In this document: positions 1-64,000 of the stretch, piece after piece
Layout of the letters: each line of letters starts with the position of its first letter
How positions within the stretch are numbered: position 1 is the first letter of the stretch
DNA from: Candidatus Pyrohabitans jungbluthii
Lineage (GTDB): Archaea > Hydrothermarchaeota > Hydrothermarchaeia > Hydrothermarchaeales > BMS3B
Length of the DNA: 64,000 nucleotides
Assembly: GCA_002010065.2 (NCBI GenBank)
Contig: MTMD02000002.1
Coordinates: forward strand, 556,740 to 620,739
Direction: 5' to 3'
Program-made: the position numbers and the translations under genes
Notes under the pieces: generated by a model
The model's database searches: none
What the model was told of the DNA's origin: nothing
Seen by the model: the letters and a program-made list of their open reading frames with translations, nothing else

Positions 1-3000
1 GCTGACCTCCACCATTGTGCTAATGGGGCTTCCATTTTCATTGAGTATTTTTATGGAACTGGTGTTAACACCTGAGAGAAGGTCAGCAATGGAAGCGTTT
101 ACCCATAGTGAAGCGCCTGTGGTGAGATACTCGCTGCTAATGCTGATGTTCTCTACTCGTGGAGGTGTCACATCCAGTGCGGCAAAGCTGTGTTTTATGC
201 TCTCTGCGTTACCTGCCCTATCCACAGAATAGTATTCTATTGTGTGGTTTCCTTCAGTATCGATAAAAATCTGGTTCCCCTCCTGCCATGAGGAGTTGTC
301 TATCCTGTAATATGTATAATTGCAGCCCGATAGGTTATCGGTGCAGCTCAGATTTACCGTAAACTCTGACCTCTGCCATTCTGAGGGTGCATCGTCGCTG
401 GTTGAGGGAGCGCTAAGGTCTACGGTGAAGTTCCAGGATTCTGAGCTCTTTGAGTTTCCTGCGGAATCTGTACAGTTTGCATACCAGGTATAGACACCTT
501 CAGAAAGCTCTATGTAAGTCTGATTTGAAGAGTTGCCGGGCAGGTTAGAGAAGTTAAGCCTCAGGTTTTTCTCCCCGTTTATGTAAACATCGCAGTAGGA
601 AAAGTTGCTCAGATTCTCCTCTATGCTCAATCTGAAGAGTATGGAGCTTATATTGAAGATTTCCTCGCTCCTGGGAGTCTCTCTGTGCAGCGTGGGTGGT
701 GTGTTGTCCACCACAATTGTGAGCTGCTGGCTACTATTTACATTCCCGGCCACATCTCTTGCTGAGAAGTTGTAGGTGTGGAGCCCTTCGAGATAATCCA
801 CTGTAATCTCTGCCATAAAGGAACTTTGGCTTATGTTGTGCATCTGTGCCAAGACTGTGCCGTTTTCATAGAGGATGAAAACTGAGCTGTTATCCACGCC
901 AGAAGCTGCATCGTATACCTCGACAGTGACAGTGATAGTATCGCCCGTTCTTAAGTATGTTCTGCTTGCAATGGGATTCTCAAACTTAGGGGCCTGGTTA
1001 TCCAGCCTGTCCGTTAGAGGGAGATAATCTATGTTTGTTCCGCCTGAGATGTTGTAGGGTTGTTCTCCTATCCCGTCCCCATCTGTATCCCAGCCTTCGT
1101 AGCCAGAGTAGAAGTTGCCTCCTGTAGAGGAGTTCCAGTAGTTGGTGCCGCTGTCGTAGACGCTGCCGTATATAAAGTTACTGTAGATGAGGTTATTAAA
1201 ACACGCCAGCACTTTTAATCCATAATCCTGGTTTCCTGTGATGTTGTTTGAGCTAATGGTATTGCCGTGGCTTTTCTCCAGTGTTATGCCAAGGTAATTT
1301 TGCTCAACCTTTATATCCTGTATGCTCGAGCCGTTGGTGTTATACAGGTAGATTCCAGAGGCACCGCTTGCGTTTGCTCCCCTTATGGTGAACCCTGAGA
1401 TATTTACAGCAGAGGTGTTGCTAATTAGCAGGGCATGCGCTGAGGGATCAGCGGCTACGATAAATGTTGAAGTGTTCCCTCCGCCGATAAGGTTTATGCT
1501 CTTGTTCACGAATACGTTTTCAGTATAGGTGCCAGGGGCTACATACACCGTCTCTGCTGGTGTGGCATAATCTATGCCCGCCTGAATTGTAGGTACTTCC
1601 TCGGGCACTCTAATAACTGAGGCGTTTACCGTGAAGCTCACCGCTGAAGCATTTAGATTGCCCCAGCTGTCGTTGGCATACACAGTTAAGTTATGGAGAC
1701 CATTGCTCAGGAAAGAGAGGTTAAGTAGCAGTGTGTTGCCAGCAAAGGGGGTGCTGTTATCTCCGTCGTCCACCGAGTACCATATAAAGGTGGTGCTCTC
1801 ATCGGAGATACTAACGTTGAGTAGTGGTGTGTGGTCCCCCTGTACTGAGCCATTCGCTGGGGAATGTATTTGAATCTCTGGCGGAGCTATATCCACAGGA
1901 TTTACCCTTACGGTGAAGTTCTCAAAGCTTGAGGTGTAGTTCTCGTTTCCTTCAAAGGTGGCATTGAAGTAAAAGACTCCGCTGGTGTTCATTTGTATGA
2001 TAACCTCAAGGGGTGATGAGCCTGAAACCAGGACTTTGTCAACGCCATCGGAGTAGTTGGTAGTAACGGTGACATTTCCTGAGTCCGGCACCACCAAGAC
2101 GGCTGTAAAGTTCAGGGTATCAAACTGGTTCACAACCGCATCGCTACGGGTACCATTTATGTAGAGGTGAACCGAGGAGTCAGCCTTTAAAACCTCAAGC
2201 GCTTGGGAAACACTTCCGCTGGTGTAGTTCTGTCCGCCTGAGGTGTTGAATACGTAAATGTAAACCCCCGCAGCTAAGGTTGAGATATCAGGGTTCGCCA
2301 CTGGCGTGCCATTCCTGTATAAGGTGTATGTAACGTCCTCATCGCCTAAGTTGGTTTCCATGCCGGTTATGTTCGTCTCGCTCCCGTAGGTAACGCTCCA
2401 CCCTGGCGAAGCGGTTAGGTTGAGGGTAGGCGAGGCTTTGGAAACAGTGTAATAAAAGATGTCGGTGGCGTTGACCAGACCTTCGGTGTTGTTGGCATAC
2501 ATTCGCCACTGATAAACCCCTGCGGCAAGGGAGGGATAGGTGTAGGAGTAGGTTGACCCGGAGTAGCTGCTCACAGTGTAGTTGACCAAGCTTCCTGTGA
2601 AGTTGTGCTCTATTAACACGGTGTCAATTGCAGAATCCGGCTCGCTCCATGTTACATTGAACTGGTAGGTTTGGGAAAAAGAGTAGCTAACAGGCGCTGG
2701 AGGCGAAGCTGAGGGGTTGCTCCAGAGGGGAGGAGTGGTGTCTGCAGGTGCTGCTATCTCAATCGTCCTGGTCTCACTTACGTTGAGATTCCCTGCACTG
2801 TCATTAGCCCACACGCGATAGGTGTAATTCCCATTCGCCAGGTTGGTCTTGTTTATATACCAGTTCGTCCCGCTCCCGCTCATGCTCTCGTTGGTGCCGT
2901 TCCACTCTAACCAGGCTGTTCCAGGTTCGCTCAGAGTGACGTTTATGAAAGTGTATCTGCGGTCTGTTATTGTAGCTCCATCAGGGTCAGTTGGTGGGAC

Positions 3001-3663
3001 GAAGGTTATAGTGGGGGGTGTATTGTCGGGCGGTTGCCACGGCCAGACCACTAGAGGGTAGGGGTCCTCGTTGTTGGAATCTATGATGTAGGAACTGTCG
3101 CAGATGTTGTCCCCGTCCGAGTCAGTGCAGTCAGTGTTCTTCTCCCACTTATTGCCCACATTGTAGCCGTCGATGGTGGAGTACCAGGTGTTTGTAACTA
3201 AAAAAGTTAGAGAAATAGTTTCGTGATAATCTTCTTGGGTATTGTTGAGGTAGTTGTTGTAGTATGTAGCACCATTCCCGGTATTTTCAATACCATAGTA
3301 ATTGGAGGATATATTATTTCCTGTTATCACAGCGCTGGACCCTACTTGAATTCCTCCCTCCCAGTCGGTTATGACGCAGTTTCTTACCGTAACATTGACC
3401 AAGTCGGTGGGTATAGAAATTCCTATACTATTAGAATTATCAGTCCCATCTATTCTGTAACCCTGACAGTCAAGCACAACGTCACTTGCGGAGATAGTTA
3501 TGCAGGTGGAAGCGTAAGAGTCGATTATGTCACCTATTAGATAGTAAACACCTGAAGTGTCAATGTTAACCCCACATGAACTAATCGTCGCAGCACTACC
3601 CTCTCCAACAAGGGCAACAAAAGCTACCACCAAGCACAGGAGGAGTTGTCTTATTTTTTCCAT
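1..3663 (-). CDS. Very large secreted/surface protein with NosD/CASH-type beta-helix and multiple Ig-like domains; runs off the left edge (>1221 aa)
   Basis: Absent from the ORF track, consistent with having no stop inside the window. Hand translation from ATG 3663 gives MEKIRQLLLCLVVAFVALVGEGSA (signal peptide), then ...DVVLDCQGYRIDG...NVTVRNCVIT...GNKWEKNTDCTDSDGDNICDSSY...DNTPPTITFV. The same frame reads ...ALDVTPPRVENISIS... near base 1. Overlaps the upstream gene stop by 13 nt. Confidence 0.85.
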   Translation of the reverse strand, partial: MEKIRQLLLCLVVAFVALVGEGSAATISSCGVNIDTSGVYYLIGDIIDSYASTCITISASDVVLDCQGYRIDGTDNSNSIGISIPTDLVNVTVRNCVITDWEGGIQVGSSAVITGNNISSNYYGIENTGNGATYYNNYLNNTQEDYHETISLTFLVTNTWYSTIDGYNVGNKWEKNTDCTDSDGDNICDSSYIIDSNNEDPYPLVVWPWQPPDNTPPTITFVPPTDPDGATITDRRYTFINVTLSEPGTAWLEWNGTNESMSGSGTNWYINKTNLANGNYTYRVWANDSAGNLNVSETRTIEIAAPADTTPPLWSNPSASPPAPVSYSFSQTYQFNVTWSEPDSAIDTVLIEHNFTGSLVNYTVSSYSGSTYSYTYPSLAAGVYQWRMYANNTEGLVNATDIFYYTVSKASPTLNLTASPGWSVTYGSETNITGMETNLGDEDVTYTLYRNGTPVANPDISTLAAGVYIYVFNTSGGQNYTSGSVSQALEVLKADSSVHLYINGTRSDAVVNQFDTLNFTAVLVVPDSGNVTVTTNYSDGVDKVLVSGSSPLEVIIQMNTSGVFYFNATFEGNENYTSSFENFTVRVNPVDIAPPEIQIHSPANGSVQGDHTPLLNVSISDESTTFIWYSVDDGDNSTPFAGNTLLLNLSFLSNGLHNLTVYANDSWGNLNASAVSFTVNASVIRVPEEVPTIQAGIDYATPAETVYVAPGTYTENVFVNKSINLIGGGNTSTFIVAADPSAHALLISNTSAVNISGFTIRGANASGASGIYLYNTNGSSIQDIKVEQNYLGITLEKSHGNTISSNNITGNQDYGLKVLACFNNLIYSNFIYGSVYDSGTNYWNSSTGGNFYSGYEGWDTDGDGIGEQPYNISGGTNIDYLPLTDRLDNQAPKFENPIASRTYLRTGDTITVTVEVYDAASGVDNSSVFILYENGTVLAQMHNISQSSFMAEITVDYLEGLHTYNFSARDVAGNVNSSQQLTIVVDNTPPTLHRETPRSEEIFNISSILFRLSIEENLSNFSYCDVYINGEKNLRLNFSNLPGNSSNQTYIELSEGVYTWYANCTDSAGNSKSSESWNFTVDLSAPSTSDDAPSEWQRSEFTVNLSCTDNLSGCNYTYYRIDNSSWQEGNQIFIDTEGNHTIEYYSVDRAGNAESIKHSFAALDVTPPRVENISISSEYLTTGASLWVNASIADLLSGVNTSSIKILNENGSPISTMVEVS

Positions 3664-6239
3664 GGCACCCAAGCCTTAAACAGAGCTAATACTACTATAG
3701 AGATTAAAATAACCAGGTTAGGCCCGCAGATGCCCTTCTTCTCTGGTGATTCTCCTTCTTCAACGATTTCCTCTTTGACAACCTCCTCTTTTTTCTCAGG
3801 TGGTTGAGAATAATCTTTACCGGAAGAGGCGGCTTTCTTCTTTGCCTCTTTCACCTGCTTTTCGCTGAACATCATAATTCCAAACTCTTCAAATGGAACA
3901 ATGCTTCGGGTTTCCTGTACACTGTAGCCAGAGTTAGGGCTGCCTGAGATTGCGAAGAAACCAAACCTATCGGTTTTCACAATAAAGTAAACATATTCGT
4001 AATCCTCTGAATAGGGCATGGTTTCAAGCTCTATCCAGACATTATCTTCTTTTATGTAACCCTTGATAGTATTAACGCTTACATCATTATTTTCCAGCCA
4101 TGACTTTGCTATTCTGAATTTTATCTCTGCACTTGCAACATATGCATCAGGTTTATCAAAGTGTATTTTATAGTACCCATATACCTTTCCAGAAGGTTCC
4201 TCAAAAATGAAAGCTGGTTTTTCTTTGTGGGTATCCACACAGATCTTCGTATAGTACATATCCTGGGCTCCAATAATGCCTATTGAAGCCACATCCGGCA
4301 CTGCTTCGGGATCGAAAATCGCAGTGCCAGTGCTCCCAGCAAGTATCTTGGGAATTTCCATACAGTTCTCCGCAAGCCCGCCACCTCCACCGCCGCCCGC
4401 CGCTGGTGGAGGCGTCTCGCCCGGAGGTAGAGAAATCTCAGTAACGTTAATTGTCACCTCATCGCTCGCCACGTTCCCTGCTGTATCGCTGGCTTCCAGT
4501 TTGTAGCTCCTCAGCCCCACACTGGAGGTATCAACAGACCATTCTATTGTGCTGCCGGATGCATAGACCCCACTAACTAAGAGGGTTTCGTTTAGATATA
4601 TTCTGAAGTCTTTCGGGTGCTCCTCGGTAATTGTCCAAGTGATTGTTGTGGCGGTTCCCTGTTCAACTTCTGTTCCCGGACTAACGCTTCTGGTTATCTC
4701 AGGAGCCTCCAGATCTATCTCTATTGTTCTGCTCTCGCTGCTCCCCCAGTTTCCTGCGAGGTCTCTGCCATAAACCCTGTAGGTGTGTGTGCCGTGGGTA
4801 ATCCCAGACTTTGTCCCAGACCAGCTATCCCCAGAGCCGCTCATCGAGATATTTTCTACTCCATCCCACTCCAGCAACGCCTCGCTCAAATCTTCGGTGG
4901 CGGTTATGGCAACTGTAATACTGGTGTCAGAAGTTACTGCTCTGTCCTGAGGCGTGGGTGAAACAAAGCTTATACTTGGTGGAGAGGTGTCAGGAAGCTC
5001 AACAGTAAAACTCACAGAAGCCTCGGCGATGTTGTTCGCCAAGTCGACGGCTATAATTTTAATAGTGTGGCTACCCTCTGAGGCGTTGATGGTAATGGGC
5101 GGGCTGAAGGGCAGGTAGGCACCCCCATCTAGGGAGTAGAACCACCTTGCCACACCCTCGTCGGCGCTTACGTCGAGAGAAACCTCTGTGGAGGGGTATG
5201 TTATACTCTGGGGCGAGTTAATTGTTATCTGAGGCGGAGCTAGGTCCTTAAGTTCCTCTGGCGATGAAGTGGAATAGAGGGGTAGATTGTCACTTCCCAG
5301 AAGGCGGGTATAGGCATTGTAAGCAGAGTCTCCTATTCCATCGTTGTTGTTGTCGGTGCCGGTGTAGTCCCACCAGTAGTTGCCACCTATGTACTGCCCG
5401 CCGATGATATTTTCCCCCGAAGTTTTTGCGGTATTCCAGGTATTTGATGTATCTTCGCTTGCGGTGTTGTCCACGTATACGAAATTGTTGTAGAATAAGT
5501 TGTTTGAGGAGGAGGTTATAAAGATACCAACGGCATTCTCAACAGAAGAGTAGATAACATTGCTTTTAACAGTATTGGAGTTTGAAGAACTCTCCAAGAC
5601 TATGCCGCCATTTGATACCCCTCCCTTTATATCGTTGCCTTCTATTGTATTGGAAGAGGAGGAGCGCAGGTATATTCCCATGGATGAGCTTCCTATAATG
5701 CCGTTGTTTTTTACAATGTTTCCATCGGAATTCTTTATTCTTAGGGCCTCTCTGCTGTAGATAATCAAATTGTTTTCAACCGTCACGCTTGAAGCGTCTT
5801 CTAGCAGAATTGGATATGGGACTCCTATAAAAGCTGAATTTTTAATTGAAAATCCCTGCCCTGAAACTTTTATTCCAAATTTGGCTCCCTGGAAGACAAA
5901 ATTTGACACCTCTGCGTTGTCTGCGGTTACTGTAATCAGCGTGTCAGTTGTCCTGGGTAAAAGTATGGGGTTGTTTTTACCTAGAAGCTTTAGACTCTTG
6001 GATAGAAAAATCCCAGCCTCTTCCTCATATATACCATCGCACACCACAATCGCGTCATTGTTCGCAGCCTCGGCAACCGCCTTTCTAATAGGATTTGGGT
6101 ACTCGGAGGATGAGTAATAGCTATCTCCGTTTTCACAGGGGGCGGTCCCCTGGTAAACTACCAGAGTTGCTGCATTTACTAAAGAAAAACTCAGCATTAC
6201 AACAGCAAGCACCCACAGTTTCTCTGAATATCTATTCAT
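3651..6239 (-). CDS. Surface protein: beta-helix (NosD/CASH) + Ig-like repeats + PGF-pre-PGF-like domain + CGP-CTERM-like C-terminal anchor
   Basis: Signal peptide MNRYSEKLWVLAVVMLSFSLVNA; GIYLRSSSSNTIEGN repeats; GGNYWWDYTGTDNNNDGIGD; DxxPP-delimited Ig modules; Gly linker; FGFFAISG; C-terminus KKGICGP + TM + KK. ATG 6239 preferred over TTG 6254. Confidence 0.85.
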   Translation of the reverse strand: MNRYSEKLWVLAVVMLSFSLVNAATLVVYQGTAPCENGDSYYSSSEYPNPIRKAVAEAANNDAIVVCDGIYEEEAGIFLSKSLKLLGKNNPILLPRTTDTLITVTADNAEVSNFVFQGAKFGIKVSGQGFSIKNSAFIGVPYPILLEDASSVTVENNLIIYSREALRIKNSDGNIVKNNGIIGSSSMGIYLRSSSSNTIEGNDIKGGVSNGGIVLESSSNSNTVKSNVIYSSVENAVGIFITSSSNNLFYNNFVYVDNTASEDTSNTWNTAKTSGENIIGGQYIGGNYWWDYTGTDNNNDGIGDSAYNAYTRLLGSDNLPLYSTSSPEELKDLAPPQITINSPQSITYPSTEVSLDVSADEGVARWFYSLDGGAYLPFSPPITINASEGSHTIKIIAVDLANNIAEASVSFTVELPDTSPPSISFVSPTPQDRAVTSDTSITVAITATEDLSEALLEWDGVENISMSGSGDSWSGTKSGITHGTHTYRVYGRDLAGNWGSSESRTIEIDLEAPEITRSVSPGTEVEQGTATTITWTITEEHPKDFRIYLNETLLVSGVYASGSTIEWSVDTSSVGLRSYKLEASDTAGNVASDEVTINVTEISLPPGETPPPAAGGGGGGGLAENCMEIPKILAGSTGTAIFDPEAVPDVASIGIIGAQDMYYTKICVDTHKEKPAFIFEEPSGKVYGYYKIHFDKPDAYVASAEIKFRIAKSWLENNDVSVNTIKGYIKEDNVWIELETMPYSEDYEYVYFIVKTDRFGFFAISGSPNSGYSVQETRSIVPFEEFGIMMFSEKQVKEAKKKAASSGKDYSQPPEKKEEVVKEEIVEEGESPEKKGICGPNLVILISIVVLALFKAWVPWKK

Positions 6240-6362
6240 TCCACAGTCCCTCAAAACACTGGCACAACCTTTGAGACAAACCTAACCAGTTAAAACTTTA
6301 TCTTAAAAATTTTCATCATGATTAAAATAATTTTTTATTTTGGCAGTTTGTCAATTTAACAT

Positions 6363-6977
6363 TTATCCCTTCTTTCCCAGGTTTTTCAATCGGTTAAATA
6401 ACTTTTTCATCAATCTTACTTCATTTTTACCATTTGCAGCATATATATTTTGGTTTTCAGGTATTACATAATTAAAAACTTTAGCAAGGCAGTCATCACA
6501 GAAATATAGTGACTTTTTGTCTATTTCATAAACGCTGCTGGAGAACTTCATGTTGCAGTTCTCATTTGAGCAATGGTTTAATCCGAAGGTATGTCCCAGC
6601 TCATGAAGAGCCTCCTTCAGCAACCTTTCAAGGAAAATCTTAGAGTGGTATCCCCGGTAGTAACCCTCCATTAAGCGAACAGGTGAAATCACGGCGCACC
6701 TCCCTCCCAGGGAAGCTAATCCAAAAATATAGTCAAAGTTCGCAACTGTTATGTCCCTACTAATAACACCAAGCACTTTATCAGCTTTTGTGAATCGTAT
6801 AGTGAGGTCGTCTAAAAGGATATCTGCAAGCACCTGCCCCCTTTCATTAAACCAAAGAGGCAGTTCTTCCGGCGGAGAAATCAAAACATTTTCAAAATAC
6901 TCCTTCAACCTTAATTTCAGGTACTCAAGCCAGAACTTATTCACGTCACCAATTGGAAGAATTTCAAGAGCTACCAC
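6363..6977 (-). CDS. amzA: Archaemetzincin (peptidase M54) zinc metalloprotease
   Basis: HELGHTFGLNHCxxxxCxM metzincin motif with Cys4 zinc site (C...C...CDDC); YIFGLA motif. Confidence 0.9.
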   Translation of the reverse strand: MVALEILPIGDVNKFWLEYLKLRLKEYFENVLISPPEELPLWFNERGQVLADILLDDLTIRFTKADKVLGVISRDITVANFDYIFGLASLGGRCAVISPVRLMEGYYRGYHSKIFLERLLKEALHELGHTFGLNHCSNENCNMKFSSSVYEIDKKSLYFCDDCLAKVFNYVIPENQNIYAANGKNEVRLMKKLFNRLKNLGKKG

Positions 6978-7079
6978 GCCTAAACCCTGTGAGAGTAACC
7001 CGTTAAAATTTTTTTATACTAATATAAAATCAGCCCAATATATGCCCTATTGCGCCGGTCAGAGGGTAAAAATTCTAGG

Positions 7080-8378
7080 CTAAGAGAAGCCCCACTTCCT
7101 CAGCTCTGCCTTCGCTTTCCTCCTTTTACCTTCTAATCTCGCTATCTTCTCCTCTGTCAGGGCGATGTAATCCTTAAGCTGCTTCTCAAGTTTTTCCACT
7201 TTCGCCAGCTCTATGCGTGACCTCTCATCGCTGCTCTCTCCAGAGAGTGAGTCTTTAAAATCGTAATACTTCTCCAGGCACTTCTCCATTATTCTGCGCA
7301 GACTGAAGCCGCCTAGGAGAATCATGGCATCAACGCTCTTACTCTCGGGAGAGGTGATCAAGCTGGTGTACCTCAGAATCCCTCCTCGCCCGCCTGCCAG
7401 GTGCTTCACAGCCCACTCGCGGGAGATGTCCTCTAAATCTTCCTGGGTAATCTCACCCTTCAGCACCTTCTCTTCAGGGGCGATAACTATTATGTAGGCC
7501 ATTGTGGCGGTGCCCTTGTCCAGGGGTACCATTGCGTTGTTGGAAGCGCTCTCTAGGATTGCGTCCAGGCTGAGCACATCTGGGTCATTCCCAAGGCTCA
7601 GGCAAGGGGTGAAATGGATTGTCCCTAAATTGCTGGGGAGCTGATAGTAGTCTGCGATATCTATCGTTGCCTTCGAGGCATAGGTGCTGGGCGCAATCAG
7701 CATGTGTATCGCCCTTATAATCTCCTCGTTTATCCTCTGGTAGCGCTCCTCCTTCTGCCCCCGCCCTAGGTCGAGAATATGCTCCACCTGTGAGTTGTCC
7801 ACAAGGATTACCAACGCAGCGTTCTGCTCGCCGTTATAGCGCAACAACCTTGAGAGGCCACAGATGGCGTTGAAATGCCTCTGCGGAGCCTCAAAGTCAT
7901 AGGGAAAGATGCCCAGCGCTATGAAGTTGTTTATCCTCTCCATGCCGAAGCCAGGGTTCCTCCTAACTCTGTGGATGATGTAGGGTAGCGACCCGTTGCC
8001 TGTGCCTCCTCCCAGGGTAGCGATACCAAGGAGCACATCGCTGCTCCGAAGCCTTAAGCTTGCGATGTATCTTCGTATGTTCTCGTAATCCTCAATTGCT
8101 TCTCTTTCGCCAAGAACCCAGTTGTTACCCGCGCCGCTTGGAGCCCTGCCAAAAATGCAAACCCGCTCGCGTTTTATCTTCTCGTACTTTTCCCTCAGCT
8201 CGGGGCTCTGCGCAAAGATGTGCTCCAGCGGCTTCTCGGGCTTAACGTCCGCCGGCGTTGTATTGAGGAGAAGCACTCTATCGCCGATGCTCGGATTTTT
8301 ATACTTCGCGTAGTAAAGAAAGGCTATGCGGTTTGCGCCCTGTCCGCTCGCTATTATACCCCATCTTGTAGCTTGCAT
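7080..8378 (-). CDS. Tubulin/FtsZ-superfamily GTPase B (divergent, with eukaryotic-tubulin-like motifs)
   Basis: T1 SGQGANRI, T3 SGAGNNW, T4 TLGGGTGNG, T6 VILVDN, T7 TIDIAD, then IHF; C-terminal helices. Confidence 0.85.
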   Translation of the reverse strand: MQATRWGIIASGQGANRIAFLYYAKYKNPSIGDRVLLLNTTPADVKPEKPLEHIFAQSPELREKYEKIKRERVCIFGRAPSGAGNNWVLGEREAIEDYENIRRYIASLRLRSSDVLLGIATLGGGTGNGSLPYIIHRVRRNPGFGMERINNFIALGIFPYDFEAPQRHFNAICGLSRLLRYNGEQNAALVILVDNSQVEHILDLGRGQKEERYQRINEEIIRAIHMLIAPSTYASKATIDIADYYQLPSNLGTIHFTPCLSLGNDPDVLSLDAILESASNNAMVPLDKGTATMAYIIVIAPEEKVLKGEITQEDLEDISREWAVKHLAGGRGGILRYTSLITSPESKSVDAMILLGGFSLRRIMEKCLEKYYDFKDSLSGESSDERSRIELAKVEKLEKQLKDYIALTEEKIARLEGKRRKAKAELRKWGFS

Positions 8379-8382
8379 GCTT

Positions 8383-9756
8383 TCAACCTTTGAGCTTTAA
8401 TGTTTTCTTCTCAAATTTAACCTCTGGATGTGTTTCGCTATAGCGTTTGAGGAAATCCTCGGCATAGCGCACCTTGAGTTCCTCTGCACTCACCTCGCCA
8501 TTCTCCCTGAGCTTCTGCTCTATAATCTTTTCTATCGCCGGGTAGTTTTTAGCTATCTTCACAGTCTTATATCTGGTGTCAAATTCGCCAGATAGGGTCT
8601 TAAGCACATCAAGCGCTTCCTTTGAAAACTTGGAGAAATCCTTTCTGGGGTCAAGCTTTGAGACGTACCTCTCAACCCCCTTCCTTCTTACCCCAGCCAC
8701 CTCCAGCTTTTTCAGCTCTTCTTCTAGGGCTACAATCTCCCTTGCGAGGGCTCTAGCAACCTCAAGCGTGAGCCTCTTTGCTTCTTCCCTGAGGGTGCTT
8801 AGTTCGCTGAGGTAGCCAGGGTCATCATAGCTCAGCACCTTCTCCCTAAGGCTTAAAACTGCGCGCTCCTCCTTTACAAAGTCCTCCTTGATAAACTTGA
8901 GAAGGCGCTCCAGGTAGCTAATTATCTCCTTCTTTTCCTGCAGGAAGGGCTTTGTAAGGTAGCTTGCAGCCTCGCTTCGCACCTTCTGAAGCTTGGGTAT
9001 AACCTCTACGCTATGTCGGCGCTCCTTAACTATCTCAAGCTCCTTTCTCAGGTGAACAACCTCAGCAGAGATGCTTTCGGCTGTATCTAGGAGAAACTCC
9101 GCTTCGCTGATGCACTTCTGAATTATCTTCAGATATACCTCCTCGCTTCGTCTGCGCTTTTCAAGTAGCTCTCCCAGCGTAGCGGAGGGCATCTTCACTA
9201 TTCGTCTCAGCTCTTCGTACTCCTCGCCCACAGAGAATCCGCTCTCAACCAAAGCTTTCGCGGCGCTGAGCAACTCTTCCATCCTCTTCGCTGCTGCTTC
9301 ACCATAGCTCGCAGCAGCCAGCGACTCCAGGCTGCGAAGCTGCTGCTCAACTTTCCTGCTCTCCAGCTCAATCGCGGTGAGCGTCACCTTTTCAATTTTC
9401 TTCTCGTTTACCTCAAAGTCCTTCGTGAAGAATCCTTTTGATATAAGCTCCTTCCTTATCCTCTTCAAATCCCTCATAAAGGGCTCAATGTCGATAAACT
9501 CAGAGGCTTCTTTTATGTTATCTTCTATCTTATCCAGCGCACTCCTAATTTTGTTCAGAATTTCAATTTTAAGAAGCATTACGGTCTTGTCGGTCTTGCT
9601 CTTCCACCAGGTGTAAATTAGGCTAGCAATGAGCACGGATACTATTACTCCAACCGCAAGGTAGGATACAAAGTTTATTCCAAATGTGAGGAGCAGGAAC
9701 AAGCCTGCACCCAGCGTGGCAAGGACTACCAGGGCGGTTATCACATATTCGTTCAT
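8383..9756 (-). CDS. Membrane-anchored long alpha-helical/coiled-coil protein (2 N-terminal TM helices, possible C-terminal winged helix)
   Basis: Two hydrophobic N-terminal segments, then about 400 aa of E/K/L-rich helical sequence; 2-nt and 4-nt gaps to the flanking GTPase genes. Confidence 0.8.
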   Translation of the reverse strand: MNEYVITALVVLATLGAGLFLLLTFGINFVSYLAVGVIVSVLIASLIYTWWKSKTDKTVMLLKIEILNKIRSALDKIEDNIKEASEFIDIEPFMRDLKRIRKELISKGFFTKDFEVNEKKIEKVTLTAIELESRKVEQQLRSLESLAAASYGEAAAKRMEELLSAAKALVESGFSVGEEYEELRRIVKMPSATLGELLEKRRRSEEVYLKIIQKCISEAEFLLDTAESISAEVVHLRKELEIVKERRHSVEVIPKLQKVRSEAASYLTKPFLQEKKEIISYLERLLKFIKEDFVKEERAVLSLREKVLSYDDPGYLSELSTLREEAKRLTLEVARALAREIVALEEELKKLEVAGVRRKGVERYVSKLDPRKDFSKFSKEALDVLKTLSGEFDTRYKTVKIAKNYPAIEKIIEQKLRENGEVSAEELKVRYAEDFLKRYSETHPEVKFEKKTLKLKG

Positions 9757-9758
9757 TT

Positions 9759-10958
9759 TTAAGCCTCGCTCTCAAGGAAATCTTTCTCGTATTCCTCAAG
9801 TACGCGCAGGGAGATATCTTTGTACTGGCTTGCAAGCTGGCTCAACGTCTTCAGGCGAGAAATCTGATTTGGGCGGTAGGTTAGCAACACAGTCGCCGTC
9901 GCTAGGTTGCGCTTTGTCAGGGCGACGCCGAAGTGGGTCTCTCCAAGGCGAGAGTGCTCCTCCATCACCTGCTTAGCCATGCTGGTGTTTATCCTGCCGC
10001 GCTTTGTCAGGTAAACAGGGGGGATGCGCAGCAGCACAAGGTTCTTCTCCGCGTGCTCTGGTCTAACGTCGGCGAGGGTGAGCTTCATGAAGCTCCTGTA
10101 GAGCAGGGAGATGACATCTATCTCCTTATACCCGCCGAAGGGGAAGATATAGTGCAGAAAGTTTCTCGTTCTCTCAGAAGCTCTGCCTAGGGCTGCGAAG
10201 CCAGGACGAGTGCGCTTTCCAAAGGAGAAGCTTGTCGCGGCTATCATGTCCTTGAGGTCAATCACAGGAGCGTAGCCCTCGTACTGCGATGGGTCCACAC
10301 GTTCTATCACAGTGCCTATGAGAATGTCCCGTATGCTCCTAGCAACGTACTCATTGTACCTCTGGAACAAGCTCTCGGCACTTTCTGCGTACGCAAGCTT
10401 CTGGTTGTCTACCAGAATCACAGAGTCCACGTGCTCTATGATCAGGTTTAAGCTTTCCACCGCATTTTTCGCTGTAAGACCGCCCTCATGCGTTGCTGGC
10501 AGCACAACTATGGCGATAACCGGAATTCTCATCTCCTTCAAAACGCTCGCAACCACAGGTCCAGCCCCACTCCCGGTGCCACCACCCAGAGCAAAGGCAA
10601 CAAAAGCCACGGGCACGCCTATACCCGAGCCCTCCTCGCTCTCGATGCTTAACCTCTCCACAATCGCCTCCTTCAGGTTGTCCCTGAAGCGCATGGCATC
10701 TTCCTCTGCCTTTGCGCGGTTCTTCCCGTAGCCCCCGCTCACAAAGTGCTCAAAGCCGTGGAGTGTGCCCGGGATGAACCCTCTATCCCTTGACATTCCA
10801 ATCCAGTGCTCTCGCTTTATGTTTTTGAGTGTCTGCAGGTCTAGGGTAGCCGAGTTTATGGCTATGGGCACGGCTATTTTGAACATTATCTCATCATAAA
10901 AAGCAGCGTCTATTATTGCTCCGCCGCACTGTCCCACACCTATAAAAGCGTATGGCAT
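9759..10958 (-). CDS. Tubulin/FtsZ-superfamily GTPase A (CetZ/tubulin-like, 399 aa)
   Basis: Start refined to ATG 10958 (GGTGA RBS). T1 GVGQCGG, T2 AINSATLDL, T3 GGYGKNRAKA, T4 ALGGGTGSG, T5 LPATHEG, T6 VILVDN, T7 VIDLKD. Confidence 0.9.
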   Translation of the reverse strand: MPYAFIGVGQCGGAIIDAAFYDEIMFKIAVPIAINSATLDLQTLKNIKREHWIGMSRDRGFIPGTLHGFEHFVSGGYGKNRAKAEEDAMRFRDNLKEAIVERLSIESEEGSGIGVPVAFVAFALGGGTGSGAGPVVASVLKEMRIPVIAIVVLPATHEGGLTAKNAVESLNLIIEHVDSVILVDNQKLAYAESAESLFQRYNEYVARSIRDILIGTVIERVDPSQYEGYAPVIDLKDMIAATSFSFGKRTRPGFAALGRASERTRNFLHYIFPFGGYKEIDVISLLYRSFMKLTLADVRPEHAEKNLVLLRIPPVYLTKRGRINTSMAKQVMEEHSRLGETHFGVALTKRNLATATVLLTYRPNQISRLKTLSQLASQYKDISLRVLEEYEKDFLESEA

Positions 10959-11038
10959 GATTTCACCAGCTTGCTCTGAGGTAACCTCGCTGTTCGCTTT
11001 TATATTTATTTCAAAGGTCAAATATAAAATATTATTGC
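10959..11038. promoter_or_regulatory. Divergent promoter region between the GTPase operon and the surface-protein pair
   Basis: 80-bp head-to-head gap with TATA-like TTTTATATTTATT (about 10998-11010) and palindrome GAGGT-A-ACCTC (10978-10988). Confidence 0.5.
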
Positions 11039-11989
11039 ATGGGCTCAAGGGTGCTTCTTCTCATTCTGTTCACGATTTCGTTGATTCCCAGTGTTCATTC
11101 TCTGGACTGTGGAGATGTCCTCGCGGAGCTTCGTGGCTTCACTTCGTCAGCCTTCGCTGCCTATCCAGAGCTTAGGCAGGTGAAGCAGGATACCTTGCTT
11201 CTGCTCTACTCCCAGCAACGCACAGCATGCGACATTCAGCTTTTGAACTTTGCCTCCTCTTCCATGGAGTATCTCAAAAGCATGGATGCCGCCTACCTTC
11301 TTGTAAGCAGCGCTGAGCTGGAGTCTCAGAGGGAGGGGGTGAAGAAGGCGATAGAGGCTGAGAGGTTTATCTCTGAGATGCGCTCAGATAGCACTGAGCT
11401 GGGAATCCTCGCTCAAGATGCGGTGCAAGAGGCTGAACAGGGGAGGGAGAACTTCCTACTTTCGCAGGCTCTGACCTTCGAGAGTAGGGCTGAGAAGGCT
11501 GAGAGCACAAGGGATAAGCTGGCAAACTTTGAGCTCGCCATAGCTTGCTACGAGGCGGCAGACGCTCTTCAGGCGAATAGCTTGAAGGTCAGAAAGCAGA
11601 GCTTAGAGGAGAAGTACATAGCTGACATAGTGGCAGCGCAGGAGTACCTGAGCGAAGCAATAGCTTTGCTCACGCGCGCAGAAAAGCTTGAGGTCGCCTT
11701 CCTCGGCTTTGTGGACGCGTACACCTTAGCAAGGGAAGCAAAGATGAGCCTTGTCAGGGCTAAAGAACTTTACCAGCTTCATCACGAGAAGGAGAAGCTG
11801 GCGGAGGTTGAGGAGGTCTCTATTAATGCTGAAGAAGTCTACTCCTCAACCAGAAAGAGGATTCTGATGCTATTTGCCATTGTTTCTCTAACTCTCACCT
11901 CGCTTTCGGTGTACATCCACAGCATAATTCTAAGCTGGGAAAGGGATACCTATGACTGCTATCTTGGTAACGAGCTTGTGGGGGCATAG
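11039..11989 (+). CDS. Single-pass surface protein with all-helical ectodomain and C-terminal TM
   Basis: Signal peptide MGSRVLLLILFTISLIPSVHS; A/E/L-rich helices; TM near C-terminus; tail SWERDTYDCYLGNELVGA. Confidence 0.8.
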   Translation: MGSRVLLLILFTISLIPSVHSLDCGDVLAELRGFTSSAFAAYPELRQVKQDTLLLLYSQQRTACDIQLLNFASSSMEYLKSMDAAYLLVSSAELESQREGVKKAIEAERFISEMRSDSTELGILAQDAVQEAEQGRENFLLSQALTFESRAEKAESTRDKLANFELAIACYEAADALQANSLKVRKQSLEEKYIADIVAAQEYLSEAIALLTRAEKLEVAFLGFVDAYTLAREAKMSLVRAKELYQLHHEKEKLAEVEEVSINAEEVYSSTRKRILMLFAIVSLTLTSLSVYIHSIILSWERDTYDCYLGNELVGA

Positions 11990-11990
11990 C

Positions 11991-14021
11991 ATGCGCTTCT
12001 TGAGTATTCTTCTTGTTACGCTCTTACTCTTCGCCTCACCTGTGAGCGCCCAGGTTACGGCAAGCTTTGACTATGATGAGGTGGACTTTTACTTCGACAA
12101 GCCCAAAAATGAGGTCTCCTATTTTGAGGAGAACTTAACCTTGGAGTTCTTCAATGCAGACAATGAGAGCGCAGCGATACTCTCTGGTCTTGAGGCAACG
12201 CTCTCTGGCGAGGCGAAGGATAAGGGCATGAGTGTTGTCCTCGAGAAGAGCTATCTTCGGGTTGAACCCAACGATAAATCTTACCTCACCATTTCCTTCC
12301 GTGCACCCCCAAGCGTGCCTGAGGGCAGGTATGAAGCGAAGCTTGAGGTTAAGGGCAACTACACTTACATTACCAAGCAGGGTGTCCACACCCTACTCCA
12401 TGAATTCTACATCACAGTAAATGTTGACCACCCACCTGCGACGCTTGCGGCGAGCTGGGACCTTGCGGAATGGGGAAAGCTCAGAGCAGGGCAGAGCTTT
12501 GAGCGCACCCTCACCGTGAGGGAGGTTTATGGGTACGCTGGGGCAAGCAACGTTACGCTCTATCTCTCAAGAACAGGACCCGTGAACCTCACCTACACCT
12601 CGAGCTTAGGGGATATACCCGCAGGAGGGTCAAAGAGCATTAAGGTTAAGGTTCAGGTACCTGAGAGGTACCTTAGGCCGGGAGACTACAAAGTTGTTCC
12701 AAAGATTGTGAAAGATTACAAAACGCAGGTGTCAACGCTTGAGCAGGCTAACTATACCATCCCAAAGCCAGAGATGGCGATTTCCACCACTAAGTTAAAT
12801 TTCGGCAGGCTCACCTTTGAGGTTGGCAAGGATACAGCGACAGCAAGCATAACTGTCAGCGAGGTTGGTGGCTACACTCCAATCGAGGGTTTGAGCATCT
12901 CTCTGGTTAAGGGGGAGGAGGGGTGGGTGGGCTACACCCAGGTTAACTACATTCCCCCAGGGAGGAATGCAACAGTAAACTTTACCCTTATCCTGCCCCC
13001 GGATGCAAGCCTCGGAAAAAAAAGCTGGATTTTTGAAATAACTACTGTGCATGCCGGGAGTGTGGAGATTCTTGGGGAGGCTATAGTGTATTTCCCAGGT
13101 TTGGATGAGGCGGAGCGTTCCCTCGCTGCCCTGCCCTCGCTGCCCTCTCATCCAGAGGTCAAAGAGGCGGTGCAGAACCTGCGGGAGATGATAGCAGCCT
13201 CTAGGGATGTAACCGAACTCAGGGAGATAGCAATGGTCATGTCGGTGTACAGCGGCGTTAGCTCTTTTGTGAATATCCTAGCAGGTGCTGAAGGTAAGCC
13301 CCTTGAGGAACGCGTTGAGAGCATTATACTTGCAAAGAGGAGTCTCAACAGAGCAAAGATAGGAAGCGAGAACCTGGAGGACAGGAACTTAAAGAAGTAC
13401 GCTATACCCGCGGTTGAAGCCTTAGAGAACGTGTGGAAAAGGGAGGCAGGCTCAGCAGCAGAGGCTCTTGAGGCTGTGGTAAAGCAGAAGGAGGAAAGCG
13501 ATTACCGTGGCGCAGCGCTGGACTACAAGAGGCTTAAGACGCTTTATTCGCTGCTCGGTGAAGCTGAGAGTGCGAAGGAGTACGCCTCAAAGCAGGAGGA
13601 GATGGAGCGTGCCTATTTCAACTCCCTATCTGAGGCGATGTCCCTCCTCAGGCTTGCGGAGGAAAATGTAAGCGCAGCTAGAAGGCTCACCTTCAATATA
13701 AAGGAAGCCTCCTTTGTTATCAACCCCTTCCATTACGAGGCGGTTATGGCTTACTACGATGATGCTCTCTCCAGCGTTGAGAGGGCAAGGCTTCTTCTTG
13801 ACAGGGCGGGCGAAGATGAGGAGGCGAAGCTGCTTCAGAGGAGGATGAAAGAGCTCAAAGACAGGAAGCGCACCATTGAGAGAACCTTCAGGGTCTACCT
13901 TGCCTTCCTCACCCTCTTCTTCCTGTGGTTTGTGGCGAGGGTGACTCTGGGTCTGCTGCGCTGGATTCGTGACTCGGAGGCTCTTGCAGAGGGCGACGTG
14001 CTCCTTGGGGCCGAGGGTTAA
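11991..14021 (+). CDS. Single-pass surface protein: about 3 Ig-like domains + helical stalk + C-terminal TM
   Basis: Start refined to ATG 11991, 1 nt after the upstream stop: MRFLSILLVTLLLFASPVSA signal; beta-rich modules (VPEGRY, LRPGDY, ASLGKK); N-x-S/T sequons; TM; tail RWIRDSEALAEGDVLLGAEG. Confidence 0.8.
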   Translation: MRFLSILLVTLLLFASPVSAQVTASFDYDEVDFYFDKPKNEVSYFEENLTLEFFNADNESAAILSGLEATLSGEAKDKGMSVVLEKSYLRVEPNDKSYLTISFRAPPSVPEGRYEAKLEVKGNYTYITKQGVHTLLHEFYITVNVDHPPATLAASWDLAEWGKLRAGQSFERTLTVREVYGYAGASNVTLYLSRTGPVNLTYTSSLGDIPAGGSKSIKVKVQVPERYLRPGDYKVVPKIVKDYKTQVSTLEQANYTIPKPEMAISTTKLNFGRLTFEVGKDTATASITVSEVGGYTPIEGLSISLVKGEEGWVGYTQVNYIPPGRNATVNFTLILPPDASLGKKSWIFEITTVHAGSVEILGEAIVYFPGLDEAERSLAALPSLPSHPEVKEAVQNLREMIAASRDVTELREIAMVMSVYSGVSSFVNILAGAEGKPLEERVESIILAKRSLNRAKIGSENLEDRNLKKYAIPAVEALENVWKREAGSAAEALEAVVKQKEESDYRGAALDYKRLKTLYSLLGEAESAKEYASKQEEMERAYFNSLSEAMSLLRLAEENVSAARRLTFNIKEASFVINPFHYEAVMAYYDDALSSVERARLLLDRAGEDEEAKLLQRRMKELKDRKRTIERTFRVYLAFLTLFFLWFVARVTLGLLRWIRDSEALAEGDVLLGAEG

Positions 14022-16561
14022 ATTATGCTTGCTTTGAGCCTTGAGAGCACCTCATCGTTGCGAAGCATGTCCTCTATGCACAGGAGGAGGTAATGGGAAA
14101 GGGCGAAAAATGCCCGAGCTTCGAGGTGGCTCCTCCTCCCGCCCTTCTCAAAGAGCTTCCTTGAAATCTGCCAGAGGGAAGCAAGAGGATAGGTGGAAAT
14201 CTCCTTTATTAGTGAGGTGATTTTCCTGTCCACTTCGAAAATCTCCCTCTCAAGCTCGTCCTTTGTCAGCTTTCCAAGAAGGAAGGCCACTGTTTCTTCT
14301 AAGGGTAGCGGAGGTGCACCGCAAGCTTCTGCTTTCTGCTTTGGCGAAGCTTGGTAGAGGGCGACATTCTTCCAGTCCTGCATGGCTTCGCAGAGCATTG
14401 GAACAGCCTTTTCTGCTGCACTTATAAGGGCATCCACGTGTGCCTTAGAATCACTAAATTCAGATGTCAGGGCAAGGACTTCGATGCCATCTATAATACC
14501 GTAGCCTATGCTTCTGAAGTAAGCTGGCAGGCATGGGTCGTGCTCGGCGACACGCTCATAGGCTTCGTCAAGGGAGCGGCGCAGCTCTTCAAGGCGCTCT
14601 TCTTCCTCCCTGCCAAGGCGAAGCGCAGGCTCAAGCTCCACCTCAAGCCTGTCTACTACGCTCTCTGGCGTGAATTTCTTGAATGCTGGTTTAAAGCCCT
14701 TCTTCTCCACAGAAATCGTCGTAGCTTCGGGCTTAATCCTGAGGGTGGCGAAGCCTTCTGCGTCGGTTGTAGCCTCAATGTTTCCGCTCTTTACCAGTGC
14801 TCCGGAGAGAGGCAGGCTGCTCTTTGAGCTTCTGACTCTTACCCGCAGGGTGCGAAGAGCCTCGCGAGGTTCTGTAACCTGTGCCTGAGGCTTAGCTGGC
14901 TTGCTCCTTTTAAGTAGGAAAAACAGTAGCGCAGCAAAAATTGCGAGGGCTGCAATCACAGCGGCTTTATTCCTGCTTGGCAGGCTTGTCCACCTCTCCT
15001 CGAAGAGAGGCACTGCCAAAATTTTTTCTCCAGATATTATGAAAATTCGGCTCGCGTCAGGGGAGATTGTGGCATACTTAACGCCCTTCTCAGGATAGTA
15101 CCGCCATATAAGCCTGCCTTGTTCCGCGTCGTACAGTTCAACGCTCTCTTGAGAAGCTGCAAGCAGGTAACCCCTGGCTGAGTGGAGTGAACTCATGTTC
15201 TGCTCCAGGGTTATATTCCAGAGGTGCTCACCTTTAGCAAAGGCGTGGATCTCATCCTTGAGCAGAGCGAAGACCACATCCTCATCCATGGTGACAGCAA
15301 GAATTGTTTTTTCAAAGCTTGTATTCCACACCAAAGCGCCGTCGTAGGTGTATAGATAAAGGGTGTCGTTCCCTGCAATGGCTATGCTCTCATTGGATAT
15401 CGCTAAGCTAGCTGGCTTGAACTCAAGCTGCTTTGTCCAGAGCAGCGCGCCCGCGGTGTTGAAGAGGTACAGAGTATTACCGGCAATCACGCTTGAGCCC
15501 CGAGGGGAAGCGGCGAGAAGCTCAGTATTCTTATCAATGCTCGCGTTCCACACCTTCTGAGTGCCCCTGTACATGGAGAGTAGGTTTTTCTCAGCCACTA
15601 AGGAGTACTCCTCCGAGGCTGCAATCATGGGTGAAGTTTTCAGTGTTATAGAGGCGAGCATCTCTCCCGTGGGCTTGAGGATGTACACCTCATTTCCCGC
15701 GACGGCGATAAGGTTCTGCGAGGTGGCGTGAAGCTGGGCAGGTGAGCGTGGAAGCAGTATCTCATAGAACTCAAGCCCCGCCTGAGAGAGGTTTACAAGG
15801 CGAACCCTTCTCGAAGCCTTGAAGCTCTGATTTCCCAGCGATACCACAACCTCTATTGGATACTCACCAGGGGGCAAGCCCGAGGTGTTCCAGTTGTAGG
15901 GCAGAGTCTCCGCAGTCTGGGTGCCGTTGATAAGCACAGCCACTGTCGCATTCTCTGGCACAATCGTGGCATTTATTGCAATGCTCTCGCCGGTGGTGAA
16001 AACCTCTCCAGGTTTGGGGGAAGTTATTTCCGCATAGAGCGCAGGTGTGGTGTTGAGTACCTTAACCTCTGCGAAGGCAAAGGCTACGGCACAGCGCCCA
16101 AGGGAGGAGCACTGCTGGGGTGAGCACAGGTTGCTCGCCTCGCTGTTTGAGGCAAAGCTGGTGTCGAAGGCAAACACAGCAGTGAGCCTGTAGCTTCCCG
16201 GCTTTCGTGGAGCAAAGAAGCTGAACTCCACTGAAACGCTCTGGTTGGGAAGGGCGCTACCTGAGTATAGCTTGGCTACCTCAGCTTTGCTCCAGTTTCC
16301 GAAGAGGTTGACCCTCGCTTCGCCGGTAGCGTAGTTTCCAAACTTCCATGAGAGAACACCCCTCACATGCTGCCCCGGAGCGACGCTTATGCTGCTCTGA
16401 ACCCCCTTTGCATTAGGGTCAAGGTCAAAGGAGGAGAGGGTTATCACTTCGAGGTTTTTTCCAGGGGTGGCGTAGTAGACATCCTTGGGGCATAGAGAAT
16501 AAGCCTGGGGAAGAGCAAAGGCTATGAGGATGAGAAGAACAACCTTCCTCAGCATGCACAT
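14018..16561 (-). CDS. Single-pass membrane protein: Ig-like domains + PQQ/WD-type beta-propeller, TM, then carboxypeptidase-regulatory-like and helical domains
   Basis: Signal peptide; repeats LYLFNTAGALLW / LYLYTYDGALVW / LYDAEQGRLIW; TM AAVIAALAIFAALLFFLL followed by KRSK; PLSGALV...TTDAEG...VEKKGF. Confidence 0.75.
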   Translation of the reverse strand: MCMLRKVVLLILIAFALPQAYSLCPKDVYYATPGKNLEVITLSSFDLDPNAKGVQSSISVAPGQHVRGVLSWKFGNYATGEARVNLFGNWSKAEVAKLYSGSALPNQSVSVEFSFFAPRKPGSYRLTAVFAFDTSFASNSEASNLCSPQQCSSLGRCAVAFAFAEVKVLNTTPALYAEITSPKPGEVFTTGESIAINATIVPENATVAVLINGTQTAETLPYNWNTSGLPPGEYPIEVVVSLGNQSFKASRRVRLVNLSQAGLEFYEILLPRSPAQLHATSQNLIAVAGNEVYILKPTGEMLASITLKTSPMIAASEEYSLVAEKNLLSMYRGTQKVWNASIDKNTELLAASPRGSSVIAGNTLYLFNTAGALLWTKQLEFKPASLAISNESIAIAGNDTLYLYTYDGALVWNTSFEKTILAVTMDEDVVFALLKDEIHAFAKGEHLWNITLEQNMSSLHSARGYLLAASQESVELYDAEQGRLIWRYYPEKGVKYATISPDASRIFIISGEKILAVPLFEERWTSLPSRNKAAVIAALAIFAALLFFLLKRSKPAKPQAQVTEPREALRTLRVRVRSSKSSLPLSGALVKSGNIEATTDAEGFATLRIKPEATTISVEKKGFKPAFKKFTPESVVDRLEVELEPALRLGREEEERLEELRRSLDEAYERVAEHDPCLPAYFRSIGYGIIDGIEVLALTSEFSDSKAHVDALISAAEKAVPMLCEAMQDWKNVALYQASPKQKAEACGAPPLPLEETVAFLLGKLTKDELEREIFEVDRKITSLIKEISTYPLASLWQISRKLFEKGGRRSHLEARAFFALSHYLLLCIEDMLRNDEVLSRLKASII

Positions 16562-16587
16562 ATCTTTTACCCCCTCATTTATGAATC

Positions 16588-17370
16588 TTAGCCAGCTATC
16601 GGTTCGGCTTCAGCAAAGCCCCTCTTCAGCGCCTTAATCTTCACCTTCAGCCTCTCTCCTTTGCTGGCACCTTTAACGAATACCTTAACTCCGGCGATAT
16701 ACGCTATACCCTCGCCACGCCTGCTCACGTCCTGAACCACAGCCTCGTAAACCTCGCCCTTCTTCACAGGGGAGAAGCCCTTCGCAACCAGGTATATCTC
16801 TGCACTCTCGCTGCGGCTCGCCTTTGGTTTTGAGAGCTTAACGAAGGAGAAGCTTCGTTTAACCTTTTCAACAAACTCCTTAATGAGGTCACCCTGGAAC
16901 ACCTTGACCAGAAAGGCGCCCCCAGGGCTGAGATGCTCCTCTGCTATGCTCAGGGCTTCCTCGCAGAGCTCAACACTTCGAGCATGGTCGATGCTCCACA
17001 CACCACTTATATCCGGCGAGGCGTCGCTTATTACAGCCTCGCAGCTTGCGATAATCTCCTTCAGCTTTTCTCTTACCTCTGGGGAGGTGAAGTCACCCTT
17101 TATAAACACCACATTATCGTAGGACAGGGGCTCTATCCTCTGCAGGTCTACACCAACCACGAAACCAGAGTCGCCTACAATTTCGCGGGCAGCCTGTGTC
17201 CAGCCCCCAGGCGCTGCACCAAGCTCCAGCACGCGATCGCCAGCTTTCAAAATTTTGAAGTGCCGATTGAGCTGGAGAAGCTTGTACGCCGCTCGGGAGC
17301 GGTACTTCTCAAGCTTTGCCTTCCTGTAGTAGTAGTCCCGTCTTTTCTCAACTAGCCAACGCTTTCCCAT
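16588..17370 (-). CDS. rlmE: 23S rRNA 2'-O-methyltransferase RlmE/FtsJ with C-terminal TRAM domain
   Basis: YRSRAAYKL, LELGAAPGGW, SDASP, KVFQG, KPKASRSESAEIY; TRAM domain GEGIA...VFVKGA. Confidence 0.95.
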   Translation of the reverse strand: MGKRWLVEKRRDYYYRKAKLEKYRSRAAYKLLQLNRHFKILKAGDRVLELGAAPGGWTQAAREIVGDSGFVVGVDLQRIEPLSYDNVVFIKGDFTSPEVREKLKEIIASCEAVISDASPDISGVWSIDHARSVELCEEALSIAEEHLSPGGAFLVKVFQGDLIKEFVEKVKRSFSFVKLSKPKASRSESAEIYLVAKGFSPVKKGEVYEAVVQDVSRRGEGIAYIAGVKVFVKGASKGERLKVKIKALKRGFAEAEPIAG

Positions 17371-17416
17371 AAACTCTTTAATCAATGTTAATCATCGTGG
17401 GTATTATTGAAAGAAC

Positions 17417-18250
17417 ATGGAAAGGCTTCTCTACCTGGGATGCATGATTTACAACCGCTTTCCTGACTATGAGCTCTCAGCAAAAGCGGTGCTTTCAAAG
17501 CTTGGGGTCAAGCTCAGAGACTTTCACGAGTTTTCGTGCTGCTCCTCTACCTTCATACCTTCTGCAAGCGATGAGTGGATTTACCTCGCCGCTTACAACC
17601 TCGCCCTTGCGGAGAGACAGAACGCTGCGATAATCACCCTATGCGGAACCTGCACAAGCACCTTCAAGCGGGCGAACCTTATGCTCCAGGACGAGAAGCT
17701 TCTGGAGAAGGTCAACTCTCGCCTGGGTGAGGTTGGACTCAGCTACTCTGGTAAGGTGAGTGTGAACCACCTGCTTGAGGTGCTGAAGGAGAAGGAGAAT
17801 AAGATAAAGGTGCTTGTAAGACAACCTTTAAAGCTCAGGGTTGCGCTTCAGCACCCGTGCAATGTCTTCCGCCCAAGCTACGTTGCTCGCTTCGACGACC
17901 CCGCGAAGCCACGAGCTATGAGGGAGATTGTCACCCTTACAGGAGCAGAGATTGTGGACTACGCCGAGGAGTACGAATGCTGCGGCTCCACGCTGCTGCT
18001 GACCTCACAAGCCTTAGGGATTGGCGCGGGGGCAAGCAAGCTCGCCTCCGCTCAAAGGGCTGGGGCAGAGGCTATGGTGGTAGCCTGCGGCAACTGCGCC
18101 TATCTCTTTGACAGGCATAAGGAGGAGATAAAGAAGCGCAACCCAAGCGCAGAGCTTCCCACCCTCTTTATCACGCAGCTTCTGGGGTTGGCTTTCGGGC
18201 TGAGCAGGGAGGAACTCGGCTTGGACATAAGGGGGGTTGAGCTTGGGTGA
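17417..18250 (+). CDS. HdrB-like (CCG-domain) Fe-S protein, divergent
   Basis: GC...CC(S)...CGTC and HPC...CCG...CGNC motifs; ITQLLGLAFG C-terminal motif. Confidence 0.85.
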   Translation: MERLLYLGCMIYNRFPDYELSAKAVLSKLGVKLRDFHEFSCCSSTFIPSASDEWIYLAAYNLALAERQNAAIITLCGTCTSTFKRANLMLQDEKLLEKVNSRLGEVGLSYSGKVSVNHLLEVLKEKENKIKVLVRQPLKLRVALQHPCNVFRPSYVARFDDPAKPRAMREIVTLTGAEIVDYAEEYECCGSTLLLTSQALGIGAGASKLASAQRAGAEAMVVACGNCAYLFDRHKEEIKKRNPSAELPTLFITQLLGLAFGLSREELGLDIRGVELG

Positions 18251-18611
18251 GCAGAGCAAGGTCTGCACCCGCTGCTCCGCGTGTACGCGGGTGTGCATCG
18301 CCACAAGGCTGGGCGTTCCCACGGGTGCAAGCGTGCTTGAACGCGAAGATAAATTCACCTGTGCTGGCTGTTGGAAGTGCGCTGAGATTTGCCCTCAGGG
18401 CATAGACATCTACAAATTAATGATGGAGGCTCGTCGCAAGGGTGAGCTACCGGAAAGCTTCAGAATGGGCATAAGGAACATCCTGGAAACCGGATACGCC
18501 ATGCCCATGCGGGGGGTAAATGCGATACGCGAGATGTATCGTCTGCCTCCAATTGAGAGGGTTAAACCAGAGGTGGTAAAAAAACTCCTGCGCGGAGTTA
18601 GCGTAGCCTGA
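18237..18611 (+). CDS. HdrC-like 2x[4Fe-4S] protein
   Basis: CTRCSACTRVC and CAGCWKCAEICPQGID; overlaps the HdrB-like gene. Confidence 0.8.
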   Translation: MSLGEQSKVCTRCSACTRVCIATRLGVPTGASVLEREDKFTCAGCWKCAEICPQGIDIYKLMMEARRKGELPESFRMGIRNILETGYAMPMRGVNAIREMYRLPPIERVKPEVVKKLLRGVSVA

Positions 18612-18612
18612 G

Positions 18613-18813
18613 CTAAGGCTGCTCCTCTATTAGCTTGATTGCCTCTTCAACCAGCTTTTTGTGGCGCTCCTCAGATTCTATAAGCTCTGAAATAAAATTT
18701 TTTAACTCCTCATCCTCAAGCTCATTAAAGAGTTCCCTGTACACCTCCCGTGCGTTCTTCTCTATGTCGGCGAGGTTTCGCAGGGTGCCTGGAATTACAT
18801 CGCTAGAACTCAT
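18613..18813 (-). CDS. Small two-helix ferritin/rubrerythrin-like protein
   Basis: DIEKNAREVYREL...ELIESEERHKKLV (E...ExxH pattern). Confidence 0.7.
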   Translation of the reverse strand: MSSSDVIPGTLRNLADIEKNAREVYRELFNELEDEELKNFISELIESEERHKKLVEEAIKLIEEQP

Positions 18814-19042
18814 CCACATCACGCCCCTTAATCTTCTCCATCATCTGAAGTATTGCTGTTTTGTGTCCTTCCGACTCCCTCCTAATTATCTCTGCTATCT
18901 CAAGGATACGTGCCTTTTTTTCCTCGGGTAGTTCACTCCTCTCAATAAATTTTATGAGAGAATGGGTTATAAGTGCAACCCCCTCATCCTCCAACTTAGC
19001 GATGTTTTCAAGTTTCTTAAGCAGCCTGCTCTTTTGTATCAT
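18803..19042 (-). CDS. Small two-helix ferritin/rubrerythrin-like protein
   Basis: AKLEDEG...IRRESEGHKTAI; overlaps the downstream paralog; AGGTGA RBS. Confidence 0.7.
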   Translation of the reverse strand: MIQKSRLLKKLENIAKLEDEGVALITHSLIKFIERSELPEEKKARILEIAEIIRRESEGHKTAILQMMEKIKGRDVDEF

Positions 19043-19125
19043 GTCCTCTTCACCTAATTTATAGTTTATAGAACCTTTAATATAACCAACCTTTATATAA
19101 CCACGCCTTCCATACCATTAGCTTA

Positions 19126-20367
19126 ATGGTGGACACCGAGTTCATAAAGATGCTGTTGATCTCTGCGCTCGTTGGTGGACTTCTTGGCGTGGAGCGCGAG
19201 CTTAAGGTGCAGGTAATCGCAGGTACGCGCACCTTCATGCTGATTTCAATCACCGGAACCCTGAGTGTCTATCTTGCAACAAAGGTAGCTACGCCTTGGG
19301 TTATGAACCTCACCCTCCTAGGGGTTGTCTTTATTGTACTCCTGCTCGGTATAATAAAGAACTTCAGAACTTTCGATATAGGCATAACCACGCCCGTGGC
19401 TTTCTTCCTTGCCTACCTAATAGGCATACTTGTTGGCTTGGGATTGTACATCGAAGCCATAAGCGCAAGCATAGTCGTTACGAGCATCCTGGTATTCAAG
19501 AAGTACACCACCATCCTCTCCGAAGCCCTGGGTCACGAGGAGATGCGCTCAGCTATGGAGTTCGGTTTAATTGCCTTTGTGCTCTATCCCGTGGCACCGG
19601 ATTATCCCATTGACCCCCTGGGTTTGATAAACCCAAAAATGCTGGTGCTTGCCATAATAGTGGTCTCAACCATAGGCTTTGCGGGCTTCCTCACGCTGCG
19701 CTTGGTTGGCCTTGAGCTTGCCCTCACCCTAGTTGGAGGAATAGGCGGACTTGTGAACAGCCAGGCGACGATAAGCGCCCTTGCTGACAAGGTTAGGAAG
19801 AGCGCTGAGATTGCGCCCAACGCACTGCGGGGCATGATTTTGGCGAATGCAGTAATGCTGGTTAGAAACCTTGCGCTGGCTAGCTTGCTGAGCATTGACC
19901 TTTTAAGGCTTCTGCTTCTTCCGACGCTTGCCATGTGCCTACTCGGCGTCGCGCAGAGCTTCCTTATAAAGACCAAGAAGACCTTGCGCGAGGTTGAGCT
20001 TCCTTTAGAGTCGCCTTTCGCAATCCTGCCCTCGATTAAGTTTGCCCTCATCTTTGGGGTTATAACCTTTCTATCCTACTATGCCCAGAACATTGGCGTG
20101 GGTGGGATTTACCTCACAGCTCTTGCCGGAGGTCTGGTCTCCAGCGCCGCTGTCGTGGCGTCGCTTGCATCACTCGTAGCCTTGGGCAAGCTCGGGACTG
20201 AGGTAGCCGCCCTTGGGGGCGTTCTCGCTATGGCTTCCAGCAGCATCAGCGGTGTATTCATAGCCAAGGTGAGCGGCACCTCTGAGTTGGCGAAGAGATA
20301 CCTGCGCGTTGTTCTTGTGAATATAGCTGCTGGCGTTACGGTGGCTGCGATTATGTTCCTCGGGTAG
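19126..20367 (+). CDS. MgtC/SapB-family membrane protein (DUF4010 type)
   Basis: GGLLGVERE...AGTRTF...GITT N-terminal MgtC motif; many TM helices; GGLVNSQA and GGLVSSAA. Confidence 0.85.
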   Translation: MVDTEFIKMLLISALVGGLLGVERELKVQVIAGTRTFMLISITGTLSVYLATKVATPWVMNLTLLGVVFIVLLLGIIKNFRTFDIGITTPVAFFLAYLIGILVGLGLYIEAISASIVVTSILVFKKYTTILSEALGHEEMRSAMEFGLIAFVLYPVAPDYPIDPLGLINPKMLVLAIIVVSTIGFAGFLTLRLVGLELALTLVGGIGGLVNSQATISALADKVRKSAEIAPNALRGMILANAVMLVRNLALASLLSIDLLRLLLLPTLAMCLLGVAQSFLIKTKKTLREVELPLESPFAILPSIKFALIFGVITFLSYYAQNIGVGGIYLTALAGGLVSSAAVVASLASLVALGKLGTEVAALGGVLAMASSSISGVFIAKVSGTSELAKRYLRVVLVNIAAGVTVAAIMFLG

Positions 20368-20427
20368 GTAACGCTGCCTTATTCCATTATTTCTATTGTT
20401 AATCTGAGCCGTCTATTTTGAAGAATA

Positions 20428-21507
20428 ATGCATGATTTGGAAAAATTGAAGGAACAGGTTAGGTATAATTGTGAAATCAGTAATGCCCAGTTCTGGGGGG
20501 TTTATTCGATTTGCGGACTCTTAATGCGGCTTCGCAGCCAGTATAGATTTGAGCACTCCCTCAAGCCCTGGCAAAAAATAGACACAGCAAAGCTGATGGA
20601 GTGGGTAGGTGAGAAAGAAAAGCTGTGGCAAAGCTTGAAGGGCAAGCTCCTGGAGCCTCTGCGCCTTGGAGGAGAGGTGATAGACCCCTTCGACGTTGAA
20701 AGCGTTGAAAGGTATCTCCCCCCTAACATGTGCTACGGCGCTGGCTACGCTACGGGGATGAAGCCCAGCTTCTTCCTGGGTGAACTCGGAGATAGCTACA
20801 CTGAGCGTGGCTTCTTTGTGCGCGTGGTGGAACGCGAGTTTGTACGAGACCTATTTGTCTCGCCTGCGATGCTCAGGGGAGATACCATATACCTCCGCCT
20901 TCAGGTGTTTGAGGAGTACCTATGGGAGAAGATTGAGGAGCTTCGTCTGGGTAAGGGCAGGCAGGCGCTCTGGGATGCCTTTGAGTACTATGGTCTTCAC
21001 AGGGAGGAACTCATACAAGACCCTTCGAGGTTGGAGGAGGATATCAAAAGGATAGCAAGGAAGGAGAGCTACGCGGTGGTGGCTCATGAGATGGGTGAGG
21101 CTCTGGAAAGCGGTTTTCCAGAAGAGCTTTGGCAGAGCTTTGTGCACTCCTCGCAGTTTCTTGAGCGCTTAGCTCGAGGAATACGCGACCTGCTTGCAGA
21201 CACCCACGCTGAGGGTATGCTTTCAGCGATAATTAAACGCCGCAGCTTGGCTTCGCTTGCCTTCTATGTAGCAGCGTTGGACGGCTTCAGGAAGGAGCTT
21301 TTCCCAGAGATTTTCGAGGCTTACGCGGAGGCTAAGCAGGGTGACTGGGGCAGCGTGGAGAGCGCAGCTAAGCTTGCTCGCGATAGAGCGCTTGAGTGTG
21401 TGCGCACCCTCGTGGAGATAAACCGCAGGTCTCGAGGCAGGGGGGAAGCTTGGCTTCGCCGCGAGGTGAGGCGGGAGCTTCTGCAGCCTCTGGGGATAAA
21501 TTTATAA
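20428..21507 (+). CDS. Conserved hypothetical protein resembling the Sfum_1244 family
   Basis: QVRYNCEISNA..WGVYSICGLLMRLR, YGAG...KPSFFLG, HEMGE and RGIRDLLAD match my recollection of this family. Confidence 0.65.
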   Translation: MHDLEKLKEQVRYNCEISNAQFWGVYSICGLLMRLRSQYRFEHSLKPWQKIDTAKLMEWVGEKEKLWQSLKGKLLEPLRLGGEVIDPFDVESVERYLPPNMCYGAGYATGMKPSFFLGELGDSYTERGFFVRVVEREFVRDLFVSPAMLRGDTIYLRLQVFEEYLWEKIEELRLGKGRQALWDAFEYYGLHREELIQDPSRLEEDIKRIARKESYAVVAHEMGEALESGFPEELWQSFVHSSQFLERLARGIRDLLADTHAEGMLSAIIKRRSLASLAFYVAALDGFRKELFPEIFEAYAEAKQGDWGSVESAAKLARDRALECVRTLVEINRRSRGRGEAWLRREVRRELLQPLGINL

Positions 21508-21565
21508 ACCCCTTCGCCTAAAAATAAGATGCCCAAAAAAACCGAAAGGATGGGATCGATAAGGA

Positions 21566-21871
21566 ATGGAGATATGCTCTGTTTGCGGACTGCCAGAGGA
21601 CTTGTGCATCTGTGAAGAGATTGCAAGGGAGACCCAGAAAATCACCATATCCCTAGCCAAGCGTAAGTTTGGTAAGTCGATGACCGTAGTAGAGGGTATA
21701 AGCGAGAAGTCCATAAACATCACAGACCTTGCAAAGAAGCTCAAGGGAGAACTCGCCTGCGGGGGTACTGTCAAGGACGGGAGGATAGAGCTTCAGGGCG
21801 ACCATCGCCAGCGGGTGAAGGAGTTTCTCATAAAGCACGGCTACTCTGAGGACCTTATTGAGGTGAAGTAG
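21566..21871 (+). CDS. sui1: Translation initiation factor aIF1 (SUI1/YciH)
   Basis: [19 protein letters not shown]...[22 protein letters not shown]. Confidence 0.95.
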
Positions 21872-21876
21872 CTGGG

Positions 21877-22377
21877 ATGCATGCCAAGCAGGTTATCGAG
21901 GCTGCGCTTTTTGTTTCTTCAGAGCCTCTGTCCGTGGATAAGCTTGCGGAGGTAAGTGGCAAAACCAGGGACGAGGTTCGTGCGATTGTTGAGGAGCTGC
22001 GTAGAGACTATGCCAACCGCGACAGCGCCATTGAGATTCGAAGCATAGGTGACGACCATTACCTAATGCAGGCAAAGGAAGCTCTCTCTGGAATGCTCAT
22101 TGAGCTGGTAAAGCCAGCGGTGGCTCAGGAGACTCTTAAAACACTCTCCCTCATAGCCCTTCGCCAGCCAATTACTCAGGCTGAAGTTGTCAAGGCTCGG
22201 GGCAGCGCTGCATACGCGCACATTAGAGAACTCATTGCCAAAGGATTCGTCTTCGCTTCGCCTGCGGGCAGAACAAAGATGCTCACCACCACAGAAAAGT
22301 TCTCTGATTATTTTGGCTTCAGCCGTGACATAGCGGAGGTGAAAAAGCAGATAGGCGAGCTTCTCATGAAGAGGTAA
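21877..22377 (+). CDS. scpB: SMC-Scp complex subunit ScpB
   Basis: IEAALFVSSEPLS, TLSLIALRQPITQAE, GRT...TTEKFSDYFG. Confidence 0.92.
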   Translation: MHAKQVIEAALFVSSEPLSVDKLAEVSGKTRDEVRAIVEELRRDYANRDSAIEIRSIGDDHYLMQAKEALSGMLIELVKPAVAQETLKTLSLIALRQPITQAEVVKARGSAAYAHIRELIAKGFVFASPAGRTKMLTTTEKFSDYFGFSRDIAEVKKQIGELLMKR

Positions 22378-22540
22378 TGTCGCTCTTCAGCTTCAGCACT
22401 TGCTTCTTTATCTTCTCACTTTCTCTTCGAATGGTAAATATTTCTTTTTCAAGGGACTTGATTTTAATGTAGTGATAGACATTCAGCAACAGCAATGCGG
22501 CAGCAATTATGTATATCACCGTTGTGATTGAATCTGTCAT
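22364..22540 (-). CDS. Small single-TM coiled-coil hypothetical protein
   Basis: GAGGTG RBS before ATG 22540; hydrophobic N-terminus followed by a charged heptad segment. Confidence 0.6.
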   Translation of the reverse strand: MTDSITTVIYIIAAALLLLNVYHYIKIKSLEKEIFTIRRESEKIKKQVLKLKSDITSS

Positions 22541-22624
22541 GCATACACCTCTTCCTTTTAACAAAAGGGGAAGCGTAACATTAAAATAGGAATTCGTCTA
22601 TATTGACGGTGGCTTGGTGGTGAA

Positions 22625-23998
22625 ATGGAGTACGACGTGGCAATAATAGGCGCAGGGCCAGCGGGGCTCTTCGCAGCATATGAACTGGCGGAGAAGAGTA
22701 AACTCAGAGTGGTTATTGTAGACATGGGAAAGGATGTGAACAAGCGCATTTGTCCAATGGAGAAGACTGGCGTTTGCGTGAAGTGCAAACCGTGCAACGT
22801 GATGAGTGGTGTGGGTGGCGCCGGTGGACTGAGCGATGGTACTCTGAACCTTCGTCCTGACATTGGGGGTAATCTCTACGAGTTTCTGCCTGAGAATGAA
22901 GCCTGGGAGCTGGTACGCTACGTGGACAGCATCTACGTGAAGCATGGCACGCCAACGAAGCTTTACGAAGCCACGAGCGAGGAAGAGGAAGAGCTCTCGC
23001 GCAAGGCTGCGAGCGCGGGCATAGAGTTTGTGCAGATACCCCAGCGCCATATAGGCAGCGATCACACACCAGAGGTTATAAACAGCATAGCGCAGCACCT
23101 CCGCAGAAAGGGCGTGAAATTCCTTCTTGAGACACAGGTTGAGGAGATAACCCCTGAGCTTGAGCTTGTTCTGGTGGGAGGTAGGAGAATCAAGGCTAAG
23201 TATGTGATCGCTGCACCGGGGAGGAGCGGCGCACCATGGATGGTGAAGCAGGCGCAGAGGCTGGGCTTGAAGATACGCCACGGCCCTATCGATGTAGGGG
23301 TGCGTGTTGAGGTACCTGCGGTTATAATGGAGCCTGTGTGCAGGATAAACCGCGACCCTAAGTTCCACATCATAACTAAAACCTACGACGATTTTGTGCG
23401 TACCTTCTGCGTGAACCACCGCGGCTTCATGGTAAAGGAGAGCTACAAGGGCTACGTTGGCGTCAACGGCCACTCACTGCGCGATAAGCAGAGCAACAAC
23501 ACCAACTTCGCCTTCCTCACGCGGATTGAGCTTACCGAGCCTGTGGAGAACTCTACTGAGTATGGGGAGAGCATAGCTAAAACCGCTACGACGCTCGGCG
23601 GGGGTAATCCCCTGATTCAACGCCTCGGCGACCTGCGCAGAGGGAGACGCTCCACGTGGAAGCGCATTAACTCAGGCTTAGTTAAGCCCACGCTGCGTGC
23701 CGTAACCCCTGGAGATATCGCCATGGTCATGCCTCACCGTATAGTTACCAACATCCTCGAGGGATTGGAGCGCCTGGATAAGGTTATACCCGGCGTTGCC
23801 AGCGACTCAACGCTTCTCTACGCGCCTGAGATTAAGTACTACGCGATGCGCGTTGAGGTTGGCAAAACCATGGAGACCTCCATACCAAACCTCTTCGTCG
23901 CAGGCGATGGCGTTGGCGTTTCCCGCGGCATAATCATAGCCTCAGCAACTGGCGTACTCGCTGCGAGGGGGATAATGGAAAAGGAGGGTGTGCTTTAG
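22625..23998 (+). CDS. FAD-dependent oxidoreductase (COG2509-like)
   Basis: GAGPAG Rossmann motif; CxxCxPC; GVGGAGGLSDG; HIGSD; VNGHS; AGDGVGVSRG. Confidence 0.88.
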   Translation: MEYDVAIIGAGPAGLFAAYELAEKSKLRVVIVDMGKDVNKRICPMEKTGVCVKCKPCNVMSGVGGAGGLSDGTLNLRPDIGGNLYEFLPENEAWELVRYVDSIYVKHGTPTKLYEATSEEEEELSRKAASAGIEFVQIPQRHIGSDHTPEVINSIAQHLRRKGVKFLLETQVEEITPELELVLVGGRRIKAKYVIAAPGRSGAPWMVKQAQRLGLKIRHGPIDVGVRVEVPAVIMEPVCRINRDPKFHIITKTYDDFVRTFCVNHRGFMVKESYKGYVGVNGHSLRDKQSNNTNFAFLTRIELTEPVENSTEYGESIAKTATTLGGGNPLIQRLGDLRRGRRSTWKRINSGLVKPTLRAVTPGDIAMVMPHRIVTNILEGLERLDKVIPGVASDSTLLYAPEIKYYAMRVEVGKTMETSIPNLFVAGDGVGVSRGIIIASATGVLAARGIMEKEGVL

Positions 23999-24172
23999 AT
24001 TCAGGGGAAAAACCACCTTCCAGGTGCCGTTTATTGAGACTAAATCTATGTACCTTATCCTCCAGCTCTCGCAGGTGGATTTTCCCTAACTTCTCAATGG
24101 AGCAAGAGATGAGATTGATTGATGACAAAAGTAAAATAGGGGGAGAGGAGATAGTTGGGGTTAGGTGGTTGG

Positions 24173-25540
24173 ATGGAGTACATATTTCGCGCTTACGATG
24201 TTCGCGGAGTGTTCAATGTGGATGTCACGGCGGAGGCAGCCGCGCGAATAGGCATGGCTTTTGGCACCTTCTTGGGTGGTGAAGGGCGCGTTCTTGTCGC
24301 ACGAGACCCTCGGGTAACAAGCGAGATATTCGAGCGTGCCTTCTCCTCCGGGCTCGCCTCGACCGGCATTGACGTTTACCTCACCGGGATGGTGCCTATA
24401 CCTGTGGCGAACTTCGCCACCGCGAGGCACAGCTACGACGCCGGAGCTTACATCACCGCTTCACACAACCCACCAGAGTACAACGGCGTTCGCTTTCGCC
24501 ATGGAGATGGCACTGGCTACACAAAGGAAAATGCCGAGGTCAAGGAGATTTTCTTTAACGGCGAGTTCAAACTTGCGAAGTGGGGTGATGTGGGTGAAAT
24601 AGTAGAGCTCAGCCCGCGCCAGACTCTGCGGGAGTATGAGGATTACCTCCTCTCAAGGCTCAAGCTTGAGCGCGAGCTTAAAGTGGTTCTCGATGCGGGT
24701 AATGGCGCGGCTGGTGTAATAGCGCCCTATATATTTCGAAAGGCAGGGGCAAAGGTTACGACGCTTAACGCTCAGCCAGATGGAACTTTTCCAGGGCGAA
24801 AAAGCGAGCCAAATGCAGAGAGCTTAGCTGACCTCGCGCGTGTGGTTTCTAGCATCGACGCCGCCTTTGGCGCTGGCTACGACGGCGACGCCGACCGCGT
24901 TGTGTTCGTTGACGATTTAGGTAGAGTGGTGCAGACGGAGAAGGTGGGCATAATTATAGCCCGGGAAATTTTACGTGAGAAGGGTGGAGGCGTGGTAATA
25001 GCTAACGTGGAGTGCTCCCAGATAGTTGAGGAGGAGATTTCAAAGCATGGGGGCGAGGTTAGGCGGGTACGCGTGGGCGATGTGTTCGTGTGCGAGGCGA
25101 TAAAGCAGCATGGCGCTGTCTTTGCAATGGAAACCTCGGCGCACTACTTCTACCCCGACTTCTACCCCTTCGACGACCCTATTCTGGTAAGCCTGAAGCT
25201 GGCTTCAATTCTCTCACAGCGAGGTGAGAAGCTTTCCCAGCTTGTGGATGAGATACCCAGCTACCCCAAGCTCCACAAGAACTTTCCCTGTGACGACAGG
25301 ATAAAGTTTCAGGTGATGGAGAAGATTATCCAGAGCTTGAAGGAGAAGGGCTACACCCTCGACATGACCGACGGTGCACGTGTGGTCTTAGAGGACGGCT
25401 GGGCTCTGCTGAGACCGAGCAACACCTCGCCATTGATAAGGGCGAGCATCGAGGCTACAAGCGAGGAGCGCGTGCAGGAACTTCTCCGCCTTGTGGAGAG
25501 GGAATTTGAGGAAGCGCTGAGAAAAACGAAAAGGGATTGA
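24173..25540 (+). CDS. Phosphomannomutase/phosphoglucomutase (alpha-D-phosphohexomutase)
   Basis: IFRAYDVRG, TASHNPPEYNG, DGDADR, RPSNTSP; start refined to ATG 24173. Confidence 0.93.
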   Translation: MEYIFRAYDVRGVFNVDVTAEAAARIGMAFGTFLGGEGRVLVARDPRVTSEIFERAFSSGLASTGIDVYLTGMVPIPVANFATARHSYDAGAYITASHNPPEYNGVRFRHGDGTGYTKENAEVKEIFFNGEFKLAKWGDVGEIVELSPRQTLREYEDYLLSRLKLERELKVVLDAGNGAAGVIAPYIFRKAGAKVTTLNAQPDGTFPGRKSEPNAESLADLARVVSSIDAAFGAGYDGDADRVVFVDDLGRVVQTEKVGIIIAREILREKGGGVVIANVECSQIVEEEISKHGGEVRRVRVGDVFVCEAIKQHGAVFAMETSAHYFYPDFYPFDDPILVSLKLASILSQRGEKLSQLVDEIPSYPKLHKNFPCDDRIKFQVMEKIIQSLKEKGYTLDMTDGARVVLEDGWALLRPSNTSPLIRASIEATSEERVQELLRLVEREFEEALRKTKRD

Positions 25541-25557
25541 AACGTTAGCCCCTCGCC

Positions 25558-26571
25558 ATGTTGTATATGCAGCTTGAAAGCGTGGTCAAGGAGATAAGAA
25601 GCCGCGCACTGGAAGAGCTTCGGGGAAGCGGAAAATTCGCAGCCTGGCGCGAGAGGGATTTCCTTCATGGTGAAGAAGTTGACGCAGGTGTTATTGTACT
25701 CTCTACTCGTGGCTGTGCTTGGGCGCTGCGCGGAGGCTGCACCATGTGCGGTTATGTTTATGATTCCTCTCGCGGCGCTTCTCAGGCAGAGGTGCTGCAG
25801 CAGTTTAAAGAGGGGCTTGCCAAGGTTGGAGAGGTCGCCTACCTCAAGGTGTTCAACTCGGGCAGCTTCTTCGACGAGGGCGAGATTTCGCGAGAGACAA
25901 GGCTCAAGATATTCCAGGAGGTCAACGCTCTTGGAGTTAAACGCCTTCAAGTGGAGTCCCGCCCTGAGTACATAACCCGCGAGGTTCTAGAAGAATCAGT
26001 CAGTGTGCTGGAGCCGGAGCTTGAGGTTGGCATTGGTCTTGAAACCACAAACGACTACATACGCGAGGTGTGCATCAACAAGGGCTTCACCCTCGCAGAG
26101 TTCACTCGCGCCTTCGATGTGTGCAAAAGCGCAGGGGTTAAAACAAAGGCGTATCTCCTCATAAAGCCGCCCTTCATAACAGAGGCTGAGGCGATAGAAG
26201 ACGCTGTTAGGAGTGGTGTGGAGGCGGCTCGCCTCGGCGTAGAGCGGCTGAGCTACAACCCCCTCAATGTGCAGCGGGGCACGCTGGTGGAGGAACTTTT
26301 TAATAAGCGGGAGTACCGCCCGCCGTGGCTGTGGAGCGTTGTAGAGATTATAAAGCGCGTGAAGGAGCGCGTGAGCATACCCGTGGTGTGCTCTCCTTCC
26401 GGAGCGGGCACAAAGCGGGGCGCTCACAACTGCGGGAAGTGCGACTCCCGCGTGCTCGCCGCTATACGCAGGTTCTCTTCTACGCAGGAGCTTCGCTACA
26501 TTGAGGAGCTAACCTGTACCTGCAAGCAAAGGTGGAAGGAGGAGCTAAACCTGGAGGTATTTGAGAGGTGA
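25558..26571 (+). CDS. raSEA: Archaeosine biosynthesis radical SAM protein RaSEA
   Basis: TRGCAWALRGGCTMCGY (Cx7Cx2C), FNSGSFFD, VESRPEY, YLLIKPPF, YRPPWLWS, RGAHNCGKCD. Confidence 0.88.
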   Translation: MLYMQLESVVKEIRSRALEELRGSGKFAAWRERDFLHGEEVDAGVIVLSTRGCAWALRGGCTMCGYVYDSSRGASQAEVLQQFKEGLAKVGEVAYLKVFNSGSFFDEGEISRETRLKIFQEVNALGVKRLQVESRPEYITREVLEESVSVLEPELEVGIGLETTNDYIREVCINKGFTLAEFTRAFDVCKSAGVKTKAYLLIKPPFITEAEAIEDAVRSGVEAARLGVERLSYNPLNVQRGTLVEELFNKREYRPPWLWSVVEIIKRVKERVSIPVVCSPSGAGTKRGAHNCGKCDSRVLAAIRRFSSTQELRYIEELTCTCKQRWKEELNLEVFER

Positions 26572-26966
26572 GGATAAAGGTCAGGAAGATTTCTGCCGGC
26601 ATCGCAGAAGGTGAGGCTGTAGTAACCAGAGAGGCGATCACCTTTCTCGGCGGCGTGGATGCTAAGTGGGGCGTGGTGGTGGAGCGCGGGCATGAGCTTG
26701 AAGGCAGAAGCATAGCCGGTAAAATCCTGGTGCTTCCCCACACCAAGGGCTCGACGGTTGGGAGCTACGTGATATACCAGATGAAGAAGCTTGGCACCGC
26801 GCCTCTCGCCATAATTGCTGTTAAGGCTGACGAGATGCTCGCCACCGGGGCGATAATCTCGGGCATACCTCTGGTGGACTCCCCCAGTGAAGACGTGCTG
26901 AGCATACCCCAGGGCGCTAAGCTAAGGGTAAACGCCGACGAGGGCTACGTAGAGGTGAAAGATTGA
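26568..26966 (+). CDS. DUF126 / aconitase X swivel subunit (phosphomevalonate dehydratase small subunit)
   Basis: FLGGVD...H.L.G.SIAGKILV.P..KGSTVGSYV. Confidence 0.88.
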   Translation: MRIKVRKISAGIAEGEAVVTREAITFLGGVDAKWGVVVERGHELEGRSIAGKILVLPHTKGSTVGSYVIYQMKKLGTAPLAIIAVKADEMLATGAIISGIPLVDSPSEDVLSIPQGAKLRVNADEGYVEVKD

Positions 26967-28060
26967 ACGACCTTGACTCCGTCACCCGCAGCTTAGCTGC
27001 GGATAACTTTGAGGAACTCATTGCAAGAGGGTTTATTATAAAAGCGCGCTACTTTGGCAAGCTTGTAAGCTATGAAGTGGAGCCTCTCTTTGGGCATGAG
27101 CGCAGCTTTGAACTTGTGCTCCAGGGCTTCGAAGGCTCAGGCTACTATCCCCTCTACAGGGAAAAGAATGGTAGGTACTTTATCACAGTGGTTAAGAAGG
27201 ATAAAAGGGGCTTCTCCCCTCCTGAGTGGGCTCACGTCCTTCTCTTCCTCGCCACGCTGGTTACTGTCACCCTCGCTGGGTACATCTGGTGGGCAGATGG
27301 TGATATCTACCTGAGTGTGCTCTTCGCAGCCTCGCTTATGCTTATCCTCGGAGGGCATGAGCTGGGGCACTACCTCGCGGCGAGGCGTCGCAATGTCGCG
27401 GCGACTCTGCCGTTCTTCATCCCCGTGCCGCCAAACATATTCCCCTTCGGTACCATGGGGGCTGTAATAACAATGCGCTCTCCCATTCCGGACAGAAAAG
27501 CGCTAATGGAGGTGGGCATCGCAGGACCTGCGATGGGCTTTCTCCTCGCGCTACCCTTCATAGCCTACGGTTTAATGCACTCCACACCAGTGCCTATAGA
27601 AGAAGCAAAGGACGAGATAACCTTCTTCATGCCCCTTGCCATGCAGGCAATAGCAAAGCTGGTGCTCGGCGACATCGGCGAGGCGAGCCTTGACGCTCAC
27701 CCCCTCGCGATGGCGGGCTGGATAGGCTTATTCGTCACCTCCCTCAACCTCCTTCCAATGGGGCAACTCGATGGCGGGCACGTGGTTCGCGCTCTGTTTC
27801 CCAGGCGATACCGTGCCGTTTACCGGGGCGTTTTTGTGCTGCTCCTTTTATCCTTTGTGGTGTGGCCGGGTTGGCTATTCTGGGCGGTGGTGGCGTATAT
27901 AATAACCCGGCTGGAGCATCCAGGTCCACTCAACGACGTCTCCCCCTTAGACACAAAAAGAAAGCTCCTCGGCGTGCTGATGCTTCTGCTCCTCATCCTC
28001 ACCTTCATGCCGGTGCCCTTCATCTCCACGGAGCTTCTGGTGGAGATTTCCAGAAGATGA
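26963..28060 (+). CDS. Site-2 protease (peptidase M50)
   Basis: HELGH, LPFFIP, GTMGA, IAGP, LNLLPMGQLDGGH. Confidence 0.92.
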   Translation: MNDLDSVTRSLAADNFEELIARGFIIKARYFGKLVSYEVEPLFGHERSFELVLQGFEGSGYYPLYREKNGRYFITVVKKDKRGFSPPEWAHVLLFLATLVTVTLAGYIWWADGDIYLSVLFAASLMLILGGHELGHYLAARRRNVAATLPFFIPVPPNIFPFGTMGAVITMRSPIPDRKALMEVGIAGPAMGFLLALPFIAYGLMHSTPVPIEEAKDEITFFMPLAMQAIAKLVLGDIGEASLDAHPLAMAGWIGLFVTSLNLLPMGQLDGGHVVRALFPRRYRAVYRGVFVLLLLSFVVWPGWLFWAVVAYIITRLEHPGPLNDVSPLDTKRKLLGVLMLLLLILTFMPVPFISTELLVEISRR

Positions 28061-28164
28061 CCCTATTAGAAGGTTGCAGATGAGAGAGTCAAAGCTTGAG
28101 AAAGAGATCGAAGGGTTCAAAGCCAAAATCTGGCTGGAGTAAGGTGGTGTGTGTTATTTAATGC

Positions 28165-28926
28165 TTACCTGCCAAACCTGCGCTGTCTCTGCTGGTAGGT
28201 GCGCAGGGCGCGCAGGAAGTCTATTTTCCGAAAACCCGGCCAGTAGGTTTCGCAGAAGTAGAGCTCAGCATAGGCACTTTGCCACAACAGAAAGCCAGAG
28301 ATGCGCTCCTCGCCAGAGGTTCTGATTATTAAGTCTGGGTCGGGCATGCCGTTAGTGTACAGGTGCTGAGCTATGATTGCCTCGCTTATATCCTGGCTAC
28401 TCATCTCCCCTCTCTCTATCTTCTCCGCCATCTTCTTAAAAGCGTCCACTATCTCCTGCCGTCCGCCGTAGGCGACGGCGACGTTAAGTATGAGGTTGTC
28501 GTAGTGCTTCGTCTTTTCCTCCGCGTAGGCTATCGCCTTGCGAACGCGCTCCGGGAAGCGCTCCACCTTGCCTATAGCTCTAATCCTGACGCGGTTGCGG
28601 TGTATGCGCTCGTCCTCGGCGACTTTGTAGAAGTACTCCTCGAAGATGTCGAAGAGCTTTTCCACCTCCTCCTTTGGCCTCGAGAAGTTCTCCGTAGAGA
28701 AGGCGTAGGTGGTGATGTTTTTTATTCCCAGCTGCACGCACCACTCCAGGAACTCTTCCAGCTTCTGTGCTCCAAGGCGGTGACCCACCCAGGGCGGCGA
28801 GCCCAGCTTACGAGCTAAGCGGCGGTTTCCGTCCATTATCACAGCTATGTGCTGGGGCATAGGCTTTGACTTCACCTGCCTCTCCAGCAGCCACTCGTAC
28901 AGCTTATACACTGGATATAGAATCAC
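28165..28926 (-). CDS. uppS: cis-prenyltransferase (undecaprenyl/dolichyl diphosphate synthase)
   Basis: HIAVIMDGNRR, YAFSTENF, AYGGRQEI, PDLIIRTSGEERISGFLLWQSAYAEL, RRFG. Confidence 0.95.
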   Translation of the reverse strand: MILYPVYKLYEWLLERQVKSKPMPQHIAVIMDGNRRLARKLGSPPWVGHRLGAQKLEEFLEWCVQLGIKNITTYAFSTENFSRPKEEVEKLFDIFEEYFYKVAEDERIHRNRVRIRAIGKVERFPERVRKAIAYAEEKTKHYDNLILNVAVAYGGRQEIVDAFKKMAEKIERGEMSSQDISEAIIAQHLYTNGMPDPDLIIRTSGEERISGFLLWQSAYAELYFCETYWPGFRKIDFLRALRTYQQRQRRFGR

Positions 28927-29246
28927 TCTTCAGCCACCTCCTGCACAGTAAGCGGAGCGCCGCAGGAGCCGCAGAACTTGCCCGCGCTGGCTATGGGAGC
29001 ACCGCAGGAGGGGCACTCCTGGGGCAGGCTCACCTCCTGCATTGGCTCAGTCTTTTTTCGTTCTCGAGGCTTGTAAAGGAGGAGGTATAAACCTGCGCCC
29101 ATTGCGACGAGACCTAAACTCCAGTATATCACTATGAACATTTCATCCTGCTCGATGTAAGCCTGGTAGAGGAGGAGTATACCCACGGCTACGCTAACAA
29201 GGCTGAGCAGAATCTTCTGAGAACTCTGTGTTTCTGCCATAGCCAC
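28923..29246 (-). CDS. Membrane protein with C-terminal zinc ribbon
   Basis: Two TM segments, then CPSCG...FCGSCG. Confidence 0.8.
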   Translation of the reverse strand: MAMAETQSSQKILLSLVSVAVGILLLYQAYIEQDEMFIVIYWSLGLVAMGAGLYLLLYKPRERKKTEPMQEVSLPQECPSCGAPIASAGKFCGSCGAPLTVQEVAEE

Positions 29247-29289
29247 CCCTTTAGCTTTTTATGAGCCCCTGCATTATAAATTTAACGAC

Positions 29290-29535
29290 TTACGGGCTGA
29301 GAAAAAACAGAATAACCCCTGCCAGGAGTATCGCAGCTATGTAAGCGGCAAGCACATGGCTGAGCATGTTTTCTTCGGCTGAGGTATAGCTAAGCCCGCC
29401 GAGAAAGCTCCCAAGCCCAAGGATGAGAAGCCCGCTGCTTAGAGCCGTGTTCGAAGGTAAAAGCCGCAGTCCGTGAGCAAGCAGAAAAGCGCCTGCAAAC
29501 ACCGCCAGGTTGCGCAGGAATACTCTGACGTGCAA
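29290..29535 (-). CDS. Small integral membrane protein (about 3 TM)
   Basis: Hydrophobic throughout; lies in an operon-like run with its neighbours. Confidence 0.6.
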   Translation of the reverse strand: MHVRVFLRNLAVFAGAFLLAHGLRLLPSNTALSSGLLILGLGSFLGGLSYTSAEENMLSHVLAAYIAAILLAGVILFFLSP

Positions 29536-29539
29536 AGCG

Positions 29540-30031
29540 TTACACCTCTATTACCTCTGCCTTGAGGCTTTTTAAATCTAAGATGCACAGTGTGCGTTTC
29601 CCAGTCAGGTAGCCGCAGAGTTCCCCAGGATTAACCGCAACACAAGCGTTGCTACGGCTAACTTCTATTTTGTGGGTATGCCCTGTAACCACCAAGTCGT
29701 AGCGCCCGCTTGCCACTAACGCAGAGGTAATCGCAGCTACGGTACCGTGGTAAACTGCAATTTTGCGATTGGCCAGCTCGAGTTCTGCAAAATCAGCTAT
29801 GCTTGCCCCCATCTCAGTGAGGCGTTTCGCAAGCAGTGCTCGCTCCCCATCGTTGTTCCCATAGACGCATGTCAGCTTTGCTTCCAGCTTCGCAAGTTTC
29901 GACGCTGCGAAGGGCGCCACCATGTCGCCGGCATGAAGCACATGCTCCACGCCCTCGCGGTTTAGCAGCTTTACTGCCGCCTCAAGCGCAGGCAGGTTGT
30001 CATGAGAGTCGGAGATTATCCCCACAAGCAT
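29540..30031 (-). CDS. Metallophosphoesterase (YfcE/MJ0936 family)
   Basis: SDSHDN, HAGD, GNNDG, YHG, GHTH, NPGE. Confidence 0.92.
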   Translation of the reverse strand: MLVGIISDSHDNLPALEAAVKLLNREGVEHVLHAGDMVAPFAASKLAKLEAKLTCVYGNNDGERALLAKRLTEMGASIADFAELELANRKIAVYHGTVAAITSALVASGRYDLVVTGHTHKIEVSRSNACVAVNPGELCGYLTGKRTLCILDLKSLKAEVIEV

Positions 30032-30098
30032 GGAGTAAATCTTTACCCCCGCCCATAAAATTTTTTTGTCGCGATGCTGAGTAAGCGTAGTGGTTTAA

Positions 30099-31238
30099 AT
30101 GAGGTTTGCAAAGCGGTTGAGCTACATCGATATCTCCGGAATAAGGAAGATGTTTGAGCTGGCAAAGGCTGAAGGGGTTATAAACCTTGCTTTAGGAGAG
30201 CCCGACTTCGGCATACCTCCCAGCGCCAAGCAGGCGATAATCTCAGGTTTAGCCCAGGATTTCACCCACTATACGCCGAATAAGGGCATCGAGGAGCTTC
30301 GCAGCGCCATAGCCGAGAAACTGCGTAAAGAGAATGGCATAGCCTCGAGCGGCGAGGACATAATTGTCACCTCGGGTGCGAGTGAGGCTCTTCACTTGGC
30401 GATTCTCGCCCTGATTGAGCCTGGAGACGAGGTGCTGGTGCCCAACCCGGGCTTTGTGTCCTACTCGCCCTTGGTGAGGCTCGCTGGTGGCGTGCCTGTG
30501 AGCTACGAGGTAGCCGAGAGCAATGCCTTCGAACCAAGAGTAGAGGAAATAGAGGAGAAGCTTACTAAGCGCACAAAGCTCATAATAGTCAACTCTCCAA
30601 GCAACCCCACTGGAGCGGTTTTCTCCCGACGAACAGTAAAGGAAATCGCAAAGCTTGCGGAGAGCGAAGGCTTAGCGCTGCTGAGCGATGAGGTTTATGA
30701 AAAGATAATCTACGAGGGCGAGCACCACAGCTTTGCCCGCTATTACCCCGAGACGATAACAGTGAACGGCTTCTCAAAGAGCTACGCCATGACGGGCTTG
30801 CGCCTGGGTTATGTTCACGCACCCAGTGAGGCGATAGAGGAGATGCTCAAAATCCACCAGTACATTCAGGCAAGCACCGTCTCGCTCTCTCAGCTCGCAG
30901 CCTTAGCGGCGCTGGAGCAGGGAGAGGAGCACGTTAAGGAGATGGTGACGCGCTTTAAGCAGAGGCGGGATTTGATAATGAAGGAGCTTACGGGGCTTCC
31001 GGGCGTTACCTGCCTCTCACCGCGAGGCGCTTTCTATGCCTTCCCCAACTTCTCTACTTATGGCTCTTCTCAGGAGCTTGCCATGGAGCTGCTGAGGCAA
31101 GCAAAGGTAGTGGTTACTCCAGGCACGGCCTTTGGAAGCGCTGGCGAGGGCTACCTGCGCTTTTCCTTCGCCACAAGCGAGGAAAATATTATAGAGGGGA
31201 TGCGTAGAATTAAGCATTACCTGGAGGCGAGGCAATGA
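30099..31238 (+). CDS. PLP-dependent aminotransferase class I/II (aspartate aminotransferase-like)
   Basis: GEPDF, NSPSNPTG, SDEVY, FSKSYAMTGLRLG, GAFY, YLRFSF. Confidence 0.93.
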   Translation: MRFAKRLSYIDISGIRKMFELAKAEGVINLALGEPDFGIPPSAKQAIISGLAQDFTHYTPNKGIEELRSAIAEKLRKENGIASSGEDIIVTSGASEALHLAILALIEPGDEVLVPNPGFVSYSPLVRLAGGVPVSYEVAESNAFEPRVEEIEEKLTKRTKLIIVNSPSNPTGAVFSRRTVKEIAKLAESEGLALLSDEVYEKIIYEGEHHSFARYYPETITVNGFSKSYAMTGLRLGYVHAPSEAIEEMLKIHQYIQASTVSLSQLAALAALEQGEEHVKEMVTRFKQRRDLIMKELTGLPGVTCLSPRGAFYAFPNFSTYGSSQELAMELLRQAKVVVTPGTAFGSAGEGYLRFSFATSEENIIEGMRRIKHYLEARQ

Positions 31239-32269
31239 AGTTACTCAAGAAGCTTAGCGAGGCGCACGGCGTGCCCGGTCACGAGGATAAGGTGCGCAAG
31301 CTTCTGCGCGAGGAGTTAGAAAGAACCTGCGACGAGGTTTTTGTGGATAAGCTCGGCAACCTCATAGCAAGGAAGGGTGAGGGCAAGCGCAAGGTGATGC
31401 TTGACGCGCATATGGATGAGATAGGCTTAATGGTGAAGCATATAGACAAGAAGGGTTTCATACGCTTCACCACGCTGGGCGGCTTTTTCGATCAGACATT
31501 GCTAAACCAACGCGTGGTGGTGCACACCCGCAAGGGTGAGGTTCTTGGGGTTATAGGCTCCAAGCCCCCGCATCTGATGAAGGAGGAGGAGCGTAAGAAG
31601 GTGGTTAAGGCTGAGAACATGTTCATAGACGTCGGCGCAGGTGATGCCGAGGAGGTGAAGAAGCTCGGCGTTCGCGTGGGGGACTACATAACCTTTGACA
31701 GGAGCTTCGCTGAGCTTGCCGGCGAGCTTGTCACTGGCAAAGCCTTCGACAACCGCATAGGCTGCTATGCCATGGTCGAGATAATGCGCCGCTTAAGCGT
31801 TGATGCTGAAGTTTATGCCGTTGCCACTGTGCAGGAGGAGGTCGGGCTAAAGGGTGCGCGCACCGCCGCATACAAGATATACCCTGACCTCGCGATTGTG
31901 CTCGACGTGACCACCACGGGCGATTACCCAGGTGTTCGAGAAGAGGAAAGCGCCACCAAGCTCAACGGCGGTCCCGCAATTACTCTAGTTGACGCAAAGG
32001 GGCGCGGGCTTATCACCCATCCTGAGGTGAAAGAGCTTTTAATCTCTACCGCAGAGGAGGAGAAGATACCCTACCAGCTCGAGGTTGGTGAAGGTGGAAC
32101 CACAGATGCCACGACTATTCATTTAACCAAAGAGGGCGTGCCCGCAGGCGTCGTTTCTGTGCCCACGCGCTACATCCACTCTCCCGTAGAAGTAGCAAGC
32201 GTAAAGGACATAGAGCGCGTGGTAGAGCTTGTCGCGAAAGCGGTGGAGAGGTGGGCAGAAAAGGGTTAG
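31235..32269 (+). CDS. M42 family (TET/FrvX) aminopeptidase
   Basis: AHMDEIG, KAFDNRIG, QEEVGLKGA, GGTTDA, RYIHSPVE. Confidence 0.93.
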   Translation: MKLLKKLSEAHGVPGHEDKVRKLLREELERTCDEVFVDKLGNLIARKGEGKRKVMLDAHMDEIGLMVKHIDKKGFIRFTTLGGFFDQTLLNQRVVVHTRKGEVLGVIGSKPPHLMKEEERKKVVKAENMFIDVGAGDAEEVKKLGVRVGDYITFDRSFAELAGELVTGKAFDNRIGCYAMVEIMRRLSVDAEVYAVATVQEEVGLKGARTAAYKIYPDLAIVLDVTTTGDYPGVREEESATKLNGGPAITLVDAKGRGLITHPEVKELLISTAEEEKIPYQLEVGEGGTTDATTIHLTKEGVPAGVVSVPTRYIHSPVEVASVKDIERVVELVAKAVERWAEKG

Positions 32270-32895
32270 CTTCCCAAATCTCTAACTATTCCCACGCTCA
32301 CAAGCGCCTTAACCGGCTTTCCACCGACCTGGCTTAAGCCTTTCTTGTCGATCATGACCACCGCCGCAAGGGGGGTTGCACCCTTCTCGGTGAGGAAGGC
32401 TATTGTATCGCTCAGCGTTGTCCCCGTCGTAGCGATATCATCGACGATCACAACCTTCTTGCCTTCCACGCCTGCGAAGTTGGATAGGATAAAGCCCTGC
32501 TTCGCCTCACTCTGGGGTTCCCACATGTGCTTCTTTGGGCGAATAATGCACAGCTTGGCGTTGAGCTCTTCTGCGATGATCGTCGCCAGAGGCACGCCGC
32601 TCACAGCTATGCCTGCGATAACCTCTGGCTCGGGCAGCGAGTTCTCCTCCAGTATCTCCCTTATGAGTTCCGCCATGGCAAGGGCGACGTGACGCAGAAC
32701 CACAGGGTTAGAGCCAACGTTGCGCCAGTCTATGTATATATCTCGAGGAGCGGCGCCGCGCTCTTCTTCGGTGTGGGTAACCAGCCAGAGCGCAGTCTCA
32801 CGGCTAACGTTAAGCTCATCGGCAATCTCGCCGGTGGTTAATCCTCTCTTCTTCAGCTCTCTCGCTCGCTTTATGAGCTCTGAAATGTCGCGCAT
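32266..32895 (-). CDS. Orotate phosphoribosyltransferase-like protein with N-terminal HTH (PyrE-like / GfcR-type regulator)
   Basis: GLTTGEIADELNVSRETALWL helix-turn-helix; PRPP loop VIVDDIATTGTT. Confidence 0.88.
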   Translation of the reverse strand: MRDISELIKRARELKKRGLTTGEIADELNVSRETALWLVTHTEEERGAAPRDIYIDWRNVGSNPVVLRHVALAMAELIREILEENSLPEPEVIAGIAVSGVPLATIIAEELNAKLCIIRPKKHMWEPQSEAKQGFILSNFAGVEGKKVVIVDDIATTGTTLSDTIAFLTEKGATPLAAVVMIDKKGLSQVGGKPVKALVSVGIVRDLGS

Positions 32896-32962
32896 GGTTA
32901 ATATTCACCTCCCCTCCTATATATACTTTGTATCTATGGTTCCTGGAGGTAAACCCGGAGGA

Positions 32963-32988
32963 GTTACCCTGAACTTGTTCAGGGTGAC
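32963..32988. repeat. Intergenic inverted repeat / hairpin GTTACCCTGAA-CTTG-TTCAGGGTGAC
   Basis: 11-bp stem (one G-U pair on the + strand); perfect core ACCCTGAAC-TT-GTTCAGGGT; lies between nob1 and the pyrE-like gene. Confidence 0.7.
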
Positions 32989-33005
32989 GGAGGTTCCTAT
33001 TATCC

Positions 33006-33506
33006 TTACCTCCTCTTTACCCTTGCTTTCACCTTAGCGCCACACACCTCGCAGGTATCGCTGGCATAACTCGCGCTGTACCTGCGCCCGCATCCCACGC
33101 AACGCTTATACCAGCGAAATCGTCGCCTTATCCCCTGCTCCATCACCGGCGAAAAGCGCAGCTTCAGAAACTTCGCCACGTTCTGCACCGCGTAGTCGTC
33201 TGTAACTATAGTGACCTTCTCTCCCTGCGAAGCGAACTCCAGGGCTAAGGCGAGCACCGCCATGTCAGCCCGCGAAAGCAGTGCCACGTCACCAGTTTGC
33301 GTCGCCGCTTTTTTTACAAGCTGCATATACTTCTCCTGTGGGGTACGCACCTCCAGCAGGCCGCTCTCCTGCGCGAGCCTTGCCTTAAGCTGGCGGTACT
33401 CCTCCTTAAGCTCCTCCATCACCTCCGGCACTGTGTACGCGCGCTTCCGCAAAGCCAGGGGCTCCAGGCCAGCGAAGAAGGCGCTTGTATCGAGCACGAG
33501 TATCAT
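33006..33506 (-). CDS. nob1: Nob1 rRNA-maturation endoribonuclease (PIN + Zn ribbon)
   Basis: VLDTSAF, LSRADMAVLALA, TDDYAVQNVA, CVGCGR...CEVCG. Confidence 0.92.
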   Translation of the reverse strand: MILVLDTSAFFAGLEPLALRKRAYTVPEVMEELKEEYRQLKARLAQESGLLEVRTPQEKYMQLVKKAATQTGDVALLSRADMAVLALALEFASQGEKVTIVTDDYAVQNVAKFLKLRFSPVMEQGIRRRFRWYKRCVGCGRRYSASYASDTCEVCGAKVKARVKRR

Positions 33507-34324
33507 AGCCTCTCCCTTATCCTCTCGTAGAAGTCCCGCCTGAACTTTACAAGCTTTACAACGCTGTGGGACTTTCTCAGGGTTACCTCCTGCTCCGGTT
33601 CAAGGCTGAGCACCTTCTGTCCGTCTATAACCAGAAGCGCTCTTTCCTTGGCATCTACAACCTTAACCCTAATGGGGAGGTGCTCCGGCACGACGATGCT
33701 TCGAGCGGAGAAGCTGAAGGGGCATATTGCGGTTACCACAATCGCGGGGGTGCGGGGGTCAAGTATAGGTCCGCCGGCAGACATGGAGTAGGCGGTTGAG
33801 CCCGTGGGTGTAGCTACAATAACGCCATCGCTGCGAAGCTCCTGCGCTAAAGCTTCGTCGATGTAGATGTGCAGGTGGAGCATCCTTACCGGCGAAGCGC
33901 TGGCTATGACTGCTTCATTGAGCGCCTCGCCCACCTTCTCACCGGCTACAAGCACAGAGAGCTTGCTCCTCTCCTCTATGAAGTACTCGCCTGCGAGCAG
34001 CTTCTCCAGCGAAGCACGCCATTCCTGCGGTCTGGCTTCTGTAAGAAACCCCATGGTGCCGAAGTTGAAGCCCAGGATGGGCGCTGTATTACCTGCACCC
34101 TTTGCGGCAGCCTTGAGAATCATACCGTCGCCGCCCAGCACCAGATAAAGGTCCACCTTCATTGCCTCGATTTCACACCCCTCTACGCCAATATCTCGTG
34201 CACACTCCGCGTCGTACACCACATCTATGCCTTTCTGCAACAGGTAGCTCGCTATCTCCTGTGCTACGCGTTGCGCCTCTGGGGTACGCTTTACAATCAG
34301 CCCCACCTTTTCCATTTTTTTCAT
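33503..34324 (-). CDS. nadK: NAD kinase
   Basis: GGDGMIL, GTMGFL, ALNE, DGVIVATPTGSTAYSMSAGGP. The extra N-terminus in the ORF track is the antisense shadow of tRNA-Gly, so the start is set at ATG 34324 (or 34315). Confidence 0.93.
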   Translation of the reverse strand: MKKMEKVGLIVKRTPEAQRVAQEIASYLLQKGIDVVYDAECARDIGVEGCEIEAMKVDLYLVLGGDGMILKAAAKGAGNTAPILGFNFGTMGFLTEARPQEWRASLEKLLAGEYFIEERSKLSVLVAGEKVGEALNEAVIASASPVRMLHLHIYIDEALAQELRSDGVIVATPTGSTAYSMSAGGPILDPRTPAIVVTAICPFSFSARSIVVPEHLPIRVKVVDAKERALLVIDGQKVLSLEPEQEVTLRKSHSVVKLVKFRRDFYERIRERL

Positions 34325-34360
34325 GTTATCTCTATTTATCTCAAGTTGGTATATAATAGT

Positions 34361-34431
34361 GCGGGTGTAGTCTAGTGGCAGGACCCGAGCCTCCCAAGCT
34401 CGTGACCCGGGTTCGAATCCCGGCACCCGCA
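34361..34431 (+). tRNA. tRNA-Gly (CCC)
   Basis: Acceptor GCGGGTG/CACCCGC + A; anticodon arm CGAGC-CTCCCAA-GCTCG; T-arm CCGGG-TTCGAAT-CCCGG; no encoded CCA, no intron. Confidence 0.95.
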
Positions 34432-34500
34432 TAACCCCCTATTTCTGTATGCACTAAATACTGGGAAATAATTTAATACCTCTCTGACCAACCTCTATCC

Positions 34501-35784
34501 ATGCTTATAAAGAATGCGAAAATTGCTACGCCGAGTGGCATAATCTCTGGTGAGATACTCATCGAGGGGGAAAAAATCGCTGCCGTTGGAAAAGCCATTA
34601 AGGCGAGGGGGGAAGAGAAGCTCAACCTTAAAGGAAAGCTGGTAATCCCAGGCATAGTCGACATGCACGTGCACATGCGCGATTTTACCGAAAGGCATAA
34701 GGAAGACTTAACCAGCGGAAGCAGGGCAGCGCTCGCCGGTGGGGTTACCACCTTCTTTGAGATGCCAAACACAAGGCCAGCGATAACCACTGCTTCAACC
34801 TACCAGCGACGCTTAGCCCTCGCTAATCGGAAATCACTGGTAGACTTCGGCATATACTTCGGTGTTACTAAGGAGAACCTTCCAGAGCTTGCCAAGCTCT
34901 CACCCAAAGCTTGCAAAATTTACCTCGACGGCACTCTTGGTGAGGTGGATTACACCACCGTAGAGGAGGCTCTTAAAATAGCAAGCTTCGTGGCGGTGCA
35001 TGCTGAGGACGGCGCAACGATAGCGCGCAATATGAAGAAAATCAAAAGCGTGGGAAACGACTTCACAAAGCACTGCGAAATTCGAAGTCCGGAGGCTGAG
35101 AGCATCGCCGTGGAGAAAGTTGCCCAGATTGCCGCGAGGTTAAAAAAGAGGGTGCACATCTGCCACATCTCAGCTGCAAAGGCTTTAGATTATCTCAATG
35201 AGCACACCACCTGTGAGGTTACCCCGCATCACCTTCTTTTAACCAGAAAAGCCCTCGCAGAAATGGGAAGCTATGCAAAGACCAATCCTCCGCTGCGCTC
35301 CACTGGCGATGTAGCAGCGCTGTGGAGTGCGCTTAAAGAGGGCAGAATCTCATGCATAGCCAGCGACCATGCTCCTCATTCGCTTGCGGACAAAGATGAT
35401 AGCCCTCTCGAGGCAGCCTCAGGCATTCCCAATCTTGAGACAATGCTTCCACTCCTCCTCACCATGGTAAACAGGGGAAGGCTGAGCGTGAGCGAGCTGG
35501 TGAAGCTCTGTTGCGAGGCGCCGGCAAAGCTCTTGGGGCTTGAGAATAAGGGTTCCATTCTTCCTGGTAAAGACGCTGACCTTGTTGTTGTGGACATGCG
35601 CCGCGAAGGTGTGGTTAGCGCCGAGGATTTCCACTCGAAGGCGAAATATTCCCCCTTCGAGGGGTGGCGTCTCCGTGGAGCCGTTGATACGGTTCTACTG
35701 CGCGGAGAAATAGCATACCAGGATGAGGACTTTCTTGTTAAGCCCGGATATGGCAAGCCTGCGCTAGGGCTCCTCTCGCACTGA
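34501..35784 (+). CDS. pyrC: Dihydroorotase
   Basis: DMHVHMRD, GGVTT..EMPNT, HAED, CHIS, CEVTPHHL, KTNPPLR, ASDHAPH. Confidence 0.92.
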   Translation: MLIKNAKIATPSGIISGEILIEGEKIAAVGKAIKARGEEKLNLKGKLVIPGIVDMHVHMRDFTERHKEDLTSGSRAALAGGVTTFFEMPNTRPAITTASTYQRRLALANRKSLVDFGIYFGVTKENLPELAKLSPKACKIYLDGTLGEVDYTTVEEALKIASFVAVHAEDGATIARNMKKIKSVGNDFTKHCEIRSPEAESIAVEKVAQIAARLKKRVHICHISAAKALDYLNEHTTCEVTPHHLLLTRKALAEMGSYAKTNPPLRSTGDVAALWSALKEGRISCIASDHAPHSLADKDDSPLEAASGIPNLETMLPLLLTMVNRGRLSVSELVKLCCEAPAKLLGLENKGSILPGKDADLVVVDMRREGVVSAEDFHSKAKYSPFEGWRLRGAVDTVLLRGEIAYQDEDFLVKPGYGKPALGLLSH

Positions 35785-36300
35785 ACCCCTCTCCCTCTCT
35801 CGCGAGACCACTTCCTTCAGCGAGGTTTTCGGCGTTACCTGCTTTCGTCTGCGCCTCTTTTTCTTCTCCTTCTTTTCTGGCTTAAAAATTGCTTTTATGT
35901 CCTCTTCATCGAGTTTGCACTCCTTGGCTCGCTCATAAATCTCGCGAACCCTCTTCTCTACCTTGAGCACTTCGTACACTAAAATAATCGCCGCAAGTAT
36001 AACCAGGATGTCGGCAGCTATACCCACGCTGGTGAATATCATTACCGCACCTATCACTGTAATCTCAAAGAGGAGAACTACAATGCTGGCGATTATTATC
36101 TTCTGGAAGTTTCTTACGGGGTTCTCCCTTATGAGAAGGTATGAGATAGCAAAAAGGAAAAAGAAGAGAGCAAGAACCTGCGGAAAGGATATGCCTTTAA
36201 TAAAGATACCTACAAAAAAGGTGACAACTAGCACTCCTATTAACATGAACAGTGCAGCGAGCACATAGCCAAGCACCTGAAAACCCTTCGACGCCTGCAT
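35764..36300 (-). CDS. Membrane protein (about 4 TM) with basic cytoplasmic tail
   Basis: Four hydrophobic segments then a KKEKKKRRRRK tail; GAGGTGG RBS. Confidence 0.7.
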   Translation of the reverse strand: MQASKGFQVLGYVLAALFMLIGVLVVTFFVGIFIKGISFPQVLALFFFLFAISYLLIRENPVRNFQKIIIASIVVLLFEITVIGAVMIFTSVGIAADILVILAAIILVYEVLKVEKRVREIYERAKECKLDEEDIKAIFKPEKKEKKKRRRRKQVTPKTSLKEVVSRERERGSVREEP

Positions 36301-36367
36301 CTACCACCTCTCCAAAAGCCAGATTTATATTGCGCTTATGTCTTTATAATTTATCAGGAGGTGTGGT

Positions 36368-36520
36368 ATGGATACCTTCGAGTATGAGGTAATTAACGTC
36401 AGGCACGCTAAAGAAAAAGGCATGCTTAGCCTGGAGAACCTTCTAAATAAAATGGGAAAAAAGGGCTGGGAGCTTGTGGGCATAGATGGAGACCACTATA
36501 TATTCAAGCGTAGGGTTTGA
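36368..36520 (+). CDS. Small DUF4177-like protein (50 aa)
   Basis: Hand translation MDTFEYEVINVRHAKEKGMLSLENLLNKMGKKGWELVGIDGDHYIFKRRV; AGGAGGTG RBS; LN..G..GWELV...FKR pattern; below the ORF-track cutoff. Confidence 0.75.
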   Translation: MDTFEYEVINVRHAKEKGMLSLENLLNKMGKKGWELVGIDGDHYIFKRRV

Positions 36521-36529
36521 GCTTTGAGC

Positions 36530-36730
36530 CTACCTGCTCGCCAACTTGATATCACTGGCTTTGACGGTCTTCCTCTTCGCGTGTTTGGCGAGCTTTCCAG
36601 CTTCGCTCGCGATCTCAGTGCCTATCTCCTCAAGCAGTTCAGCAAGCACAACCGCAGCGTCCCTGCCCACACGCATGTTTGTCGCTTTCCTGATAATCCT
36701 ACCACACGCAGCTACAGGTAATTCTCCCAT
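36530..36730 (-). CDS. Archaeal histone (HMf family)
   Basis: [20 protein letters not shown]...[18 protein letters not shown]. Confidence 0.95.
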
Positions 36731-36795
36731 AAATCAACCACCTCATGATTATTTTTTAGTCTCATTCAAGATAAAGCTTTCGCTTAAAGAAATCG

Positions 36796-37698
36796 CTACT
36801 CTGCCTTTGCCTTTACCATTTTCTTTGAGTACTTTTGGACTATCTTCTCTGTGCTCACTATGTTCTTGTCCAGTCCAAGCTCCGCATATGGCTCAAGACC
36901 TAAAGCTAAGCCTATTAGCTGGGTGATGTAGAGCACTGGTATACCCAACTCCTCACCGTAGTGCTTCTCAATCTCAGGCTGCTTGGCGTCCAAGCTCATA
37001 TGGCACAGGGGACAAGCGACGATTATAGCCTGCGCTCCCGCTTCCTTCGCTTCCTTGATTATCTCGTAGCTCAGCTTGTGCATCGCCGCTTCGTTGCTCA
37101 CCATCACGGGTCCGCCGCAGCACCGTGTTTTTCGGGTAAAGGGCAGTACCGTAGCGCCCAAAGCCTGGATTATCTTGTCCATGCTGGTAGGGTTCTCCAC
37201 ATCGTCGAAGCTCTCCTTGCCTGGCGGACGGGTGATGTAGCACCCGTAGTAGGGCACAACCCTCAAGCCTTCCAACGGCTCAGCAACCTTCTCTGCGAGA
37301 GCCTCTATGCCCAAGTCATTGACCAGTACATCGAGAGGGTGCCTTACCTTTACCTCACCCTTTACCTCTAGACCCGTACCCTCGAGAGCCTTGTTGAGCT
37401 TTGCGCGATTCTCCTCACTTTCAAGCACGTACTCGCGAGTTTGCTTAAGGTTCTGGTAGCACGCTGGGCAGGGTGCGACAACCTCCTTACCCTGCGCCTC
37501 AGCGCGTGCAAGGTCGCGAGCCGGAAGAGCAAGCGAGAGGAGCTTGCTCGTGGCATGCGCCGCCGAAGCTCCGCAGCAGCTCCAGTCTTCGAGCTCCTCA
37601 AACTCTAAGCCTAAAGCAGTAAAAACACTCCTGAAGCTCAGGTCATACTCCCTAGCAGTAGCCTCCAGAGAACAGCCAGGGTAGTAAGCATAGCTCAT
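36796..37698 (-). CDS. hdrB: Heterodisulfide reductase subunit B
   Basis: YYPGCSL, WSCCGA, PCPAC, YYGCYITRP, RCCGG, ACPLCHMSLD, YITQLIGLALG. Confidence 0.92.
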   Translation of the reverse strand: MSYAYYPGCSLEATAREYDLSFRSVFTALGLEFEELEDWSCCGASAAHATSKLLSLALPARDLARAEAQGKEVVAPCPACYQNLKQTREYVLESEENRAKLNKALEGTGLEVKGEVKVRHPLDVLVNDLGIEALAEKVAEPLEGLRVVPYYGCYITRPPGKESFDDVENPTSMDKIIQALGATVLPFTRKTRCCGGPVMVSNEAAMHKLSYEIIKEAKEAGAQAIIVACPLCHMSLDAKQPEIEKHYGEELGIPVLYITQLIGLALGLEPYAELGLDKNIVSTEKIVQKYSKKMVKAKAE

Positions 37699-38267
37699 TC
37701 TCCAGCCTCCATCTTAGCCACGTTTTCGAATATCTTCTTAACCTCATCGCCACGGGCGATTTTCACCGGTTTAAAGGGCAACTTACCCTTTTTCATGAGT
37801 GTGATTCCAAAGGGGGCGTTCTTTAGAAGGTAGCCCAGCTTTGAGGCGATGCCCTCTCTGCTACCCAGTGTAGCCTTCAACAGAAGCAGAGGCTCAAATT
37901 GCCTTCCAAGATTAGCCACGATTTCGTTGAAGTTCCTGTAAAAGGACACTGCCCTTGGATTGGCAATGTTCGAGTTGTACCCCTCCTTCATGGCTATGCT
38001 CTTAAGCGCCGCCATTACCTCGGTTATCTTAACCTCTCGTGGGCATCGCACCTGACACTGATAACACGAGGCGCACAACCAGATGGTGCGACTGCTCAGC
38101 ACGCGATCGCGCATACCAAGGTTCACCATGCGGATTATTTGCCTTGGGGTATAATCCATAGCTGAGACAGTGGGGCAACCTCCACTGCAGGTACCGCACT
38201 GGTAGCATGCGGTAATGCCCTCGCCACCCGCTGCAATAACCTCACTCTTAAAGTCCACGCCAGACAA
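37695..38267 (-). CDS. hdrC: Heterodisulfide reductase subunit C
   Basis: CYQCGTCSGGCP, IWLCASCYQCQVRCPR; start refined to TTG 38267 after GGAGG. Confidence 0.9.
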   Translation of the reverse strand: MSGVDFKSEVIAAGGEGITACYQCGTCSGGCPTVSAMDYTPRQIIRMVNLGMRDRVLSSRTIWLCASCYQCQVRCPREVKITEVMAALKSIAMKEGYNSNIANPRAVSFYRNFNEIVANLGRQFEPLLLLKATLGSREGIASKLGYLLKNAPFGITLMKKGKLPFKPVKIARGDEVKKIFENVAKMEAGE

Positions 38268-38395
38268 AGTGATGCCTCCTAGCAGCTTTACGAATTTATC
38301 ATTATTGTTCATTATATACTTTTGCATAACATTAAAAAGTTTTCCATAATGAATATATTTGATGAGGTCAAAGTAGAGGCAAAGTATGCCACCAA

Positions 38396-38467
38396 GCCGG
38401 GGTAGTCTAGAGGCGAGGCGGCGGACTGCAGATCCGCTTTACGTGAGTTCAAATCTCACCCCCGGCT
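38396..38467 (+). tRNA. tRNA-Cys (GCA)
   Basis: Acceptor GCCGGGG/CCCCGGC + U73; anticodon arm GCGGA-CTGCAGA-TCCGC; T-arm GTGAG-TTCAAAT-CTCAC. Confidence 0.95.
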
Positions 38468-38492
38468 TTCACATTTTCTATTGTAATTTGTT

Positions 38493-40676
38493 ATGGTTGC
38501 AGGGAAAAATTTATTAGAGTGGGTGTTGGATTCTGAAATCACTATGGGAGAAGTTGACTGGCGGAAGCTCATGAGGTCAAAGAGATTCAAGCAGTTTTCT
38601 TTAGTTTTTGCCATCTTTCTCATCGGTTTTGCCACGCGTTACATAACAAAGCACCAGCTGCTCTTTGACCCAGACAGCTACTGGTGGTACCAGCTTGCCA
38701 TGTACTTCGCAGGTATAGACGACGGGCGATTGCAGTACTTTCACAAAGTGGGTGGAAAGACGATATATGAGCTAGCATACTACCCCACGGGTAGGGTACT
38801 GGAAAAGGAACTTCTCCTCCTTCCATTCACCATCGGCTTTTCATACAAAATTCTGGGCATTTTTGGCGCGCCTCAAACCCCAGAAGGACTTCTTAACTAT
38901 ATGTTTTTCTTTGGTCCCTTCTTCGGCGCCCTCACAGCTGTTTTGGCATATTTCCTTGGCAAGGAGCTTACTGGAAGTGATAAAGCGGGATTCGTTGCAG
39001 CGGTGTTCTATTCCTTTGCTCACTTTGCAATGACGAGAAACACAGCTGGCGATACTGGACAAGAGAGCTTGGGTAGTTTTTTCCTGTTTTTAATGGTCTA
39101 TCTGTTCATTGTCTCCGTGAAGCAAAAGGAATTGAAGCTTAACGTTGGCTATGCAATAGCTTCTGGAATAGTATTTCTGCTTGCTGCGAATACATGGGGT
39201 GGAACGAGCTTCTACTGGGGGTTGATAGCCTCTGCAGTTTTTGTATATCTCGCAGTTAACGTAGCGCTCAACCGTCCTTTAAAGGAGTACAAAAGCGTGT
39301 GCGTTAGTTTTCCTGTATTCATCCTCATCGGCGTTTTTATACCCTCACTCTTTGGTATCGGCAACTCCTATGTTATTGGAAAGATGAGTACCCACAATGT
39401 CTTCCAAAATCTATCTTACCTTATTGTGATCATCTGCCTCTTTTTGATAGGTTATGAGGAGTTGAGAAAAAAGAAAGAACTTTCGCTTCAGCCGAGGGTT
39501 ATTTTTCTTGGAACTATTGTGATTGTTGTACTTGGTCTTTTTGCCACTGGCAAGTTTGTTATATTTGAGAGGATCTCCGATTTTATATACAGACTCATTT
39601 TTGCCCCTGAAGAGAAGGGGCTAACTGGCAAAACCGTTGCTTACTACCGCTCCACTGGTTTTACGGAATTTAAAGGTACCTTTGGCGCACTACTGCTTGC
39701 GATCCCTGCAGGCTTTCTCCTAATAGGATATGATCTCTATAAAAAGAGGGAATTCACAAGCTTATTCATGATATTTTTCATGATCCTTGGCATAGTTGCC
39801 TTCAGGTGGATGATTAGGCTGTCATACCTCATGGCTTTCATCCTGCCCCTTTTCATTGCATTCCTGTTTGCCAGATATATAGACAAACAAAAGCCACAGT
39901 TGAAACATGCAAGACCTAAAAAGAAAAAAGATGCTCAAGAGAGCCAGGGCATGCGAAGGTTTAATATAGTAATAGGCTTCGCTGTGCTCCTCTTTCTTAT
40001 CTCTCCGATACTGGTTACAAGCATCCAATCACTCAAAGCTCAGAAGTTTGCAGACCAGAGCGTCATGCCTTGGAAGGATGCTGGTGAGTGGATTAAAAAG
40101 AATACTCCAGAAAACGCCTTGCTCATCCACTGGTGGGATTACGGCTACCACCTGCAGACCTTCGCCATACGAAGAACGATCGTTGATGGTGGTAATATAG
40201 GACCGATTATAACAGGCAAACATAGAAATATCGATGTAGCCAAAGCCTTCACGTCGCCTGAAGAGGATTTTTACAAATACATAGCTCCCTACAATCCAGA
40301 TAATCTGCCTATCTACGTCCTCGTAAGCGTGGAGGAATTCGGCAAAAGCGGGGCGATAAACTTCCATGCCCAGGATGAGCTCTTCATCAGCCCTTTCCGG
40401 GTACAGAGAACTGGCGACCCAAAAAGGGACAACGCAAATATTCAGGCAATCTTACAACGCTATGGGTTTACTACCTATGCGCTGGTTAACGCGGGCAACA
40501 GCTATATGATATGGGGGCTTCACCAGCGCGATGCTCGTGGCAACTACCACCCAGAGTGGGCGAATAAGGTCTTAGCCAAACTCCTGCCCTTCAACACAGG
40601 CATGGGCAAAGGAATGAAACATTTCAGGCTGGTTTATCATAATGGTTACGTTTATATTTACAGGTATATCCCCTGA
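38493..40676 (+). CDS. aglB: Oligosaccharyltransferase AglB (STT3 family)
   Basis: FDPDSY, many TM helices, WWDYGY, DGG, EEFGKSGAI (DK-like motif); start may be ATG 38544. Confidence 0.9.
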   Translation: MVAGKNLLEWVLDSEITMGEVDWRKLMRSKRFKQFSLVFAIFLIGFATRYITKHQLLFDPDSYWWYQLAMYFAGIDDGRLQYFHKVGGKTIYELAYYPTGRVLEKELLLLPFTIGFSYKILGIFGAPQTPEGLLNYMFFFGPFFGALTAVLAYFLGKELTGSDKAGFVAAVFYSFAHFAMTRNTAGDTGQESLGSFFLFLMVYLFIVSVKQKELKLNVGYAIASGIVFLLAANTWGGTSFYWGLIASAVFVYLAVNVALNRPLKEYKSVCVSFPVFILIGVFIPSLFGIGNSYVIGKMSTHNVFQNLSYLIVIICLFLIGYEELRKKKELSLQPRVIFLGTIVIVVLGLFATGKFVIFERISDFIYRLIFAPEEKGLTGKTVAYYRSTGFTEFKGTFGALLLAIPAGFLLIGYDLYKKREFTSLFMIFFMILGIVAFRWMIRLSYLMAFILPLFIAFLFARYIDKQKPQLKHARPKKKKDAQESQGMRRFNIVIGFAVLLFLISPILVTSIQSLKAQKFADQSVMPWKDAGEWIKKNTPENALLIHWWDYGYHLQTFAIRRTIVDGGNIGPIITGKHRNIDVAKAFTSPEEDFYKYIAPYNPDNLPIYVLVSVEEFGKSGAINFHAQDELFISPFRVQRTGDPKRDNANIQAILQRYGFTTYALVNAGNSYMIWGLHQRDARGNYHPEWANKVLAKLLPFNTGMGKGMKHFRLVYHNGYVYIYRYIP

Positions 40677-40689
40677 TTGAGGTGAATCC

Positions 40690-41979
40690 ATGAATATCTC
40701 TGTTATAGGTACCGGTTATGTTGGCCTAGTAACTGGAGCATGTTTTGCAGAGCTTGGAAATAATGTTATATGCGTGGATGTAGACGCTGAGAGAGTAAAA
40801 AAAGTAAATAAGGCAGAGGCACCGATTTATGAGCGTGGTTTGGACAAACTTCTTAAAAAACATGTGCCAAATGGAAAATTAAGGGCAACATTGGACATCT
40901 ATGAAGCCGTTAGGGATACAGATGTTACATTTATCTGCGTTGGCACACCCTCCGGGCTAATGGATTATATAGACCTCAAGTACGTGGAGCAGGTGAGCAG
41001 GGATATAGGGGGGGTACTAAAGGATAAGGATGATTTCCACGTGGTGGTGGTGAAGAGCACAGTAGTGCCAGGTACAACTGAGCATACAGTTACTCCTATA
41101 ATAGAGGAGTACTCAGGTAAAAAAGCTGGCAATGACTTCGGCATAGCCATGAATCCTGAATTTCTACGAGAAGGCAGCGCCGTTGAGGACTTCATGAATC
41201 CCGACAGAATCGTTCTTGGTTATACCGATGAGAAAACAGGTAAAATACTTCGAGAACTTTATAAAGATTTTACCTGCCCAATAATGGAAACCGATCCTAA
41301 AACCGCAGAGATGATTAAGTATGCCACCAACTCCTTCCTTGCAGTGAAAATCAGCTTCATAAATGAAATAGGAAACATCTGCAAACTTCTGGGCATTGAT
41401 GTATACGAAGTGGCTAAAGGTTTAGGCCTGGACCACCGTATCTCGCCTCACTTTCTTCGCGCTGGCTTGGGCTTTGGCGGAAGCTGCTTCCCTAAAGACG
41501 TTAAAGCTCTTGTGGGCAAAGCTAAGGAAGCTTACTACCGCCCAATCATCCTCAACGCAGCTCTTGAAGTTAACGAGTCTCAGCCTTTGCGCTTGATAGA
41601 ACTTCTTGAAAAGCGGGCAGGAAATTTGCGAGACAAAGACGTTACGGTGCTTGGACTTGCCTTCAAGCCAGGTACAGACGACATGCGTGAAGCTCCCTCC
41701 ATAAAAATTATTCATACTCTTCTTACGAAAGGAGCAAGAGTGCATGCCCATGACCCTAAGGCGATAGAGAATGCGAAGAAGATTTTTGGGACTCACGAGA
41801 GGCTGTTTTACTACAAAAAGGCAGAGGAAGCGGTGTCAAAAAGCAAGTACGTGCTTTTAGTCACTGAGTGGGACGAGTACAGAAAAAAGGAGCTTTATAA
41901 GGGCAAAGAAGTGTTCGACGGTAGGAGGGTGCTCGAAGCAAAGGAGCTGAGCGACTACTACGAAGGGATATGCTGGTGA
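40690..41979 (+). CDS. ugd: UDP-glucose 6-dehydrogenase
   Basis: GTGYVG, FICVGTP, KSTVVPGT, NPEFLREG, GFGGSCFPKD, GLAFKPGTDDMRE. Confidence 0.93.
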   Translation: MNISVIGTGYVGLVTGACFAELGNNVICVDVDAERVKKVNKAEAPIYERGLDKLLKKHVPNGKLRATLDIYEAVRDTDVTFICVGTPSGLMDYIDLKYVEQVSRDIGGVLKDKDDFHVVVVKSTVVPGTTEHTVTPIIEEYSGKKAGNDFGIAMNPEFLREGSAVEDFMNPDRIVLGYTDEKTGKILRELYKDFTCPIMETDPKTAEMIKYATNSFLAVKISFINEIGNICKLLGIDVYEVAKGLGLDHRISPHFLRAGLGFGGSCFPKDVKALVGKAKEAYYRPIILNAALEVNESQPLRLIELLEKRAGNLRDKDVTVLGLAFKPGTDDMREAPSIKIIHTLLTKGARVHAHDPKAIENAKKIFGTHERLFYYKKAEEAVSKSKYVLLVTEWDEYRKKELYKGKEVFDGRRVLEAKELSDYYEGICW

Positions 41980-41983
41980 GGTC

Positions 41984-43003
41984 ATGATCGAAGAGGACGT
42001 GGATGCTATAATCAGAGGGCTTGAGAAAGACAACATTTCTTTTGAAGATAGGAAAGTGCTTGTCACAGGCGGCGCAGGTTTTCTGGGCTCGTGGATATGC
42101 GACGTGCTTGTCAAGCAGGGTGCTGAGGTTACGTGCTTAGACAACTTCGCCAGTGGGTTGCGTTCAAATATAGAACATCTTATGGAGAAGGAGAATTTCA
42201 CCTTTGTGGAGCACGACATCTCTAAGCCCATCTTTTTCGATAAGCGCTTCGACTTAGTGATGCACCTCGCCTCTCGTGCTTCGCCCTTTGAGTTCGAAAA
42301 GTTCCCCATCCAGATATTAAAGGCAAATACTCTCGGGATATGGGTAGCCCTCGGCATTGCGAAAAAGCATCGTGCAAGATTTCTGTACGCTTCCACAAGC
42401 GAGGTTTATGGCAACCCCCCAGCGAGCTTCATCCCAACTCCTGAAACCTACAACGGCAACGTTAACCCTGTAGGACCCAGAAGCTGCTACGATGAAGCGA
42501 AGCGTGCCGGCGAAGCTTTTGTCATGGCTTATCGCTTGGAGCATGGATTGGATACCCGCATTGCTAGAATTTTTAATACATATGGTCCCAGAATGCGTGC
42601 CGGCGATATCTATGGTAGAGTTGTTCCCCGCTTTATAGAGCAGGCACTGAACAATAAACCCATAACAGTCTTTGGTACAGGTGAACAGACAAGGAGTTTT
42701 ACTTACGTGAGTGATGAAGTGGAAGGATTGCTCAGGCTAGCTGGTATCGAGGGGCTGGGGGGAGAGGTGGTAAATATAGGGAATAATAAGGAGACGACTA
42801 TTCTTGAGCTCGCCGAGCTTATAAAAAAGCTGTGTAATTCAAGCTCAGAGATAGTTTTCCTTCCTCTGCCAAAAGACGACCCTTTGCGACGCTGCCCCGA
42901 CATTAGCAAGGCGAAAAAACTTTTAAAATGGAAACCAAAGGTTTCACTGGAGGAGGGATTAAAGAAAACTATAGAGTGGTTCAAATATTATAGTAGCTCT
43001 TGA
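41984..43003 (+). CDS. UDP-glucuronate decarboxylase (UDP-xylose synthase)-like SDR
   Basis: [55 protein letters not shown]. Confidence 0.88.
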   Translation: MIEEDVDAIIRGLEKDNISFEDRKVLVTGGAGFLGSWICDVLVKQGAEVTCLDNFASGLRSNIEHLMEKENFTFVEHDISKPIFFDKRFDLVMHLASRASPFEFEKFPIQILKANTLGIWVALGIAKKHRARFLYASTSEVYGNPPASFIPTPETYNGNVNPVGPRSCYDEAKRAGEAFVMAYRLEHGLDTRIARIFNTYGPRMRAGDIYGRVVPRFIEQALNNKPITVFGTGEQTRSFTYVSDEVEGLLRLAGIEGLGGEVVNIGNNKETTILELAELIKKLCNSSSEIVFLPLPKDDPLRRCPDISKAKKLLKWKPKVSLEEGLKKTIEWFKYYSSS

Positions 43004-43925
43004 TCCACTCAATTTCCCTCTTCAGCCCCTCTTTTATATCGACGCGTGGATTATAACCAAGCTCCTTCTTGGCTTTGGAAATATCTGCATAGGTGTCTCT
43101 TACGTCGCCTTTTTGTTTTTCAATGTATTTTACTTTCGCTTTCAGTCCAGTAAGCTCTTCCAGAATCCTTATAACTTCGTTGATTGATATCCTGTTGCCA
43201 CCACCAATGTTGAATACTTCACCGCTTTTTGCATATTTTACCGCAAGAATGTTTGCTTCGACGATGTCCCGAACATATGTGAAGTCCCTCGTTTGCCTTC
43301 CATCACCATATACTACAATTTCGTCTTGCGTGAGAATCGCCTTTATGAATCTGTGAAATGCCATGTCTGGACGCTGTCTCTCACCGTAAACCGTAAAGTA
43401 GCGCAGAGATACTGTGGGCACGCCAAAGTTTTTCCAGTAAAGGTAGCAGAGGTGCTCACCTGCCAGCTTGCTCACGCCATAGGGGGAAACCGGACGTGGA
43501 TTGTCGGTCTCACGCATGGGCAGAGAATCTACGTCGCCGTAAACTGAAGAGGAAGAGGCATATACGAACTTTTTTATATTAGCATCCTTTACAGCCTCCA
43601 GCAGCGCCTGCGTTGCAAGAATGTTGCTGTCAGTGTATATCTTAAAGTTTTCTCCCCAGCTCGCTCTCACCCCAGCCTGCGCAGCCTGGTGAAAAACGTA
43701 ATCAGCGCCCTCAACTATCTCCTTAAGATTAAGGTTGTTAATGTCCTCCTCGATGAGCTGAAATCCCTCTGCTTCCAACAAATTTTCTATGTTCTTCTCC
43801 TTTATCTCTTTCGGGTAGTAATCTGAGAAGTTATCTATGCCCACGACCTCATGGCCTTCTTTTAGAAGCCTCTCAGCAAGGTGCGATCCGATAAAGCCTG
43901 CGCAGCCTGTTACTATTGATTTCAT
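42981..43925 (-). CDS. NAD-dependent nucleotide-sugar epimerase (UDP-glucuronate/glucose 4-epimerase-like)
   Basis: GCAGFIGS, QAAQAGVR, ASSSSVYG, YGVSK, YFTVYGERQRPDMA, GDVRDTYAD. Confidence 0.9.
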   Translation of the reverse strand: MKSIVTGCAGFIGSHLAERLLKEGHEVVGIDNFSDYYPKEIKEKNIENLLEAEGFQLIEEDINNLNLKEIVEGADYVFHQAAQAGVRASWGENFKIYTDSNILATQALLEAVKDANIKKFVYASSSSVYGDVDSLPMRETDNPRPVSPYGVSKLAGEHLCYLYWKNFGVPTVSLRYFTVYGERQRPDMAFHRFIKAILTQDEIVVYGDGRQTRDFTYVRDIVEANILAVKYAKSGEVFNIGGGNRISINEVIRILEELTGLKAKVKYIEKQKGDVRDTYADISKAKKELGYNPRVDIKEGLKREIEWIKSYYNI

Positions 43926-43947
43926 GGTTATACCACAATTTGTCGTG

Positions 43948-44154
43948 CTATAGATACCCCAAACCTCTCAGCCTCTCTTTGACCTGCTCCTCTTCTTCTT
44001 CGCTGTAGACCACCTCTGCCTCTTCTTCCTCATCTTTCAGTATTTCTTCGAGGACAAAATTCACGTACTCTTCCACAGAGCTGAATTCTTCGCTTTCGTC
44101 GACACGCTTCTTTATCTCTTCATATATCTCATCCTTTATCTCGATTTTTGCCAC
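43948..44154 (-). CDS. Small ribbon-helix-helix (CopG-like) protein with acidic RLxxLGY tail
   Basis: AKIEIKDEIYEEIKKRV...FSSVEEYVNFVLEE; tail EEEEEQVKERLRGLGYL; AGGTGG RBS. Confidence 0.8.
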   Translation of the reverse strand: MAKIEIKDEIYEEIKKRVDESEEFSSVEEYVNFVLEEILKDEEEEAEVVYSEEEEEQVKERLRGLGYL

Positions 44155-44163
44155 GCTACCACC

Positions 44164-45765
44164 TCAAATCTTTCTCTTTGCTTTAAGTCTCCTCAACTTA
44201 CCTCTAATTACCTCTTTCTCATAACTTGAATATCTTATCTCTCTCTTTGCAAATTCACTATCAGGCTTAAATATTTCTGTTAGCACGCGCCCATCCATGT
44301 ATTTTGGTATTGGAAGCCCAAACATGTGGAGAATGGTTGGGGCAAGGTCCATAATACTTGCTTTCACCTCTCCATGATTTATCCCTTCTCCAGAGCAAAT
44401 TAGAATGCCATATAAGCTGTGATTACCAGAACGACCTGATTTAACAGTAGAAAAAATCCTTCCCTGTATATAAGTAGAGGGTGTATAACCATTTTTAAGT
44501 AGAAAAACTAAATCTGGAGCATCTGATAGATAAGGTCCTGAATACAGCTCCTCTTTCCTGTATACTTTTTCTACTATAGGATTACCGTTTTCTGGATCAC
44601 GCACTTCTTTTAACTCCTTTTTTATCTGTTCTACAACACTATCATATTCTTCAGGGGTAACTATACCATAAGGTTGGCGGCCTTTAAGGTTTATGAATAT
44701 CCCGCCCCCAAAACCAAAAGAATAAGCTTTTGTTCTTTCCCAGTCACAATTTGAAATTCGAATGAATTTACTGGGCAGTCTCCTCTTTACCACATCTTTT
44801 AGTTTCTGAGGCAATCTATTTTTTATATTTTCCAGACCAAGGCGAAGCATTAAATCTCTTATACCCTCTCTACTAATAATCTTGGTTTTTACCTTTTTTG
44901 ACTTTTTCAATTTGAGCATACCGATTTTAATTAAAAAATCGTTTACATTAAATGTTTTGTAATTGCCTTTCTGGCCATGATCTGACATTATTATAGTTAT
45001 AGTATCCTCGCCCGCTGTTCTGACTATGTTCCCTATGTATTTGTCCAAAGTTTGATAATACTCCTTTATAAAACTGCCATACCTCTCATTTTCTTTGTAA
45101 GCAGGGTGATTCCTATCCATATATTTCCAGAAAAAATGTTGGATTCTGTCTGACTCTGTGAATACAGTCATAAAAAAGTCCCAGTCGTATTTTTTCATAA
45201 GATACTTCGTTGTTCTCCATCGTTTTTCAGTTATTTCCAGTACTTCCTTTATAAACATGTCTTTGTTCTCTGCATCGTTATAAACCGCATCACTCAAATT
45301 TATAGAATAGTTGAAGCGCTTTAACAATTCCTTTTTTAGTTCCTTGGGATATGTAAATTCAACATGCTCTCCAGGCGTAAGAAAACCGCTAACAATAAAA
45401 CCATTTACTCTCTCTACGGGGTATGTTTGTGGAACATTGATTACCCCAACTTTCTTACCATGCTCAGATAGTATTCGCCATAACGTTTTCATTTTCCTGT
45501 CAGCTGTAGTGACAACTTCTATTCCGTCAACATTTCTGCTGTCCTGTCGGAACCTGTAAAAGTCGTATATTCCATGTTTTCCGGGATTAACTCCTGTCAT
45601 AAAGGAACTCCAAGCGGGACCCGAATGAGGTGGAATGGTGGAGTGTAATCTGCCATAGGAGCCACTGTCCATAAGTTTTTTAATATTTGGAAGATATCCT
45701 TCCTTAGCCCATTTGAACACAAAATCTGGTGGTGCTCCATCTATTCCAATTACTAGTATTTTCAT
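44164..45765 (-). CDS. Alkaline-phosphatase-superfamily (type I phosphodiesterase/nucleotide pyrophosphatase-like) enzyme
   Basis: VIGIDGA, STIPPHSGPAWSSFMTGVNPGKHG, SDRIQH, MSDHG, SGNH, DLAPTIL. Confidence 0.88.
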   Translation of the reverse strand: MKILVIGIDGAPPDFVFKWAKEGYLPNIKKLMDSGSYGRLHSTIPPHSGPAWSSFMTGVNPGKHGIYDFYRFRQDSRNVDGIEVVTTADRKMKTLWRILSEHGKKVGVINVPQTYPVERVNGFIVSGFLTPGEHVEFTYPKELKKELLKRFNYSINLSDAVYNDAENKDMFIKEVLEITEKRWRTTKYLMKKYDWDFFMTVFTESDRIQHFFWKYMDRNHPAYKENERYGSFIKEYYQTLDKYIGNIVRTAGEDTITIIMSDHGQKGNYKTFNVNDFLIKIGMLKLKKSKKVKTKIISREGIRDLMLRLGLENIKNRLPQKLKDVVKRRLPSKFIRISNCDWERTKAYSFGFGGGIFINLKGRQPYGIVTPEEYDSVVEQIKKELKEVRDPENGNPIVEKVYRKEELYSGPYLSDAPDLVFLLKNGYTPSTYIQGRIFSTVKSGRSGNHSLYGILICSGEGINHGEVKASIMDLAPTILHMFGLPIPKYMDGRVLTEIFKPDSEFAKREIRYSSYEKEVIRGKLRRLKAKRKI

Positions 45766-45822
45766 GGCTATCCCTCTTTTCGAATTACCATTGCATAGCT
45801 AATTCTACCTACTTTAAGAAAA

Positions 45823-46479
45823 TTATACCATCTGTGCTTCTACTAAATATCCAAATGCGAAGCGACGTTTAGATTCTTTACTTTTTAAATTCAATATTAA
45901 ATCTAAAGTTATACTAATAGTAGCAATTAATAAATTGATTAATCTAAAAAAAATATTATTTGGAAATATGACATTTATCATCAAAAAAGCAACTGAAAAT
46001 GGGCCCCAACCTACAGGAATCACTTTAACAACGAATCCTTCCTCTTCAAACATTTTTTTTAGTGCCATATCAGTAAATCTGTGGAAGTCCTGTGGGTCTG
46101 CGTGAAAAGGATACAAAAATGGTACATATGCATAAAATTTGCCATCCTTTTTTAAAACTCTCTTAACTTCCTTAATGACTTTTTTAGTGTTATATATATG
46201 CTCTAAAACTCTAAAAGCAACACATACATCAAATGATTCATTTTTAAAAGGCAGGAAACCTTCAGCGGTTCCAATAACATTTGGTCTTTTCTTGTTAACA
46301 ATGTTCAATGATACTATTTCTAAATTAGAAAAATTTTCAAACTTCCTATAATATATATCCCTGCCGGAGCCAATATCAAGTACTCTTCCTTTAATTCTAA
46401 GACGTTTTATGGTAAGGTCTGAAGCTATTCTAGACAAACTCCTATTATTTCTAATTATCTCTATTAGTATAGAGTCCAT
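45823..46479 (-). CDS. Class I SAM-dependent methyltransferase
   Basis: VLDIGSG, LPFKNESFD, VLEHI, PFLYPFHADPQDFHRFT; start refined to ATG 46479. Confidence 0.85.
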   Translation of the reverse strand: MDSILIEIIRNNRSLSRIASDLTIKRLRIKGRVLDIGSGRDIYYRKFENFSNLEIVSLNIVNKKRPNVIGTAEGFLPFKNESFDVCVAFRVLEHIYNTKKVIKEVKRVLKKDGKFYAYVPFLYPFHADPQDFHRFTDMALKKMFEEEGFVVKVIPVGWGPFSVAFLMINVIFPNNIFFRLINLLIATISITLDLILNLKSKESKRRFAFGYLVEAQMV

Positions 46480-47821
46480 GCAATCTTCTCCTAATGTTAT
46501 CGTATATCTCTCTAATAATTTTTTTGTCATATTCATCTATTTTGAAAATCTCTCTCCAAGATATACACATATTTGGCTCGAGTCTTATTAGAAACCTATA
46601 CTGCAAGACTGCAATAAATATAGTGTATAACACCCAACTTAAAGCTGAGCCAATTAAACCAAATAAATACGTTAGCACTGAGAATACTGCCACATAAAAA
46701 GGAAGAGAATAAAACAACACAGAAAATATATATCTCTGACCGCGAAGAGCGTAAAGAGAGGGGGTTACTACAACAAAAAGAGGTGACAACAAAAGGACCA
46801 AAAGAAGTATTCTCACCAAATTAACAGCTTCCATGTATTCTTTGAATGCAAGTTTGAAAAATAGTGGCATTAAGATAAATGAAATAAGGGAAATAATAAA
46901 AGATAGAATGCCAGTATATTTCATTCCCCTCATAGCAACCATGTGTATTCTACTTCTATCTCTAGCCGAGACTTCAGAAAGCACAGGAAAGAGCACTTTA
47001 TTTAGTGGCATCAAAAGCCCTCTTAAAAATGAAATCACTTTCAATGCTACTGAAAAAACTGCAACCATTTCTACTCCAAGGAAATACTGTATAATCCAAA
47101 CAGGCATCTCAGCACGTACTTTTTTCAAAGGCACATTCGCTACTACAAACTTACCATGTGCTTTGTATATCCTCAATATTATCCCTTTCACTTCATGACT
47201 TGTAGGCAAAGATTGGATTATATTCAGGAAGTAGGGCGAGAATATCATCACAGCTATAAGCATAGAAATAGGATATATTGCAATAGCAATGAGCACACCT
47301 CCTCCTAGATATAACACTAAAAAAGCAAGTACGCATTTTGCTACACCATTTAATATCTCCCTACCTTGATGGAGCTTAAACTTTGTGAAACCATAAAATG
47401 TTACTGAGAAGATATTATCTATTGCCTTTATAGCCACCATAAATGAAACAATCCATAGTAAGTTCGTAACTTCCTTGCTGTAATTGTTTTTAATCAAAAA
47501 GCTTATGATAAAGAGCACCAATGATATTGTTACTCCCAATAAAATTTGCAAAATTGCGAATTCTCTTATAATAGATTTAGCAATTTCTGGATTTTCCTTC
47601 CTGTATCTGGCAATTTCCGATGGAATCAACACAAGACTTCCCAAATCAAGAAAAATTGTCGAAATAGTAAAGACAGAAAGAGCAAGGGTTAATAATCCAT
47701 ATTCGAACTTCCCAAGTGCCTTTATGAGGAAGAATGCTGTTAGAAAACCTAGAAAATTATTCAAGAAGTTTCCAATGGTATATACCGCCGTGCCTTCTGC
47801 GATTTTTCTTGTTAAGGACAA
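46451..47821 (-). CDS. Oligosaccharide flippase (Wzx/AglR-like)
   Basis: About 12 TM helices; LGKFEYGL..LA, FLDLG and LFPVLS patterns of MOP/PST exporters. Confidence 0.85.
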   Translation of the reverse strand: MSLTRKIAEGTAVYTIGNFLNNFLGFLTAFFLIKALGKFEYGLLTLALSVFTISTIFLDLGSLVLIPSEIARYRKENPEIAKSIIREFAILQILLGVTISLVLFIISFLIKNNYSKEVTNLLWIVSFMVAIKAIDNIFSVTFYGFTKFKLHQGREILNGVAKCVLAFLVLYLGGGVLIAIAIYPISMLIAVMIFSPYFLNIIQSLPTSHEVKGIILRIYKAHGKFVVANVPLKKVRAEMPVWIIQYFLGVEMVAVFSVALKVISFLRGLLMPLNKVLFPVLSEVSARDRSRIHMVAMRGMKYTGILSFIISLISFILMPLFFKLAFKEYMEAVNLVRILLLVLLLSPLFVVVTPSLYALRGQRYIFSVLFYSLPFYVAVFSVLTYLFGLIGSALSWVLYTIFIAVLQYRFLIRLEPNMCISWREIFKIDEYDKKIIREIYDNIRRRLHGLYTNRDN

Positions 47822-47849
47822 CTATAACCACCTATATTTCATTTTTAGT

Positions 47850-48536
47850 CTATCTTATTTTCTTTCCCTTATAATAAAATGTTGAAGCTAAATGCCAGAA
47901 TCTTTCGTTTTTTATGAAAAAACGATCCAGAGGTTTCATTAAACTAAAAGGTAATGAGACAATCAATAAGACGATATTATAGACTATTCGATTAGAGAAA
48001 AAAGAAGCAAAAAATCGTGGTATAATCTTTCCTAATGTGACTATGGGCCCAGAAGCCACTCCGAGTTCTATAGTTTTGAATTTCTCATTGAAAAACTCCG
48101 AAACCCCCTGATGAGAGAACCTATATAAATCATATGGATGAGGATGAAATGGTTGTAAGAAGGGGACTTCACAATATAAAATTCCCCCATTTTTCAAAAC
48201 TCGATATATTTCCTCAGATGCCTGCCAAGGTTTTCTAATATGTTCAAGCACTGAAGTAAAAATAATGAAATCAAAAGTTTCATATTTAAAAGGTAAATAA
48301 TGAATATCCGCCACAATATCCGGAGATGCCTCAGGCTCTATGTCTACTCTAACAATGTTATTTCCATATTTCCTTTTTCCTGCTCCAATATCTAAACCAC
48401 AGCCTAGGTTAATTAACTCACCAATTTTCTTTTCTCTTACCCAATTAGTAGATGTTTTGAAAAAAAAGCTATAAAATTTACTCTTAAAAAAACTTTCAGA
48501 AATTTTGTATACAATATAGTGTAAAAACTTCTTCAT
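47850..48536 (-). CDS. Class I SAM-dependent methyltransferase
   Basis: LDIGAG, DIVADIHYLPF, VLEHI, VPFLQPFHPHPYDLYRFS; paralogous to 45823-46479. Confidence 0.85.
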   Translation of the reverse strand: MKKFLHYIVYKISESFFKSKFYSFFFKTSTNWVREKKIGELINLGCGLDIGAGKRKYGNNIVRVDIEPEASPDIVADIHYLPFKYETFDFIIFTSVLEHIRKPWQASEEIYRVLKNGGILYCEVPFLQPFHPHPYDLYRFSHQGVSEFFNEKFKTIELGVASGPIVTLGKIIPRFFASFFSNRIVYNIVLLIVSLPFSLMKPLDRFFIKNERFWHLASTFYYKGKKIR

Positions 48537-48571
48537 TTTATCACCTTTAACTTAAAGATCATATTCATCGG

Positions 48572-49491
48572 TTAGTCTATATATCCAAGAGCTTTAAGCC
48601 TTTCTATTATTTTTTCCTTTTCCTCTTCAGATAGCTCTTCTTCTTTCTCTATTACGCTCTCTTCTTCTTTTTTCCCTATCCATGCCAGTATTAAATCATG
48701 GAAGTCAGTTATATGTGGCATGCCAATATTCAATTTCTTATTAAGCGAGTAAAAGGCATTCTCATTATGCTTATATATGCTATTTTTATCTGGAACTCCA
48801 TGGTCAGACATGAAGAGTATTATATCGAATTTTTCTCTAGCCTTTATTTTAATTTTTCTTGCAAGTTCATCCATTTCTTCATACAATTCCCTTATCTTTT
48901 TTTCATTATACTCTCCAGATCTAGCTTCAGTACCAAAAAGGTGCTGATACACATCTGGCTTCTGAAAATGGGCCATCAACAAATCATATCCTTTATCAAT
49001 TTCAGTCCATAACTCACTTTTTACCCAAACAAATTCCATCTCTGTTAATTTGATTACGTCAGATATAGATCCATAGAGTTGCAGAGGTTTGAAGTATTCG
49101 CCAAACAAAGGACTCGTAGTATAAGACGGAACATTTATGGCCTTAGAATTTCTTATCTTATCAAATAAAGTTTGCATAGTGACTTTCTGTGGTATTCTTT
49201 CAATGCCCAGAAATCTGTATATACCCCACCTCAGTCTCTTAAACCGATTCAAAGGACCAAGTTTTTCAATGAGACTCTCTAACCTTTCAATGTACCTATT
49301 ATTCCATACTTTCATTTTTTGAAGACCATGAGTATCTGAAGTTTCTCCGGTTAAGAAAGAAGCAAATAACTCTGGGGTTATAATATTTTTAATGTTAGTA
49401 TGGTTATCTATCCTGCCGAATTCTTTTTGCATTATATTTTTGCAATTATACTCCTTAATGAGTTCATAATCTAGTCCATCAAAGCTAATTA

Positions 49492-49507
<16 letters not shown>
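48572..49507 (-). CDS. Short alkaline-phosphatase-superfamily protein with RLxxLGY tail
   Basis: IISFDGLD, ITPELFASFLTG, PDVYQH, MSDHG; tail EEEKEKIIERLKALGYID. Confidence 0.8.
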
Positions 49508-51692
<2,185 letters not shown>

Positions 51693-51700
<8 letters not shown>

Positions 51701-52799
51701 TTTTAATCCCCAGATATATCCTACTAAGTCTGTCTCCTATTACTCTATCAGAAAGATTTTTCTCTGCGAATTTACGTGCATTTTCTCCTTGTTCTATTAA
51801 TTTTTGTGGTTGTTTTTTATAAAGTGAAAAATAATACAGTATAGATTGAGCTAGTAATTCTGCATTTCCCGGTTCGATTACAGTCCCACACATAGCTTTT
51901 TCTATTATTATCCTTACATCGTTGACATCAGTTGCAATTACTGGCCTACCTACAGCAAGATACGCAGAGAGCTTTTGTGGATATTGTAAATTTGCGACAG
52001 GTTCCCCTATTCTTGTAGAAAGTAGTATATCACAATCTGCAATTTCTATAAAATACCTCAAATCATCAACTTTTCCAAGAAATTTGATATTTTTTTTATC
52101 AGAATATTTATTCTTGGGCACTCCAATAATATTAAACTGAATATCTTTATATTTTTCCAACAATTCTGCAGCTTTTAGAATAATATCGAATCCTTGCCAA
52201 AAAGAATCATTTCCACCATAACCGACAATGAATTTTTCTTTTATTTTTGGTTTTTTATATGGTATAATATCAAGATTTATAGGACCCCACATAACATGAA
52301 CCTTATCATCAACAGCCCCATAATGTGATACTACAAATTCTTTCATTGGATAGGACATTACAATAATCTCGTCTGAGAATTTACATCCTATTTTATCTAG
52401 TAGAGTATAAAATAACCTTCGTATAAAGTTTGTGTTATGTAGCTCAAATTCAGATATTCCATGCATTTCAAAAATTATTTTTGTTTTTTTATTAAAAAGG
52501 AATTTGTAAATTAATGCAGGTAAAACAGCAGTTGTAGTAAAGCAATGTATTGCGATTGGTTGTTTTTTTTGTGAAAATAATGTCTTAATTATAGATAACC
52601 ATAAGAAAAATGTCTTAAATGGCAGATATTTTGGCACATATATGTTTAGATTGACGTTATTTTCGTCGAAATCTCCCATTGACAACACTAAAACCTCAAA
52701 TCTCTCAGATATCCTTTTAATTATTGTTTTTGCCCTATATGGGGTTCCTCTTTTCCAGTTAAGGTCAAATGGACAAATAAATACAATTTTATTATTCAT
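51693..52799 (-). CDS. Glycosyltransferase family 4
   Basis: GT-B C-terminal motif [19 protein letters not shown]. Confidence 0.85.
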
Positions 52800-53833
52800 C
52801 TCCTCACGCTCTCAAAAATCCTAACCAAATTTTCTACAAGATTTTCAACGCTATGATTTTTAACAATAATTTCCCTTAGCCTTTTCCTTAGCTCTTTTTC
52901 CTCATTTTCCATAAAATACTCAATTTTTTCTGCAAGTTCTCTGTAATTTTCTTTTTCAAAGTAGCATTTTTCTTTCATTTCCTCATCAAAAATCTCCAGA
53001 AAAGCTTCATTGCAGACTATAACTGGTAATGAACATGACATCGCCTCAAGTGTAGTTTTATCCAGGCTGCCAGTGGTACTGGCACTGGCATAGATATAAG
53101 CATCTTTATAAATCTTTTCAACCTTGGAAAAGGGTATTGCTCCAAGAAAAACAACTTTTTCTTCAAGTTTATATTTTTTGATTAAGTGTATTAACTCCTG
53201 ATAGTAACCATCATCATAAACAGGACCGAGTATTTTCAATCTAATGTCTTTATGTTTCTTATTTACAAGAATATCAACAGCTCTAATAAGAATGTCATAG
53301 CCTTTAATTTTGTCTATCCTACCTACAGAGAGTATCTCAAAATCTCCTCCTACCTTCCTTTCATCAGGCTTAAATTTCTTTGTATCAATCCCTTGCCCGA
53401 TTATATTTTTTTTTGGTGTATCTATATTAAAACCCCGCTCAGATGAAGTAACTACTCTGTCAACCAGGTTTGCAGCCAGTTTTTTCTTAAAATCCACATG
53501 CCCATGAGCATTAAACATAATCAACGGCTTTCTGAATACCTTTGCATAAGGTGCAGCTGCAATAGGAAGCCAGGGGTACATGTGGGTAAATACCACATCA
53601 ACCTTAGGCGTGAGGCTGAGAAGAAATCTGTTCAACTTAAGGAATTTTATTGGTTGATATTTAGAGTAAGCAGAGTAAAGATTTACATTTTCTCTTAAAT
53701 CCGTTTTACCAACTTTGAACGTTATAACATCCAGACGCTCTACTCGTTTAGAGAGTTCATCCACCCAGCTATGGATGAACCCGAAAACGTCGTGTTCCAT
53801 ATCTACCCGGGGGGTAATCATCAGTACCTTCAT
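52796..53833 (-). CDS. Glycosyltransferase family 4
   Basis: SVGRIDKIKG, GSLDKTTLEAMSCSLPVI. Confidence 0.88.
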   Translation of the reverse strand: MKVLMITPRVDMEHDVFGFIHSWVDELSKRVERLDVITFKVGKTDLRENVNLYSAYSKYQPIKFLKLNRFLLSLTPKVDVVFTHMYPWLPIAAAPYAKVFRKPLIMFNAHGHVDFKKKLAANLVDRVVTSSERGFNIDTPKKNIIGQGIDTKKFKPDERKVGGDFEILSVGRIDKIKGYDILIRAVDILVNKKHKDIRLKILGPVYDDGYYQELIHLIKKYKLEEKVVFLGAIPFSKVEKIYKDAYIYASASTTGSLDKTTLEAMSCSLPVIVCNEAFLEIFDEEMKEKCYFEKENYRELAEKIEYFMENEEKELRKRLREIIVKNHSVENLVENLVRIFESVRR

Positions 53834-55317
53834 AGATTCTTCCTCTTGATTATTTTCCTTATTCTTTCACGTTCTCTACCATACTTTCTGGTATCCTCAC
53901 GTATGCAGGGTAGTATTTTACCATCCATATCGCCTGAGTAAGGGACGCCGAAGAGGGAGAGTATGGTTGGAGCCAGGTCGAGGATGGATACCTCTTTTAT
54001 TTCTCTAATAATTACATCTGGTCCACATGCAGCAAAAATGCCATAACGCCTGTTTTCGGCGCGCCAACCAGAAGTAGATTCGAAAATACTTTCGTTGCCC
54101 ACACCACCTCTTATATGCGTGCCGGGAGCCTGATCTATTATTATGTCTGGAGCCTCAGATAAGTAACTCCCGGAATAAATTTCTTCCTTAGTGTAAACTT
54201 TTGAAGCCACTCTTTTACCGGTAGTGGGGTTCACCAAGCTCTCTAACTTCCGAATTAATTCGTTCACCAGCTCTCCTTTTTTATCATTTTCCACATTAAG
54301 ATACACCGGCCCTTGTCCGCTGGCAATCGCCACGGTATTATCCCAGTCCACCATCGGAGCTTTGCCTTCCCTCTCTACGGTTCCCGAGTCTGTGGGGAGT
54401 GATGCGACAACCGATTTAGGGATTATTTTTTTTATTATTTGTAACATTCTGAGCGTTTGAGCTAAACGCCACATATTTTGCTTTGTGATTCCCAAACTAT
54501 GAAGCAATTTAGTTGTGTACATTCTTTTTAATTTCAAATATCCTTCTTTTTCCAACCATGAGTTTATATAGAAGACCTGCTCAATCTCATTTGTGCCATG
54601 GTCTGACATGAGAAATATGTTGGTATCGCTGCCAAGAAATTTACCTATGTTTTTATCTATAATTTGCCACCCCTTTTCCACGTATTCATTATTCCAGAAA
54701 TAATGCTGCAGGGTATTTATGTAAAAAACGGTTAAATGTAGAAAATCTGGCTGGTATTCCTCTATAAGCATTTGTGCTGCGTCAAATCTGCTTTGAATTA
54801 GTTGGTATATTTCCTCTACTGCTTTTTCTTCATCTGTTTTTATATGATTTAGCCACCTCGCATTTACTCTGTAATTAAACTCTCTTTTCAATCGTGATTC
54901 TATCTCTTTAGGATAGGTGTAATCCTTTTCTCCTGCATCTGGGCCGCCGGAAACCATAAAGCCCCTTACCTTCTTTGGGGGATATGTGAGGGGCATGTTT
55001 ATAACCCCAACTGTATAACCATTCTCCCCTAAATAATCCCAGATTTCTTTATGTTTATATATCCGCTCCCTGGGGAAGTACACCCTCTTCTTCTTCAAAT
55101 CTATATTTTCCCACCAGAAGATTCCCAGCTTGCCGGGGTTCTTTCCGGTAGAATAACACTTCCAGTTGGGAGATGTCACAGGCGGCAAGCAACTCTCCAT
55201 ATCCGAGTGCACGCCCTCACGAAGAATTCTCTCAATATTGGGAAGCTTCCCCTTTTCTATCAGTGGTTTTAAAAGATTAAAGGATGCTCCATCAAGCCCA
55301 AAGACAATAGCACGCAT
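53830..55317 (-). CDS. Alkaline-phosphatase-superfamily (phosphodiesterase-like) enzyme
   Basis: VFGLDGA, SCLPPVTSPNW..STGKNPGKLG, LQH, MSDHG, DLAPTIL. Confidence 0.88.
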   Translation of the reverse strand: MRAIVFGLDGASFNLLKPLIEKGKLPNIERILREGVHSDMESCLPPVTSPNWKCYSTGKNPGKLGIFWWENIDLKKKRVYFPRERIYKHKEIWDYLGENGYTVGVINMPLTYPPKKVRGFMVSGGPDAGEKDYTYPKEIESRLKREFNYRVNARWLNHIKTDEEKAVEEIYQLIQSRFDAAQMLIEEYQPDFLHLTVFYINTLQHYFWNNEYVEKGWQIIDKNIGKFLGSDTNIFLMSDHGTNEIEQVFYINSWLEKEGYLKLKRMYTTKLLHSLGITKQNMWRLAQTLRMLQIIKKIIPKSVVASLPTDSGTVEREGKAPMVDWDNTVAIASGQGPVYLNVENDKKGELVNELIRKLESLVNPTTGKRVASKVYTKEEIYSGSYLSEAPDIIIDQAPGTHIRGGVGNESIFESTSGWRAENRRYGIFAACGPDVIIREIKEVSILDLAPTILSLFGVPYSGDMDGKILPCIREDTRKYGRERERIRKIIKRKNL

Positions 55318-55329
55318 GCTGCGACTCTC

Positions 55330-56286
55330 CTAAAGTTTACCGAATAGCTTATATCTAAGTATATGGAGATTGGATATCACATATCTGTTAAAAAAATCAT
55401 AACGTCTAAAGCTATACCACGGATAGACTTTTAGAGCGTTATGGGGTAGGTCTAAGAAATATGGCTGGTACTTATTTTTCTCCCAGAGCTCCCCCGCTTC
55501 ACTTACAGTTAGGGTCTTGTACTCATATTTAGATAAGCATTTCATAAAATGTTCTCTTCTTTTAGCCTCCCACTCTCTAATCTTTCCACTCGGTGTGAGA
55601 GGTTTCCATGAATGAGTGGTGAAATATACAATGACCGGTTCTTTAATTTCCTGAGCTTTAGCTGCTAATGTCTTTATGCCTTTTTCAATTAATACATCCT
55701 CATACCTATTTTTTTTATGAATTCCTATCCCAAGTCTTATGTCTGTAACCGGAATAACAAGCACGCTTGCGCTGCCGGGTTTGGTGATATCACTGTAGCT
55801 CGGGTGATATGGAGAATCCGGGATATTATAAAACTTCTTATTCCCGATTGTTATTCCCTTGAGAGGCGAAGCATCAAATTTTATCCCAAGCTCTTCAAGA
55901 ACCCTTATGGTGTTCTCGTTTGTGAAATACCACCCTGCCCTGAAGGATTCAATATTATATCCCCTTTCTTTTAACCTATTGTAGCCAGACCTTATCTCTT
56001 TTTTGCGCCTCTCATAACTTTCTTCTTTTATGTGGACATGGAGGGAGACCTCTTGACCGTAATCGTCAATCATATCATAGAGCTTGGGGTACCTCTCAAT
56101 AATGCTGAGCTCGGGATTCGCTTGCTCCTGCATATGAAGGGTTGCATGAATGCCGTGCTCATGGAAAAACTCAAGCAAAAGAGGTAGCCCCTTCGTAAGA
56201 CCTAGGTTATTCCTGCTCGCTTCCAATTTATTGTATCTGAGCTGATCGAACTCAACATCCACGTCGGTGATTAGCCAGAGGGTCAT
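55330..56286 (-). CDS. Polysaccharide deacetylase-like (NodB/CE4-type fold) protein
   Basis: TDVDVE, SLHVH, SFRAGW, FDAS, YFTTHSW. Confidence 0.7.
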   Translation of the reverse strand: MTLWLITDVDVEFDQLRYNKLEASRNNLGLTKGLPLLLEFFHEHGIHATLHMQEQANPELSIIERYPKLYDMIDDYGQEVSLHVHIKEESYERRKKEIRSGYNRLKERGYNIESFRAGWYFTNENTIRVLEELGIKFDASPLKGITIGNKKFYNIPDSPYHPSYSDITKPGSASVLVIPVTDIRLGIGIHKKNRYEDVLIEKGIKTLAAKAQEIKEPVIVYFTTHSWKPLTPSGKIREWEAKRREHFMKCLSKYEYKTLTVSEAGELWEKNKYQPYFLDLPHNALKVYPWYSFRRYDFFNRYVISNLHILRYKLFGKL

Positions 56287-57449
56287 TTTCGATTAATCTC
56301 CAGTAGTGTTTCATAAATCTTTCTTTGTAGCATTGCATTGGATTTTATATCTTGAGTTTCAAGTGCAAATTCCTGTGCCTTCCTACCAACTTCAACTCTC
56401 AAAGATGGGTTCTCTATAAGATAACAGAGTTTATCGGCAAGAGCTTTATGGTTCCTTACTGGGACAATAAATCCTGTTTTTTCCTCCTGGATAACATCAT
56501 CGACACCGCTAACCTCAGTTGAAATAACGGGCTTCCCTGCAGCCATGGCTTCTATCAGCACCATAGCTCTACCCTCATGGTCAGAAGGCAAAACAAAAAC
56601 ATCGCAAGCTTTGTAGTAGGCAGGTAGCTTATCATGCTCCACCTGCCCTTCAAAAACAACATTTTCTTCAATTTGTAATTTTTTAGCTAATCGCTCTAAT
56701 TTTTCTCTTTCTGGACCATCACCAACAATTAGAAGGAGTGTTCGCGGGAATTTTTTTATAACAATGGCTGCGGCTTTGAGGAGATTTGGGATGTTCTTTT
56801 CTTTGGCTAATCTACCTACAAAGAGGACTATATTATCGTAATGTGAAAATCTCCGCCTTATCTCCTCTCCACCTCTGGCATCTGAAAATTTTTTCACGTC
56901 TATATATATAGGTAATTTGAATATCCTCCTCTCCTCAATGCCCATGTTCATTATTCTCTTTTTTACCCTTTCGCTCACCACCCTTATACCGTCCGCCCTT
57001 CTCAAAACAAACTTGCCTATAACATTGAGCAGGTAGCGTATCTTCCTCTCTCTGAGCCAGTATTTATTGTCTAGGGAATCGCCATGCACCTGCACAAGGA
57101 GTGGCTTTTTATACTTATATTTGATTGCCAAGCCTACGATTCCACAAAATATTGGATCCTGAGTGGTAATTATATCTATATCTTCATTCCTGCAGATTCT
57201 CGATGCAATTCTATATGCATCCCACGTAAAGAATACTATATTCCGGGATAGAGAGGGAATAACCTCCACTTTGTCGCTTAGCTTTTGATGTCTGTACAAG
57301 GCATTCTCCCTGGGTGTGTAAGTAACACAATAAAGATAATCTAAGTGCTTCCCATACTCCACCAGTCTCTGCTGTAAGTTACCAATATGCTTTCCCTTCT
57401 CAACCGCCGCCGCAGAGGGATCAAGGCTAATCATTAACACTTTCAACAT
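56283..57449 (-). CDS. Glycosyltransferase family 4
   Basis: FVGRLAKEKN, FVLPSDHEGRAMVLIEAMAAGKPVI. Confidence 0.9.
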   Translation of the reverse strand: MLKVLMISLDPSAAAVEKGKHIGNLQQRLVEYGKHLDYLYCVTYTPRENALYRHQKLSDKVEVIPSLSRNIVFFTWDAYRIASRICRNEDIDIITTQDPIFCGIVGLAIKYKYKKPLLVQVHGDSLDNKYWLRERKIRYLLNVIGKFVLRRADGIRVVSERVKKRIMNMGIEERRIFKLPIYIDVKKFSDARGGEEIRRRFSHYDNIVLFVGRLAKEKNIPNLLKAAAIVIKKFPRTLLLIVGDGPEREKLERLAKKLQIEENVVFEGQVEHDKLPAYYKACDVFVLPSDHEGRAMVLIEAMAAGKPVISTEVSGVDDVIQEEKTGFIVPVRNHKALADKLCYLIENPSLRVEVGRKAQEFALETQDIKSNAMLQRKIYETLLEINRK

Positions 57450-57467
57450 TTATCACCTAATATAAAA

Positions 57468-58607
57468 TTATTTCATAACTTCTTCTAAAGCAGCAATGTG
57501 ATTTTCCCAGCTATTCTTCTCTTTAACTGCCTCATAAGCTCTTTCAGCAATGGTGTTTAAATCTTCTCTGTCTAAAATGTCCGAGATTTTTTGCTCAATC
57601 TCCCGAGAGTTGAGGTTTACCAAAAAACCAGTTTCTCCATCTTTTATTAATTCTCTGTTAGGTGGTATATCACTGGCTAAGACAGGGGTTTTACAGCTCA
57701 TAGCTTCAAGAATAACGTGAGACATACCCTCATAATACGAAGGTAAAACAAATAAATCAGAGGCACATATATATTTAAGCGTTTTGCTTTTTGGCATTCT
57801 GCCGAGCAGATAAACATTTTTTAAGTTGAGTCTCTTTATTAATTCTTCAAGATTTTTTCTGTACGGCCCCTCGCCGATAATCAAATAGTTAACCTCCTTA
57901 TCAAGATTTTTAATGGCTTCGATCACCAAATGAAAACCCTTCCAAGATACCAACCTCCCAACACTCACCAGAGTGATCCCACTCAATCCCAATTTTTTCC
58001 TGTATTTATCTTTGTCACAGGGATAAAATTCAATGGCATTTGGAATGACTTCCACAGGCGTTTTGATATTCCATTTTTTTATTATTGATCTCAGGTAATT
58101 ACTCGGTGTTATTATTTTCCTGCAGTTTTTACCTACTAGTTTTTGAAGGAATATCATTGCTGTGGTGTAGATATTAGGGCTTTTTGAATTATAAAAATCA
58201 TGCAAAAATTTGTCTGTCCATCCTCTTGGAAAAGCGATCTCCCATGCCCAGTCTCCGACGTACTTGAAATACATGGGCTTGCCGGTGAGTTTTTTTGCTA
58301 TTAGCCCCACCAAACCAGAAAGGTATTCCTGCGCATATATTACCTCGAGGTTATATTTCTTTACTACTTTTGCGCAAAGTAAACCAGCTTTAACTATACG
58401 CAAAGGGAAAGCGAGAAATTTCGGAAGCGCTGGATAGGCTTGGCGGTGAATAAAATAGCCATCCCTCTCCTCGTACTTTGGCATGCCGAAAGTGACAACA
58501 TGAACCTCATGACCCCTAAGCGTGAGGCGCTTTGCAAGCTCAGGCACATAGGTTGCAGGGCCGCCTATCTCGGGTGGAAATATTGCTACGGGTATACATA
58601 ACTTCAT
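57468..58607 (-). CDS. Glycosyltransferase family 4
   Basis: FPPEIGGPATY, VGRLVSWKG, PSYYEGMSHVILEAM. Confidence 0.9.
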   Translation of the reverse strand: MKLCIPVAIFPPEIGGPATYVPELAKRLTLRGHEVHVVTFGMPKYEERDGYFIHRQAYPALPKFLAFPLRIVKAGLLCAKVVKKYNLEVIYAQEYLSGLVGLIAKKLTGKPMYFKYVGDWAWEIAFPRGWTDKFLHDFYNSKSPNIYTTAMIFLQKLVGKNCRKIITPSNYLRSIIKKWNIKTPVEVIPNAIEFYPCDKDKYRKKLGLSGITLVSVGRLVSWKGFHLVIEAIKNLDKEVNYLIIGEGPYRKNLEELIKRLNLKNVYLLGRMPKSKTLKYICASDLFVLPSYYEGMSHVILEAMSCKTPVLASDIPPNRELIKDGETGFLVNLNSREIEQKISDILDREDLNTIAERAYEAVKEKNSWENHIAALEEVMK

Positions 58608-58695
58608 ATAAATGCAACTCCGTCTTTAGTTGATAAAGATATATTTCACTAAAGGCAAAGATTATGTTAATAACTAAAAAGGTCGAGGAAAAGCC

Positions 58696-59823
58696 ATGAA
58701 CATATTAATGATATCGCCATATTTCTACCCCGAAATAGGTGGTGCAGAGTTTGCTGCCTATGAGGTTTCCAAATGGTTGGCGCAGAAGGGGCATAAGGTA
58801 AGAGTAGTTACAAAGCACTTTGGTGAATTTAAGGATTATGAAGTTTTAAATGGGGTTGAAGTATTTAGAGTCAGAGCAAAAAAAATTAAGGGTTTGCAAT
58901 CCCTCTCTGCTTTTCCTCAAATGCTCAGGTTATCAATGAGATTCGCCGAAGATGCTGATGTTATCCATGCGCACATCCCATATCCCAGTGCGATAATAGC
59001 CTATATTATCAAAAAAGTAAAAAATAAACCTTATTTAGTGACCTCCCAGGGATCTGAGCTACTTGATTATCCAGAAGAGAAACCTTTACGGGTAATAAAG
59101 CCGATAATTGGAGTAACCTTAAGAAACGCAGACCACATCCATGTAATATCAAGGGCGCTAAAGAATAGTATTGTAAAAAACTTTGGTGTACATCCAGAAA
59201 AAATTACTATAATACCAAATGGAGTTGATTTAAACTTGTTTAATCCATCTAGAGGAAAGAAAGACCCTCGCCGCAAGGAGAAAATTATTGTAAGTGTTTC
59301 TAGATTAACAGAAAAGAATGGTTTGGATTATTTAATAAAAGCCATGCCGGAAGTGCTTAAAAAAATTGATTCGAAGCTTATTATAGTGGGTGACGGGGAT
59401 CAGAGAAAGGATTTGGAGAACCTGATAAAAAAACTCGGGATTGAGAATAAAGTTGTGCTCAAGGGCTGGGTAAAATATGAAGAGGTTCCAAAAATCATAG
59501 CTTCTGCAGATCTCTTTGTAAGAACAAGTATAACTGAGGGACTTGGCACAGCCTTTCTTGAAGCTATGGCATGCGCTACGCCTGTGATTGGCTCGAGAGT
59601 ACAGGGGATTCTGGATATAATTCAAGATGGGTATAACGGGATTCTCGTTAGTCCTACGGACGTTCATGAGATTTCCAAGAGTATCATTAGAGTTTTAGAA
59701 GATGACAACTTAAGAGAGAGCCTAATAAAAAATGGACTAAAATTTATTGAAAAATATAGATGGGACAATATAAGCAGACAGTATCTTGAATTATATGAAA
59801 AAATATTGTCACAATCTTCTTAA
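58696..59823 (+). CDS. Glycosyltransferase family 4
   Basis: FYPEIGGAE, IPNGVD, EGLGTAFLEAMACATPVI. Confidence 0.9.
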   Translation: MNILMISPYFYPEIGGAEFAAYEVSKWLAQKGHKVRVVTKHFGEFKDYEVLNGVEVFRVRAKKIKGLQSLSAFPQMLRLSMRFAEDADVIHAHIPYPSAIIAYIIKKVKNKPYLVTSQGSELLDYPEEKPLRVIKPIIGVTLRNADHIHVISRALKNSIVKNFGVHPEKITIIPNGVDLNLFNPSRGKKDPRRKEKIIVSVSRLTEKNGLDYLIKAMPEVLKKIDSKLIIVGDGDQRKDLENLIKKLGIENKVVLKGWVKYEEVPKIIASADLFVRTSITEGLGTAFLEAMACATPVIGSRVQGILDIIQDGYNGILVSPTDVHEISKSIIRVLEDDNLRESLIKNGLKFIEKYRWDNISRQYLELYEKILSQSS

Positions 59824-60966
59824 TTCCTTATTTATGTTATTAGTGATAAAATCAACATCTTTTTTATTATAATTTGAATGGATGGGTAAGGTAATAATGC
59901 CATTCGCAGCACTAACTGCATTTGGATAATTTGAAACATTAACTTTAAAGGTTCTTCTGACTCGAGAGGAAAATATTATTGCATCATGCCATGTTTTATC
60001 AGCCATTATTCCTTTTTTCCTGAGTTTTTTCAAAATATGATCTCTTGCCTCAGGAACCTTAACTATTAGTGGATAACTCTGCCTCGATGATATATTATCT
60101 GTCAAAATTTTCTGTTTAATTACTTTATCTGAATATATCTTCTGATCAAACAGTCGTCCTACTCTGTTTCTGCCAGATACTTGTTCTTCAAGAGTTTTAA
60201 AAAAATAATTAAAAATCGCAAGATCAAAATCGCTGCATCTTTCAATAGGGGCTTTTCTCATACTTCCTGATTCATATACTAACCTTCTATTCTTGAATGA
60301 TTCTTTAAGCCTGAATATAATCGGATGAAAAATATCAATTATATATAGAAGCCTTAAGAGGTTTTTTAAGTTAAATGCTTCCTTTTCATACTTTACGTCT
60401 GTTAAACTATTTTTAGATATGAGAAAACCTCCTGCAATAGTTGGAAAGTATTTATACATTGAAAATATTGAAAAATCTCCAAAAGTACCTACTAATTTAC
60501 CTTTATATTTTGCCCCGAGAGCATGAGCACAATCCTCGATTAAGAGAGCATTATAGTCCTCCTTCAAATCAATAAGTGCAGAGAGATCACAGGGGTTGCC
60601 GAAGGTATGCACAGCAAGAATGGCATCTACGTCTTGCGTCATCGCCTCCTGTGTTTTCAACACGTCAATATTCAGAGTTTCAATATCTATATCAACAAAA
60701 ACCGGTTTTATTTTTTTCTGAATCAGCACATCCTCAAATATAGAGCATAGAAATGCAGGCATTAAAATTTTTTTAATTTTCTGGGTTATAACAATATGTG
60801 CAAAAGCACTTCTTGCCAGATTAAAGTCAAGAACATTCTTGGTATTAAAATAATCACTAACTTCTTGATAAAAAATATCCCTTTGTTGATCTCTTTTCTG
60901 AAGGTAACGGTAATAGATATATAAGAGTCCTTTCAAAGAGAGCGTATTTGTCTGGGAGTAGAACAT
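59809..60966 (-). CDS. DegT/DnrJ/EryC1/StrS-family PLP-dependent sugar aminotransferase
   Basis: VHTFGNP, IEDCAHALG, GDFSIFSMYKYFPTIAGG, ITLPIH; start set to ATG 60966 to avoid a head-to-head overlap. Confidence 0.85.
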   Translation of the reverse strand: MFYSQTNTLSLKGLLYIYYRYLQKRDQQRDIFYQEVSDYFNTKNVLDFNLARSAFAHIVITQKIKKILMPAFLCSIFEDVLIQKKIKPVFVDIDIETLNIDVLKTQEAMTQDVDAILAVHTFGNPCDLSALIDLKEDYNALLIEDCAHALGAKYKGKLVGTFGDFSIFSMYKYFPTIAGGFLISKNSLTDVKYEKEAFNLKNLLRLLYIIDIFHPIIFRLKESFKNRRLVYESGSMRKAPIERCSDFDLAIFNYFFKTLEEQVSGRNRVGRLFDQKIYSDKVIKQKILTDNISSRQSYPLIVKVPEARDHILKKLRKKGIMADKTWHDAIIFSSRVRRTFKVNVSNYPNAVSAANGIITLPIHSNYNKKDVDFITNNINKELRRL

Positions 60967-61020
60967 AATAGAACAGTATAAGTAAGTAAGAGAATATAAA
61001 TATAACCGGAAGGTAATTTG

Positions 61021-61845
61021 ATGCACGCGTACATCACCTTGGACGTGGACCCTGATTTTACAAACAAAAATAAAGCTTGGGAAAATGCAAGAGAAGGAAT
61101 TGAGAGGTGTCTTGCGCTCTTTAAGGAGTTTTCACTGGAAGAAAACATAACTTGGTTTGTGAACAATGCAGAGCTTGAATTTACCTCACGGAGGAGTGAT
61201 TACCTGTCAAAAATGTCTGATGGTGAAATTGCTTTACATCTTCATCTTGACAGGCCTCCATGGTCAAGCAATTATTACTATCTACCTGAAAAGGAAGAGA
61301 ATATACATGCTGCGATTAAAAAAGAGAAGAAAATGCTGGAAAGCTGGACTATTAAACATTTGGATGCACAGGTTGTTAGCTTCAGGTCTGGTGATCTTCT
61401 GACAAGCGATAAGCTTTTCAGGGTTCTTAATCGGCTGGGAATAAAAATAGACTCTTCGCTACCATCGCAATTTGACTGGAGTCTAAAAGAAATTGGCAGG
61501 AAGATTTTGAGCTACATGCCGCTAAGCGTAAAATTAGCTGTTTCCAAGATTTTGGTAAATAAACGCGCCTATCCTACACTCCCACTGGGTGCAACTCCTT
61601 TCATGATAGGGCAGGTATTGGAAATGCCAATACACGTATACGCTGGAGGGAGTAATCTCAAAAGCGGGGTTAAATGGATAAAAAAACGCACAGCGGAACA
61701 GATAAAAAGGGGTGTAAAAGACCTGGTAATTTACTGGCATCCCCATGAAATTCTAGGTAAAGAAAGAATATTTTTTGATTACATAGAATATCTTCTTGAG
61801 CAGGGATTTAATTTCAGAAAGATGGGTGATAATTATTGGAAATAG
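61021..61845 (+). CDS. Polysaccharide deacetylase-like protein
   Basis: ITLDVD, ALHLH, SFRSGD, IDSS, YWHPHE; similar pattern to 55330-56286. Confidence 0.72.
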   Translation: MHAYITLDVDPDFTNKNKAWENAREGIERCLALFKEFSLEENITWFVNNAELEFTSRRSDYLSKMSDGEIALHLHLDRPPWSSNYYYLPEKEENIHAAIKKEKKMLESWTIKHLDAQVVSFRSGDLLTSDKLFRVLNRLGIKIDSSLPSQFDWSLKEIGRKILSYMPLSVKLAVSKILVNKRAYPTLPLGATPFMIGQVLEMPIHVYAGGSNLKSGVKWIKKRTAEQIKRGVKDLVIYWHPHEILGKERIFFDYIEYLLEQGFNFRKMGDNYWK

Positions 61846-62795
61846 CTACACTCAAAAACCTGAATAAAAGGAGATGGAATCGAATCGTTGCAAAGTCAGA
61901 AAATGCAACAGTATTTCATAGCCTGAAGTGGCTGACAATCCAGAAAAAAATTTTTTCACTTGAAGAAATGCTTTTATATTCAGAGACATGCATTTTTCCT
62001 ATTTTTATTAAAAGAAAAGGACCCTTTAAGATTTATGGGAGTCCAGTTCCTGAAACCGGAGCATTTTATGGTGGACCCATCTGTCTTAACAGAGAGGGAT
62101 ACATCGATGCTCTTAACCATTTTAAAAATTTGAGTGCTTTTTCGGCACTCTTTATCAAAACTCCCAATAACTTTAATATCAGCATATTCAAAGATGGGTA
62201 CAAAATAGAACCAGTAGGTAATTTCATTGTTGACCTCAAGAAAACTGAAGATGAGCTATGGATGAATTTAAATAAAAAGACACGAAATGCGGTAAGAAAA
62301 GCAGAAAAAAGTGGTGTGAAAGTTGAATTTTGCGATAGCAGTTATCTTGATGAATATTACAAAATGGTAGAGGAAGTCGCTCGGAGAAGTTCTATTGTAC
62401 CACTCCCTAAAGAATTCATGAAAGAAGTAATTGAGTCCGGACTTGGAAAATTAATTCTTGCCTTTTATAGAGACCAACCGGCTGCTGGGGGGATTTTCCT
62501 GACCTTCAAAGATACAGTAACCTACTGGGACGGTGCGTCGCATTATAAATTTCGCATATATCAGCCCTCCAACTTACTTCAGTGGGAGCTAATAAAATGG
62601 GCAAGGGAGAAATACAGCTATTACGACCTTGGAGGTGCTGGTATTCCTAGGATAACTAGATTTAAAAAAGGATGGGGTGGAAAATACGTTGAATATTACA
62701 GGGTGTATAAAGAGGGACCGTTAGCAAGAGCTGCAAGAATAGCCTATCGAAAGTTAAGATATTATCCATGGGTAAGCAGAATTTTCAGGTCTTGA
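61836..62795 (+). CDS. FemAB/FemX-like double-GNAT acyl/aminoacyl transferase
   Basis: TVFHSLKW, KKTRNAVRKAEKSGV, PSNLLQWELIKWA, YDLGG...FKKGWGG. Confidence 0.85.
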   Translation: MEIATLKNLNKRRWNRIVAKSENATVFHSLKWLTIQKKIFSLEEMLLYSETCIFPIFIKRKGPFKIYGSPVPETGAFYGGPICLNREGYIDALNHFKNLSAFSALFIKTPNNFNISIFKDGYKIEPVGNFIVDLKKTEDELWMNLNKKTRNAVRKAEKSGVKVEFCDSSYLDEYYKMVEEVARRSSIVPLPKEFMKEVIESGLGKLILAFYRDQPAAGGIFLTFKDTVTYWDGASHYKFRIYQPSNLLQWELIKWAREKYSYYDLGGAGIPRITRFKKGWGGKYVEYYRVYKEGPLARAARIAYRKLRYYPWVSRIFRS

Positions 62796-62815
62796 GAAAT
62801 ATGTAGTGAGCAAAA

Positions 62816-63946
62816 ATGAAGATTTTGATCCTCGGCTCAAAGGAGTACCCACTGGGTACAAGTGACGACCCAATAAAATCAGGTGGCATTGAGGTTTACA
62901 CTCAGAATCTTGTAAAGCATCTAAAAGAAAAAGTGGAAAGGATAATAATTGTTACCAGACGGTTCAGAGGTACTAAAATCTATGAAATGCAGGAGAACAT
63001 TGAAATTCATCGGGTACCATGGATTAGAGGTTTTTATTTACGCAACCCAAGCTTTAACCTCTTTGCTTTTTTAAAAGCCCTATTTTTGGATTTTGATGTG
63101 ATATTGGCGCAGGGGCCGGTAGCCTCTTTTCTTGGTGCCTTGCTTTCCATCATTAAAAGAAAAAAAATTGTGGCATGCCCTGCTGGCATAGCTTATGTCC
63201 AGCCTCAATATAGGAAAATTGTTAAGAGACTTCTTTTCATTTTTGAAAAAATAACCTATCGTTGCGTTGACGCTGTGATATTTTTATCTGAAGTTGAAAA
63301 GGAACAGTTCAAAAAGAAGTTGGGTTATCTTCCAAAGCACCATTTTATAATCCCTCCGGGAATTGAAATTCTTAAAGTTTCTAAAAAAGAGGTTGAAAAA
63401 ATTAAAAAAGAGTTAGGTATCAATAAGTACACAACTTTAACTTTTGTGGGTAGGCTGATAGGCGTAAAAGGGGTTAAAGTTTTCATTCATGCTATGAAAG
63501 ACCTAAATAGAGACTTTAAAGCTGTAATTGTAGGCGATGGTCCAGATAGAAAAAAGCTTGAAAACCTCGTGAAGGAATATAATCTCGAGAATAGGGTGAT
63601 TTTCACTGGGTGGAGAGACGATGTGCCTGCGATTCTTGCAGCAAGCGATATCTTTGTTCTTCCCTCCTACTCAGAGGGCCTACCTATAGCTCTGCTCGAG
63701 GCCATGGCTGCAGGAAAAGCTTGTGTGGTTACAGATATTGGCTTACCTGTCGAGAATAGGAGAGACGCTCTCGTTGTGAAAGCAGGCGATGCAGAAAAGC
63801 TTAGAAAGGCTCTGGAAGAGCTTATTGAAAATGAAGAGCTTAGAAAGAGACTGGGTGAAGAGGCAAAGAAGAAGGCCATGAGAGAATTTTCTTGGGACAG
63901 AGCAGTAGAAATCTATCTCAAGCTCTTTAAAGAACTTACTTCCTGA
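62816..63946 (+). CDS. Glycosyltransferase family 4
   Basis: SGGIEVY, FVGRLIGVKG, FVLPSYSEGLPIALLEAMAAG. Confidence 0.9.
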   Translation: MKILILGSKEYPLGTSDDPIKSGGIEVYTQNLVKHLKEKVERIIIVTRRFRGTKIYEMQENIEIHRVPWIRGFYLRNPSFNLFAFLKALFLDFDVILAQGPVASFLGALLSIIKRKKIVACPAGIAYVQPQYRKIVKRLLFIFEKITYRCVDAVIFLSEVEKEQFKKKLGYLPKHHFIIPPGIEILKVSKKEVEKIKKELGINKYTTLTFVGRLIGVKGVKVFIHAMKDLNRDFKAVIVGDGPDRKKLENLVKEYNLENRVIFTGWRDDVPAILAASDIFVLPSYSEGLPIALLEAMAAGKACVVTDIGLPVENRRDALVVKAGDAEKLRKALEELIENEELRKRLGEEAKKKAMREFSWDRAVEIYLKLFKELTS

Positions 63947-64000
63947 AACCACTCAATGGTTTTTACAAGACCCTCGTCGAGGTTGTATTTTGGGTTATAG
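63913..64000 (-). CDS. C-terminal end of an NAD-dependent epimerase/dehydratase (partial, continues beyond the window)
   Basis: Hand translation ...YNPKYNLDEGLVKTIEWFQEVSSLKSLR*; resembles the C-termini of the SDRs at 41984-43003 and 42981-43925. Confidence 0.7.
   Translation of the reverse strand, partial: YNPKYNLDEGLVKTIEWFQEVSSLKSLR

Follow-up and report, generated by a model that had tools for sequence, protein, structure and literature searches.

We report a real and so far uncharacterised tubulin-family system in a Hydrothermarchaeota archaeon, in which two divergent tubulin/FtsZ-type GTPases are encoded with a membrane protein predicted to tether one of them and with surface proteins through which, we infer, they are coupled to the envelope. 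On balance, we favour the reading that the products of the six genes make up a single cytoskeletal machine bound to the membrane. Two unusual tubulin/FtsZ-type proteins, their own membrane anchor and the surface proteins have been held together as a gene set in very distant archaea, and the system may show how archaeal tubulin-like filaments attach to the cell envelope.

The locus occupies positions 7080-16561 of the window, i.e. the whole 64,000-nt stretch of DNA that was analysed, and has the following features:

7080-8378, minus strand: GTPase B, 432 aa, deep-branching member of the tubulin/FtsZ superfamily
8383-9756, minus strand: anc, 457 aa, with an N-terminal two-helix membrane hairpin, a helical cytoplasmic region and a conserved C-terminal domain
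9759-10958, minus strand: GTPase A, 399 aa, tubulin-superfamily protein, CetZ-like but non-canonical
10959-11038, no strand: divergent intergenic region between A and S1, 80 bp, AT-rich
11039-11989, plus strand: S1, 316 aa, with signal peptide, extracellular helical domain, one TM helix and cytoplasmic tail
11952-14021 (longest ORF), plus strand: S2, with signal peptide, beta-sandwich domains, S1-like helical domain, one TM helix and the tail motif
14018-16561, minus strand: R, 847 aa, with signal peptide, Ig-like domain, propeller, TM helix and Rc
14018-14899, minus strand: Rc, the C-terminal cytoplasmic module of R (R residues ~555-847)

The operon runs in the order A, anc, B, with S1 and S2 diverging from A. 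As read from the sequence, the stop codon of A is followed after 2 nt by the ATG of anc, and the stop codon of anc after 4 nt by the ATG of B. The gap between A and S1 holds two TATA-like stretches (~10998-11011 and ~11020-11036) and is presumed to be a bidirectional promoter. R converges on S1/S2, its 3' end overlapping that of S2 by 4 nt. The longest ORF of A begins at a TTG (11048), and the ATG at 10958 is the start from which 19 homologues align; for S2, the probable start is the Met before the signal peptide at 11991, 1 nt past the S1 stop. The earlier note had described this arrangement (an operon of A, a 2-TM helical protein and B with 2-nt and 4-nt gaps, then an 80-bp divergent gap leading to two surface proteins and a converging propeller/Ig gene), and the junctions and ORFs are as it claimed, so the arrangement is real. 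It had also remarked on the absence of vWA/kinase partners; precisely, neither domain gave any Pfam match at E <= 1 in the six proteins, or any in the four flanking genes.

Two divergent GTPases outside the canonical families

GTPase A matched PF00091 with 85.1 bits (Pfam; cut-off 33) and carries the motifs GVGQCGG (T1), GGGTGSG (T4) and VIDLKD (T7), the T7 acid D234 being invariant in 20 alignment rows. Its closest PDB match was CetZ1 (4b46), over the full length (residues 32-419). GTPase B stands at the PF00091 threshold, with 32.5 bits (Pfam, cut-off 33) and 34.3 bits in a six-frame genome search; its motifs are ASGQGANR (T1), GGGTGNGS (T4) and TIDIADY (T7), its C-terminal helices end in WGF, and the T7 acids D240 and D243 do not vary across 61 sequences. 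The motif GGGTG[SN]G is thus present in both proteins. The AF2 model of B (pLDDT 90.5) matched FtsZ, CetZ and tubulin chains across the whole fold in Foldseek (FtsZ 2vap, E 4.6e-19; OdinTubulin 7eve, TMq 0.73; CetZ1 4b46, TMt 0.83). A and B are full tubulin/FtsZ-fold GTP-binding proteins with intact T7 (GTPase-activating) loops, and their fold and motifs suggest that both polymerise.

No match to CetZ_C, FtsZ_C or Tubulin_2 (Pfam) exceeded the cut-off in A or B, and on TIGR00065 (cut-off 295) the two GTPases scored 80.7 and 38. The same genome also encodes two true FtsZs and a CetZ. The tree of both GTPases proposed in the earlier note was built with 42 rows (quick search, SH-aLRT support only, FtsZ outgroup, long-branch warnings), tubulin, TubZ and FtsZl rows being absent from it. 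Support was 99 for the A clade (14 rows), 99 for the B clade (12 rows) and 97 for canonical CetZ (10 rows), so that on this alignment A and B each form a well-supported clade of their own outside canonical CetZ and FtsZ. We considered as well the nesting of A and B in ordinary CetZ/FtsZ clades, and the separate clades of the 42-row tree speak against it.

Recurrence of the gene set and the relation of A to B

All six genes were found at 11 of the 22 Hydrothermarchaeota loci (most misses at the others corresponding to contig ends), at the single Methanoperedens locus (1/1) and at 20 of the 24 Halobacteria loci, including plasmid pHS2 of Halobacterium salinarum R1. The five Micrarchaeota loci have the A, anc, B and Rc core (5/5) and no detected S1/S2 (0/5). 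The anc gene lies directly upstream of B at 21/22 Hydrothermarchaeota, 5/5 Micrarchaeota and 22/24 Halobacteria loci, and Rc, the most widely conserved non-tubulin part besides anc, is present at 11/22, 5/5 and 24/24 of these, respectively, at the Methanoperedens locus (1/1) and in 5/5 ANME-2/Altiarchaeal genomes searched. R was not found beside S2 at two Hydrothermarchaeota loci with room for it (L026 and L044). Recurrence of the arrangement in five archaeal groups is far above chance. The earlier note was to be given up if A and B nested in ordinary clades and their neighbours were not syntenic with them elsewhere; on both points the outcome was the opposite, with A and B outside CetZ and FtsZ and the membrane and surface genes syntenic with the GTPases across phyla. 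In haloarchaeal loci, A and B are accompanied by a third tubulin-like gene, and helical TM proteins are encoded between these genes.

Genome-level co-occurrence was assessed in 41 genomes (G000 and 40 relatives), a strong B being called at E <= 1e-90. B was strong in 24 of the 41, anc was found in exactly these genomes, and 23 of them also have A; the sole B and anc carrier lacking A (G029) is 70% complete, and its contig stops beside anc. Of 34 genomes from the same order, 11 lack the system, including six that are 90-98% complete, and hence it is dispensable; its function is likely accessory rather than in cell division.

In ANME-2 and Altiarchaea all parts are present but dispersed: A stays beside S1/S2, the B, anc and Rc genes being at other loci than A, and the genomes in which B stands alone all have A-like, anc and Rc homologues elsewhere (5/5). 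Hence a single stoichiometric complex of all the parts is not required, and separate A and B loci fit two cooperating filaments as well as a heteropolymer.

The heteropolymer in its strict form, in which A and B alternate in one protofilament and neither usefully polymerises alone, like alpha/beta-tubulin or BtubA/BtubB, is a serious candidate that falls somewhat short of an even chance. It is consistent with the joint presence or absence of A and B in all sampled lineages, with their congruent subtrees (in both, Hydrothermarchaeota, Altiarchaea and Micrarchaeota, then ANME-2, Methanoperedens and Halobacteria), with the translationally coupled A-anc-B order, which suggests similar dosage, and with the dissimilarity of the two (family HMMs cross-match with 16-28 bits, against >220 for their own family). 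However, the T7 acids are complete in both, so there is no alpha/beta-like asymmetry indicating a fixed heterodimer, and in ANME-2 and Altiarchaea the two genes map to different loci. Archaeal FtsZ1 and FtsZ2, too, are commonly found together in genomes and are not known to be an obligate heterodimer. Moreover, to judge from the G013 homologues (A 78% identical, B 60%), A evolves much more slowly than B, which would be unexpected, although not impossible, for equivalent halves of one lattice. We hold paired or cooperating homofilaments of A and B to be just as plausible as strict co-polymerisation, and no more so.

Looser still would be two sub-systems, A with S1/S2 and B with anc and Rc, forming distinct homofilaments that cooperate only loosely. 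The divergent S2-S1|A order is kept in Hydrothermarchaeota, Methanoperedens and ANME-2 (in Altiarchaea, as an A2-S1-like pair), anc-B(-Rc) remain neighbours in Micrarchaeota, Halobacteria and Methanoperedens, and anc docks on B in the complex model described below, all of which would agree with such a division. We regard it as unlikely, since each tested genome with one sub-module also has the other and Micrarchaeota have A without detectable S1/S2. There, the C-terminus of A carries a beta-sandwich that the Rc HMM recognises (E 1e-8 to 1e-12, 5/5 loci), a fusion to a domain otherwise belonging to Rc and anc that ties A to the B-side partners. In Methanoperedens, a RRXRR-domain gene sits between anc and B.

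We also weighed a mobile-element function, i.e. plasmid or DNA segregation (TubZ/PhuZ-like), conflict or a cell-to-cell transfer apparatus, rather than a host cytoskeleton. Several haloarchaeal copies on plasmids leave room for it (B homologues on five plasmid records, from Natrinema, H. salinarum pHS2 and three from Halobaculum; locus L083 is also a Natrinema plasmid), and the patchy presence in Hydrothermarchaeota and Halobacteria and the RRXRR-domain gene point the same way. Nevertheless, neither the six proteins nor the four flanking genes yielded a DNA-binding adaptor, a partition ATPase, an integrase or a conjugation domain, the cluster is chromosomal in Hydrothermarchaeota with a presence that tracks genus and family lines, and the conserved partners are all membrane or surface proteins, which makes this the least probable of the readings considered.

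Predicted tethering by anc and coupling to surface proteins

The anc protein starts with two hydrophobic helices, ~4 residues apart, followed by a helical cytoplasmic region of ~400 aa with a conserved C-terminal domain (~residues 395-450), and received no family assignment from Pfam or NCBIfam. The complex model of B with anc reached an ipSAE of 0.61 (runs 0.62, 0.61 and 0.60; best of three controls 0.01), a mark that 58 of 80 solved complexes attained, as did 2 of 110 mismatched pairs; these counts hold only roughly here because our own alignments were fed to the model, and the value expresses model confidence rather than a measured interaction. The runs shared at least 96% of contacts, with a partner pLDDT of at least 86. 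The predicted contact joins anc residues 400-431, among the top 3% most conserved windows of that length in anc, to the S7-H9 face of B, where conservation is average (region 0.56, protein mean 0.58). We take the S7-H9 loop/H9 face to be the M-loop/lateral side by standard tubulin fold numbering, and the predicted site would thus leave the longitudinal polymer interfaces of B free. Tethering by the TM-helical protein, as proposed in the earlier note, is in this way backed by the model for B.

It is improbable, in our estimate, that one or both GTPases, B especially, do not polymerise and act as a membrane-bound regulator or a gamma-tubulin-like capper or nucleator, either for the partner or for canonical CetZ/FtsZ. 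B is indeed very divergent, its profile scores gamma-tubulins roughly on a par with several FtsZ chains (E ~1e-7), and it is the GTPase predicted to be held by the anchor. Against this, the fold of B is complete and its T7 acids and nucleotide-loop motifs are retained, both its longitudinal faces would be free at the anchor site (by the same fold numbering), and the system is found in Micrarchaeota and Altiarchaea too.

S1 and S2 are, by sequence, paralogous single-pass surface proteins: an HMM built on S1 only matched S2 residues 524-685 (E 6e-5), and S2 carries in addition NEW3/CARDB-like beta-sandwich domains (Pfam). The shared cytoplasmic tail claimed for them is borne out, the motif [WY]-x-[RQ]-D-x5-6-G-[DNE]-x-[LVF]-[LV] being present in both (in S1, on a tail of ~20 aa) and conserved across phyla, in four groups. 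R has Pfam PQQ_2 propeller, Big_7 and CarboxypepD_reg domains; its Ig-like domain and PQQ-type beta-propeller are placed outside and Rc in the cytoplasm, on either side of a TM helix at ~residue 530. The AF2 model of Rc (pLDDT 90.6) is a transthyretin-like beta-sandwich with a helical bundle (against 5aq0_B, Z 13.2, rmsd 1.5, 78 aligned), and the Micrarchaeota fusion places this domain in the cytoplasm next to A.

In the machine that we favour, A and B would assemble on the cytoplasmic face of the membrane as a two-component filament system, which anc would tether with its N-terminal helical hairpin in the membrane and its C-terminal domain on B. Coupling across the membrane may come from two sources: R, in which one TM helix joins Rc to the extracellular Ig/propeller part, and the short tails of S1/S2 with their one conserved motif. 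Partners for Rc and for these tails are expected, and the cellular role would probably be either to arrange surface proteins, by positioning, clustering or moving them, or to give the envelope its shape.

Comparison with known systems

CetZs are the tubulin-like proteins of archaeal cell shape. A aligns with Haloferax volcanii CetZ1 over its full length (E 2.2e-19), is ~28% identical to canonical CetZs and shares their GxGQxGG T1 loop; like the CetZs, it would be an accessory tubulin-family protein of Euryarchaeota with no part in cell division. They differ in that CetZ_C (PF21011) is absent from A and B at E <= 1, against 229 bits for the genome's own CetZ, in that A and B branch outside the canonical clade, and in the insert of ~10 residues after T2 in A. 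In the text consulted of PMC9856176, no dissimilar pair of CetZ genes around a dedicated TM partner is known.

FtsZl1/FtsZl2 are likewise divergent tubulin-superfamily proteins in multi-gene membrane-associated clusters alongside true FtsZ, and FtsZl1, as described in the part consulted of Makarova & Koonin 2010 (PMC2875224), lacks a recognisable T6-H7 and C-terminal domain, has a coiled-coil fusion and neighbours vWA, kinase, GTPase and OmpA genes. In contrast, T7 and the C-terminal domain are present in A and B, which have no vWA/kinase neighbours and a Tubulin_2 score of only 11.5 bits (cut-off 27).

The earlier note called the system undescribed. This stands for a functional or system-level description of the gene set, none of which we found in print, but not for the proteins as such: in the portions consulted, Santana-Molina et al. 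2023 (PMC9871819) report CetZ-like/'Halo.Tub' proteins near CetZ in Halobacterota and Altiarchaeota, with coiled-coil neighbours and quasi-tandem copies, and Brown & Duggin 2023 (PMC9856176) mention 'non-canonical TSF proteins'. By description, haloarchaeal loci with a third tubulin-like gene, A, B and helical TM proteins between them resemble these groups. Those portions give trees and a context figure rather than a defined system, and their text names neither an anchor nor Rc, S1/S2 or members from Hydrothermarchaeota or Micrarchaeota, and puts forward no mechanism.

The locus resembles BtubA/BtubB (with BtubC) and alpha/beta-tubulin in that a single operon holds a pair of dissimilar tubulin-family genes and a third partner that is not a tubulin, and the model of B can be superposed on OdinTubulin and BtubB across ~455-465 alignment columns (TMq 0.71-0.73). 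Here, however, tubulins are matched only weakly at the sequence level (E 1e-5 to 1e-7), A and B have no Tubulin_C match, the partner is a membrane protein and surface proteins are included.

With FtsZ and its anchors (SepF in archaea; FtsA/ZipA in bacteria) the system has in common a separate protein for tethering a tubulin-fold GTPase to the membrane, a role that is predicted for anc. FtsZ anchors bind the flexible C-terminal peptide of FtsZ, whereas the predicted contact of anc is on the globular C-terminal domain of B; A and B have no FtsZ_C and stay far below the TIGR00065 cut-off, and anc, an integral-membrane hairpin protein whose cytoplasmic part is large and helical, belongs to no Pfam/NCBIfam family.

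Finally, MreB-RodZ belongs to another filament family, with no homology, and the present cluster has no cell-wall synthesis enzymes (Pfam, six proteins). MreB-RodZ couples a cytoplasmic filament to envelope proteins, and by analogy the filament proposed here would be joined through single-pass membrane proteins to extracytoplasmic domains.

Locus organisation and the two GTPases

We re-read the ORFs, gaps and strands of the locus, and the ORF layout that the earlier note had described at window positions 7080-16561 was borne out. The genes, in window coordinates, are the following.

Genes of the locus
7080-8378, minus strand: ORF of B, a tubulin/FtsZ-fold GTPase
8383-9756, minus strand: ORF of anc, a membrane-hairpin helical protein encoded between A and B
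9759-10958, minus strand: ORF of A, a tubulin/FtsZ-fold GTPase, starting at Met 10958
11039-11989, plus strand: ORF of S1, a single-pass surface protein
from 11952 (start of the longest ORF; signal-peptide Met at 11991), plus strand: ORF of S2, a paralogue of S1
14018-16561, converging on S2: ORF of R, an Ig/propeller membrane protein

In the window sequence the A stop and the anc start are separated by 2 nt, and the anc stop and the B start by 4 nt. This translational coupling favours a reading in which A and B are obligate partners. The longest A ORF starts at TTG 11048; since 19 homologues align from the Met at 10958, we considered the divergent gap between A and S1 to be 80 bp long (10959-11038). 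It is AT-rich, contains two TATA-like stretches and represents a putative promoter region. At the other end of the unit, the 3′ ends of R and S2 overlap by 4 nt. The flanks encode an M54 peptidase, a NosD/beta-helix surface protein, an FtsJ/TRAM methyltransferase and a CCG-domain protein, which we considered unrelated housekeeping or surface genes, and the unit was therefore limited to 7080-16561. By the names that close homologues bear, the organism belongs to the Hydrothermarchaeota (Ca. Pyrohabitans). Domain searches found no DNA-binding domain among the six proteins and no vWA or kinase partner in the six genes or the flanks, the latter absence having already been pointed out in the earlier note.

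The genes for the M54 (archaemetzincin-like) peptidase and the NosD/beta-helix protein lie directly downstream of B (window 3651-6977), the second encoding 867 aa with an Ig domain, a signal peptide and a C-terminal TM helix; neither is kept beside the cluster in a related locus, L027. Further along, window 44000-64000 is a block of low GC content (33-40% vs 47-56% earlier in the window), rich in glycosyltransferases and with a Polysacc_synt flippase-like gene, a GDP-mannose dehydratase, an epimerase and three Phosphodiest-family genes, which looks like a surface-glycan biosynthesis island.

A matched the GTPase domain PF00091 with 85.1 bits and has the loops T1 GVGQCGG and T4 GGGTGSG. B is far more divergent: it scored 32.5 bits in the protein search and 34.3 bits in the genome search (cut-off 33), with the loops ASGQGANR and GGGTGNGS (the T4 signature tested was GGGTG[ST]G), and its haloarchaeal homologue P0107 scored 40.3 bits. 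The closest solved relative of A was Haloferax volcanii CetZ1 (4b46; E 2.2e-19, residues 32-419), and the full-length fold of A rests on this sequence alignment, that of B on an AlphaFold2 model. A profile of 13 B sequences gave similarly weak E-values, from 7e-12 to 1e-6, against FtsZ, CetZ, TubZ, gamma-tubulin and OdinTubulin. The B model, built from a 61-sequence alignment (pLDDT 90.5, pTM 0.91), spans the whole tubulin/FtsZ fold, and Foldseek matched it to FtsZ, CetZ, TubZ and tubulins at E about 1e-17 to 5e-19 (M. jannaschii FtsZ 2vap, E 4.6e-19, TMt 0.77; CetZ1, TMt 0.83). The acids of the T7 loop are invariant in both proteins: D234 of A in 20 rows, D240 and D243 of B in 61 sequences. 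With a GTPase domain and T7 acids in both, and the two-domain fold modelled for B, A and B belong to the Tubulin/FtsZ superfamily. Their T7 loops are without alpha/beta-like asymmetry, a point in favour of the rival to obligate partnership, namely that A and B form cooperating but separable filaments.

For both GTPases, FtsZ, canonical CetZ and FtsZl1/FtsZl2 were considered and rejected. We rejected FtsZ because FtsZ_C (PF12327) had no match in A or B at E ≤ 1 and the TIGR00065 scores (80.7 bits for A, 38 bits for B) were far under the cut-off of 295.2. Canonical CetZ was rejected because CetZ_C (PF21011) had no match in either at E ≤ 1 and both fell outside the CetZ clade in the tree described below. 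Tubulin_C (PF03953) had no match in A or B. FtsZl1, according to its published description (PMC2875224), has lost T6-H7 and the C-terminal domain and carries a coiled-coil fusion, and the FtsZl1/FtsZl2 neighbours are vWA, kinase and OmpA proteins; we rejected both identities, since Tubulin_2 (PF13809) reached only 11.5 bits in A (cut-off 27) and had no match in B, T7 and the C-terminal domain are kept, and vWA/kinase genes are missing from the six genes and the flanks.

In the homologue search with A, the A family (P0126-P0192) was found at E 1.6e-40 or better, and canonical CetZs, about 28% identical to A, fell to 2e-19. PF21011 is absent from all of P0126-P0192 and carried by all canonical CetZ rows from P0193 on. 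We then considered a quick maximum-likelihood tree with limited sampling, of 42 chosen rows (14 A-type, 12 B-type, 7 named CetZs, the five other paralogues of the genome, 2 haloarchaeal third paralogues and 2 extra Altiarchaeal paralogues), made with a short search, with SH-aLRT support only and with tubulin, Btub, TubZ, artubulin and FtsZl rows left out. Rooted on FtsZ, it separated the clades of A (SH-aLRT 99), B (99) and canonical CetZ (97; 10 rows). On these rows A and B lie outside the canonical CetZ and FtsZ clades, within which the earlier note would have had them nest for its proposal to be refuted; B joins other long branches, and that join was flagged as unsafe. The order of taxon groups is identical within the A and B clades, and this congruence favours obligate partnership.

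The same genome also has two true FtsZs (FtsZ_C 124 and 114 bits). Three CetZ-like genes lie in 3.5 kb about 100 kb before the window (G000:C2:456030-459544; L003, L004, L006): a canonical CetZ (CetZ_C 229.4 bits), a 338-aa form without a CetZ_C match and a divergent one (CetZ_C 91 bits). With A and B, the tubulin-family genes of this genome are seven.

Conservation of the locus among archaea

Loci with a B relative were sought with a degenerate pattern in one genome per species; 101 were found, of which 80 were kept, and HMMs were run on these 80 and the window. Rc denotes the cytoplasmic C-terminal module of R.

Genes found at the 81 loci, by group
Hydrothermarchaeota, 22 loci: A 20, anc 21, anc directly upstream of B 21, Rc 11, S1 16, S2 14, all six 11
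Micrarchaeota, 5 loci: A 5, anc 5, anc directly upstream of B 5, Rc 5, S1 0, S2 0, all six 0
Methanoperedens, 1 locus: A 1, anc 1, anc directly upstream of B 0, Rc 1, S1 1, S2 1, all six 1
Halobacteria, 24 loci: A 22, anc 24, anc directly upstream of B 22, Rc 24, S1 22, S2 22, all six 20
Altiarchaeales, 4 loci: A 0, anc 0, anc directly upstream of B 0, Rc 0, S1 0, S2 0, all six 0
ANME-2/Methanosarcinales, 25 loci: A 1, anc 0, anc directly upstream of B 0, Rc 0, S1 0, S2 0, all six 0

The membrane and surface genes are kept beside the GTPases across phyla, a point that the earlier note had suggested testing. Most gaps in Hydrothermarchaeota are accounted for by contig ends; at two loci, L026 and L044, Rc was not found despite room upstream. 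The Micrarchaeota form of Rc is a minimal protein, about 285 aa long and with a TM segment; A is convergent and downstream in these loci. B is solitary within the flanks at the Altiarchaeales and ANME-2 loci, and a whole-genome search of three ANME-2 and two Altiarchaeal genomes found A-like, anc and Rc homologues elsewhere in each (5/5 for each protein). The ANME-2 A gene is divergent to S1 and S2, in the same arrangement as in the window. The splitting of the A and B loci in ANME-2 and Altiarchaea favours separable filaments, as does the finding that A stays with S1/S2 and B with anc/Rc.

Several loci have additional genes. In Methanoperedens an RRXRR-domain gene (PF14239, E 3e-39; L071:9059-9919) lies between anc and B and looks like an insertion into a normally adjacent pair. 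In Altiarchaea a second A-like gene adjoins an S1-like gene (L114:6325-11127, L115:9068-14295), and there is another very divergent tubulin-like gene (~410 aa) besides the stand-alone A and the stand-alone B.

Co-occurrence was evaluated in the genome of the window and 40 relatives. B was strong (E ≤ 1e-90) in 24 of the 41 genomes and anc was present in exactly the same 24; A was present in 23 of these, the exception being a genome (G029) that is 70% complete and in which the contig begins 204 bases before anc. The remaining 17 had none of A, anc and B with queries derived from the window, and include all 3 genomes of one genus (g2, 96-98% complete) and all 6 of one family (f8, 80-96%). Since relatives are not independent, we counted these absences as a handful of losses and not as 17. 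Such strict co-occurrence favours obligate partnership. The three proteins differ in rate (identity to the relative G013: A 78%, B 60%, anc 35%).

Plasmid pHS2 of Halobacterium salinarum R1 carries the full set, with OE_RS12060 and OE_RS12040 as A and B, its annotation naming two genes as 'cell division protein FtsZ' and the others as 'hypothetical', with a convergent PQQ-propeller protein next. The plasmid records with B homologues, pHS2 among them, are NZ_CP082248.1, NC_010369.1, NZ_CP082288.1, NZ_CP081960.1 and NZ_CP126159.1, and also L083; the hosts are Natrinema, Halobacterium salinarum (pHS2) and three Halobaculum, and these large plasmids or megaplasmids were all typed as non-mobilizable. 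An extra weak tubulin-like match occurs at 19 of the 24 Halobacteria loci. The haloarchaeal clusters have a third, very divergent tubulin-like gene (~530 aa, PF00091 44.6 bits; L077:1589-5513, L083:1157-4952 and pHS2, L122:3366-6356), followed, upstream of A, by a TM/helical protein without a Pfam family.

The proposed membrane anchor, the cytoplasmic module and the surface proteins

No Pfam or NCBIfam family was found for anc. In its alignment a two-helix hairpin at the N-terminus is followed by a long helical stretch, and a block at the C-terminus is conserved. We modelled B together with anc residues 55-457, each with its own alignment. An A+B model would probably say little about hetero- or homopolymer, since any two tubulin-fold proteins are likely to score well by their resemblance to solved filaments. 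The complex scored 0.61 (runs 0.62, 0.61 and 0.60) vs 0.01 for the best of three controls; 58 of 80 solved complexes reach this mark, as do 2 of 110 mismatched pairs, counts that are rough because the alignments were of our own making. The runs had at least 96% of contacts in common, with partner pLDDT of at least 86. The predicted contacts join B 261-280 with anc 400-431 and, on the B side, fall at the end of strand 255-264, in the next loop and in helix 271-279. We take these, in standard tubulin/FtsZ numbering, to be S7, the M-loop position and H9, and hence the lateral and not the longitudinal face. The anc stretch lies in the top 3% most conserved anc windows, and the B stretch is averagely conserved. 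The model supports a predicted docking of anc on B.

In Hydrothermarchaeota and P0076 the C-terminus of B (window 7080-7200) is a long helix that leads into a conserved W-G-F, and in Micrarchaeota it has L-E-G-W only; W-G-F is missing from the aligned ANME-2, Methanoperedens and haloarchaeal B proteins. It might be a second docking peptide. The predicted structures nearest to anc in the Atlas were two unnamed clusters (~790-800 aa, mostly Bathyarchaeota, TM 0.48 and 0.33), which may represent a related anchor in a lineage outside the surveyed loci; the other Atlas rows were low-TM, SelB winged-helix-like.

The Rc model (pLDDT 90.6) consists of a transthyretin-like beta-sandwich (5aq0_B, Z 13.2, rmsd 1.5, 78 aligned residues) followed by a helical bundle. 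For the bundle, Foldseek returned beta-sandwich matches only, and a VIA-wide comparison of residues 94-288 returned only designed helical cages (Z 7.6), with no convincing fold match. According to the Rc HMM, A at 5/5 Micrarchaeota loci carries the same beta-sandwich as a C-terminal fusion (E 1e-8 to 1e-12); in Methanoperedens and at 9 haloarchaeal loci anc is longer and contains it as an insertion. Its presence in Rc, Micrarchaeota A and the longer anc connects the three with one another in the cytoplasm. The Micrarchaeota A proteins are 525-604 aa long (e.g. L039:12337-14151, L048:12218-13840), and the database homologue P0177 has a PEGA match. The extracellular half of R matches a separate convergent gene in Methanoperedens and Halobacteria, so that R of Hydrothermarchaeota can be considered a fusion of two modules.

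S1 and S2 have cleavable-looking signal peptides, and S2 has many N-glycosylation sequons and NEW3/CARDB-like domains; on these grounds the bulk of both would be outside the cell and a tail of about 20 residues inside. The tail motif [WY]-x-[RQ]-D-x5-6-G-[DNE]-x-[LVF]-[LV] occurs in S1 and S2 of Hydrothermarchaeota, Methanoperedens, ANME-2 and Halobacteria. Compared directly by BLASTP, S1 and S2 showed no significant similarity (E 0.70), and the top segment was the tail. An HMM of 16 S1 sequences matched the last 150-250 residues of S2 with E 2.5e-7 to 3.6e-4 in the ORF set of the 81 loci, and it is from this S1-only match, not from BLASTP, that we considered the two C-termini homologous. A structural lead for S1 was one unnamed archaeal cluster in the Atlas (score 0.87).

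Interpretation and relation to known systems

We regard the system as real, conserved and so far uncharacterised, and as a probable cytoskeleton of the tubulin family that has a membrane tether of its own. What the earlier note had observed is confirmed, and its interpretation, a tethered heteropolymer coupled to surface proteins, is partly supported. In the simplest account the six genes encode one membrane-bound machine. Precisely, a two-tubulin filament system would be placed at the cytoplasmic side of the membrane and tethered by anc, at least through B, and R/Rc and the S1/S2 tails would couple the filament to extracellular propeller, Ig and CARDB modules. Given that true FtsZs coexist with the system, that many complete relatives lack it and that it is plasmid-borne in several haloarchaea, an accessory role in the envelope or surface is more likely than one in division. 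We consider rather doubtful, although worth stating, the fuller proposal of an ancient third archaeal tubulin-family cytoskeleton next to FtsZ and CetZ, in which A and B would co-assemble, anc, as a dedicated integral-membrane protein, would hold the lateral M-loop side of one subunit, and the conserved cytoplasmic modules and tail motifs would wire the polymer to the extracellular propeller/Ig/CARDB proteins. Such a prokaryotic link from filament to surface across the membrane would serve protrusions, the patterning of surface proteins or contact between cells.

Present knowledge of the archaeal tubulin family is founded on FtsZ1/FtsZ2, which act in division, and on CetZ, which acts in shape and motility; the locus bears on the means by which CetZ-like filaments are attached to membrane and envelope. 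It defines a set of components: a pair of new tubulin families whose association is ancient, an anchor of their own for which a specific docking site is predicted, and transmembrane partners in which a cytoplasmic module and a short tail motif are conserved. The system ranges over Hydrothermarchaeota, DPANN lineages, ANME/Methanoperedens and Halobacteria. Since pHS2 belongs to the genetically tractable H. salinarum R1, these hypotheses are directly testable.

In the literature from 2022 onward we found no archaeal tubulin-superfamily gene cluster with a membrane anchor. Santana-Molina et al. 2023 (PMC9871819) describe 'Halo.Tub'/CetZ-like groups in Halobacterota/Altiarchaeota, with quasi-tandem copies and coiled-coil neighbours, a context that the haloarchaeal A/B loci match, by description only. 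Brown & Duggin 2023 (PMC9856176) list 'non-canonical TSF proteins', and one B homologue is named 'FtsZ family protein, noncanonical' in the database. In neither paper did we find the anchor, Rc or S1/S2 defined, or conservation between phyla or a mechanism described; their supplements may list the sequences by which those groups could be equated with A and B. Against TubZ (4xcq) the B profile gave E 8.9e-8, which does not improve on its matches to FtsZ or CetZ. Compared with tubulins, the PDB sequence matches of A and B reached only E 1e-5 to 1e-7, and the B model aligned with OdinTubulin (7eve, Foldseek) at TMq 0.73. As a pair, A and B offer a second prokaryotic case, after BtubA/B, for the origin of paired tubulins.
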